Assembly (NCBI RefSeq): GCF_000143415.4
Contig: NW_003314273.1
Span: forward strand, 2,666,719-2,730,718
Length of the DNA stretch: 64,000 bases
Origin: Selaginella moellendorffii
Taxonomy: Eukaryota > Plantae > Lycopodiophyta
Reading direction: 5' to 3'
A program made the translations under genes and the position numbers. Of the stretch, positions 1 to 64,000 are shown piece after piece. The notes beneath the pieces were generated by a model. The model made no database searches. It was not told the origin of the DNA and saw nothing but the letters and a program-made list of their open reading frames with translations. Within the stretch, counting starts at the first letter, position 1; each line of letters begins with the position of its first letter.

Positions 1-60
1 AAAAAAAACAAAGAGACTGTTAGCAATATTGCAATCAAGAACACCCACGAGGCAGCCATC

Positions 61-3000
61 TTGGCTCTGGATCGTTCAAGAAGCCCGCGAGTTCACTTGG
101 TGGTAGATGCAGAAACCTCTCTTGGAACCTGGGGCTAGTTCACCGAACATAATTTTTTTAAACTTTTAATGCGCATCACATTTTACTGAGTACAAGCGGC
201 ACTCCATGCATAGGCTTCAAGCCAAACTTCATTGCAGGATTATGGCGGTAGCTTGGTGAAAGCCGGAACAAGAATCGCTGTAGTATCATAGCCAGAATGA
301 CTTTGGCTTCGATCATCGCAAACGACTGGCCCACGCAAACCCGCGGCCCAAACGAAAACGGCATGAAAGCATTGGGATGCTTGCACGCTCTTGAGATCCC
401 ATCTTTGAAGCGATCCGGATTGAATTGGCCTGCATCTTCTCCCCAGAGCTCCTTATCCTGATGCAATCCAGCGATTGCAAACGACACAGATACTCCTTTT
501 GGAACGTGTAAATCTTGCAGCCAAGACTCCTCCACACACTCCCTGGTCACCTCGTTTGCTGGTGGATACAGCCGCAGGGTTTCATAAAGGATCATTCCCA
601 CCTGTTCAAGAATCAAGAAGTTAAGTTTTGGAATTACGAGATATTGATCGACTTACAAGCTTGAGCCTGCTGACACTCTCGTCATCAGGAATCTCATTGC
701 CACATACTTCGTGTACCTCAGCACGGGCACGTTCTTGCCATTCAGGATAGCCTCCCAGTAGCATCAAAGTCCAGGTTAGTAAGGTGGCTGTGGTCTCATG
801 CCCCGCAATGTAGAATGTCTTGCATTCCTCTATCAGATCCCTGCTTGTGAAATTACTGCTGCTGTCACACTCCTTTAGCATCAATCCGAGTAAGTCATTC
901 CCGTATGTATTGCTCCTCCCTGACTTCACTGAGTTCCGACGCTCGTCTATGATCCCAGTGATCAGAGAATCCAACTCCTGATGAAGCTTCCACAGGCGGA
1001 GGTTGACTGGAAGTGGGAGAAACCTGTAAGCAAGTGATTATGATTCAGTTCAATAGATGATCCAGCATACCTGAAGCCTGGAATCCAGGAAAAGCTGATG
1101 AGTCTGGGCACTAGCTCTGGGACTTTCTTAGACAATATCTCGAAAACTCTCTGCCCTTTGAGATAGCTAGTTCCAAATGCTGTATGGGAGATAACGTCTC
1201 CTGTGAGCTTACGCACCTCTCCAGAGATTTCAATCTCGGGATTCTGCTGTCTCGTAGCTTCCCATTGATCAAGCATGCGAGATGCGCACCCTGCGATTGT
1301 ACCGGTCATTTGCTGTGTACAGGAGAATAAAAAACACTTATCAGCCAGACTTCATTGGAAGATAATAGTATGAATATCCACTTTAATACGTTCATGAAAA
1401 AATGCCGGTGCTACGAGTCGGCGGTGATGACTCCATTCCTCTCCAGTAACAAAAACCAATCCACGACCAAAGAACAAGTTCGCCAACCGCAGCTCGGCCT
1501 CCGATTTATCAAACTGAGACAACTTCTTAGACAAAACCTCCCTTACGATCTCGGGCTCCGAGACCGATATCCTTGGCTCAGTTCCCCACCAGAACACAAA
1601 TCTCTTCCCTGGACCATGATCATCAGAAACGAAACTTTGAGATTCATCAGTGATGACATGAACGTACCATATTGCTTCTGCCATTTGAGCAACGCAGGAT
1701 GTACCCGATGGAAGACGTCGTGGCTGAAACTTTCCATGTCGTGATCCTTGATGGCGCTCCTCATGTTCTGGATTTCAGCTATTTGGCCTACCATGAATCG
1801 GGGTGGAGGCCCCTGAATGCCCTCCTTCTTCAGCTGCGTGGCGATCGCCCTGGGGCGCCACCAGTAGACCGTCACGAATCGCCATAGCACTGCAGTGAAG
1901 AGGATGATGCAAATGCTCAAGATCCATCTCTCTTCCATATTTGCTGGACTAAGGGTAAAATGTGTGGGAGATGGGTGAGTGCATTTAAGCCAAGCGGATG
2001 GAGTGTTGTACAAGTAAGGATCTATCCCTAAGAAGCTACTTGGAACGTCTCGCGTGGCACGGCCTACCAAATTCAAACTAGAGTTGTGAGGTCCAAGTGT
2101 GTTTATAAATATTGATATGGATATGCTTTATTTTGCCATTGGATTAAAAAAGCATATTTTAAATTATTCTAAATCCAAGCCATCAATCAGCATTATGGAA
2201 TAGATAAGACTGCCACAGTGGATCACATTTTAGTTTGGGTTTGCAACGCTTCACCAGCCATTGCACAATAGAAACTACCCTTACAAAATCAGTGATCCAC
2301 TCTGAATTGACAAGAGATGGAAGATATATATTTTAGATGTACCACCACCGTTAACACTGCATTTTACCAACAATTGACATCCATCAATGGCTTCTCTCAC
2401 CCATGGGGTATCACTCAGGTGGAACAGATCATCGGGGTGGAGTTACATACTGGGCCTCAACAACATGGTGGAGCATAGCAACAAGGTTGAAAGTGTGATG
2501 ATATCACCAAGAAGACAATCATCCTCCTAGACAGCAACGACAATCACCACTGCCTGCAACAGTGCAAAGTCTTTGACAGTGATGAGTAGGAGTGGCAGCC
2601 ACAGGGGAAGAATGCTTTCAATACAACTAAAACCTCTCATAATGCAGGATTCTTTGTCTAAAACAATTAAATAGTGAATTAATGTTTAAACAGATTTGTA
2701 TCATTCTAGAGAATCATTGGGAAGATGAAAGTGAGCCATTGAAAAACAAAGTAGTTTTTCATGTAACTGCAAGTACTTCTAAGAATGTTCACAAAACAGG
2801 TTAAGCTTGGTGTTATACTCTTTAGACAAGTCCTTGGAAAACTAGAACCATCCAGTTTAATCCAGTCTCACTTCATATAGTCAAATTAGTGTTTTTTAAA
2901 GCACCATCTAAGCACCATTGTTCTCGATAAATGAAAACTTCATGACAAGCTGTGAGGCTTGAGCAATCCTTGAGCAATTATTAGAATTCATTTGCAAGTC

Positions 3001-3195
3001 CAACAATTCCATTTCCAGCAGTTTAGGCAATCAAAAACCCTTCAGCGCAAAAACCATGGCTTCACTACAGCTCAATTGCAATATTAAGTTATGTTGAAAT
3101 CAAGTTTTGCAACATATTTTTGCAATGATTTGAAGAACATAAAGCAGCATAATAGTCTGAAAAATTCTTCTTACAAACTGTCTTTATAAGTTGTA
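61..3195. repeat. Left arm of a ~3.1 kb inverted duplication (CYP copy 1 plus flanks)
   Basis: Reverse complement of ~6615-9790. Examples: 2101 gtttataaatattgatatggatatgc vs ~7622-7647; ~3170 ttacaaactgtctttataag vs ~6619-6638; 61-120 vs ~9725-9790. Confidence 0.9.
176..1938 (-). CDS. Cytochrome P450, CYP72 clan, copy 1; 5 exons, ~510 aa, apparently intact
   Basis: ATG at 1938 (MEERWILSICIILF anchor). GPPPRF hinge, I-helix AGHETT, ExxR (YETLRLYPP), FNPDRF and heme motif FSFGPRVCVG. Same 1763-nt span and intron positions as copy 2. Confidence 0.95.
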
Positions 3196-4550
3196 TTGAT
3201 ATTTATATTCTATTAGTTATGTTGTAAGTTGTTCTTATAAATTGTGCAGTTACATAAAAATTTCAGCAGTATCCTGTTTGTTTATGCTGTAAATTATTTA
3301 TATTTATAAAGTATATATACATATTTGATATAGTTGTATAGCAAATAACTTTCTATAAAATATTTGGATGGGTCAAATACTATAATACAGTTTATGCAAC
3401 CAATCCTTTTTTAATTCTAAAAATTGTAAACTATATTGAATTGTTATGTGTTTAAACTAGTTATATATAAATATCATAACTATATATAAATAAGTATGTT
3501 TCAATACTAAATAGAAAAATATATTACTTACAATATTTACATTTTTATAAACTATAACTAGTATATAATATTTTAAAACATGTTTTTGATATTTGTATAC
3601 TATATACTATAATTTTTGCTACTTCTCTCAAATTATTTGAAAAGAATGAAAGATATTAAAAATAATATTCTTTCTACTAGAAGAGATACTTATTTGTAAT
3701 TTACAAGGAAGAGGTGTCATGAATTAAAGTGCACCCCCTTTTCTAATCAATTAAGAGTCTTAGGATACTTAGGGTTAAGTATCCTTGAGTTTGAATAGTA
3801 TTAAATTGTGTGACCTCCAAAAAAATCTAAATTCATAAGCTTATATTTTATATTAGAATGGTCTCGGATCTGACTCTATTAGTTGGTTAAGGGAATCACA
3901 CTATATATTAAAATTGACATTTTAAAGGTTCAATTTGCCTTCAACTGAACTCAACTTGAAAGGTAAGGTGTCAAGAGAATAGAAAGCTTCGTTCTTGAAA
4001 GACAATTCATAAAAGTTTAAATATAGAGGGAAAAGGCTTATACACTATTTTTTTACAATCAATTAATGGTTTTATGATACTTAAGTTTAAATGTCCTTGG
4101 GTTTGAATAAAGGTTAAGTGTTTTTGGATTTAAATAGTATTGGGTTGGATAACGTTTAGAAAGTTTAAATTCAAGAGCTTACAAAATGCACAAACTTAAA
4201 TGAATAGAGAGGAACTCATTTAAGTTGGTGCATTTTGTTAGACAAAGAGGTTATTCCTTAACTTATTTAAATTGGTACATTCATTATCATTACATGATAG
4301 CTTACCATGTTTGTTAAACACTCTTACTATCATGCTCTATATGTTGGTTCTATTTCGGTCCTATATAATATTTATGGTAAGTCTCTAGATTTACTTAAGA
4401 GGCATATTTATAGAATGTAGAGAGTGTCATGAACCCTATAGTATTGTTCCTATGTCTTAATTCAAAATCTAGTGTCATTTCATATTTAATAAATTTTCAA
4501 GCTTATCCTAGGGGTGAAAGCCTAAAGTATGTGTTCCTTAAGAGGGGGGG

Positions 4551-5035
4551 CTATCCCTTTTCTTAAACCAATTGGAAAGGGGCAATTGCTTGATAAAAAA
4601 GCCCTTAATGGCTATTTTATCCCTATTTATCCCTTGGATCCTTTAAGGTTTTAAAAATCCATAATGATAGTATATCCTATGATCATATGTGTTACACTCA
4701 TCCCCCCTTCAGAGATGTCAATGTCTTTATTAATTATTGATTAACAACCTCTATTAAGCCAAGAAGAATCAACACTTTCATTTCCACACTGAATTTACCA
4801 ATCTTTCCATTATATAGACTGGGTATTCCATATGAAGCCCCATACCACAGTCATGTGGCTGATACCTTCATCCATGGATGCTCCACCAAAAGAAAGGACA
4901 TATGCATGGATGCCCAATATGTACGATTTCAAATTTAAGGGTAGGAATATACCTTGCTCAAGGGTATATTATATTTTTAAGTAGCCACTAATCAAGTCTG
5001 TAAAGACTAGCTGCCAAGTATTTTTTGATACCCAA
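4551..5035 (-). mobile_element. Truncated TRIM, same family as 31233-31842
   Basis: Shares LTR sequence (ccaattggaaaggggcaattgcttgat...gctattttatccc), the reversed PPT ctcatccccccttc and the internal region (accttgctcaagggtatattata...gtagccactaatcaa). Ends at a degenerate reversed PBS (tgatacc). Confidence 0.75.
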
Positions 5036-5039
5036 AGTT

Positions 5040-5930
5040 ACTCTCCCCCCCTTAGGGAAGATCAATGTCTTCATTAATGCATACCCTAGTCTAGCAAACC
5101 ATTAAGGAAACAACTTTAAAAGTTAATGGAAAGCATAATTTATATGAAATACACCAATTTAAATGAGTGATCTTTGTGTATTCTTATAGAACTTCGTTCT
5201 ACCTTGTATCACCAATTGAGACACACTGACATCTACATCACCTTTTGCCACACTTCATATAGCATTTAATAGCTCCTATATATGTGTGGCATAAAGGTGA
5301 AGGTCCTTATCGAATGCCATCAATTGCTACATGCTAATATGCATTATATCCCTACACTTTTTGCATACTTCATGGAGCAACAAATGCAATAGAGTTGCAT
5401 CTTTTCTGTAAAAAAGAATATTAGTATCCCAACTATATAAACCTATATGAAGAAGCTTTTAGTTCTAGTAAAGAAAAGGTAATCTGTACTTTATTGAAAT
5501 CTTCTTCTCAAAGCTTTTGCACCTTTGGAGCATATGCATACCAACTTCACCCACCCTCATGTTTATCAAAGTATTCATGTAAAATAAATTAGATTTAACC
5601 CCATGCAACTTCTATTGGCTATCTTGTCGGTCCTCCTAAAGTTTTGCATATCATCATGTTGTCAATAAACCTTTAGTACATAAGTAAAGCTAAGGGAAAA
5701 TGAGGCTTTTCCTCTGAACATAGACTCATGTACTTAAAAGGCAAACATGAAATGCTTTAATATAAAAAACATGTATTCCATGCTCACTTAACATGTTTTT
5801 AATGGGTATTTTGACTCATGTATCATATCCAATAGTGGTTGCAAAGCTTGCATGGCCTTGTCATGCTAGTGGGTGTATCAAGCTTTCTTCTTATGCTCTA
5901 CCACTTCAAGTAGTTCCTATGGAGTGGGAT
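5040..5930 (-). mobile_element. Decayed LTR-retrotransposon 3' internal relic, probably Copia RT/RNaseH
   Basis: 5041-5120 resembles the PPT-adjacent region at 30307-30380. Minus-strand fragments such as VAKGDVDV are weakly Copia RNaseH-like. No open frame. Confidence 0.4.
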
Positions 5931-6614
5931 AGAGTAATTAAAATATTTCTAAAGTAAAATTTCAGTTTTTAATTTAAGTTTTTCTTAATAGATATAAATC
6001 AAAAGAAGATCTTGCAAAAATAAATAAAATATAATTAATGTTTTAATTATAGAATGATATTAGTTTGTGTCCATCATACTCCATTGAGAAAATAAATAAT
6101 AGTGGATGTTGATGATGCAATTGTGATTTATGCTGATGCCCTTCACCAAGTATAAAAATATTATATTTCATGCATTGGAGTGAATATGTGATAATTTATA
6201 CAATGACTTCCAACACAATGAGTAACATTATGCACTTATTCAAAGTATGGAGAACAAATTTAACACAGTGATAAAACAATAAAGAAAGAAGACCAAGGCT
6301 ATATGAAATTTTCTTGATAATGTGAAAATTTATATGGTCAACACCAAATTAAGTTTAGCATCATCTCAAAATCAAAATATTAGCACTAGTAAAATTTGAA
6401 TTTACAATATAGTGAAGTCCAAATGACAACCTGACATTATTAATTAGATTTGAAGATTTTGTGAAAATGGTAAAACTTATTAAAAACAATAATATCCAAT
6501 CTAGTGTCATTCTTGAATTTAAATGGTTTTATTTTTATATAAATATTTGAATTAAATTTTTTGTTTAAATTTTTTTGTAACACTAGTTATCTGATGTTAA
6601 TTTATAAGAATCAC

Positions 6615-9600
6615 TTAACTTATAAAGACAGTTTGTAAGAAAAAAAATGTACACTATTATGCTCCTTTGTGTTCTTCCAATCATTGTGAAATTGTGTTGT
6701 AAAACTCACTTGATTGCAACATTACTTAATATTGCTATTGAGCTGTACTAAAGCCATAACACTAAAGGGTTTTAGACTGTGCTGGACATAGAATTGTTGG
6801 ACTTGCAAAGGAATTCTTGCACAAGCCTAAGGCCTGCTTTAGCCTCACATCTACAGCTTGCCATGAAACTTTCATTTCTCAAGAATGAGGTTAGGTGGTG
6901 CTTCAAAAAACACTTATTTGACTATATGCAGTGAGACTGGATGGTTCTAGTTTTCCAAAGACATGTCTAGAGAGTATAACACCAATCTCAACCTATGTTG
7001 TGGACACGTCTTAGAAGTACTCACAGTTTACATGAAAAACTACTTTGTTTTGCAATGGCTCACTTTCATATGTCCAATGATTCTTTGTTAAAACATATAT
7101 AATTGTTTTAGACAAAGAATCCTGTCTTAGTTGTATTGAAAGCATTCTTTCCCTGTGGTTGCCACTCTGTGTCTGCCACTCCTACTCATCACTGTCAAAG
7201 ACTTTGCACTGTTGCAAGTGGTGGTGATTGTCATTGCAGTCCAGGAGGATGATTGTCTTCTTGGTGATCTCATCACACATTCAACCCTGTTGCTATGCTC
7301 CACCATGTTGTTGAGGCCCAGTATGTAGCTCCACCCTGACGATTCGTGCCACCTGAGCGACACCCCACGGGTGAGAGAAGCCATTGATGGATGTCGATTC
7401 TTGTTGGTAAATGCAGTGTTAACGGTGGTGGTACATCTATTTTCCATCTCTTTTCAATTCAGAGTGGATCACTGATTTTGTAAGGGTAGTTTCTATTGTG
7501 CAATGGCTGGTGAAGCATTACCCAAATTAGAATGTGATCCACTGTTATTCCATAATGCTGATTGATGGCTTGGATTTAGAATAATCTAAAATATGCTTTT
7601 TCAATCCAATGGCAAAATAAAGCATATCCATATCAATATTTATAAACAATTTAAAACTCTAGTTTGAATTTGACGTACTTGGGATGTCTTCCAAATCATG
7701 GAAGAGTGAGTAACCACACACAAACCGTGTAACGCTAGAAGTTCCAAGTAGCTTCTTAGGGATATCCATCTACTTGGCTTAACTGCACTCGCCCACCTGC
7801 CCCACATTTTACCCTTAGTCCAGCAAATGGAAGGGAGATGGATCTTGAGCACTTGCATCGTCCTCTTCACCGCAGCGCTATGGCGATTCGTGACGGTCTA
7901 CTGGTGGCGCCCCAGGGCGACCGCGGCGCAGCTGAAGAAGGAGGGGATTCAGGGGCCTCCACCCCGACTCATGGTAGGCCAAATAGCTGAAATCCAGAAC
8001 ATGAGGAGCGCCATCGAGGATCACGACATGGAAAGTTTCAGCCACGACATCTTCCATCGGGTATATCCTGCGTTGCTCAAATGGCGGAAGCAATATGGTA
8101 TGTTCCTGTCATCCCTGATGAATCTCAAAGCTTTGTTTCTGATGATCATGGTCCAGGGAAGAGATTTGTGTTCTGGTTGGGAACTGAACCAAGGATATCG
8201 GTCTCGGAGCCTGAGATCGTAAGGGAGGTTTTGTCTAAGAAGTTTTCTCAGTTTGATAAATCGGAGGCCGGGCTGCGGTTCGCGAACTTGTTCCTTGGTC
8301 GTGGATTGGTTTCTGTTACTGGAGAGGAATGGAGTCATCATCGCCGACTCGTAGCACCGGCATTCTTTCATGAACGTATTAAAGTGGGTATTCATACTGT
8401 TATCTTCTCATGATGTCTCGCTGATAGGTGTTTCTGATTCTCCTGTACACAGCAAATGACCGGTTCAATCGCAGGGTGCGCATCTCGCATGCTTGATCAA
8501 TGGGAAGCTACGAGACAGCAGAATCCCGAGATTGAAATCTCTGGAGAGGTGCGTAAGCTCACAGGAGACGTTATCTCCCATACAGCATTTGGAACTAGCT
8601 ATCTCAAAGGGCAGAGGGTTTTCGAGATATTGTCTAAGAAAATCCCAGAGCTAGTGCCCAAACTCTTCAGCTTTTCCTGGATTCCAGGCTTCAGGTATGC
8701 TCGATCATCTATTGAACTGAATCATAATCACTTGCTTACAGGTTTCTCCCACTTCCAATCAACCTCCGACTGTGGAAGCTTCATCAGGAGTTGGATTCTC
8801 TGATCACTGGGATCATAGACGAGCGTCGGAACTCAGTGAAGTCAGGGAGGAGTAATACATACGGGAATGACTTACTCGGGCTGATGCTGAAGGAGTGTGA
8901 CAGCAGCAGTAATTTCACAAGCAGGGATCTGATAGAGGAATGCAAGACGTTCTACCTTGCGGGCCATGAGACCACAGCCATCTTACTAACCTGGACTTTG
9001 ATGCTACTGGGAGGCTATCCTGAATGGCAAGAACGCGCCCGTGCTGAGGTACACGAAGTATGTGGCAATGAGATTCCTGATGGCGAGAGTGTCAGCAGGC
9101 TCAAGCTCGTAAGTCGATCAATATCTCGTAATTCCAAAACTTAACTTCTTGATTCTTGAACAGGTGGGAATGATCCTTTACGAAACTCTGCGGCTGTATC
9201 CACCAGTAGTCGAGATGACCAGGGAGTGTGTGGAGGAGTCTTGGCTGCAAGATTTACACGTTCCAAGAGGAGTATCTGTGTCGTTTCCAATTGTTGGATT
9301 GCATCAGGATAAGGAGCTCTGGGGAGAAGATGCAGGCCAATTCAATCCGCATCGCTTCAAAGATGGGATCTCAAGCGCGTGCAGGCATCCCAATGCTTTC
9401 ATGCCGTTTTCGTTTGGGCCGCGGGTGTGCGTGGGCCAGTCGTTTGCGATGATCGAAGCCAAAGTCATTCTGGCTATGATACTACAGCGATTCTTGTTCC
9501 GGCTTTCACCGAACTACCGCCATAATCCTGCGATGAAGTTTGGATTGAAGCCTATGCATGGAGTGCCGCTTGTACTCAGTAAAATGTGATGCATGTTCCT

Positions 9601-9790
9601 GGCATTAGAAGTTCAAAAAAGTTATGTTCGTTGAACTACTCCGAGTTCTTGAACCAAACTGGTTGATAAATCATCTGCTCTTTCATAGTACCTCAGAAAC
9701 GTTTAGAACCATCGCGATGGAGCCCCAAGACAGGTATCTGCATCTCTACCACCGGGTGAACTCGCGGGCTTCCTGAACGATCCAGAGCGA
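6615..9790. repeat. Right arm of the inverted duplication (CYP copy 2 plus flanks)
   Basis: Reverse complement of 61-3195. Confidence 0.9.
7827..9589 (+). CDS. Cytochrome P450, CYP72 clan, copy 2; exons 7827-8097, 8157-8383, 8453-8694, 8742-9108, 9164-9589 (510 aa)
   Basis: GT-AG introns give 1533 nt in one frame. Motifs AGHETT, YETLRLYPP, FNPHRF and FSFGPRVCVG. The five-exon layout is typical of the CYP72 clan. Confidence 0.95.
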
Positions 9791-9999
9791 GACGCGGTTT
9801 GGTGTCAAGCATCCCGGAAGGGGCGAGGGGATCAAGCGCGAGAGCAACCCATCTAGAACCCGTTCTCCTAACTCCTAAATCCGCCTCGAGCAGCGAAACC
9901 CCGGCCTCGAGCAGCGAGAATCTCGGTCTAGACGACCCTAGAAGTGAATATTATAGAACTTTCCTTTTATAGACAGGTCATTCCGTTGAGATATGCAGT

Positions 10000-10900
10000 G
10001 AGAGGGTATAGGGTAGGGGATGTCCCAAAAGTCTTCCTAGATAAAGTGGCTGTTATCATTGCCTCTCCAACTCCATCCATAATTTGGCAATTACAATTAT
10101 GGCAATTGCATCACATTCTTATTGCTAAATATGTCATATCCAATAGTTGAGTGATAAAATCTAGAGGTTGGAGAGCTAGTGTTGCCAGTTGAGCCTTCTT
10201 CAAAGCATTGAGAGAAGCATTTTCATCCACTATCCATTCAAAAATTACATCCTTGTGAAGCAGTTGTTGGAGGGGTTGGGTCATTGCTGCATAACCAAAG
10301 ATGAAGTGTTAAAAGTAACTTGCATTTCCTAGGTAAAGACTTCTCATATCTCTTGGCTCAATAGACAAAGCTTGATCATTATGTAGTAACTATTGTCTAT
10401 ACTTTCCATCACCTTTGCCACTATTTTATGCTGAAGAGGGCAATGATTCATATTCTAGTGAATCCCCTAATAGGCAAACCTATATTACAAAGCCATCATG
10501 CTCATTGGATTCTCTAGCTATCCAAATTTGATTTCAAGATCATGGTGGAGAAATCTCGAGTGTTCAATCCCAACAGCCTTGTCTTCTCATTTTTAAATGA
10601 GGATAACACTCATAATTTTGATAATGCCTTCAAGACACTCTAGATGATCAGCTCTATTATGTTGACATAGTTCACTCCTGATATGCCAATATCATCTAGG
10701 CTTTTCTCATCTCTCTATATGTGAGAAATGCAAGTTAGTAACAAAGTATGTCATCTTAGGTGGGATTCTTTTCTGGTGATGGTGATATTCTCTAATGCAT
10801 CAATGACAATGAGGTTGTTGAGATCCTTCATGCATGCCATAACTACTTTAGACACTTCTCAGGTATGCTCACAGCAAAACAGGTGATGTAAGCTGGCTAT
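10000..10900 (-). mobile_element. Decayed Gypsy RT/RNaseH relic
   Basis: Minus strand near 10330-10200 reads LGNASYF*HFIFGYAAMTQPLQQLLHKDVIFEW, the RT-RNaseH connection. Many stops. Confidence 0.6.
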
Positions 10901-13575
10901 TATTGGCCAACATTACTCAGCTAATCCACCCATAAGACTCTTTTAAAATGGTAGAGAACTATTCACTCTAACTCCTAAACTTCACACTAGTACTGAACAA
11001 TAACAGCTTATGAGCTTATGAGCTCTAGGTGCGCTGCGAGCTAGGGTTTCTAGAAAGGAGCTTAAAGGAAATGAAAAGGTAAGCAATTATAATGCACTTC
11101 CAGGAGTATCTTGACAAAAAACCTTCTTGACAACTTAATTTACAAATGCTCACCTAAGCATGACAAATAAAATCTGTCACAATCTTGAATCAAGGAGTAC
11201 TTAGACATGATTAGTGTGTCACAGCAAGAGGTAAGTGAGCAGCATGAGCCCAACGATTCACAAGGGAGGACACTACAAAAAGAAAGCTACACCAAAAAAG
11301 GTAAAATTACCAATCATCATGTTGAGTCATCTCACAAGCATTCCTAGCTCAAAACTAAGACTATGAATCCAAAACAATTCAAATGTTTACAAAGAAATAG
11401 AGAATCTGAAAGTTATGAAACATAAGAAAACATGAAAGTATTCCAGACCTAAGCTGCTACAAATAGTAGCATTGGAGATGGGTGCTATTGTGAGGATTTG
11501 GCAATCAGTGGTTAACAAGATCTATGAGTTAGTACAGGTTTGGACTCACAATTCTAGCAATCCAAAACAGTCCCAACTATGGAGTAGCAAGTTTGGGATG
11601 ATGTAGAGTCCTAGAGTCAAAGAGCTTCATTAAGCCACCTCTTAGAAGCACATATGTGCTTGTTGTAAAACATGTTGCTGTTGCCACACTAGAGTTGCAA
11701 CAAGTCAAAACACATTTAAGACTAGAAGCTGATTATGTTGATGTTCAAGTTGGTCCATAGTGCTTATAGTAAAAGCCATAGTAGATGTTGTAAAGGTTGG
11801 CAATTCTAACTAAATTAGAAGAATTATTTCCACACATGATGAAGAGGTAAATGTTTTATTTTGTGTATTTTCCTAAGCAGAGCAAAAGAAGGAAGCTTAG
11901 GCAAACTGGAGTTACACCTAAGTTTAGAAAAGAAGAAAAACCTAACCTAGGTAACACTTGTCATAGACAAGTGAGAAGTAGTTAGGAATAGTTATAAAAT
12001 CATATAATATATAAGTAGCACTTAGACGTGCTGGAAAACAACCACCACTCACTATTGTATGCATTTACATTGAATTAATCACCTTTTTTCTAATTTATGA
12101 TTGTTTGTGCAAAGTAGAGTTGAGAGAGTGGCATATACTTATCCTTACTCACACCTTTAGGGTTTGAGGTTGAATTCTATTTTATTCTCTTTTCATTCTT
12201 CTTCTCTCCTTCTCTTTTTTATATTTTCATTTTTGTTTGTTTATCACTATTTTGTAGGTGAGTATAGGCAAAAAAAACTTTACTCACTTTTGGTAACCAT
12301 GGTAGGATATATTATTACTATTTGGTTTGAAAAATAACTGGGAGAAAATTGCTTGTGAAGTCCAAATATGCTTAGCATTAAGAATCACAAGTAGATCTCT
12401 TTAGTGATTGCAAAGACCCTAGCCCAGACAATGCTGAACGAATGAGCTTTTTTGCAAATTGCAATGGTTTAGTGTTCAGACAATGCAAGAAAGATAGTTT
12501 TTCAACTGTCATATAAGCCACAGAGCATGTGACAAGTTTGAAATTGGAGTTCGACATAGATTGCTAAAAAACTCAAGCTCAAATTGTTTTGCCAACAATT
12601 TCTTGAGAAAAATCCAAAAGAAAAAGGAATGAATTTTGTTTGATGTGGAAAACACAATCAACTACTCTAGAATTCTTTCATTCTGAACAAGTTCTTATTT
12701 GAGTTTTCAGAGGACACATTTTTTCAATAGCGTGTCACAATTTTTCTAAGCATACACAAGCAAGAAAATTAAGCATTAGTAACTGTTGTCTTCAACCCCA
12801 GCTTAAAGAGAACTAGAGCTAGCTTTAATAAAGAATAAATTGGGGAATTATTCACCTAAATATTATGAGGTTTTAACAAAGGTAGAATCACAATTAAAAC
12901 ATTGTGTTGTCTTAAAAGCTCTATTTCGTTAAAGTGGGATTTATTCAGTAAAATGGGACTAGGTACAAATTTTCAAGTATTTGAAAATGACGTGAAATTA
13001 TATGTTTTTTGTCCAGGGGCTAGACATATCTGGGGCATGGTGACTAGCGCGGTGACTTTATGTCCAGACTGAGTCCATCTGGTTGTATAATAAATCTCAT
13101 TGTCAAGGTGAACAAGCCGAATCTGAAGCTAAAGAAGAGCGATGGCATGCGCGCACACACTATTTGTTTGTTCATTGAGCGTGTGGTGAGCTTTCCAAGA
13201 TGAACGTCATTCCTATTAGCCAGACATATAACTTAATGGTGAGAACATTTAGATATTATTCAATGTTATCTTTTTCTAACCAATCTAATTGTGAAGGTGT
13301 AGCAAGAGGCATTGTTAGTCTGGAGAAGTCATTTAACTCATTTGACCCTTAGTGTATTTTCATGAAACTAAATAACATTCATATTATTAAGGAATTTCTC
13401 TAGTACCTTTTTTTTACGACATAGAGGCTTGCATTTCTTTCAAAGGTGATTTAGTAAAAGGCCTGAGGGCACATGCCATTCTATTTCTCAGACCGGTATT
13501 AAGATATACTAGTGCAAAGGGAAAAAGGTATTTGGTGATCAAGTAAATGGCATGAGGGCACACGCCATTATAAGC

Positions 13576-13833
13576 CTAAGCGCTAGTGGACACCTCCTTT
13601 TTGGTACTCTCAGCGGTACTATCATCCTTCTCCGGGTCAGTTGTTTTGCTTTGGATTGTTGTCTTTGACGTTACTGGGGCGTTCTCGATAGTTGTTAATG
13701 TTGCCGTTTGTTCAGAAAAATGATCACCTGGAGTATAGTACGGGGAGTTTGGAAGACTTATATATTCTACATCTTCACCTATCTCCTTCTCCGTCTCCTT
13801 TTCTGCCTCACTTACAGATTTTGTGCTTGCCAT
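13576..13833 (-). CDS. Small acidic, Thr/Ser-rich ORF (85 aa, MASTKSVSEAEKETEKEIGEDVEYISLPNSPYYTPGDH...), possible third gene of the element
   Basis: ATG in a good context (tcATGG), protein-like composition, flanked by palindrome copies. No recognisable domain. Confidence 0.3.
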   Translation of the reverse strand: MASTKSVSEAEKETEKEIGEDVEYISLPNSPYYTPGDHFSEQTATLTTIENAPVTSKTTIQSKTTDPEKDDSTAESTKKEVSTSA

Positions 13834-14473
13834 GAGAACGCTCTTCACCCTAAAATATGGAGTTCGTTGTGTTATAAAAGGAAACCAACACACATGCTGC
13901 AAGGGAATGATGGTACATAAAGCACGTAAGCCCACAATATGGGTTTATGTGCCATTAATATGGGCCACACGCCATATTATTAGATTTATGCACGTGTGAT
14001 TGGTAAATGCATATGTCACATCATCTTTGTTTTACCTCACACACTATATCAGGCCTAATGAACCATATCACATGTGCGCACATGCTATATATATGGAGAA
14101 GTATTATGCAAGGATAGAAAAATTCAATGCATGATTGTGGAGAGCAATGGCATGAAGCCACATGCTAAATAACATTTTAGAGAAAGAATTAAAATAGAAA
14201 CATGCAAACAGTACTGAGTGGACCAAGACTTAGAAGTGCACAATTGAATGAGGTATTTCTAATAAATATTTCACTCACCTCATATAGGAATGGCTACCAC
14301 TCTCAAATGGCGTATCGCCTCATGCCATCACCTCGCAATTTGTTATAACAATCCGATGAATTCATATTCGGCTTGTTCACCTTGAACTTTAAGTAAGATT
14401 TGCTAGAACAACTAAGAATTTATACTTGTTATTTGTATCATCTCACTTAGGAATGGCGTAAGGCCACATGCCA

Positions 14474-17400
14474 TCACGCCTCCTCTGATTCAGATTCGGA
14501 TTGTTCACCTTGAAATAAAATACATTAGAAACTTAGTAAAGGAATATTCATGAATCTCACCTTGAACCCGGGTTATGAATGCTCTTGCTGCATCTTTTGC
14601 ATGGTCTGGCAAGGTGATGGTGGCACTCTGCTTCCGCATCCAACCATGCACAACATTATCCACCGATATGCTCATGCTGGGATCCCTTGGATTCAGCACC
14701 CATCTCTTTTCTAGGCAATCGTTCGTATATCCGGAACTTGGCTTGAACCACTCCACAGTTACATTGAAGGAGTTAGTTTCCGTGTCCTCCTCTGCATCAG
14801 TGATGCAGCGCCCCACCCATATCATTTGTTTTTTATTACTGGGTCTGACAAGCACGACCATTCCTTTGCAGACCTGTACTGGATTGAATGCTGAATCCGG
14901 CTTCTTGTTCCTCGGCCCACAATAGTGATCCTCAACATCGTTATCTGTCACTGCATTTCCAGAGGACATTGTTCCGCTACTATCTGGTGTTCTGGGTTCT
15001 GGCCAAAAGGACTCTTCCAATTCTTTATATACAACCGGCCCATTTTGGATAGCAGATATAATCTTCTCCCAGTATTCGAGCAAAGGTTTGCACCTCTGAA
15101 AATAGGATTCTCCACCAAACACCAACCCCCTCTTCCAGAAGGCAATATGCTGTCTAATCCCGGCCACTATACTTTCCTGGTCTTTGAGTCCATCCGGGTG
15201 CATCGGCCGTGGGGAACCCTGAGGAATCATAGGTTCCCCAGTTATGGGATCTCTCTTGAAGAGTTCAATGCCATCCACTGGCAGCCACACTGTGTCCCAT
15301 TCTCTCATCTTGTACCTCATCACTGGAGCACCGTCACACATGCTGAAATGAAACTGAAGAGGCTTGGAGTGGCCAATCAGCGTTTCGGATCCGTCCCTGA
15401 TGTAGCCTCTTACAAACCCCTTAAAGTCTGGAACCTCTGTCAGAAGTGCAGCTTCAACAGTGCCTTTGATGCAATTTTGGAATTCATCGTAGAGTTGTGG
15501 GAGGGTGAGGACATTGGATCGCCGGAGGGACTCTGCCAGGTGACTGAACATGGCATCGACGTCTTCATGAGTGTGCCCAACCATGAGAAAGCCAAGTGTA
15601 ACCGTTTCAAATATGCCTTTGGCAACAAGCATCGCCAAGTACGCGAAGATGTACATGTTTTTGTTCTCACTGCCAGCATTGTCTGTTTGGAGCAGAAGAT
15701 GGGGTGGAAGGCCACATCGGCCGCAAGAACTTCCTTGAGATTCTGCTTCGTTTGGATGAGGCTGTGCATTCACCGGGCGACCAGCCTCGTCGGAATGACA
15801 TGAGGCCTCACGTGATAACCCTACAATCTGACGGCCAACATATTCACTGGGATGGCATGGGGCCCCACGCGATACTGCAAGCCTTTGCTCCTCCTCCAGC
15901 TGAACCCTGTATGGGGTTCGATCGACAAGGGCCTTATGCAAGGGTTGGCCGTTCAGCTCAGTCTGCGCACTTTGCAGAGACCTTAAGTGTTTTGCTAGGG
16001 ACGCAATCATCATGTTTGCACCCCCGCCACCCCATAGAGGTACAAAGAAGTTCCCATAGTTCTGGGCACCATGCCCATGAGCGATTATGCCAAACAGAGA
16101 CACAGGCAGCTGCATGGATGAAGAGATTGCCTTGGGGGCAGGATTGAGTCGAAGTAAGCACGTCTTTTTCTGGTCCATTTTGTCGTGGATGATGTAGAGG
16201 TAAGAGTCAGGTCTCTCCATTGGAGAGAATCCTGTTATGATAATATGCAGTCCTGCAGCTTCTCTGCTCGATGTTGTGGTCGAGTCGCCTTCTAACCAAC
16301 GTCTCTCGCTCTTGAGCGTTGCAAGAATTCTTCGACAAAGCCATTTTGATAGCAGTGCACTCGTCACACTTTGAAAAGCTGGAGTACTTTCCTATACTCA
16401 CATCTCTGAACCTGTTGCTCCACAATCTACTAAATCTAGATTGGCTCAGCTTCCTGTAGCCATTACTCTGGAGTTCCCGATTCACATCTTCCAATATGGC
16501 CCCCTTGGTATACATGGAAGGGAGAACTCATTGGGTGTCTCGTGTTCCATCTTCCAAGAGGCGGGTTTTATGTGGTTGCTGCTCGCTACATGTCTCGACA
16601 AACCTCTTGAAGATTGCCTCTCCATATACAACATGACCCCTGGTTTTGTGCGTACCGTCGTTCCCATGGACTGCCTGTTGAACCCTTTGTTCCTCGAACT
16701 CAGTTTTGATTCTATAGAATGTGGTTCGAGGGACTCCATAAATGATTCTCCATGCCTTCATGCAGACCAAACCCCTCTGGAAGACCATGCCCCCCACCTG
16801 ATGTTCTGAAGCATCAACAGATGACCGTAATGCCTCATACACAAAATTGCGAGCTGCCTTCCAGGACAATGTCTTGTATCTTGCTCTCTCCTCTTCAATA
16901 GCATCCCAATCAGCATGTTGACAGCACCTCCTCTTGCAACAAGCAACTGTCGAGACCATTCGAACCTCCATCGCCATTTTCTGCCTTTTCGGTTCGTTGC
17001 TCAGATCCCTTTGGCTGCGCTTTAGGAAGGTGTACTTTCTTTTCCCATGAAGAGATGTTCTGTCATCAGTTGTAGTGGTGTTTGATTGTGAATCCTTCAC
17101 ATTCTCAAACACTAAGTGCCTCAATTTCCACCGCACAATGCTTCCAATAGTCAGACTGTTTTCTTCTGTGTCAACAACCTCTAAAATCGCAACTCCAATA
17201 TCATCCCAGCCCAATTCTTGATTAGCAACCGCATCTCTTGGATCGACAACTGTGGCTAAGCCCTCAGCTACCACCTCCCCCTCGGGGTTGTTTAGAAACA
17301 CCTTTGCCTGAATCCATGTAGCACGGTTCTTAAGATCCACGGAGGGAACATGCGTCGCACTTGCGCTGTCCCCAACATCTGCTTTCTTCTGAAGATTTTT

Positions 17401-17616
17401 CAAGGCAACAACAACATTTACCCCGACGACCATCTCTCCTCGTTCAATAGCGACCACATTCCCATCGAAAACAGTCTCTACTGATACAGCAGCATTGCCT
17501 TCCCCAAGCCTTTGACAGTGTATAACAAAGTTCCGATCCATAGACACAAGGGTCCCTTTTGCAACTCTCTTCCCACCATTCAAAATGTAAACCTTTTCCC
17601 CAACCCTGAAGGCCAT
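14474..17616 (-). pseudogene. DDD/E RNase-H-fold transposase, Sola1-like, ~1030 aa; one in-frame stop (16528-16530) and one +1 frameshift (~16220)
   Basis: Three ORFs join into one protein with FSKCDEC...H...R..YY..R, IIHDKMDQKKT, LLLQTDNAGSENKN and FLMVGHTHEDVDAMFS. A terminal intron (14560-14509) adds GEQSESESEEA*. The superfamily name comes from motif recall, not a search. Confidence 0.8.
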
Positions 17617-17979
17617 TCTGAAAGTGCAGAAAAGAAGTTAAGACCATACAAAAAATGATTGGAGAATGGCCTAAATCATAACATACCAAACAACCTCAAT
17701 AGCATGAGGCCACATGCCATTATTCAAACATGCTATTGACACCCACGTGAAATTTCGCATTCACAAAATTGGCATGAGGCCTCATGCCATCTTGATATAC
17801 ACACAGCTGCAGGCAAGCAAAAACATACATGACAATACGCTAGCCATGAAATTGCAAGGGCCCAAGATGGCATGTGGCCTCATGCCATTTCTAAATGTGG
17901 TCTTAAGCCATTCCATGGTGAACATACCAGGAAGCACAAGTGCCGAATATCAAGAGGAAGCGGTAGCCACACCAAAGAC

Positions 17980-18112
17980 AGTGCCGCTCGCAACACCGCA
18001 ACTACTCGTAGCGCCGCTCGCAACACCGCAACTGCTCGTAGCGCCGCTCGCACAAACTGCCACTCGCATAAACTGCCGCTCGCAATGGCGCTCGCAATGC
18101 CGCAACCGCTCG
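17980..18112. repeat. GC-rich 27-bp tandem repeat (gcgccgctcgcaacaccgcaactRctcgta-like) with degenerate continuation, 5' of the transposase
   Basis: Read directly; two near-perfect units plus partial units. Confidence 0.8.
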
Positions 18113-18481
18113 TAGATGCATAAACCACAGCCCACAACGCCGCTTACACAAGCAGCACTCACTGCGCTCAGCGGAACCAAGAACACGGCGCACAAAAATG
18201 ATAGACCTAGGAATGAGTTCGAGAATTCAAAAATAACACACGCTTGAACGTCACATCAAATCCTCTGACAAACCAGATCTTATGATTCCTCTGACAAATT
18301 TCAAACTGAGTAGCTTCTAGACTTTACTGTCGGAGGTTGAACTTTGTCACATCATGTCCTTACCTCGATCTAGCTGTGCCATGTCAGTGATTCGAACTTT
18401 GCCATGCCATGTCAGCGATCCGCGCCAAGATTATTCGCCGTGTAAAGGAATAATTATGCTGTGTGTGTACGTCCATTTATG

Positions 18482-19835
18482 GCAATATAAGGCCACACGC
18501 CATTCAAAGAATAATGCTCGACATAAGGCCATACGCCATTCAAAGAATAATGCTAGTCGAGCATTTTTTGGTGCATTTTTGGGTTCAAAATTGCATGAGC
18601 CCACACGCTATAAAGTTTACTTGTACCAAAAATAGAAACAGCTTTATTTACTTGGGAATTTAAGTGGTTGAGGCATTTTTAAACTTACAAACACATGCCC
18701 TACTTACATTCCTTTGGTTGCTTAAAATTCAAAAATATTATAAACCTTTCTTTTTGCATTTTCAATGTTTTCAATTATGGTTTTTGATTTTCGTAGGACC
18801 AGCCTAGTAATCTATTTGCATCCCGTCATGTTTATAGCTAGCTTTCGTTTGTCCCCTTCGCTAGCCTGAGATACATCTGCTCGGCATCTGCCTCTTACAG
18901 CATTTGCCCAGAAAGGGCATCTTTCTTCACGCAGCATTTGCCACATGTTTAGGGTTTAGGGTTTAGCAATTTAGTAGCTTGATAAACATGCAAATACAGA
19001 ACTTGATGCAAAATCCTTTGATATGTCACAATGCCCCTAGGACCATAAACACATTTCAATAGAGAGGGTCCTTTCATTTCATAACTCCTTACGTAGATCT
19101 TGGTGAAACCAGAGTTAGTGAAGTTAGTTTCTTGTAATCCCGCATCTGATTGTGATGTCCCTTTGCAGTTTCGATGGAAAGGTCAATGCACACCAAACTG
19201 TAAAATCTTGGAGCAAAATAACGGTCGGATCTATGGCAAATGCCCCTGAAACATTGTAAGGCTCGTGTGGTCTCATGTGGTGTCCGATCGAGATGCTTCT
19301 TTGCAGGGTCATTAAGAAAGACATTGTATACCATTCTGTAAAATCTAGTTGCGATCTAACGGTTGGATCTCCAGAAAACTCAAAAAAATCTCGCGCGTGT
19401 CAGAATATCCTAGGAATATACTCCTATGTGCCCCTGAAAATGGCATGCGGCCCCACGCCATTCAAGAGATAATGCCAGATGACACCGAGAATTTTTTGGT
19501 GCATTTTTTGGGTTCAAAATTGCATGAGCCCACACGCTATAAAGTTTATCTTTGCCAAATAGAGAAAAGTTTATCTGTGTCATGTGAGGTAGTTACAGTC
19601 CTTTGTGCTCGGCATCTGCCTCTTGCAGCATTTGCACTGAAAGGGAATTTTTCTCCATTCAGCATTTGGCCCTGAAAATGGCATGCGCCCACACGCCATT
19701 CAAGGAATAACGCCACAGGACGCCTGGATTTTTGGGTTTAAAATGTTTAGGGTTTTTTGGGTTTTTTCAAAATATTTTGGGTCCAACGTTTTTTGGGTTT
19801 CTTTGGTTCAAAATTGCATGAGCCCACACGCTATA
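18482..19835. repeat. Three dispersed direct repeats of a ~120-160 bp unit (~18500-18620, 19440-19550, 19678-19835), each with two palindromes
   Basis: Shared text ...cacgccattcaa(a/g)ga..taa.gc....ttttggt...ggttcaaaattgcatgagcccacacgctataa. A second block, tgctcggcatctgcctctt.cagcatttgc, occurs at ~18878 and ~19606. Confidence 0.85.
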
Positions 19836-20179
19836 ATATTGATTTGAGAGAAAAATAGAAATAGATAGAATTTCTTTATTTAGCTGAACATCTGCCATTT
19901 TTGGAAATACAAGATGCTTTGGAATATCCAATCATGCATGGTATAAATATAGCGAGGGTATTAAATGATATCCCAATCATGATCTTTCTTTTGGATTTCG
20001 CGTGCATGCAGTCCGAGGAATGATGACGTTGCGGATTTCTTTTGGATTTTGCGTGCTTGCATGCGCGCGGCAATCCAGAAATTAATGGTGGCGCCCAAGT
20101 CTGAGGAATGATGACGTGGCGGGATTACCAACCATTGTGACATTTCACGCGTGTGAGGTTAGGTTTTGCATTTTGCTTT

Positions 20180-20380
20180 GTACTCGCGCTCGCACACTCG
20201 CGCTCGCGCTCGCATCACACTCGCGCTCGCGCTCGCATCACACTCGCGCTCTCGCTCGCATCACGCTCCCACTCGCGATCACGCTCACTTCTCTACAGGT
20301 TTCTCGTGTGCATCGGCGTCCACTCGCGCTTGCATCACACTCGCGCTCGCATCGCGCTCGTGTGCATCGGCGTCCACTTC
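20180..20380. repeat. CpG-rich (CTCGCG)n / cgcatcacactcgcg repeat upstream of the fusion gene
   Basis: Read directly. Confidence 0.85.
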
Positions 20381-20828
20381 AAGACACACCCAGTTTGTAA
20401 CTTCGCCGCCAACTCCGCCGCCCACTCCGCCACCCACACGCAGCCCACTTGGCGTCCCAGGAGATTTCAGCACCACTCTCCAACTGTAAGTGGCAGAGTA
20501 GCCTTGCTGCTACGATCCGCTGCACACACAGTGCACATTCGCCAGTGAGTCCGGCCTCGATTGTCACGGCCTCCATTCGGCTTCAAATGGTAAGTCTTTT
20601 AGGCCAAGTAGAAAATGGCATGAGGCCATATGCCATTCAGTAGCAACATTGGCATGCACCGATTGGGCTCTCGAGTGCAGTCCGGTTACAGATGGCGTGT
20701 TGCCTCACGCCATTTTAGGATGCAGCCTCAAGACATCTGATGCAGTGGTGAATAGCGTGTGGCCTCACGTTATTTCCAGTTGCTAGCTTTTCATCTGTCA
20801 GCTCTAATTGTTGTGCATTTCTCAACAG

Positions 20829-23800
20829 ACGAGGAATTGCGTTCTTCTTCCAGCCACTGTCAATGTGGATGCAGAGAAGGGGGAGGAGCTCACCAGTTGG
20901 ACTTTCGGGATGGAAGGCGAGGATCTGATGCTGTACAACACAGATAGTGGGAGAAAAGAATGCATGGGGATCCTCATCCAAGTGACAGACACTCCATGCA
21001 GTTCCATGCAAGAATATGGACTGGCACTTGTGGTAGAGACAGCGTCTGCCTTCAAGATCCACCTTGCACATCCTAGCGGCTTCCCGGAGGGGGGCAGCGG
21101 CTATGAGGAATTCCTAGAGGGAGCTAGGGAGAGGTTGTCCAGGAGGCCCACAATTTCAAAGACGTTGCGGGTCTATGAAGATCACATGGAATCCACGGAC
21201 CTCACCTACGGCGATGTTCAAAAACTATATTCCAACATTGAGCCGTTGAGAGTGCCTCCAGTTTGCGAAGCGAAGGGGAAGGGGGTCGATCTGGAAACTA
21301 CCCCGAAGCAGAAAAGGGTGGTCAAGCTCAAGCCGACGTCCGACTCTGCTGCTCCAAAAAAGAAGCTACTCGGTGATGCCATTGCCTCGAGTTCGAACAC
21401 TACACCCACCAAAAAGAAGAGCCGCAAAGAGCAGAAAGAGCAAGAAGAGGTAGCAAAAATCGTCGCAGATAATAGTACTTGTTACTATTCCAACAAAGTA
21501 TATACAATCGACGTGAGCCGTATCGAGATCCAAAGCAAATACAACCACAGGCTAGTATCTGATGAGTGGGTGGAGAAACTGAAGCAGAAGATGCTGGCAA
21601 GTCCAGTAACACCCGACATCGCAGACGTGATCCCCTACTACCGAACAATGAAGGGCGAGACGAGGTTTCCAGACTTGATCAATAGGAAGGTGTTGGACGA
21701 TCAGAACATCCGGTTCTATGCCGTCTCCGGGCAGCATTCTAGCTTGGCGATGCAACAGATAGTTGTGGATATTATGGTGGGCGAGGAGGTAAAGAAAGTC
21801 TTCAAGACAAGAGTTGTCCGCCTGATAAAAGGCAACTCGCCCCTCTGATCTATCATATACATCTCCCACGCGCAGAATGTCAAGCAAGAAACGTGCTACA
21901 AATCGGGTCTGCACGAGACATTGGCACGAACACGGAAGCTCTGGGTTCAACTGAAGAAGCCACAAAAACCAGGACAAGGACGTGCACTAGCAACTAGCGC
22001 CTGACAGGTAAGCCTCGTTGCATGTGGCATAGCATGTGGCCTCACGCCATTTCCATTGCAGGAATTCTCGAGTCTTCTCTCGAAAACACTGGGGGTCAAT
22101 GACACACTCAGCATCCATAACATTCTACTCGCGACAAAAGTTGTTTTTGACAAATGGGTAGATGTGCTGAGGAGGTACCATGACGGGGAGTTGCTAAACT
22201 CAATGGGTGTGGAGGACGGCCGGAAGCCCAATGATTTGAAGCTCAACGCCTTGCGTTTCTCGCGGTCTCTAGACGACGACGACCTTCTGACAGTGGCTAA
22301 TGCTCTTCTACGTGGTGAGGTAGTCTTCAACAAGACCAAAATGACTCCCGGCCATATTGTGACATACGAGGACTTGTGCACGACTCTGAGAGCTCGTGCG
22401 CTATTGAAGGATTGGATCTTCGAGCAAGTGGCCGTGGCGAGGGTGAACATCGACACCACGCAAGAGATGATGGAAGAGCTGGAGTTGTCAAATGAAGACA
22501 TCGACGACTACGTGAAGGGGGCCCCCAAGTTCATCGATCTGCTGCGGGATGCCACGAAAAGTAAAGCTGAAAAGTTGGATCAGTATCCAAATTTCATTAA
22601 GAGGGATGTCGACCGCCGGCTTCAGAAACAGCTCGACCCCGCAGCAGAGGCCTATCGAGAACCTTACCGGGTATACGTGAATTCAGATGAGGATCAAAGG
22701 TGGAGGAGCATCGTTTCCCGCGGAGATGAGCAGGTCAAGAACATCTTTTGTGTGATGGACTTCACAAACGAGGAGATCACTCATGCAGACGAAGTTAGCT
22801 CCATCATTGACTTAATGGTGGGACTTGCAGAGGTGGAATCTTCAGTCCACTATATGATCTACGACTCCGAATCCTATCACAAGTTCTGGAAGGCCTTGAA
22901 CGAGGTGAAGGCTCGGTTGAAAGGCAAGGAGATGCGGGAGATCCATGGGATAATGGCTAAGAAGAAGATACCGACGAATGTTCGCATCTTCACACTTGCC
23001 CTTGTTATTGGTCCTGCAACAGAGTGGGACTGGAGTGACTTCCCAGCTTCGTTCAACAAAGCCGATCGAATTGATCTGAGGGAGGTCAATTTACCTGTGC
23101 CTGAGGAACTGAAGACGGCTATGGAGCTTTCGAATCCAAAGAAAGCTTCAGGTGCAGCATGGGAAATGCTCAGCTGGGTCTTCAACGCAATAGCAGGTGA
23201 CTCCAAGGGCAAATGCGTTGTCGAGTACAACTGCGGCGGACTATTCTTTCGAGCCGCACTACTGAAGGGTGTCCCGTGTGTTGCGGTGACAAACTCCATT
23301 GAAGAGGTGACTTCAATGGAGCATATAATTACAGTTGCCAAAGAAAAACAGTATCTTCTCTACGAACCTGGTGAGTACGCACTTTAAGTTTAAATGTTAT
23401 CTCACAAGCTCTGTATGTAGGAGCGTGGCCACCTCCAGATGCTGAAACGGCGTTAACAGCTACTGATGTTAGGCCGAGCTCACAACCTGCACAAGGTAAG
23501 GTCACGTGAGGCCTCACGCCATTTTGATTATAGATCGTTGTGAATATTCAGACACGAGGACTGAAAAGTGCACTGGTGGCGCGTCGAAGAAGGACAAACA
23601 GACAAGCAATAGGAAAAAAGGAGGTACAAATTATATTTGCAATGGCGTGTGGTCTCATGCCATTCTTTGCAGGAGACACTTCTTCAAAGGCAAAACAAGC
23701 AAGCACCAGCCAAGCTCAAACTGACAGTGGTCATAAAAAGCGAAAGCACGTTGGACAGTCGTCGGGATCAGAGGCGTTTGATTCGAAAAGGAAGAAGGGC

Positions 23801-26192
23801 AACGAAAAGATGATAGGTAATGCCTCGCGGTTATGGCGTGTGTGCTCATGCCATTCATTGCAGATCAAGGGCTGAGTGAAAGGAGCCAGTCACCACCTTC
23901 TGACTCAGATTCCTATGGCGAACTCCCCTTCCCCAATCTCAATGGAGAGGTACAATGGATGAGGGATGCTTTTCAAGTCAGGGCCACGTTTTTCTCATCT
24001 CGTCGTATTCGAAGGGTGCAAGAACGTGCAGAAACCATGTTAAGACAGTCAGGTGAGGATACGGTCCTAGGTCACGCACTAAAACAGGCTATGGATGTCT
24101 TGTATTTTGAGATGGAGACTCGGCCAGATGATTTTCCCAAGATGGTCCTGGAAAAACAAGCCATCTAGCCTGAGCAGCCTATGGAAGAAATGCAGGAGGG
24201 GGATGAGGAGCCAGAGAAAGATAATGAGCAGGAAGAGCAAAAGGACGAAGAGGAGGACAAAGAAGAGGAGGATGAAGAAGAGGAGGACGAAGAGGACTTG
24301 GATGGTCCTCACAATGGTGACGATCACAATAACGACGATGACGATGATGACGACGATGGCCAGCCTGAGGTGGCCAAAGAGCAGCGGAGGAAGGTCATAC
24401 AAGACAAACCATCAGGTAAATAATAGTACATCCATTCCTAACCTTTTACCATTTCTAACATTGTCCATATAGGTCGCAGAAGAAATGGTAAGTAGAGATT
24501 ATTCAGTTGAATTAAGATACAAACTCTAGCCTTTAGTGTCGAGGAAGGATAGTGCCAAGCAAGGGTCGAAACGTATGTCTAATCCTTCAGAATCAACAGT
24601 GCGCCCAAGTGATATCGGTCCTAGTTCCTCAATAGCAGTTGATGGTAAATACAGTATAGTCGATTCAATGTGCTAATGAGTTTGTTTTTAGTAGCACGGG
24701 AGGATACCATCTCAATCGAAGGGAGATATTTGGACATGCATATGGATCCGCCAGTGGACTCTACTTGCCTGCAAGAGTCATCAGAGCTGGTGGAGGCTAC
24801 TATCCATATCAACGCCAAGCAAGCTGACCACGCTCCACTTGATGCTGCCCATACCACTGAGTCAATCTTGTCCACGTATCCAACTGACGGTGACCAGACG
24901 CCATTGGACCCGCATGAGGCCGCCCCAGCCGCCGAGCCGGTCGTATCCTCATTTCCAACGTGTGCCCAATCGTCTGACTACGCGCCATTGGAACCTCCCT
25001 ACACCGCCCCTGCTGCCTGTTCGGTCATGTCCACTTTGCCAACGGAGGCACAAGCTGAAATGGCGTGTGATCACACGCCATCGGAACCACCCCATGCCAC
25101 TGTTGAGCCAGTTGTACCAGAGTCTACAGCTGAAATGGCATGTGCCCACACGCCATCGGATGCGATTGACCCCACATTGCAGAGGAGAGTATTTCCGCCC
25201 TTCACGTTTCCTCGACCAAAACCCTCTGAACGACCATCGGGAGCACCATTCGCTAATATTGTAGATGGTAAAATTGACTTGTACCATTTTTTATGCTGAC
25301 GCATTTCATTTCAGAGTCACGGCGAAAGTACTGTATCGTTTTTGATCTGAACGGTGTCCTTTTCTCCCATGAGCGTGGCTCGTCCTCGAATGTCACTGCA
25401 CCCTCCAAAGCCTGCGGTCGCAAGTTGGTCAAAAGAGACAGATTCACATTAATCACACGGGAGAAACTGCGGGATCTAATAATGACCATGCGACACTTAA
25501 AACAGAGGGCCGGGTTCAATTTGCAATTGGGAGTTTGGACATCCATGATGCGCCACAATGCATTAACGTTGCTACAGATGATGCACGATCAGACGCGAGT
25601 AATATTACCATTTGACTTTCTCCTAACGTAGGAGGATTGCTTGACTATGGTCCATGTGAGGGGTAGCAAGCCCATCTTCGTCAAGGCAGAGGCTGTAGTG
25701 ATGAACCGGACTGCTAGGTCAAGTGAAATCCTCATCATCGATGACTCGCCGATTAAAACTGCAGCGAACACGCACACATATGCAGTGCACCCCATCTCTT
25801 GCAGTATGGAAACTAGGGAGAAGAAACCGTATGTTCTGGGGGACCTTGCAAAACGGCTTGAAGCGATGGTGATAGAGAACCGGCCAGTCCAGGAGGTGGC
25901 TGCAGAAATCAACCAAATGGCAGATGGAACGGTATATCAGAAGCCATTTGATCGGACAGACACCAGTCATCATTTATGGCATGTATATTGTCTAGCCAAG
26001 CACTATCCGCATCTCCATAATCTGCTCAACCGGATGGGTTCTTCGACCACTGAACATGAGCGTGGACGTATTAGAGAAGAGATGGCATTACTATTGGGTT
26101 TAAATCCTGATAGTGTGGAGAGTGATGAAATTCCAAGATTATTGTATAGGCGTTGGAGGCAAAAAATGGCATGTATTTATTTAAAAATGTAA
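20829..26192 (+). pseudogene. Spliced ~1,635-aa fusion: ParB/Srx-like domain, degenerate beta-class DNA amino-MTase fold, basic/acidic/Pro-rich linkers, FCP1/NIF-type HAD phosphatase; four in-frame stops; 5' exons (~20587-20750) unresolved
   Basis: Exons 20829-22007, 22062-23370, 23421-23495, 23552-23623, 23673-23816, 23864-24415, 24473-24487, 24537-24644, 24692-25267 and 25315-26192 (4908 nt) join in one frame through GT-AG introns of 47-57 nt. Stops at 21846, 22002, 24166 and 25629. Motifs: FYAVSGQHSSLAM; KGKCVVEYNCGGLFFRAALLKGVPCVAV; IVFDLNGVL..VWTS..LIIDDSPIK. Confidence 0.7.
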
Positions 26193-26999
26193 CTTATTAT
26201 GGCATGGGGTTCCATGCTATTGTATTAATATTAAAAGACAATTCTTTGAGAGGATTTGCATTTACAGCATGTTATTGGAAGTCTACGAAGTTGTTTTATT
26301 AATAAGGGGAAAGTAAAGATTGAATGGGGACTTGGGCTCCACCTAGACTCGGAGCAATTGAGCCAATATTAAAAGGATGGAAAGAAATTGGACGACGATG
26401 ACAAGGAGAAGAGAGAGGTGAAGCAGTGGCAGGGGGAGGAGAAGTGATTGAGTAGACATTTCCTTGTTTAAAATAAAATGGCATGTGCCTCAATGCAGTT
26501 GAATTTTGTTATATTTATATACTATATAAAGGTTTGGAAACCTTATTTTACAAGTGGGATAATGACAATTCCCACTTTAACGAAATAGAGCTTACATATT
26601 CTACACAACCTCCACATGACCTCCAACTAGAAACAATTATCCTAACCGCAATTCTAGCATATTATTTCCATTTGCTACTTGCTTGATCCACCATAAACAT
26701 ATGCACATGTCATTAATTATGACTATAGTGAGACATTGATGCTTGATTCATGCCAAGTAAACAAATGGAGTAAGTGATAGGAAGTATTCAAGTAAAGACT
26801 AAGGCCCAAACTTGGAAACAAATGCTCAAGAAACATGCATACTATGAATCAATGCAAGGAGAAACCTGTCATTTGGCCATTATTTTCACCATTGTTGGGA
26901 ATTTGGAAATTGGAATGGAATAGTCCTGGCCACCTTGCTTTTATCCTGGACTTGCAAGTGAGGATTTTGTCTGACCATGTACTTGGTGTGTAATCTCTA

Positions 27000-27650
27000 C
27001 TAAGCCAAAACCCCTTTCAAGAACCATGACTGAAATATTCATTAATCTCATCAGATTCATCCACCACCACAACATTCTTGAGTGCAAATCTATAGTAGAT
27101 TTCTTTGTATACTTTTTCACTGAAAGGGCATAACCAGTTGGCATTCTGTCTTATGATTAGCCTATGAGGCCACCCTATCAGTTTTAAAAGCACATCATTT
27201 AAGTCTAATACCTGTTGCTACCAATCACTCCAAAGGGTCCCTTTGCATGCTGGTTCCTGGATTATATGGGACCATTTGTTCTTGTGGAGAAAAAACATAT
27301 GTACATCATTGCAGTGATAGATTCATGCACAAAATAGGTCAAGGCCATCTCTGTTGTCTCTGCAGACTAGATATGCATTGTCAACTTCCTATATAGCAAC
27401 ATATATTATCATTTTGGTGGGGAAGTCGTGAATGAAATCTTCAAGAGCTTGAAGATTCACCATATTTAATCTAATATTCATTATCCATAGAGAAATGACC
27501 AAGTTAAGTTTACAAGTCAAATTCTTAAGAATGTCATTTGTAAGATGGTTGACTCTTATCCACACCTAGCTATAACACTTTCCTAGGACTTTATAGTCTT
27601 TCTAAACCTCATTTAAAATGGTTATTGGAGCCATGCCATACCTCTGCCTA
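27000..27650 (+). mobile_element. Decayed Gypsy integrase relic
   Basis: Fragments DYMGPF, YIIAVIDSCTK*VKA and YYP*RNDQVKFTSQILK. Confidence 0.65.
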
Positions 27651-29177
27651 CAAAATAGTGACAAACAAATAGAGGCAAGAACGTAGAGAAAAGTAAAAAA
27701 GATGAAGAAAATAAGAAGAGAATAGCTCAAACCTTAAATATGTGAGTAATGATAAGCATATGTCACTCTTGTAACTCTACTTTGCACAAATAATTATAGG
27801 TGAGAGAAAAGATGGTTAATTCAATGTAAATGTATGGGGGTTGTTTTTAGCACGTCTAAATGCTAGTTATATACTATATAGTTTTATAATTGTTCTTAAC
27901 TACTTTTCATTTGTCTATAATAAGTGTTGCTTAGGTCAGGTTTTTTTCTTTGGATGCCTAAACTTAAGTGTAATTCCATTTCGCTTAAACTTCCTTCTTT
28001 TGCTTTGTTTGGGAAGATATACAAAATAAAACATTTACCTCTTCATCACTCCCCCACAATAAAGCTACTACCTATCCTTAGACAATCAAATTCTCTAAAT
28101 CTTGCTCTAGGTTGCTGAGCTTATTTTTCATAGTGACATGCTTAATGCTTTGGTGTAGATTGTCAAATTCCTGACACATGATCTAATTTTTCTAGTTAAG
28201 TAGTGTGATGCACTAGTCTTGGCAGGTGATGTGCTTTATATCAGTGGATGTAAAAGCCAAGATTGCACTCTTGAGTTCTTGAATTATATGGTGCTGATGA
28301 TTCTACTCACCCATGACTCTATCCACTTTTTTGGTGATTGTCTTGAGGTAGCTCAAGATCTATGCATGGTATTTTGTTGTTTTTTTGTCTTCCATCGGCC
28401 GGATTGGCTCGTCGATTGGTTGCTTGCCTCCTCCCTTGATATGTTGAGCAAGCTCCTCCATAAAGCTTCAAACTGCTAGCTCGATAGGCTGAGTCGCAAA
28501 CTTATGCGTAAAGGCATGGTTAGCTTTGACCTTGTAGTGCTTTTGTGATGTCTACTATTGCTGTGGCTGCCTCATCTTGCTAGATTGGTCTACCAAAAAT
28601 GTGTTGCTATTGGAGGTGGACTGGAGAAAACTAGCCCATACTTGTCTAGTTCATCTAGACCCTCTTTTGTAACCTCATCCTCTTTGTCTTGTTGAGTTTC
28701 TTGGCTGTGATCTTCTTAGCCTAAACTCACCTTATTAGCTATATCTACGACCAATGGTTTTACAACATCTATAGGCGTATCATGTGTTAGACTTTGTGGC
28801 TTAAGTTCTAGAATTTCTTCCACAACTTTGGCATCTATCATTTGCCTAGTGTTGTTCATTTGTGTACTCATCACTTCCTCGATGCTTGGAGAGATTTGTA
28901 TCAACATCAAAGTTGTCTCTGTAGACGTAGATGAGTCATGACTCTATTCTTGATCTGGGCATGGCTTTTTATCACCGTACTTGCTGCATCCAATTTTTCT
29001 ACGGCATACTTGGCCATTGGATTTCTGCGAAACAAACCCTGAGCTTGGATTTTTAGATTTAGACGGAGTTTCTTTTTGAGGGGAGAATTTTCCTCACTTG
29101 AATTTATATTGTTAGGATTCTCCTCTACATCCACATCTCTAGCTATATCCCTTGAAGGAAATATTGGAGGTGGTGGC

Positions 29178-32100
29178 TGTAGCACACGTGGTTTTGACCC
29201 TTTATCCTATAGTGATTTACCATAGGATAACACCACGAAGCGGAACCTAAACCCTCTTTGTGCCACGTGATAGATGCCACGTGTCCAAAGGAACATGGTG
29301 TGGAACCCAAGGTTCAGGGCTCCACTGAACGAAGGAACGGTGCCAAACTCCCAAGCATGGAGCCAAAGAGTGACGGAACTGGACCAAAAAGCAACTCCCG
29401 AGCATACAGCCCAAGGAGCAAAGGGACAGGAGCCCGGAGTGACTTGGAACAGTCCTGGAGCAACTAGCATCCCAATGCCAGAACCAGCACGCAAAACGGA
29501 GCCAAACAGAGTTTAGTGCTATTTCAGCATACCGGTGGCCTAACGCGAGGACATGGGTACTCCACCAGCTAACATAGAATGGAACTTGGGCTTAGACCCA
29601 AGCCAGACGTAGAACAAGGACAAACACGCAAGCGAAAGCTAAACTATGCCTCAGATTGGTCGGCCATACCCGACCTACCCACTATCCCTACTATACATTT
29701 GGAACCCCCCATAGCCCGCTCCCCCTTGGGGAACACATGCTTTGGGCTTTCACCCCAAGCCTCCCTTAGTATTAGGAGTTAGTCTTTGGGACAAGCTTGA
29801 AACTTAACAAATATGGAATGTCTTTAGATTGTGAATTTGAACATGGGATGAACACTATTGTGTTCAGGCCGATCTCTACATTCTGTAGATATGCCAAATG
29901 AGCAAATCTGGACACTTTCCATAAATAGCATTTGGGACCGAAATGAGACTAACACAAAGGGCATGATAGCGAGGGTGTTTGGCAGACACGATAAGCTATC
30001 ATGTAGCGATATTGAGGGACTAATGTCAATACGCAAGGGTTCTTGTCACTAGCAAGTGCAAGACAAAATGAGATGGGAACTCCTTACTGAACTAAGTATG
30101 CTTAGCTAATAACACGTAGGAATTCTATCCTTATGCTCGTCCGGTCTAAGTACACTCGAAATGCCCAATTAACTCCACTAGCACAAGAGGGACTGATAAA
30201 GGGTCCAGCAATACCGACCTCCTGCCATCGTGGCAGTAAGGTAAGAGTGTCCATAAGGACTGGTCGACAAGTAACTTTCGATACCCGAAGTCACATTCAC
30301 GACACTTTCTCCCCCTAAGGAAGATTGACGTCCTTGTCGATGCATACTCGAGTCTAGACCACCGCCAAGGAAACAACTCCAGAAAAATTTCACGGTGATC
30401 ACACTATATGAGAAATGCACTGACTTAAATGAGTTAGAAGGCAACCTCTTTGTCTAACACGGATGCGCTACCAGCTCAGACACCTTCCGGCCGTCGCCAA
30501 CAAGGAAATGACCAACAGAGTCAGCCACCCTTGTTGCTCTAGGAGTCACCTAGCTTACAAAAGTGTGATATGCCCCTGCCCACAAGGACATAGAGAGAGA
30601 AGCCAGAGGCCCCAACCCTCCTAAGCAAAGAAACCAAACCCGTCGATAAGGTTTAGATAGACTACTGTAAACAGGCAGTTAGAGTTGTTTACACGGTCAC
30701 ACCCTTTTTAACGAAATAAAGAACATCGGCAAAGAGGCGGGTGATGTGACCAGTCGACAGTAACTACCCCATGACTAAAGATTTCACCATGCATACGAAG
30801 TGCCAAAGCTAGTCTGCCTATACTAGCCCAAATTCAAAGATCAATAGATGGACAATATCAAAGTCATAAACAATGATATCTTAGAGACTTAATTACTAGT
30901 GATTAAATCTTAGAGTAGAACACAAAAGTATTCCAAGTAAGTTATCATCCGATAAACCAGTATTATAGTAGATAGGAACCACCAAGATCATCACAAGTGG
31001 TAAACATAGGATTCACCATCCAACAAAATTCAATAGCAAGTATATCACCAAGTAAACTCAATGATGAAACTTAACTATTGAAGATAGCAGACAGTAAGCC
31101 AACAACTTACTAGAAATAACTCAAAGAACACAAAGTATCATTGACTGAAAATTACAATACTCGCGAATGTATCACCTGAAGGAAATAACATTCCAACCTA
31201 TCAAAACTAATTCAAGCAACAATCAACATAACTGTAGCGCACTTTATCTCTCTCCCTTTAAGCCAATTGGAAAAGGGGCAATTGCTTGATGAGAGAGCCC
31301 TTAGTGGCTATTTTATCCCCATTTATCCCCCAAGGTTCCAAGGATCCACAGTAACAGTATATCCAAATCTTATCCCATGATCACATACACTACACTCACC
31401 CCCCCTTCAGAGATGTCAATGTCCTCATTGACTATTGATTATTGACTAACAACCCCTACTGAGCTACTGTGAGGCAACTAGTCATCCACCCGTACCGCAG
31501 TCCCACGGTGGATACCTTTGTCTGGGATGCTCCACAAGAGGAAGGACATACGCATGGATGCCCAATACGTACAATTTTCTAATTTAGGGGTAGAAATATA
31601 CCTTGCTCAAGGGTATATTATATTTTAAGTAGCCACTAATCAATGGGAATCGAACCCGTGCCATTTACTCTGATACCAACTATAGCGCACCTTATCTCTC
31701 TCCCCTTAAACCAACTAGAAAAGGGGTAATTGCTTGATGAGAGAGCCCTTAGTGGCTATTTTATCCCTATTTATCCCCCAAGATTCCAAGGATCCACGAT
31801 GACAGTATATCTAAATCTTATCCCATGATCACATGCACTACAATAACAGAATGAATGTGGTAAGACCGACAAACACCTAGTCATGTCAACTATCATACTA
31901 GCCAATCTGAATAGATCCTAGTCAACAATACGAAGGAACCAGAGTTGCTTAAACAAGTGTTAGCAACATCCTTTTGATGTCTCAAACCCAACAAACCAAT
32001 CTAAGGCAAACCACAAGGAACATGTGGTATTGCGAAAAGCCATAAGCTATCAAAGAGAATAACTAACCATCATGAAAGATCATGAATTATCCCATCAAAA

Positions 32101-35100
32101 AAATATGCAAAATCATCATCAAAGAAACAATTTACCATCCCGAAGAACAGCAAATCATTCTATACCAACAATAATCAAGCAAAATCTTTTGACAAGGACA
32201 AATAACTATCCTAGATGATAGTCAGTCTTCACCAATGATTGTTAGATGCAAAAGCTAACTTCAACATCGAAGCTAATGAGCGAAAATGCCTTCCCCAACA
32301 ACTTCTAACAAATGGAACAATAAGCATAAAACTCAAAGAACCAAAAGCTCGAAGAAGTCTATAGCCAAGTTTTGTATAACAATGATCACGAGTTTCGCAT
32401 GAACTAACGTCAATGCTAAGAAGAAATCATGGTGCAACCCACAATATCTTACTCAACACATCCATAAGCCAAACTTCATAATGCAAAGCTAATGAAGAAC
32501 ATGTCTGCATCAATCCAAAAGCTAAGCATAATGAAGCTATGCTCGACAAGTGATCATCAAACGACCCTCCATGAATCCATCTATAGCAAGACGTAACTCA
32601 CTTCATAACAAACACAAGAAGAATCAACAATGATTAATATATTCCAACTCAAATCCAACAAGGATTCAAACATTCCAACATCAATCACTTAACTCTTCTT
32701 CTCATAAAGCTAGTGTAGTCTATGACTAAATCACATTTCAAGGAAAAGCTAAAGCTCAACCTTTACTAAATAATCTCGTCTAGAACATAACTAACTCAAA
32801 CTTGCCACACAGTTTGTTTGAACATCAATATAGTTGTTAACTAGCAATTGTACACATGCTAATAACACAAAGCTATAGCTAAATCATCAACACTATCTTC
32901 ATCAAGACTAATGAAACTTAATATCAATCCTACAGAGAGACATCTCATTCCACTTGAATCTCAACATCAATAATATTAGTGACAAGGCATCACTTCAATG
33001 TCATCAACACCATAACAAAGCTAGAAGAAAGCAAGAGTGAATCACCACTCAAAACTCTCCAGCAACTAAAGTAACTAAAGTCGAAGATACTTTACCCAGT
33101 ATCCGAGACAAGTTCTTCAATAATACTCAGCTATAGATAACACTTCATCAAGGAGTGAATCACCACACCCAAGACTCAATGAAATCCAACACTACGAACT
33201 AAACGCAACCAAATGATATCAATAAAGATAAAATCAATATGCCAACATAGGAAAACCCATGTAAGTCTAATAATATGATCCTCCGTAACACCATCCGGTA
33301 AAGCAAGCCCATCACTGCTAAATCTTCATCAAGTGAAGTAAGTGTCATAGTCTTCAACAAAGTCTACCAACAATCACTAGTTGCAAAGCAACCAATAATC
33401 ACTCTTCAACTTGCCTTCACAAGAACCAAACACTACAATTGTGCCATTGAGTCATGCACTTGTCCAATATAAACATAATACCCCAAGTATGAGATAAAGT
33501 TTCATGGACAAGCATAAACCAAATAACCACTCAAATCTAACTCAACCACAATAAACTCACAAACACGTTTAGCCAATAGCTTTGAGCATGCCTTGAAGAA
33601 ACTAGCTATGCATGATCGACACTTAGTCGAAACTAAAGTGAAGACCATGAGATGGACTCATATCGGTACACAAACTCCTCATAGACGAAGCTATAGTACA
33701 GGTACCAACATCTCAACCACAAACAACTAAGTTGGACATCACCATCCTCAGCCAAGGCGCAGGGCCACCAAGACCAAGTCAAGATTAATGAAAGCTCACT
33801 ATTCTCATAGAGTTTAACAAAATGCAAGGTGCAACCTACCACCAAGCACAATGCTATAAAAGAAAGGCACAAGGGTCACCCTTCTTAGAAAAGCACAATG
33901 GCCACTTTTCTACACCAACTCCAGACTCTATCCAACTCAATTGCCTTAGCCCCAAAAGTTAACATCCCTTTCGGGTCGCATCATACAAACTACCTACTAA
34001 GGTCTAAGCCAACTAAAGTCAACTCTAACCCCTTCACTAGTTTGTACTGGCTTACGAAAACGAAATGGTTTTTAGGCAAAGTGATCAATAGATCGGCCAT
34101 TGGAAAAGCCTAAGAAAATTTGTGGAAAAATTTCCATCCTAAAGAAAGAATGACTCTCAGTCCAGGAATGTAAGCTTTCAAGACTCAACTAAATTCCTCC
34201 TACTAACAACTTCACATAGATTCACCTCAACACAAATTCTTATGACCCATAGTATGCTTAAGCATCGAACATTTTTTTGCCTATATTTTCGACATCCAAC
34301 ATCGACATCTGCAAAATGCAAAGTGAACATCTAAAGCTTGATCACGAAGACCATATCTTCAAACATCCACATTGCACCAACACTCTTCTTCAACCATTTT
34401 CAAGATCCAATGTGTAGCCAAAACACTAACAAGAAAAATGACATGAAAAATCATGCTCTAAGGAAAATTCCTCATCATTTAACATAACAATATCATCTCT
34501 ACTAACACAAGTGCTAGTGATATCAATGCCTTAACGACTCATCTTCTCCATCTAACAATTTATTCCAAGTATTAATGAATCAACTAACAAGCCATAGCAA
34601 GTGAATGCTATAACCCTTTCTAACATCTTATAGGCAAACCCTCAAGGAAACAACATACCACTCAAGCTTAACATAATGGACCACCATCGAGAATCCAATC
34701 AAAGTTACTACAATGTTACTACTTGCAAATAGACTAACTTCACCATCAACCACTTTGGGGTTGATCATCATTTATCCAAGCAACTTCGTAAACACATCAC
34801 TCATTATCATATAGATATGATATGGAAATCATAATTACTTGATCATCAATTGAGCAACACCACAAGCAACGCCCATGTCACTACTACAAAGGTTTACATG
34901 AGTATCAAGTGTCAACTCGATTCGACAAAATTGCAACATAAATGCCACACTCCACTAATAAAGATTTACAACACTCAACACCACTAACTTTTGTTCATAA
35001 CACGGTCAAGCTTATGCTACTCATATCCGACAAAACTCAACACTAATCCAACACCAAACTACTCAAGGAGCAATAGCAAGGTTCCCTGGAAAAGAATTGA

Positions 35101-37067
35101 GCATTGCAACCCAAGTCTTCCAATAGCAAGTCTAGACAAAATGGTTTAGCGCTTCATCGCTATCCATCCCATAACTTACCATTTGCAAGACCATCATTTC
35201 CAATATGCATCAAGGTAGGGACTCTTGATTGCATAATATGAACACGAGCAATGAGTTACATTTATTTGCAAATCATATTTCCAAAGAGAGAAAATGATTT
35301 ACGTGTTTGATTCTCCATCCCTGACGATTCTCTTTTCAGTCTCATCTTTGACTAAACCTCAAGCTTGCTTTCGCATTGCCTTCAGTCCAATCCAAAAAAA
35401 AGTTTATGAGAGAGCACAACAATGATTACTTGAACCAATAAATTAATCCCTATAGTTTTGATTGATCCACTTATAATCATGCCTAGGAAGGATTCACTAG
35501 TGTCGTGCTAAACAGCTACGGACCAGCCTATTTGCCACTCATAGCAAACTCAAGGAAGGTTTGCTTTTACCCACAGTACATGGAACAACTTATGGAACCA
35601 CTGGAACAACTCATGGAACCACCAATAGGCTAACATTCCACTGATAGGCTAACATTAATCCTACCAACTCAAAGTGTAACCTTGAGTTGCTAATGTGCGT
35701 AACACACGAGCCCAAGCGCAAACTCATGCAAATGGAGCATCTCAAATCCATCCTATGAGCCCAAGAGTAAGCTCACATCATAAGGTACAACAAGGCAACC
35801 AAATCCATACCCAAAAAACCAATGCAAAGTCTTTGCACCCAAATGTGTACCCACTCGGATCATCGTTTTCATCTCTACGTATGCAACGAAACTAGTTGCC
35901 CAATCTCATTGGATAGTACTCACCGAGACTCATTCTCTGATACCAAATGTAGTGCACGTGGTTTTGACCCTTTGTCCTATGGTGATTTACCATAGGATAA
36001 CACCACAAAGTGGAACCTAAACCCTCTTTGTGCCACGTGACAGATGCCACGTGTCACATGCCACGTGTCCAAAGGAATGTGGTGTGGAACCCGAGGTTCA
36101 GGGCCTTGAGCCACTGAATGAAGGAACGGTGCCAAACTCCCAAGCATGGAGCCAAGGCGGACCATGGAGCAACTCCCGAGCATACAGCCCAAGGAGCAAA
36201 GGGACAGGAGCCCGGAGTGACTTGGAACAGTCCTGGAGCAACCATCATCCCAATACCAGGACCAGCATACAAAACGGAGCCAAACGGAGTCTGGTGCTAT
36301 TTCGGCATACCGGTGGCCTAACGCAAGGACATGGGTACTCCACCAGCTAGCATAGAATGGAACTTGGGCTTAGACCCAAGCCGGATGCAGAACAAGGACA
36401 GGCACGCAAGCGGGAGTTAGATTCTGCCTCAGGTTAGTCGGTCATGCCTGACCTACCCACTATCCTTACTATACATTTGGAACCCCCCATAGCCCGCCCC
36501 CCCTTGGGGAACACATGCTTTGGGCTTTCACCCTAAGCCTCCCTTAGTATCAAGAGTTAATCTCTGGGACAAGCTCGAAACTTACCAAATATGGAATGTC
36601 TTTAAATTGCGAATTTGGACACGAGATGAACACCATTGTGTTCAGGCCGATCTCTACATTCTATAGATATGCCAAATGAGCAAATCTGGACACTTTCCAT
36701 AAATAGCATTTGGGACCGAAATGAGACTAACACAAAGAGCATGATAATGAACGGTAAGCTATCATGTAGCGATATTGAGGGACTAATCTCAATATGCGAG
36801 GGTTCTTGTCACTAACAAGTGCAAGACAAAATGAGATGGGAACTCCTTACCAGGCTAAGTATGTTTAGCTAATAACACGTAGAAATTCCATCTTTATGCT
36901 TGTCCAGTCTAAGTACACTCGAAATGCCCAGTTAACTCCACTAGCACAAGAGGGACTGATAAAGGGTCCAGCAATACCGACCTTTTGCCATCGTGGCAGT
37001 AAAGTAAGAGTGTTCGTAAGGACTGGTCGATAGGTAACTTTCGATACCCAAAGTCACAATCGTGACA
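29178..37067 (-). mobile_element. LTR retroelement with paired ~1.12 kb LTRs (29178-30304, 35948-37067) and a decayed, non-coding interior; non-autonomous
   Basis: TG...CA LTRs and TSD GTGGC at 29173-29177 and 37068-37072. Reversed tRNA-Met PBS (ctctgatacca) just before 35948 and reversed PPT (ctttctccccct) after 30304. Confidence 0.92.
31233..31842 (-). mobile_element. TRIM (610 bp) nested in the LTR element; 162-bp LTRs at 31233-31394 and 31681-31842
   Basis: TSD ATAAC on both sides. Reversed Met PBS ctctgatacca at ~31668-31678 and reversed PPT ctcacccccccttc at 31395. Confidence 0.93.
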
Positions 37068-39846
37068 GTGGCTCAATGGCAAGGTGAGGCATGGGATTCT
37101 CCTAAATAGTGTAATGCTCATAAATGCACCATAAAAAAATGAAGACTCTTGTCTTCACTTACCTTCCCTTGCCTACTTGTAAAACAATATTCTTCATTTC
37201 GGCCATAAATCCATTGTAGGCAAAATGAGCTATATTTATTTGTTGTCCAGCCTCAATAACTTCCAATAAGTAAGCCTAGTATGATAATTAGACTTCAAGG
37301 AGGTGAAGTTGCCTCCTCGTCCAAATATGTAATTTGGAAGGACATATTGATCAGGCATGCGATCTAGAGAAGGGAGAAAAAAAAACAAGCTTGAGGATTC
37401 AAGCTTAGGAAAGTAAACTTGAGAGGTTCAAGGTTAGGACTATATTCCTAACCTTGACGTGAGCAGTAGCGATTATAAAAGTAGGACTTAGAATGTTTTT
37501 AGACTTATCCCTAATACAAAATACATTGCAATACATCGTCTTTTTGCCTATCTCTTCGGCTCTTCACAGCAATGTCTTACTTACCCACCACCTTCAAGGG
37601 ATCAAAGACGTGGGACTAACACCTTCAAGCACATGTTCACAGTCTCTACTTGGCTTGGCACAAGCAGGTAAGTGCACTCTTCTTGTAGTGTAGTTTTAGT
37701 TTTAGGGACTAGATTAGATTTGAAACTCCTAGGAAAATCTCATGTGGACGTTTTCCTCCCAGTTTAAAGATTCCAGGAGTTTTCACTGGCGACCATGGAG
37801 GGATAGAGCAGATCAAGACGATCATTTCCCCCAAAACTTCAAGGAAAACGGACCAAAGACGCATAAGAAAATGGCATAGGAAGAAAAAGCCCCAAAAATC
37901 AAGAAAAACAAGACCGTAAAACAAAAACGGTGGAAGAGCATGAAGGAATGAAGAAAAAAATGGAGCGTAAGACCAAAAGATGAAGAACACTTGAAGATTG
38001 AAGCCACCCAAGTTGTGAAAAACTTGGAGCATACGCGTAACTGTTTTTGGCGAGAGGTTGAAGAAAGCGAATATTCCAAGGATCTGCAATAAGGAAATGA
38101 CCAAGGGAAAATTCTAGCAACTGGAGATGCAGGAAGAATGAAAAAACACGACTACCCATTTGGAGACACAAACTGTACATGATACGAAGATTGCCTTTTG
38201 TGTGGTTTCAGAAATTGTGCAAAACCGTACAAGCAATGCTATCCAAAATGGCGATGTGACACTTGCAAGCAAGCAAAAGCTAGACTCCGAAGCAGGGATG
38301 AAAATGCCACAGCTGAGGAGAGAAGGAAACGAGAAGAAATAGCCCAAGAAAACGACACCAAAAAGAGAGACGATAGTTTAGAACAAGCAGCAAAACAAAG
38401 CTTTAGTTGCTTATAAAAACTTCAAGAAACGATTCTGCGACTCTTCTACAAATTTTCTAGCAAATAGGAAGGATGCAAAAATGAGGAAATGTTGAAAGAA
38501 AAATATGTTTACTTCGATTTCTTTGCAACTTGAAGAACCCTGACTTAGGTGTATCGCAGACACCTCTTTCAACAAACAATTGTCGAATTCCTAGGCATAC
38601 ACAAACATGAAACTTTTCAACCATTAACATTTGCTTTCAACATTGATTTGACAAGAGTCATAGCAACAACAGAGTGTGGAATTTTTGAACCACAAATTCG
38701 TTGGTTTATGGACACTCTTAGATTTAGAGATTTCGAAGAGAACGCGGAATTACTTTACCGACTTCTTCAAAGTCCTCTTTGTGTAACGCTACCAACAAGC
38801 ACTCTTATCGAATTATATGCTATAGCATATTGGCACCGTTTAGGACGGACGAGAATAGCTAGAGAATTAAGAAATCAAGGATAAGGCCATCAACAAATTC
38901 AAATTCGGAATTCGAGTTTAAGAAACTGACGGGAACCTGAACTTGCATCAAGTTCAAGGGAACAACTTGAAAACTCAAGGATAACAAGTCGAAGGAGGAG
39001 AAATTTAAGACAAAATCACAATAGGCCAAGATTAAATATAATAACAAACTTCAACTTTGACACTGAGGTCCAACGTCGAAACCCCAGCCTAGAGCTACAT
39101 ATTACTCGCAATCAACAAGGAAGAGTGTGTCCAAGTAGTCTCAACATTTTAAGGAGTATTTTAGGAGATCCTGCGTCAAGGATTCAAACTTATAATGCAA
39201 GAGTATTAATTGAGACTATCCCTTGGGAAGTTCGTGAAGCGATCGACTCTGATCGTGAAAGAGAATGTGATATACGACAGAGGGAAGTAGAACACCACTG
39301 GCAAGAACAACATCAAGGAAATGCACCATCACAAAATCAACCATAGAGAAAAGCGCGCTGGATAAATCTGCGCACACATAGGCTTAAAGCAGCAAGAATC
39401 TGTTGGAAACTATACTGTGACGTGTGGACGTCATTAGAGACTAGAAACATACAAGAATTAGGACATTAAAAATACAACCACTGCTGTATTCAACATTTTC
39501 AAATATTACCAACGACTGGGAAACACAAGAGCTCATAGTGAGAGCTCGCATTCCAAAACAACCAACACATCGTAAGAGATTAAAACAATTGTTCAAGATT
39601 GGACTACTAGAAAGAATTGCAATCATTTGCATACCTATTTGATCCCGAAGTTGGCAAGCAGTTTCCAAATTTACTAGCGAACAGCTATATCGATCAATTT
39701 ATGACACAACTGACCTCCTTCCACAAACACAATTGTACTTACTTACAATACCAGATTTTTCAAATACAAGACCTTTCCTAAGCTAGACTCAGGAAAGTGA
39801 CCTCGAGAAGAAACTCGGGAAGAATTGAGAAATAAAAACTCGATTG

Positions 39847-40037
39847 AAGACTCAAGACACAAAAGCTTGGCTTCGCAACAAAACCAAACTTGTAGAAGAC
39901 TCAAGACACAAGAGCTTGACTTCACATTTATACAACAAAACTAAACTTGCAGAAGACTCAAGACACAAGAGCTTGACTTTGCATTTCTACTACAAAACCA
40001 AACTTGTAGAAGACTCAAGACATAAGAGCTTGACTTT
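39847..40037 (+). repeat. Tandem ~57-bp repeat (gaagactcaagacacaagagcttgactt...caaaaccaaacttgta), ~3.5 units, in the Gypsy leader
   Basis: Units start at ~39847, 39895, 39952 and 40009. Confidence 0.9.
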
Positions 40038-40467
40038 ACAATCTATGAAGAACAACATTTGACTCAGGACAACTTAGGCAAAACATAAATTCAGGAAACT
40101 TACCTCAACATTCAAGTTGAGAAAACTTAGCAAATTGAATGTACAAACACAAACCAGACCCAATTAAGATCCGGGAAAGAGATCTTCGACAAAAGAATCG
40201 AGAAGTGAAAAAAGAAGGGATAGAAAAGAGAAATTAGAGCAACAATAGCAATAAATTTTAGAAACGATATTAGAGAAGTACGACAAGGAGGATAAAGAAA
40301 TTCAAGTTGCCGAGTCGAGCAACCTAGCCAAAGATAACAAAGAACTAAATATCGAAAACGCCCCAGAGTTTGAGGCATTTGAAGAAGCAGAATACATAGC
40401 AGCAAAGTTTTACTCAAATCCAAACTCACCAGAACAACAATTTCACCAACAAAGCCTACAATTTCAA

Positions 40468-42100
40468 ATGGCAATCATCAATCCAGTGACAGCCATAGGG
40501 AACATGATTTCCTATCCCATTTTTACTGGTGGAAAAACCGAAGATGCAAACCAGCATCTTAAACAATTTAATCAAATTGTAAAGATGAACAAACAGGAAA
40601 TGCATCGGGAAATACTTTTCCCATACACACTTAAGGGAAAAGCACTCGATTGGCATAATACACTTGATGATGCTTTGACCCATGATGAAAAGGTCACACA
40701 ATTTAAGGAGCAATTCCAGACCGGTGGAACTCCAGAAGAACACTATGAGATCATCAAAAACTTCAAGCAAAAATCATGTGAAGGAATTCAAGATTACACT
40801 CGAAGATTTAAGTTTCATGCAAAGCATTGCAAGGATTTGATAACAGATAAAGGAAAGAGCTTATCCTATATCCAAGGACTAAAAGAAATCTATAGAAACA
40901 TGGTAGCAATTGCTGTTACAACAGAGAATCCAGATGATGAAAGTGTTGATACACTCTCCAAAGAAATCCTCACATTGGAAAAGAGATTCAAGCAATTCAC
41001 AAAAGCTATACCTTCACAAACCGATGACGGTTCAGATGATGAAGAAGAGGAAGAAATACGCATTAAGACAAAGAAGAAAACACCAAAAGACCAAGACTTG
41101 AAGGATATAATCAGGAAAATCTCACAAACCGAACTCAAAGCAGGAGTGTGGTGTACAAAGTGTAAAAACGAGGGATATACATATTCGGAATGCAAATTAC
41201 AGCTTCCAAAGTGTCAAATTTGTGAAAGAGAAGGCCATACAGCCAAGAAATGCCGATACAGGAATACAATGGAAGTTTCAAGAATCGAGAATGCTCCTCG
41301 ACAAGAGCCCAATCCTCAATATCAAGGAAACTGGAATCAAAACACGCGACCACCACGAAATCAACCTCCAAGATATAACAATTATTATCAACGTGATGAT
41401 AATTTGTATAATCAAAGACAAAATTATTACCAGCGAGACAATAGCAACTACAATAGAATACTCCCTCAAGATCAAAGACCAAACAACTATACTGGAAATT
41501 ATGGAAGAAACTACAATACATATCAGCAATGTAATGGACCTCAGGACAATTATCAACATCCTCCCCCATGAAATTACAATTATGATCAAGAACCATATCG
41601 GAATTATAATCAAAGACCACCCCAGGCTCAAGGTTACAATTACAACTAACAACCTGCACTGCAGCAAGATAATCATCCTCGACAACCTTACCAAAATGCA
41701 AATCGCGAAAATAACCAAGGAGTAAACAATCAGGCTCCGAGGCCAAGACCACCAGCAGCACGGAATGTTGAGGTGGAAATTGATGAACCACAAACTTTTG
41801 AAGAACCAGCAATACGAACTATCACGAGACAACAATACAAGTATCAGCAACCAAATAATCTGGAAGAACAAGATTACAATGATGAAGTTGAAATTATCCC
41901 AAAAACCAAATGGAAGAAAAGCAAGAAAATATTACAAGAAATTTAGGCTGAATTGCAGGAACAAGAACCATAGGTCATTGAAGACCATGACAAACTATCT
42001 AACGATCATCAAACAACAAGTTTCTCTTAAGAAGAGCACACCTCACTTGCAGAACAAATACTGTAATATGGAATCACATTAACCTTACAACAAATACTTC
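40468..42100 (+). pseudogene. gag: Gypsy gag with two Zn knuckles and an N/Q/Y-rich region; interrupted by stops
   Basis: PIFTGGKTED, FPYTLKGKALDW, CTKCKNEGYTYSEC and CQICEREGHTAKKC. TGA at 41569. Confidence 0.85.
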
Positions 42101-42249
42101 AAATAGCACCATATCTTAAGAGCCAAATACTAAAGATTTGTTGTCCACAAATTCCTGATGCTCACACTCAAGAAAAGCAATTTCCATCTAAAACTGAGAA
42201 AGAGGATAACGTAAAAATCCAACCTGGAGATTACGATGATAATGTACCT

Positions 42250-45200
42250 TGTATTGACCTCAACATAGGCAAAAATCAAATCAATGGAGCAATACTCAAT
42301 AGAGGCTCGAGTGTGAATATAATTGAGCATGGTATATGTAAAGCAATGGGACTTGGACCTATACAACCTACTCCCTTCAATGTCCGCATGGCAGACCAAC
42401 ATGTTGTAAGACCAGCTGGCATAATAAGAGATATCACCATTGGAATCAAAGGACACAAGTTCAAGATCAACTTCGTGGTATTAAAAATGCCAATTGAAGA
42501 ATCCTCTTACAAACTCTTGCTTGGAAGACCATGGCTAAACAAAGTAGTTTATGCTCAATATTGGATGGACCATGAAATTTGTATACAATCAGACAAAGGA
42601 CAAACGAAAATAGCTACAACTACGACCAGAAAAATTCCGAAAAGATTTCAACCAATTCAAGCCCAAGGATACAATTGGCAAGAAGGCTTGGACGACTTTG
42701 AAGAAGCCAAACTCCTTGAAGCTTACCCAGAGCTACGAGCTTTTCAAGAAATCGATTTACACTATGTACTACCAATAGTGGCTCAAGACCAGCACCACAA
42801 CTTAAACTTGATGGACCAACCACTCTACTCTACAAAGCTACATGCTCAAAGTCAACAAAGATTAAAGATAAAACAACAAAACAAGAAGCCAACTCTCAAG
42901 CCTGAACAATTACAATCTAAAGAATACAACATTCAGATTGATGATAATCCAGCCCTACAATCTGGAAATGACAATTTTACACCTTGAATTAACCTCAATG
43001 AAGAAACTGAAGAACTCAATCTTGGACTTCAAGAAGATCCACACAACATACTCATCGCTGCAAATCTTGACAAAAACTTCAAGATAAAAGCTCAACAATT
43101 ACTCATAACCTACAAGGACGTTTTCACATGGTCATACAAAGATCTCAAGGGAATACCCCCGGAACTATATACACATCGCATAGAGTTACTACCAGGAACA
43201 CGACCAATTAAGCAAACAGCTTATCGCATGAATCCAAACTTCGCTGATAAAGTCAAAACAGAACTCAACAAACTACAAAATGCTGGATTCATTTACCCCA
43301 TCAAAATGCACAATGGTTGTCACCATTGGTTATCGTCCCGAAAAAGAACGGCAAATTACGCATTTGTGTCAATTACAAAAAGTTGAACAATGTGACGGAA
43401 AAAGACTCGTTTCCTATACCATTCTCAGACGAGATACTCGACGCAGTTGCAGGACATGAGATGTACTCGTTCCTGGATGGATTTTCAGGATATAATCAAG
43501 TTCACATAGTGCCAGAAGATCAATACAAGACTGCTTTCATAAGTCCATGGGGCGCATATGCATACTCCAGAATGCCATTCGGATTAACGAATGCACCATT
43601 TACTTTTCAAAGGATAATTACTGACACATTTCAAGAATACTTGACTGATTTTATGCGCGTCTTCATGGATGACTTCAGCATTTTTGGAGCAAAAGAAAAA
43701 CATCTTGAACACTTAAAAAAGTGTTTCATTAAATGTCGACAAAACCGAGTTGCACTTAATCCAGAAAAGTGTATTTTCTTTGTCAAATCAGGAATACTCC
43801 TTGGCCATGTCGTTTGTAAAGACAGAATTCTCATTGACAAAGCAAAAATAGAGGTCATCATCAAAATGACTCCACCCATGGATTTAACGAGTTTGCAAAG
43901 ATTTCTCGGAAAAATGGGTTACCATAGACGTTTTATTCAAGACTATGCAAAGATTGTTAAACTGCTCACGGAGCTACTTAAGAAATCTCAAGTTTACGCA
44001 TGGACACAAGATTGCCAATTGGCCTTTGACACACTTAAGGATAAGCTTACAAAAGCCCCCATACTAGTTCAACCAGACTGGACACAGGAATTCATTGTAC
44101 AAGTAGATGCATCTGATTATGCACTTGGAGCTATACTTTGCCAGAGAAAAACAGATAATAGAGACCATCCCATATACTACACAAGCCGCAGACTCTCCCC
44201 ACCAGAGATGAACTATACAACCACGGAAAAAGAGGCATTAGGAATGGTCTATGCACTCACCAAATTTCGACATTACCTCCTTTCAAACAAAGTCAAGATC
44301 ATGGTTGATCACCAAGCACTCTTACACTTACTCAACAAGACAATACTCACTAGAAGAATTGCGCGATGGTTTCTTCTACTTCAAGAATTCAACTTTGAGA
44401 TTATTCACAAGCCAGGCAAACAACATATGCAAGCTGATCATCTTAGTTGACTTCTCACGGGAGAACAAGTCACGAAATCCAACGATGACTTACCTGATTC
44501 ACACCTTTTTAAGGTCACAACTCAAGGAATGCTCCAGGATATTTACAAATTCTTGACGACAACCAAGATCCCAAATCACTACTTCATAAACGATCAAAGG
44601 AAACAATTCGTCTTAAGGACACAACGATATTCAGTCATGGGAGGCAAACTATATAAGCTTGGACATGACAACATCTTGAGAAGATGCATAGAATCACAAG
44701 AAGAGATTAAGGATCTACTCGATGAAGCTCATGCAGGACGATCGGGAGGTCATTTTGCCAAAGAAATTACGGCCAGGAAAGTGTTACAAGCTGGATTATG
44801 GTGGCTGACACTCTGGAAAGACGCCACTCAGCATTGTCAAGAATGTGACATATGTCAAAGAACGAAATTTCCACCGAGGAAACAAACTCAAGAACTCAAT
44901 CCAACAACAGCATTGGAACCCTTCCAGCGTTGGGGACTTGATTTTGTTGGACCTATAGCAAAAAGTAGCAAAGGCAATCAATACATTTTGGTTGCTACTG
45001 ATTACATGACAAAATGGGCAGAAGCTCTCCCACTAAAGAAAGCCACAGCGAAAAATACAGCCAAGTTTCTCTATGAAACAATTATAACACGATATGGATT
45101 ACCACGGGAAATTGTTATAGATCGAGGAACACATTTTCTAAATGAGACCATCGACATTCTCGTTAAAGAATTTATCATCAACCATAAGAAGTCAACACCA

Positions 45201-46013
45201 TATTACCCCCAGGGTAATGGACAAGCAGAATCAACAAACAAAACGCTTAAAAACATACTCAAGAAAATAGTCAAGACAAACCTTAAGGATTGGGATGAAA
45301 GAATTTATGATGCTCTTTGGGCATATAGAATAACTTACAAAGTTTCAACAAATTCTACACCTTTCAAGCTTGCTTATGGCCTTGAAGCGTTAACACCACT
45401 AGAGTACACAGTACCATCCTTGAGAATGGCCATTGAACTTGAAATTAATCAAGAAGAATCGATCAAGAAAAGACTCGCAATGCTTGAGAAACTCGATGAA
45501 GAAAGACTAAGTGTAATATGGACAATTGAAGCAATACAAGCTAGAAGAAAAGCTTATCACGATCGCAAACAGGTCAAGAAAAACAAAGCGTATTACAAAG
45601 TAGGAGATCTTGTATTATGGTATCGTGGCAATATGGATAAACTTGGAGGAAAACTCGTTCATCAATGGGAAGGACCATTCAAGATTACGAGTATACAAAT
45701 CCCAAGAACAGCAAAACTTGTAACTTTAGATAATGAAAAATTGCAAGTCATTAACTTGAACAAATTGAAGATTTACAAGCAACCACAAGTGCTTCACACT
45801 ATGGTGGAATACCAAAAATTTCAAGAGAAAACATTCAGAGAAATCAACGAAAACACATTCAAATGCATGCAAACACTTAGAGAAAATTTGCCTCAACAAG
45901 AATGGGACCTAACCCTAATCTTGGCGGCTGTGAGCCGGGATCAGGAAAAAGGGAGCCCACTAGGGGCAAACAGTGACAAGACTGTAGCGATTCTTGGTCT
46001 GGTGAAAGCATAG
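42250..46013 (+). pseudogene. pol: Gypsy pol (protease, RT, RNaseH, integrase) with stops/frameshifts
   Basis: Protease ILNRGSSVNII (catalytic D lost) and LLLGRPWL. RT LDGFSGYNQ and FMDDFS. RNaseH VDASDYALGA. Integrase H-H-C-C, GLDFVGP and YYPQGNGQAE. Confidence 0.92.
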
Positions 46014-46018
46014 CTTCA

Positions 46019-47645
46019 ATGAGGACTAGAGTTGGGACAAGGGCTTCATGCTGTCCATGGGAAGAGGAAGAACCGATAGAACTCTCCGACGAGGAGAATA
46101 AGGTATGCACGGTTTTCCAAGTGGGCAATCCGGTATGGTCTCGTGATGAGACTCTTGATGCATGGTTGCGAAAGCATCAACTCTATGGCTTTTCGGTCCT
46201 GATGACAGCTACGACAAGCACCGACCAGCAGGGAATCGAGAGGAAGATTATCGATTTTGCGCACGGAAAAATCACGATTGAAGAAGAAGACTTCGCCAAA
46301 GCTCTTTAGCTACCAAACAGGGGAAAGCAAGTGACAGCTCCGCGAGACAGAGCCATTGATCCGGAGATCATGAAGTGTGCAGCAAATTACAAGACAGCAG
46401 CGTCTCTACAGCTCTCCAATGTGAAGGAAAAATTCTGAGGGATTTTTAAATTCCTTCTCGCAACATTGGAATTCCAACGCACGGCGACATCAGTGAGCAA
46501 GAACATTGCCTTCATCTACGAGGACCTGAACAATGGAGTTCAGGTCGACTTGGGAGTATATGTTTACACCAAGTTCCATAAGGAACTCTCACAGGTTTAC
46601 AATACGCTGGAGAGTAAGAAGAAAATTACAACAACGTTGTTCCTGTATATTGAGGCTTTGTTAGTCAACAATGACAGAGCAATGGTGATCGTCCCTCACG
46701 CCCAGGTGAGGGCAGTGAAGGAGAAGCATGACCATAGCAACGGGAGTGAGGCACAGGAAAAAGAGGATGAGGAGCAAGACGACCAAGAGGAGGCGCAGGA
46801 AAAAAGAGTGGAAGTACAGGATGAACAAGGAGAATTCCAGAAGGAAACTCCAAAGGAGCAGAGACTTGTGGAGCGTGAGAACATGCAGGAGGAACTACCC
46901 CATGTCGAAGAAAACCCAGAGGGTCACATGCAGGAAATTCCACCGCCAGAGATACACACTCAAGACGAAAGCACTCAAATCGACAAAGCTGATCCGAAGC
47001 AGCTCCCTGAAGCTCAAGTTTGCAGTCTTGAGTCAGCAACACAGGACTGTAACCTTGAGCCCGAAACAGTTGTGATAACCGCCACGGCCAAGGACAACGA
47101 CAAGGGTTTCGACGAAGCAAGTCACGAGCTCTCACCAATCGACGAAGCTGGCAAGATGGACAACCGTGGACAGCAGGATGGAGCAGAGCGACACCTCCAC
47201 AACTGCCCTCCACGCCACTACACACTGGAGAAATGAGGCCGCAAGGAGCAGGATCGCAGCAGTCATGGCAACAAGCTCCCCCACAACTTCCTGCAGCAGT
47301 ATCATGACTCAAAGCTTGCCGTGTACACTCGCGAAGGCATCGAAAGCTTCTACAAGAAGACGTTCATCAAGCCGATGGAGCAGCACCTTTCCAAGCTTGA
47401 GGATGGATTTAAGCAGCTGAACGCCGCCATCAAGAGCATTCGCAGTCATGGAATCCCGACTTCGAAATCCTGTAAGGAATCTTTTGATCTTGCGCAGTAG
47501 TACGAGCAGGAAAATGCAAGGCTCAACAAGGAGCTGCTCGCAGCAAAAGAAAGAATTCGCGCACTCGAGGAAGCAGCTCAGACTTATGACGAGGAGGAAG
47601 AGGAGGAGGAACCGCATGAGGGAATGGCTACCCACGATGCAGTGA
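46019..47645 (+). pseudogene. Extra ORF downstream of integrase (Athila-type ORF3/env-position gene), disrupted
   Basis: Successive ORFs 46019-46309 and 46466-47236 share a frame across stops. Globular N-terminal part, acidic linker, coiled-coil-like end. Confidence 0.6.
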
Positions 47646-49499
47646 TGGAGCAGTGACTGTGGGACGCAGCACAAGGCAGTCGTGGGAGAGTGGAGAAGGG
47701 AGAAAAAAAGACAAGCTCGAGGATTCAAGCTTAGGAAAGTAAACTTGAGAGGTTCAAGGTTAGGACTATATTCCTAACCTTGACGTGAGCAGTAGCGATT
47801 ATAAAAGTAGGACTTAGAATGTTTTTAGACTTATCCCTAATACAAAATACATTGCAATACATTGTCTTTCTACCTATCTCTTCAGCTCTTCACAGCAATG
47901 TCTTACTTACCCACCGCCTTCAAGGGATCAAAGGCGTGGGACTAGCACCTTCAAGCACATGTTCACAGTCTCTACTTGGCTTGGCACAAGCAGGTAAGTG
48001 CACTCTTTTCGTAGTGTAGTTTTAGTTTTAGGGACTAGATTAGATTTGAAACTCCTAGGAAAATCTCGTGTGGACGTTTTCCTCCCAGTTTAGAGATTCT
48101 AGGAGTTTTCACGATCCTTTTTGCTCATCATGATTATTTCGCTGTCATTATTTAGGCAAAAAATCTGAGCAAACTGGGTGAGTCCAAAGGGATGAACTTG
48201 TTGCATTGAGTACTACTTCTACATAAATTGGATCCCTTGCTCAATTGATATTTCTCCTTCGAGCAGCTCCACATAGGCAAGTAACTTAAAAGCATTAAGC
48301 CAAAACTTGTCATAGACACAAGCTCTCTAAATAGCTTTACTTGACTATAATCTAGCTCATTATCACCAGATGAGATTTCCTCCATATGCTCGTCTTGCTA
48401 GGCATTTTTGTTGTCTGTAGAGACTTTAGGCAAAACACTTGGTGTAAGGCAACTGGGAGATGTAGTGCAATGCCAACAGAGGTTCCCAAAAGAAATTTTG
48501 CATCGATGATGCTTCAAAAGTGGAGTCAATAGCATGTGGCGGTGGTATGAGGACAAAATCACTTTGCCCAATCGAAAGTATGCTCAACCTAGTAGGTGGT
48601 AATGATGGCATTTGCACTTATGTGGCCATAAGTGAAGTTTTAGCTATCATACATTACTTTGGAATTAAGTTTGGAGTGTCAACGCATTTTGGCAAAGGTA
48701 TAGGAGTAGAGTGAAAGGGAAAGAGCAAAAAAAAAAAGAAACTCCCTAGCCATCTTTAAATTACTTAAGTCACCTTGTCTTACTGCATTAGCCTTAAGCT
48801 TTGTCCTCTTACCTTTGTTTACTTTTGTATGCAAATGTATTATGGAAATGTATTTTCTTTGTTAGCCTAGTAATCTCTACTCATTAATCCTCATGGTTTG
48901 TTGGCAGAGTTTATAGAATGGGGCAAGAAAAATATAGATGTTACTTTTAGAGTATCTGTCAAGTATTGTCTAGAGAAAATTTCTATAAGCCATACTAGTA
49001 AGATTTTGAGGGAAAGTCTGCTCCAAAAAAAAAAAAATCTGTGTAATGTATCTCTTGATTGCTTTGCTTGGAACTTCTCCATCAAAGAAAGCACTTAGAT
49101 ATAAGGGTTTCTTTCGCATAAAGATAAATCTTTTCTAAAGGATATATATTTTCCCTCTCTTTTAAATGAAAAAATCCTTATCTAAGCTTATCAGAAAGAC
49201 TACTCCTTCTATCCAATTCCACTAATCTAACTTTATAAAGAGATAGAAAAGTTTGGAAATAAGATCTGAATGATCTTAATATCCTCTCCATCCCTTTGGA
49301 AGCCAATCTTATAGAATTCTAAAATTGAAGAATTAATTTGCCTTTTTATGATTTTACAAATTTTAATGTCATTTTTTAGAATTTTTCTAAACCCCTATCC
49401 TTCATCTAGTTGGCCACCCTATCTATGCACTTAGGTAGCTCATCACAATGAATCCCTGTGAAGGCTTCATCCATGAGCTTATCCATATCACACCCTATA

Positions 49500-50050
49500 T
49501 CCCTACTATACATATACATTTAGAACCCCCTATAGCCCCCCCCCCCCCTTGAGGAACACATGTTCTGGGCTTTCACCCCAAGCCTCCCTTAGTATCAGGA
49601 GTTAGTCTCTATGACAAGCTTGTAACTTACTAAATATAGAATGGTGCTAAATTGCGAATTTGAACACGGGACAAACACCATTGTGTTCAGGCCAATCTTT
49701 ACATTCCGTAGATATGCTAAATGAACAAATCTAGACAATTTCTATAAATAGCATTTAGGACCAAAATGAGACTAACACAAAGGGCATGATAGCGAGGGTG
49801 TTTGGCAGACACGGTAAACTATCATCCAGCAATATTGAGGGACCAATTTCAATATGCAAGGGTTTTTGTTAAGCCAGTGCAAGATAGAGCAAAAGAAAAC
49901 TAAGAGCCAGGCCGAGTATGCTCAACTAGAAACACATAGGAGTTCCTACCTTATGTCCATCTGGCTAAATACAGATGTTAAGCCCAATAAATTAACATTT
50001 GAACAATAGAGGCTGATAAAGGGAACCAGCAATTCTAACTTTCTGCCATC
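49500..50050. mobile_element. Partial LTR related to the 29178/35948 LTR family
   Basis: tacatttagaaccccctatagccc...gggctttcaccccaagcctcccttagtatc...gagactaacacaaagggcatgatagcgagggtgtttggcagacacg matches ~29690-30040. Confidence 0.8.
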
Positions 50051-50199
50051 GACCAATAGGGGGGACGAACCACCGCCTTAGCACTCTCGACTAGCTCGAT
50101 CTTATGTTCTATCGGTCGTGCAACGGGTAACCCCACCGGTAACTCCTCTGGCATGGTATTTTGAAATTGATCCAACACCCGCTAAATTACTAAAGGTAT

Positions 50200-52590
50200 T
50201 TCTTTTGTTCCCACCTTTTTATCACTCTTCATTAAGAGTAAGCACAAAAATGTTGTCTTGGTTTCTTTAGTGAGTTGTCTTCTTATGGACACTAGGTTCA
50301 AGCAGGATTTTTTGGCCTTACTTTGCCTTACCTTTAAATCCTAGACCTCCACCCTAGATCATTCTCCTCAGGCATTCACTAATACCACAAAGTTCCTACC
50401 GTGTTCATGTAGAGTTACCACAAACCAATTAAATCAATCCATCCCGAAGATTATGTTAAATCCTACCATGTCTAACACGATGAAATTTATATATACTTTC
50501 TATGTCCCTACTTCGACTCTTGCTTATCGAAGTACCTCATCGGTGTTTTAGCTACCTTGAACAAACTCTGTAGTCCTTAGTTCACCCAACCACTGCACCA
50601 TTAGTCCTCCTTACTAGACTATGTTTGCAACCACAAAATTATCTGAAGCACCCGTGTCAATAAAGATCTTAATAAAATTACTTTCGAGCTTCCCTTGAAG
50701 GGGTGGTAGATGTCTCGAACGACTCTTTACCAAAGTTGCTCATGTAATAAGTAACTTTGAGTAAGGATTGGATCACATACCTCAATTTGGATTTCACTTG
50801 ACTTCATGGCCATATTGACTCTGGCCTTTTTTGGGTAGGGACATTCCCTCGAAAAGTGTTTTGCTTCACCGCTGTTGAAGCATATATTGTTTCTCACACT
50901 ACTAGCAAACTTGATTTTTTTATCCGTGGGTTTATCCCTTTTTGCTTAACTCCCCCATGTACTTGCTTGTTAGCCATTAAATCTGCCTTTTCGAACCCTG
51001 AGGCTCATTCTTAAAGAAACTCTTCTTGAATTTCCTTTTGCCATATATCCCCTTTGGTTTGGCCCCTTTGCTAAATATGGACCTTGACCCCATTGTGTTT
51101 CTCTTTTGCAGATTATCATTGAAATGCACTTTGATACCTACATTCAATGCTTCTTTGTAATTGGTTGGGTTCTAATGCATCACTTCACCTCGAGCCCAAG
51201 TCTACAAACTTGATATGAAGGCATGGAATGCATCCATGTTGCCCATATCTATGACAAGGATCCTCTTCGCCATAAATGCATTCACATACTCTTGAATGGT
51301 TCTTGCCTACTTTAGTCTGCTCAACTCATCCCTTAAGTGTAAAGTAGCATTCGGAAGAATGTAGGTTGTGTAAATCCTCATCTCATCATTTCCCAAGTGG
51401 TCACTAGTCCTTCGTTGGCCTTTGTTGTTCTCCACCAAGACTTAGCATTATCTGCCAAGTATGGTTTTGCACATGGGACTTTCTCTGAGCTCAATAACCA
51501 TAACACTTAGAAGTAATCCTCTATATCATAAAACCAATCCTCCACCACCTTATAGTCATTTACTCCTTCAAAGATCGGTTGGGGCTTTTTTTTGTACTTG
51601 GGAACTGCTTAGGGGACTGATTCCACTTTGGTTTGTTTGATCTTGTTCAGTTCTACTTCAACCCCCACCAAAGGGTCCATACCTTCTACGCTGCCAACCT
51701 CTACATTCTTTTGTTTTTTCTTTCGCTTCTTATCACACTTTAGCTTGCATACAAGGGTCTCTAGTAGGGTATTAATCTATGCCAATTGTCCTTTTAAAAT
51801 GTTTAATCAAGCCTTGGACAACCGAACCTCTTCACCGGACTCTTATTTAGAAGATTCCTCACTAAAGTCCTCCTCGTGCAAGGATTCTTCATCCATAGCT
51901 TTTTGTTCGATTAGAGGCTCTAGCTCTAAAGGAGGTTCTATCTCCACCTTGGTTCTCTTATGCCCTACCTTAGCCATCTCCAGCAATCCACCTTTATGCT
52001 TTGTTAAAATTAAGGAAAAGGCTCTGATACCAAATTGTAAGTTATAAATTTTTCTTTTCCAATTTGCTAACTTACCTCATCTATCCGATTACCATCAATT
52101 AAGTTCCCTCACTAAGGTTTCCACTTATTGTACCAACTCTTACTTGGTCCTACTTGGTCTTACTTGGTTTCAATCATTCACTACACGAAGAATGGAGTGT
52201 TAACCATCCATCCACGGATTCCCAAATTCTCTCTTAATCCCCCTCCCTAGGTTAAATTGGACTTAAGGTTTGGCTATACTCCCCGTAAGCATAAACAGCT
52301 AAGCACACCCAGCTATAAGCTTCTGAATTTGGACTTCCCAAGAGGTCACCTAACTCAGTATTATTCAAACCCAAGGATGTTTAACCCCAAAATCCCAAAA
52401 CCATTAACCGATTGGAAAAGGGGGTGCACTTTTGTTCATAGGCCCTTTCTCTTTATATTTGAACCCCTATAGATTATCTCTTGAGTCGTTCCCTTTAGTT
52501 ACTTACACCAGCCTCTAGATCCTAACACCCCTTGGTATAACAACACTTGATCATGGGACCCTCTAAATCCCAAACTTTGGGTGCAACATT
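50200..52590 (-). mobile_element. Truncated Gypsy relic: LTR (~52036-52589), Met PBS, gag, Zn knuckle and protease
   Basis: Reversed PBS gctctgatacca at 52021. Minus-strand fragments PQPIFEGVNDYKVVEDWFYDIEDYF, ICFNSGEAKHFSRECP and KIFIDTGASDNFV. Confidence 0.8.
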
Positions 52591-53099
52591 TGCTTTGGGA
52601 CATTGGGGGGAAACACCGTGGCCTAACAGCCTAATATAAGTACCCCTACTCCCCCACTTCCATCCTGAAGGATAGGCCCAAGCCCTTAGGAAGGGCAAGG
52701 ACTAATGAGCCTCAAGATACTCAAATGGGGCATCACTCCACATGAGCCAAGAGCACTGCAGTTAGTTTCCCTTTCAAGAATGGGAGCTACTCTTGAGCAC
52801 TTCCTTGGTTGGCCTTTCTAGCACCACCCGAGTCCATGCTCACTCCCACCCAAGGCCTTGGACTCTCAGACCCGATCTCGGACTTTGTCTCGGACTCGAT
52901 CTCAGACTCGATCTCGAACTCGGTTTCTTTCAAGGACCCTTCAGCTTATAACACCTCAGGGAGTTGGTTCCTTATAACTAGTTACTACCGACATTTCCAG
53001 CATAAGTTTGTGGAGGTGGCTATTCCTTTGACACGACTGTTATGTAAGAACATGGCATTCAAGTGGAAGAAGCCATAAGAGGAGAGTTTTGTGGCACTG

Positions 53100-55662
53100 A
53101 AATAAACTTTGAAGGAAAGCGCCATTTGCAAGGATATCAGAAAATTCAACTCTGATCTCAAACAAGCTTGGCAACAAGGCAAATTAGAGGGCAAGGAGAC
53201 GGTTCTTCACATGATGCAGGATTTGCTGCAGGGAATAACTAAGAAAAAACAAGGAATGAGGTATTTTTTTATTTATTCAAAGTTTTTTCCTTACACTCTT
53301 AATAGGTACCATGTTTGTCAACAACAAAGCGTGACATGAGAACAAACTTTAGATACACAACAAGTTTGCAATCTGAGATATTTTTGAACCTTTCTAAGGT
53401 TTACAAGTTCAAGATGGAGAGTTTACAGCTCAAGCTAGGGAGTGTGCCTGTTTTGATTGTAGAAGACGAAACAGTTATTAAAAGGATGATCAAATGGATT
53501 GCTCGTGATGATGCTTTGCTCAGGTTTTGTGGAAAGAAGGGCAAGGGTCACAAGTGTGTGAATGGTTTTGTTGTGAAGGTTGGGAATGGAGAAGCAGGTT
53601 ATGAACAGATCACCTAGGCTTTTCTGGACAACGAGAAAGCTCACTATACACTAGTGTTGATGGTTAATCCATTGCACAGACAGTTGTTGTGCTTGGTTCT
53701 CTCTATTCATCTTATTTGCAATCGGTTTACAGCTTCAGATGTTCGACAACAATGGAACTCGATCCATCAAATATGGGGACAGCACCTTCACAATGTTGTT
53801 GGCCCCCTGATTGGCCATTCATTAGATGGAGATCAGAGAAGGTGTAAACTAATGCTTGAAGACATGAGTCTGGGGGATACAACAATAGGAACTTACTCTG
53901 TACCTTGGTCAGGGTGGCTATTCTCTGGAAGGTGGAACTCAATAGGAAACCTTTTGATACATGATCAAGACTATGTGCATAATGGGAAGAAGCTGATCAA
54001 TCCATTGCATAGTGCAATAAAACAACTGTTTCTGAGGGATGAGTTTGTGCATTTGAATGACATTTGGGAAGTTTTCGAAAACTTTCATGGTAAACACGGA
54101 CTGCAACTCGGGGATGTTGTGCACTCTGATAGACAAAATTGGGGTGCTGCTTAGCGACTTTGTAGCAGGCCAGTGCAAGTTTGTCTTTAGATTATGCGAG
54201 AAACAACATACAGAAAACCTTCACGTATGCTGGGAACCGAAACTTATTTTGCTGTGGTGGCATCATATATTGATATCTTTTTGCACTTGTACTTGAGCCT
54301 TGGAGAGTGAGTGAGAGTTACATCAATGGTGTCCTTCTTCTTTCATTTATGGAGGTTGTGGATTCTGAAGGAAAGAAAGTGGAACCTAAAACACAACTTC
54401 ATCAGCAAGGAAACCTTCTTGGACATTCAATTATCATGTCACTTTGTCGTCCTTCTAATCAGGTATGTTTCATATATATTTTTCTTTTGTTAATTTTGCT
54501 TTTGAGATAGATATTTCCAGGATCACCATTCACATTTGCCAGTGCCAATTAATAGAACCGGTTTTGACATTTGTGAGAACTTTTTCTCCAAAATAGGAGG
54601 AATGATTGGGAATGAATAGTGTTATGATGGAGTTGATGTTGTTCATAGTGCGACTAGTATGAACATGCTAGCAGAATGCGAGGCAGCAGGTATATTGTTT
54701 TTCTCTAAAACTCATAGGAAATAGGAAAATATTTGGGAAAAGATAGAGCATGAAGGGAAGAGAGTAGTAGCAGACTTAGGGGATTACAGTTCGGTGGAGA
54801 CAGATGCTTTGATAGTTAATGAGTTGATTCAGGGTAAAGCCAAAGCACAAGAACTTCTTCATGGCCTTGGATATCTGGAAAAGATTGGTGGGATAAACTT
54901 GAAGATTTTGAGGATTTTCACAAGGTTTCAGAAAATTCCAGAGAGCATGATATAGTCAATCAGTTTGAAGAGGAACATATAGTAGGAGAAGAAGCTACTG
55001 AAGAAGCTACTGAAGCAGCAAGTGAACTGAGGCATACTTTTGATGCTGTTCTGGATCATATTGAAGATTCTGAGTCATTAAAAGTGGAAGCAACAATTTT
55101 GGTTGACAGGAAGAAAATCTGCAAGTCAACCATCGTTTCTCAGCTAAATTGAAATCCATTTTTCTCCAAAGACTGGTTCACACGGGTTAAGAATAACTTG
55201 ACAGTTTATGAACCAGGAAGAAATCTCAATGCACAAACAGCTCTTCCCGTTGGGAGTGATTGTGTATTGTGGTTCGAAGAACAGGAAGGAAGTCATTTGA
55301 AGTTTGTTTAGTATGTTGGTCGAATTCTTTCCATGAGGATAAAAGTGAACAATACCTAGAGGGACACAAGGGAAGTGATTAAATTAACCAATCTTTTAGT
55401 TGATTCTACTGATTTTCAAATTAACCTATGCTACTATAGGGAATGTGATGCTCCTGAAGCTGATGACGAAGGGAATTCATGGTATACATACAACCTTCCT
55501 GATAATATGCTAGTGGAACTGACAAATTTGATTGCTTTGGCATCATTATCATATCATCTAGAAGTTGAGAGATATTCGCTTCTACAACATGATAGGGAAG
55601 TTTTTGATAATTTCATCAAAGATAAAAGCAGGAATATCAATTGTCGTAGAAGGGTGAAATAA
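53100..55662 (+). pseudogene. Decayed P-element/THAP9-like DDE transposase
   Basis: VEDETVIKRMIKWIARDDALLRFCG; GHSLDGDQRR; QDYVHNGKKLINPL; HGLQLGDVVHSDRQNWGAA; TGFDICENFFSKIGG (~54560). Many stops; probable intron near 54463-54520. Confidence 0.65.
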
Positions 55663-56107
55663 TTTTTTTTATTAATGGAAATATATATATATATATGCTT
55701 TATGCAAAAATAACCAGAATATTCCATGTATATATAAGAATTGAGGGTTTATTTAAGATTTGAAAAAATGCGTATATGTAAAGGTATGGGGCAAATTATG
55801 AACAACAGAAAAAGTATACTAGGGCCCGTATTCTAAACTTCCAGAATGCAGATGATATATAATGCTTATAAAGAGTGAGCTTCCAGGATGCTTGACACCA
55901 AACCACGTCTTGCTCTGGATTGTTCAAGAAGCCCACGAGTGCACTCGGCTGGTGGATGAAAAGATGCAGAAACCTCTCTTGGGGCTCCATTGCAACGTTT
56001 CTGAGGTACTATGAAAGAGCAGATGATTTATCAACCAGTTTGGTTTAAGAACTCAGAGTAGTTCAACAAGAATAACTTTTTAAAACTTCTAATGCCACAA
56101 ACATGCA

Positions 56108-57927
56108 TCACATTTTACTGAGTACAAGCGGCACTCCATGCATAGGCTTCAAGCCAAACTTCGTCACAGGATTATGGCGGTAGTTCGGTGAAAGCCGGAA
56201 CAAGAATCGCTGTAGTATCATAGCCAGAATGACTTTGGCTTCGATCATCGCAAACGCCTGGCCCACACACACCCGCGGCCCAAACGAAAACGGCATGAAA
56301 GCATTGGGATGCTTGCACGCACTTGAGATCCCATCTTTGAAGCGATCCGGATTGAATTGGCCTGCATCTTCTCCCCAGAGCTCCTTATCCTGATGCAATC
56401 CAATGATTGGAAACGACACAGATACTCCTTTTGGAACGTGTAAATCTTGCAGCCAAGACTCCTCCACACACTCCCTGGTCATCTCGATGGCTGGTGGATA
56501 CAGACGCAGAGTTTCGTAAAGGATCATTCCCACCTGTTCAAGAATCAAGAAGTTAAGTTTTGGAATTAGGAGATATTGATCGACTTACGAGCTTGAGCCT
56601 GCTGACACTCTCGCCATCAGGAATCTCATTGCCACATACTTCGTGTACCTCAGCACGGGCTCGTTCTTGCCATTCAGGATAGCCTCCCAGTAGCATCAAA
56701 GTCCAGGTTAGTAAGGTGGCTGTGGTCTCATGCCCCGCAATGTAGAATGTCTTGCATTCCTCTATCAGATCCCTGCTTGTGAAATTACTGCTGCTGTCAC
56801 ACTCCTTTAGCATCAGTCCGAGTAAGTCATTCCCGTATGTATTGCTCCCCCCTGACTTCACTGAGTTCCGACGCTCGTCTATGATCCCAGTGATCACAGA
56901 ATCCAACTCCTGATGAAGCTTCCACAGTTGGAGGTTGATTGGAAGTGGGAGAAACCTGTAAGCAAGTGAATATGATTCAGTTCAATAGATGATCCAGCAT
57001 ACCTGAAGCCTGGAATCCACGAAAAGCTGACGAGTTTGGGCAGTAGCTCTGGGATTTTCTTAGACAATATCTCGAAAACTCTCTGGCCTNNNNNNNNNNN
57101 NNNNNNNNNNNNNNNNNNNNNNNNNNNNNNNNNNNNNNNNNNNNNNNNNNNNNNNNNNNNNNNNNNNNNNNNNNNNNNNNNNNNNNNNNTGTGAGCTTAC
57201 GCACCTCTCCAGAGATTTCAATCTCGGGATTCTGCTGCATCGTAGCTTCACATTGATCAAGCATGCGAGATGCACACCCCGCGATTGGTACCGGTCATTT
57301 TCTGTGTACAGGAGAATCAGAAACACCTATCAGCGAGACATCATGAGAAGATAACAGTATGAATACCCACTTTAATACGTTCATGAAAGAATGCCGGTGC
57401 TACGAGTCGGCGGTGATGACTCCATTCCTCTCCAGTAACAGAAGCCAATCCACGACCAAGGAACAAGTTCGTGAACCGCAGCCGGGCCTCCGATTTATCA
57501 AAATGAGAAAACTTCTTAGACAAAACCTCCCTTACGATCTCAGGCTCCGAGACCGATATCCTTGGTTCAGTTCCCCACCAGAACACAAATCTCTTCCCTG
57601 GACCATGATCATCAGAAACGAAGCTTTGAGATTCATCAGGGATGACAAGAACATACCATATTGCTTCCGCCATTTGAGCAACGCAGGATGTACCCGATGG
57701 AAGATGTCGTGGCTGAAACTTTCCATGTCGTGATCCTTGATGGCGCTCCTCATGTTCTGGATTTCAGCTATTTGACCTACCATGAATCGGGGTGAAGGCC
57801 CCTGAATGCCCTCCTTCTTCAGCTGCGCCGCGATCGCCCTGGGGCGCCACCAGTAGACCGTCACGAATCGCCATAGTGCTGCAGTGAAGAGGACGATGCA
57901 AATGCTCAAGATCCATCTCCCTTCCAT
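56108..57927 (-). pseudogene. Cytochrome P450, CYP72 clan, copy 3; 100-N gap in exon 3 and a 1-nt insertion at ~57287
   Basis: Close paralog of copies 1 and 2. Span 1820 = 1763 - 44 (bases replaced by the gap) + 100 N + 1. Reads ggtaCcaatc versus ggtacaatc in copy 1. May be intact if the insertion is a contig-end error. Confidence 0.8.
57090..57189. other. Assembly gap (100 N)
   Basis: Run of N. Confidence 1.
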
Positions 57928-59999
57928 ATGCTGGACTAAGAGTAAAATATGTGGGAGACATGCCAGGGCGAGTGCATTTAAACGAAGCAGATGGAGTGTT
58001 GTACACGTAAAGATCTATCCCTACGAAGCTACTTGGAACTGTCTGTTCACTCTTCCAGGATATACATCAAATTCAAACTAGAGTTTTAAATAGTTTATAA
58101 ATATTGATATGGATATGCTTTATTTTGCCATTGGATTGAAAAAGCATATTTTAAATAATTCTAAATCCAAGCCATCAATCAGCATTATGGAATAGATTAG
58201 CAATTGCCTATCAAATGCTGGGTGGCTGGTGCCATTTCAAGAGGTTTGCTGAGGTTATCTATGTTTGTTTGATCAACACTAATCTAGCAAATAACAAAAC
58301 CTAGACACAAGACTGGCACACCTTTTCCAGGCTGTGGTGAGCATTGAAAAAGCCTCCCATGCTTTGCATTGTGTCTTGACTACCACCAGCACTGCAGAAG
58401 CACAAATGAGCCCGGTTTATCAATCAACAATCTGAGCCGATCGTGTTTGTCTACTGGAACACTCTGAATGCAGAGAATGGGCAGGAAGATCTAGCTCTCT
58501 GAGTTTCTGAATAGGGCAAAGGATGAAGGAAGGTGGTTGTGTAACAGACGATGCAAGCTACTTCAAGGGCCTGGCCGTTGGAGAAGAAGGCAAAGAGCTC
58601 AATGGGAAGCTTGTCAAAGTTTTGGAGAATACAATGACGCTTGGGCTGTGAGAGGTGGATGGGGTTTGCAAGCTATGGCTTCGAGAACTCACATTGGGCT
58701 TGTTCTCTCATGTAGAAGAATAGGGACTACAAACTCTTGATGGTTCTAGCCACGTTGAAGGCTAGCTCTGGCTCTAGCTCTGCCGCTCGATGGCGTCCAC
58801 AAACCCAAATGGACACATCTCAAATGTCTACAGCACACAAAAGGCCAGATTGCTGTGGTTCAAGGCCAAATTAGTGGCCGCTGTTATTGATTGTATGGCC
58901 AGCCCATTAAGACACTTGCGATCTAGCTACTGACACCTACAACCGGCACAAAGTTTCTTCTTCTTGATTGTCACACTAAAACTACAAGAAAAAATGCTCA
59001 ATGTCAACACCTAACTTACTTTCTTGGTCTATATCCTAGAAGCTCTGAATTAATTCTAGTGTTAGTCAACCAGAAGTAAAAGCATCAGGCTGTGATGTAG
59101 CAGCCATAGAAGTGTCGATTCCAAATGACTGTGGGCAATCCTAAACTTTATGTGGCATGAGCCCAGCGACAATTCTCGGCATGATCATCCTTCATCACCA
59201 CTCAATGATGCTAAGAGTACATGTTATTGGGAATGGATCCAAGGCAGTGGGCAGATTTCTCTTGTCCTGGGTGCAATGTGATTCCTGGACCAACATGTGT
59301 CTTCTCTAATCCATGGCTTTCACCCATAACACCCAATGAGCTTCTTCTCTTCCAGCCAACATGCCCATTATTGATTGGCCATCCAACCATCAATGTGATT
59401 TTTCCCACAACCATGGCTACCGACCCTGGCCCAGGCCTAGGATCCAATGGCTTTAGCTAGTAAGAGTTGCTAGATAGGATTGTAAGGACAATGACAATGG
59501 ACTTATCCCTGGTCAGCCAAACCCTCTTGAAGAAAACCATTAAACAAGATAAGATGCATGCAAAAGGAAATGGATAAGACTGTAGATATAGGATCTGCTA
59601 CTGTGTGAGATCATTTGGGCTGGAGAGATGTTGACTTCTGCCAGGGTATCCAGGGGGAGAGGTCCTTCGTCTCCCCACCATTTGTATACTAGCACAGGCA
59701 CACACATTTGCACTAAGTTAGAGAATCTAGTGTCAATCCAGTATGCAAGGAAGTAGATCATTCTTCAATGGTCTAAGCAATCATGCTTAGCACATACCAT
59801 GAAGATCCCCATGCTTGAGTGGTGCAAGCTCCTAGGCCTCCATCTCTAGCATTGGGCATTACTGGTCCATTGCTATCCATTGGACCATAGGGAAAGTTAA
59901 AAAATAAAAAATGTTTATTGTAGTTTGTTTTTTATGTTTTAAGGTGTAGTAAAAGAGGAGTTAGTTGATATAAAGCTTCTTTGTATACAATATTGATGT

Positions 60000-60900
60000 G
60001 TAAGCAATTAAATTTTCCATTCTACTTTAGTCACTTAACTACACATTCGACCACTTCGAGGAGTCTCACTCATAACCTCTATAAGTTTTATTCTGGACTT
60101 AAGGCTTGCTAACCCCAAGAATGGCATCCATGCCACTCAACCTTTGCACTTGGTCCAAATGCTCCACGTGTCCAATTCCATAACCGACACCCAAAGGTAC
60201 CACCGACATATCAGCCCGTTATGCTAAGGCCATGCCCATTCACATTTGTTACACCAATGATCCAACACCACTTACATCACAATTCCATCTCTCAAAGATT
60301 AGCCATCCATCCATGAGTGATCATCCTAAACATTCTTTAGCATCTTTAGAATGCTCGTAAATATGGGGAATAGCTTTCCCCAATATCTCTTTTTCAGTCC
60401 CTACCAAGTTCTTTTCTGTCCATGGTTGCATTTATCAATACTGCCACTGGGTCAAGATCCATAGGCCTGACCACTATATTCAACTGTCTTCTAGGACTTC
60501 CTCACCATGTGACTGTATCCTTGGTCACTACACCAAAGGACTGTTCTTCTTCCTTTCCATAATCCAGAACTTTCGAACAACATTTTGGAACACTATAGCT
60601 CTATGCAAGCCTCATAGGTACTCTCTCCACCTTCTGCCTTTGAATGCTCTAGCCATGGGGCTAGAGCGAGGTTTTGTTAAGCCACACTAGGTATCTAAGT
60701 AGGTAGTGCCACCCACATTTGGACTGGGAGCATCGACCATTTGAGGGGGGGTTAGAGCTGGCTCTTGAACACTTCACCAAGCTACTCTACTTATTTATCC
60801 ATATTCACTCTAGTTTTGGATTCCTTAGTGGACATATTATCACCCAACACATGGGCATAACTTTCTTAAGTCACACTAACCTTTCCTAGCCAAATTGGCT
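60000..60900 (-). mobile_element. Decayed LTR-retrotransposon relic, probably Gypsy integrase 3' region
   Basis: Weak minus-strand integrase C-terminal-like fragments (~60440-60600) and a C/T-skewed composition. No open frame. Confidence 0.35.
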
Positions 60901-60949
60901 CCACTAAGGCCCAACCCCCTCGCACCCCCACACACACACACATTGTATT

Positions 60950-61192
60950 TAGACTCAAACTCAGACTCAGACTCGGTCTCAATCTCGATCTCGGACTCAG
61001 ACTCGGTTTCAGTCTTGGTCTTAGTTTTGGTCTTGATTCCATCTCGGGTTCTATCTCGAACTCCATCTCGGGTCCATCTCAGGTCCATCTCAGACTCCAT
61101 TTCGGGTCCATCTTGGACTCCATCTCGGGTCCATCTCAAACTTCATCTCGACTCCATCTCGAATCCATCTCAGACTCCATCTCGGACTCATT
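60950..61192. repeat. 6-/12-bp tandem repeat (gactca; ccatctcggact-like)
   Basis: Read directly. A related array lies at ~52865-52925. Confidence 0.85.
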
Positions 61193-62499
61193 TTCTAGAG
61201 AATCATTTATTACTTGCTTTGAGCTCATTCCTTGAGCCCTTCTTGAGAGTTCCATTCTCACTTTTGACTTTTCAAGTTGAAGCTTTCAGTCCAAACGTGT
61301 TACACTTGTTTAGCTTCCGCTTCAACCACTACCACATGGCACCCTTTTGGCTCCACTTTGGGGTTTAGGGATTTGTGTCTCATATGATGGTGAATGTTGA
61401 TGAATTGAATGAAATTAAACGGCCTTATGTATGAGTTGTGTCAACTTGAATTGCAAGTTGTTGTGGTAATGTGCATCTTAAAAGTGCAACATAGAGCTAC
61501 CCATCAGTAAAGATTAGTTGGAAGTAGATGCCTCTACGATCAAATGTTTGATATTGGCACTTTGAAATTGTCAAGTAGTATTCAAGACAAAGAGGAAATT
61601 GTTTTTAAGACATATAAAATGGAACATTTAAATTAGAGGGTGTTAAGTTAATGCATGGGATAAAAGTTCTAGTACCTTTAAATTCATCTATAATTATTTC
61701 ATAGTTCTAAACTTTAGGCAAATTTCTTTTGACCATTAATCAAGTCCCATTGCATAATCCAATTGTTGGAGACATGTTTCTCAGAAAAATACCTATACAA
61801 CCTTCAATTAGTATCAATTTGTATAGTGGCAGTCTAGAGGAGTGATAGAATTTAGAAATTCAATTGGGAAATCTTTAAAATATTCAGTATCAATGGAGTT
61901 AATGCTAGTGTAAATTTGATACTATTTTAAAATTGTTGAAGGAGTCACACTTTTTTTATGAAGAAGAATAATACATAAGTGATACAATTTGGTATTTAGA
62001 GGAGATATTGAGTATAATCAAGGAATAACCTTTTTATTTTTCTGACATTGCCATACATTAGCAGATTTATTAAAAACATAATATAAAGGTATTTGAACAT
62101 ATATATATATTGTTTTGCATTTGGATCATGAATATTGAATTCCAACCACCCTCACACCACAGCATTTCATCTCTAGAGCTCTTCTGACCAATGGGTATTT
62201 GATCATTATCCCCTTGGACTAACTATCACCCTACCACCATAATGAAGGCTATCATCTTTGTCCCCATTGTTCCCCATTTACAAAATCAATGGTGAACGTT
62301 TTGCACTTTACTAGCAACGGGTGGCAAAATTGTGGAACTCTAATATTTCTTCTATACACCTACCAAGCATGCTTTATTGCTCTTTTGTGTCATCACCATA
62401 GCTGCCTAATATATTTTCCCATAACGCAAGATAAATCACATTAGTAGGTCCCTAAGAGTTGTTTGGTGGGATGACAAATGTGGTCAACTTCATCGAATT

Positions 62500-63700
62500 A
62501 AACAACAAAAAGTCAAACAAAGTGCTTCTAATGTAGCAATTTTCCAGCAATATTTTCAATGACTATGTAAATGGAAATAACACTAATATTGTATTCAGAA
62601 GAACTTAGAGAATGTACGGCAATTTTAAATATCACTTCATAAAACCTCCAAGATTTTCAAAAATCCTGTAAATCCCATCCTTCTCAACAACATTAAGATT
62701 TGGGTGAACTACTTTAGACAGCTTTACACTCAGCACATAAAAGACTCTACCACTTCCCAATCACAAGCTCCAATCCAATTTAGTAAAAATGACATTCTCA
62801 CTACGATTGATCGTCTTCGCAAACAAAAAGCCCTACATACCTGGGGTCTCACAGCTGAATTGCTCCAAGCATATGACAAGAAGTTCCTAGCATGCATACT
62901 CTGCCCAATCTTTGAACAAGCAGCAAATGAAAATTTCCCTTAATAATGGACTTTAAACCATGTAAATCTGGAGATTCTATGGTCCAAGAAAATTATCAAA
63001 CCATTATGGTGAGCTATCTTCTCCATAATTCTAGAGCATCACCTTGTCTCTTGGAGTGAGACCAACTCCAAACAAGTTGCTGGCTTTCAACCTAAATTAG
63101 ATCATCTCCATCACACTGTGAACTGTGTATGAATGAATGATACACAAGAAGAAGAAATTGTTTTATTGCTTTATAGACTTTTGTAAAGCATTAAAGCATT
63201 TGACATAATCCCATGAAAGGAACTTTTTCAGTGACTTTGAGAGCCAAATATTCCACCAAAGTTGGTATAGGCCATTCAACAACTCTATATAACAATACTT
63301 GTAGAATATCCAGGAAGTCGACCAGTGGAATGCATAATAAGCAAGACTGTCCCTTATCCCCTATGTTGTTTAGATTGTACATTGATATTTGAAACACTTC
63401 TTCACGACGAAAATCTTTTTGACATTCTACCTCCTCCTATATGCAGGTGATTTGCTCCTGTTTTCCACAACTCGTCAAGGCCTCTAGCACCAGCTAGATT
63501 TTCTTGTGACCTTCTGATAAACTACTGGTTTATTTGTGAACCTTATGAAAACATAGATCATGGTATTTGGTCATCCATGACAACGAAGTGACAACAATGA
63601 CCTCCATTACCAACACCACTTGCTGGTCAAAGTAGAAAATTACAAGTATTGGGTATATGGTCCACCACAAGAATCCCTAGAAGGCTAGGACAATAGAATG
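62500..63700 (+). mobile_element. Decayed non-LTR (LINE) reverse transcriptase relic
   Basis: KALHTWGLTAELL...PIFEQ...FP**W; CFIDFCKA; KQDCPLSPMLFRLYID; LLYAGDLLLF (YADD motif). Confidence 0.8.
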
Positions 63701-64000
63701 CATTCAAGGAGCCACAAGAGCATATTACTCACTCCAGAGTGATCTCAAGCAAGCTTTGGAGGAGGACAAGAGAGATCCTTGCTACTACTGCTACCACTGC
63801 TGCTGATGCTAGCATATTTGTTTCAAGCGCATTGGCAGTGAAGCAGAGCAGCAAGGATTCTTGGTATTTTTGATAGGATGCAAAGTGATCACTATCCTCA
63901 CATATGCTAGGGAGGTTTGGGGTCTTGGACTACCACGAATGATATAGAGATAAATGGAACAACTTAACCGTTGGTTCCTGAATATTGAATTTGGCTGCAA

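Follow-up and report, generated by a model that had tools for sequence, protein, structure and literature searches.

In the window, the whole 64-kb stretch of DNA that we analysed, a single multi-copy transposon is filled by an array of 30 copies of a 22-bp palindrome, and this array is real, selected and family-specific. The element combines a Sola1-like transposase gene with a divergent accessory gene whose product is predicted to have a ParB N-terminal fold. From the structural models we favour, with some reserve, the reading that the palindromes are family-specific parS-like sites for the element's own ParB-fold accessory protein.

A search for the palindrome allowing at most three mismatches recovered 24 matches, all between 13458 and 25156, against none in 100 shuffles. 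With a symmetric position weight matrix (PWM) we obtained 30 sites of at least 8 bits, 28 of which reach at least 12 and 27 at least 15, all lying in 13142-26499; over 30 Markov resamples of the window, the mean was 0.3 sites of at least 12 bits and the top single score 17.8. The initial annotation had counted about 30 copies in 13142..26499, and this number is confirmed (27 of them strong), with no copy elsewhere in the 64 kb: the best PWM score outside the element is 2.9 in the 12.9 kb on the left and 5.4 in the 37.4 kb on the right. The palindrome consists of two 8-bp half-sites (ATGGCRTG) separated by 6 bp, and a tally of half-site pairs by spacer yields 30 at 6 bp and 0-3 at every other spacer from 3 to 10.

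The array lies within a whole DNA transposon of about 13.68 kb (12916/12918..26593), delimited by contig ends and read depth and represented here by a decayed copy. Contigs of the runs X4 and X6 start at 12918 and stop at 26594 with loose ends beyond, read depth outside the element is more than 100-fold lower, and several different right flanks occur among the contigs. At the termini, a left terminal inverted repeat (TIR) of 27 nt (12916..12942, plus strand; 96% complementary), which contains no palindrome, pairs over 26-27 bp with a right TIR (26567..26593, minus strand). Together, the contig ends, the fall in depth, the differing flanks and the TIRs identify the sequence filled by the array as a single multi-copy TIR transposon, about 13.7 kb long. 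A long inverted repeat at 11837-12258 and 27647-28048 was considered as the TIR and rejected, since the depth of the element stops at 12918 and 26594. There is also a 283-bp derivative with both TIRs (X5 record), whose match to the right end is confined to the final 40 bp. Compared with the X4 family contigs, 81 of the 107 differences are C>T or G>A in this copy, an excess that would be expected of methylated DNA. Its decay further comprises one stop (a premature TGA at 16528-16530) and one extra base (near 16220) in the transposase gene, and four stops in the accessory gene. A small acidic gene, whose last exon was identified as an open reading frame at 13576..13853 on the minus strand, had no match in a Pfam search.

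The transposase gene (14474..17616, minus strand), with a predicted 52-nt last intron at 14509-14560, encodes a DUF7869 (Sola1-like) protein (PF25273, E 2.5e-42). It has 101 homologues, of which the named ones come from liverworts, coral, lancelet and sponge, and an invariant VGHTHEDxD core; no relative was found in viral contigs. We take the motifs GHT..D and DNC.xxNKN to mark Sola1. The DFxENY, SDG..QYKN and FATSHGKxxCD motifs of Sola2, as given in the S10 alignment of PMC3627910, are absent from this transposase. By eye, AAAGTGG occupies TIR positions 16-22 both here and in the insect Sola1 TIR (PMC3845634, Table 1), and the termini AA...TT agree with those of Sola1-1_Ec32 in the consulted portion of PMC12477816. 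Sola1 elements have a 4-bp, mostly AWWT target-site duplication (TSD), whereas this copy, the only one with both flanks, shows no TSD, being flanked by TTAA on the left and ACAT on the right; repeat depth is not the same in the two flanks, so that the copy may have been rearranged later. Lacking a TSD in this sole informative copy, we name the element Sola1-like rather than filing it as a Sola1 member.

Predicted coding sequence makes up 61% of the element yet holds only 4 of the 30 copies (binomial p 1.3e-7), and the remaining 26 lie outside coding DNA. All four coding copies sit in variable linkers: two in the transposase frame (15795..15873), where homologues cannot be aligned, and two in the accessory gene, whose coding linker is duplicated there (25060..25156). 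At the left end, around the small gene and at the transposase stop, PWM sites start at 13142, 13458, 13547, 14067, 14147, 14307 and 14453 (13142..14474). The first predicted intron of each divergent gene carries three palindromes, namely 17699, 17769 and 17867 in the 5' intron of the transposase gene (17618..17927, minus strand; splice signals read from the sequence) and 20615, 20692 and 20752 in intron 1 of the accessory gene (20590..20828, plus strand), and seven more lie between the genes at 18482, 18518, 18590, 19440, 19519, 19678 and 19813 (18482..19834). Four further predicted introns of the accessory gene, 47-56 nt long, contain one palindrome each (22029, 23501, 23642 and 23833; 22008..23863, plus strand), and 5 of its 10 predicted introns have none. 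All introns are predictions, as the contigs of the one run that may be RNA, or may be DNA, are unspliced. Past the accessory-gene stop lie the palindromes 26199 and 26478, the latter weak (26199..26499). The proximity of copies to stop codons described in the initial annotation holds: palindrome 14453-14474 shares one base with the stop codon that closes the predicted last exon of the transposase gene, 7 nt separate the end of 13547-13568 from the stop of the small open reading frame, and 26199 starts 6 nt past that of the accessory (fusion) gene. The TIRs and the first 225 bp of the element contain no full palindrome.

The accessory gene (20587..26192, plus strand), divergent from the transposase gene, has 11 predicted exons, 1,636 codons and the four premature stops; its intron at 22008-22061 appears as an 18-residue insertion against homologues. 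The product comprises, in order, an N-terminal region, the predicted ParB fold, a helical domain, a methyltransferase-like alpha/beta part, an acidic linker and a NIF/HAD domain. A search of 1.84 billion representatives returned 22 hits, 3 of which (P0106, P0109 and P0110) were judged to be repeat artefacts and did not enter alignment A3, whose 24 rows are the 19 other hits, 4 cluster members and the window protein. Named homologues come from Selaginella (a lycophyte), Calypogeia and Riccia (liverworts) and Adiantum (a fern), which makes a plant the likely host of the element, and the fern protein P0135 has the same domain order. AlphaFold2 applied to A3 gave a pLDDT of 80-95 over most of residues 10-390 and below 50 over much of the remainder; for the single sequence the pLDDT was 32. 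The predicted ParB/sulfiredoxin-fold domain occupies 21477..21893 (plus strand; model residues 3-141, pLDDT mostly 80-95). In Foldseek the top 11 rows were all ParB or Noc (probability 0.95-1.00, E 0.008-0.044, with no row at E 0.001), with alignments of 272-303 columns extending past the N-domain. VIA-align hits over model residues 2-306 include PadC (Z 9.2, 99 residues, rmsd 3.3), KorB (Z 8.9, 94 residues, rmsd 2.7) and pNOB8 ParB (Z 8.5, 206 residues, rmsd 4.3), Z scores of 8-9 being barely above the common background. In this whole-model comparison the alignments to pNOB8 ParB, Spo0J and Noc reach into model residues 140-306.

The Box II arginine is absent from all 17 rows that cover this position, which read GQHS, GQHT or GLHS (GQHS in the window copy). 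In tested members of the ParB family an R>A change in GxxR abolishes NTP binding, according to the consulted part of 10.1101/2025.10.10.680097; with Box II lacking its arginine, a CTP clamp is thus not assured. No ParA-like match was found among the open reading frames of the element. In the middle part, model residues 516-633 (pLDDT 30-60) matched many SAM-methyltransferase rows in VIA-align at Z 4-6.7. The motif (D/N/S)PP(Y/F), the catalytic motif of N4C/N6A DNA methyltransferases, is absent from the translation, and PF01555 had no match in it. The last exon encodes a NIF/FCP1-like HAD domain and the C-terminus (25317..26189, plus strand; PF03031, E 1.1e-05), and this domain is also present in the fern homologue P0123. 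Searches of Pfam, NCBIfam, PHROGs and PDB sequences gave no name to the ParB-like and middle domains, and neither the accessory protein nor the corresponding domain of the related locus L087 had a match in word-based protein searches. In the Atlas, DUF3723 clusters came up as a weak lead (score 0.90, 138-140 shared features); a literature search found no paper linking DUF3723 with ParB.

We then compared 92 loci with a related transposase, most of them short or decayed, and the 22-bp motif of the window occurs in none. A de novo palindrome detector found at least five copies of some palindrome in 6 loci (L002, 5; L009, 6; L021, 10; L087, 30; L090, 42; and L043, 5, where the null reaches up to 4), four copies in 11 and three or fewer in 75. 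Five of the 92 bear their own, different palindrome arrays (16-22 bp), which are nearly private: the sole cross-match is that of a loose L090 pattern, which hits L087 eight times. The layout of L009 is that of the window, with another palindrome placed in an intron, across the transposase stop and in coding linkers. On the animal-like contigs L087 and L090, a DUF7869-family transposase is accompanied by a divergent ParB-like homologue and by an array of the locus's own. Their ParB-like domain was matched by profile (73%, E 3e-5, 88 columns), and the plant-family HMM alone was not significant on them (iE 0.05-0.4). Both arrays of L087 are in predicted introns and have only the palindromic core in common. 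Thus, the two array-bearing loci that are long enough also encode a ParB-like protein, and the motif-bearing contigs of L002, L009 and L021 do not extend far enough for an accessory gene to be visible, which leaves the transposase as the one protein common to all loci with an array. Neither an array nor a ParB-like hit was found in L073, a complete, TIR-bounded 9.8-kb element with other cargo, and no array lies near the two ParB-like fragments of L097 and L098, which share 61-62% identity with their L087 counterpart. In a FastTree phylogeny (86 rows, 83 different) the motif-bearing loci fall on separate long branches, a tree too weak for claims of co-evolution.

The palindrome behaves as a double-stranded site, and not as a hairpin or a micro-insertion. 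The initial annotation had proposed a binding site for a dimeric protein on double-stranded DNA, kept across the transposon, and had named covariation of the arms as the observation that separates such a site from a hairpin. The arms proved independent: 239 cells are paired, where shuffling of the halves gives 237.2 +/- 4.8 (p 0.38), and, for 22 de-duplicated copies, 179 against 176.0 (p 0.27), and pairing at the variable columns 6/17 and 9/14 is at chance level. A role for the copies as hairpins of RNA or single-stranded DNA, which might for instance shape short-intron splicing or transcript ends, is accordingly weak and most improbable. It could draw on the single palindromes of the four short introns, three of which end 9-11 nt before the 3' splice site with a branch-point-like right arm (CTCAY), and on the sense-strand ratio of G-U to A-C of 14 to 7; against it, non-pairs make up 31 of 198 sense-strand arm cells, half of the predicted accessory-gene introns are without a palindrome, and many copies are intergenic. 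From the sequence, the right arm could double as a branch point in those three introns. The weak alternative that the copies are neutral by-products, whether micro-insertions or local duplications of a chance palindrome, is equally far from probable. It is consistent with the tandem-repeat structure of the L087 and L090 arrays and with the 11 of 30 copies that fall into four locally duplicated groups, to which a second repeat comparison adds the pairs 13458/13547 and 14307/14453. To this extent the earlier claim of mostly unrelated flanks does not stand; it does for 23 flank groups, which have only the 22 bp in common. Direct repeats flanking the copies average 2.3 nt against 1.6 at random places, and the two long ones are local tandem repeats and not TSD-like; hence TSDs around each copy, which would mark independent insertions, were not found. 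The neutral reading is further opposed by the fixed spacer and by the recurrence of new palindrome sequences in distant families. Palindromes do still arise by local duplication, as other family copies have extra ones near 12959 and 17790, one of them via a linker that is itself palindromic. Of the reported variation at R, Y and W positions, the R/Y columns correspond exactly to CpG versus TpG/CpA, and part of the variation may be methyl-C decay rather than tolerated degeneracy. With independent arms, a motif confined to the element and no TSDs around the copies, the proposed dimeric-protein site is supported.

The main rival binder is the transposase, for which the palindromes would serve inside the element as subterminal repeats do near its ends, either helping to bring the two ends together or switching the element on. 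This is unlikely, though its family is the one gene that no array-bearing locus lacks, the transposase gene of L021, L009 and L051 has arrays on its flanks, and the AtMu1c transposase alone binds and activates its family, as described in the accessible part of 10.64898/2026.08.24.746577. The same source, in that part, places the AtMu1 binding peaks at TIRs, whereas here neither the TIRs nor the first 225 bp have a full site; moreover, the 283-bp derivative has both TIRs and matches no more of the right end than its terminal 40 bp, and L073 has the transposase and no array. A dimeric host transcription factor, whose sites the element gathered for its own transcription, is a weak and very unlikely candidate: the clusters in the two first introns and in the spacer of the divergent gene pair would suit it, but every related family has a different 16-22-bp palindrome almost only in itself, no full site lies in 50 kb of host-side sequence, and promoter use would not usually involve sites at 3' ends or in late introns.

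Judging from the models, the accessory protein is probably the binder of the palindrome. In such a parS-like system, a dimer of the protein would occupy the palindrome with one subunit on each 8-bp half-site, contacting the DNA through the helical domain behind the ParB fold. Protein from an intact copy would load in trans on the sites of all family members and cover both divergent promoters, the first introns and the 3' ends, and the element would be kept expressed or open despite host methylation, as with VANC on VANDAL. Sites would multiply by local direct and inverted duplication wherever the sequence is free, and would evolve in step with the protein, each family thereby serving no other. 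By analogy, anti-silencing may be the purpose of the array, a suggestion that we make tentatively; VirB uses the ParB fold for anti-silencing (10.64898/2025.12.19.695565, in part). A far-reaching version, which we regard as doubtful, would have a eukaryotic ParB/parS-type clamp load at family-specific palindromes and spread over the whole 14-kb element, its pseudo-methyltransferase and FCP1-like phosphatase resetting chromatin or RNA polymerase II, with co-evolution turning protein and palindrome into private address codes in plants, algae and animals alike.

Several features of this arrangement have precedents, and the sources on them are cited here for the parts consulted. The giant Sola1 element of Ectocarpus, Sola1-1_Ec32, has the same pairing of a transposase with an opposite-strand accessory gene, whose ParB-like and N4C/N6A methyltransferase domains are proposed to bind and modify its own element (PMC12477816). 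It measures 21.5 kb with a 282-bp TIR and a 4-bp TSD, in contrast to about 13.7 kb, a 27-bp TIR and no TSD in the present copy. The string 'palindrom' does not occur in the main text of PMC12477816, against some 30 dispersed palindromes in the present element, whose methyltransferase-like part is without the usual catalytic motif and which has an additional NIF/HAD domain. The PAG3 protein of red-algal Plavaka (EnSpm) elements has a ParB-like N-terminus, and inverted-repeat arrays alongside its gene are proposed binding sites (10.1101/2025.02.11.637652); it thus shares with our element an accessory gene with a ParB-like domain and an inverted-repeat array on the same transposon. PAG3, however, goes with an EnSpm-type transposase, a 2OG-oxygenase effector and tandem arrays adjoining the gene, whereas here the sites are dispersed over the entire element, introns included. 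In the VANDAL elements of Arabidopsis, the family-specific motifs of VANC lie in introns, intergenic and terminal non-coding DNA and grow by local duplication (PMC5735166), so that an accessory protein, a family-specific motif in non-coding DNA and local duplication are common to both systems. VANDALs are Mutator-type, with 8-9-bp non-palindromic motifs and an unrelated protein, unlike the DUF7869 transposase and ParB-fold protein found here; their function is proven, that of the present system being read from sequence and predicted fold. VANC is the only such protein shown to bind and modify its own transposon (per 10.1101/2025.02.11.637652). With the bacterial ParB/parS, Noc, KorB and VirB systems (10.1101/2025.10.10.680097), the element shares a ParB fold followed by a helical domain and clustered palindromic sites; it differs in the missing GxxR arginine of Box II, in having no visible ParA partner and in a eukaryotic, intron-containing gene with added enzyme-like domains.

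Thus, the ParB-like gene pair (in Ectocarpus Sola1-1_Ec32) and ParB genes beside inverted-repeat arrays (in PAG3) are already published in these sources, and what is new is the dispersal over the whole element including introns, the land-plant-type Sola1-like lineage and the family-specific motifs. A literature search, which drew on the main text of PMC12477816 and on passages of the red-algal preprint, returned no dispersed palindrome array described in a Sola element. The sites of ParB-like accessory genes in algal transposons have so far been unknown or only noted as neighbouring repeats. Here there is a sharp 22-bp site with 30 natural variants, together with five other site sequences in relatives, and binding, specificity and clamp behaviour are therefore directly testable. 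If our reading is true, a fold of bacterial segregation would have been reused for self-recognition in eukaryotic chromatin, and these families would offer orthogonal protein-site pairs.

Within the Sola1-like element, the last exon of the DUF7869 transposase gene is present together with its palindrome in three copies (13103-13164, 14300-14386 and 14452-14514), one of which is inverted and lies close to the element's left end. The terminal bases of the element differ among copies, being of either the AAGCTC or the ATGCTC type. A non-autonomous derivative of 283 bp, retaining both TIRs, was recovered in sequencing run X5 (record 26, matching window positions 26552-26591). A pair of repeats in inverted orientation with 77% identity (11837-12258 and 27647-28048) is found on either side of the element; these lie about 0.7-1 kb away and do not belong to it.

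Short GC-rich tandem repeats with 30-nt and 23-nt units (17980-18113 and 20193-20354) are located directly upstream of the two divergent genes, one each, close to their likely start sites. The central spacer of the element also contains a short TTTAGGG-type run (about 18950-18968). The introns predicted within 23371-25314 are only 47-57 nt long, which is short by the plant standard, and display CTRAY-like branch words. The rest of the window includes three copies of a cytochrome P450 gene (136-3207, 6603-9820 and 55880-58200), the first two in mutually inverted orientation, and nested Ty3-type LTR retrotransposon sequence (29178-48112) that contains ORFs for gag, RT, RNase H and integrase.

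Among the related loci, L073 carries a complete DUF7869 element (17-9819) with TIRs of 514 bp and a divergent cargo gene of another kind; this element has no palindrome array. Likewise, no such array accompanies the ParB-like fragments of L097 (15446-15643) and L098 (2919-3116), which adjoin pieces of another GHT-motif transposase. The contigs of the array-bearing loci L087 and L090 (733 and 589 kb) are animal-like, contain introns and are binned with prokaryote genomes; by inspection, L087 additionally has Helitron-like Rep and helicase ORFs (14909-18957). The palindrome of the L087 arrays (3392-3735 and 12366-13392), TGTTGAAATTTCAACA, is 16 bp long. The bacterial parS consensus is likewise of 16 bp, and the two share the same outer TGTT...AACA.
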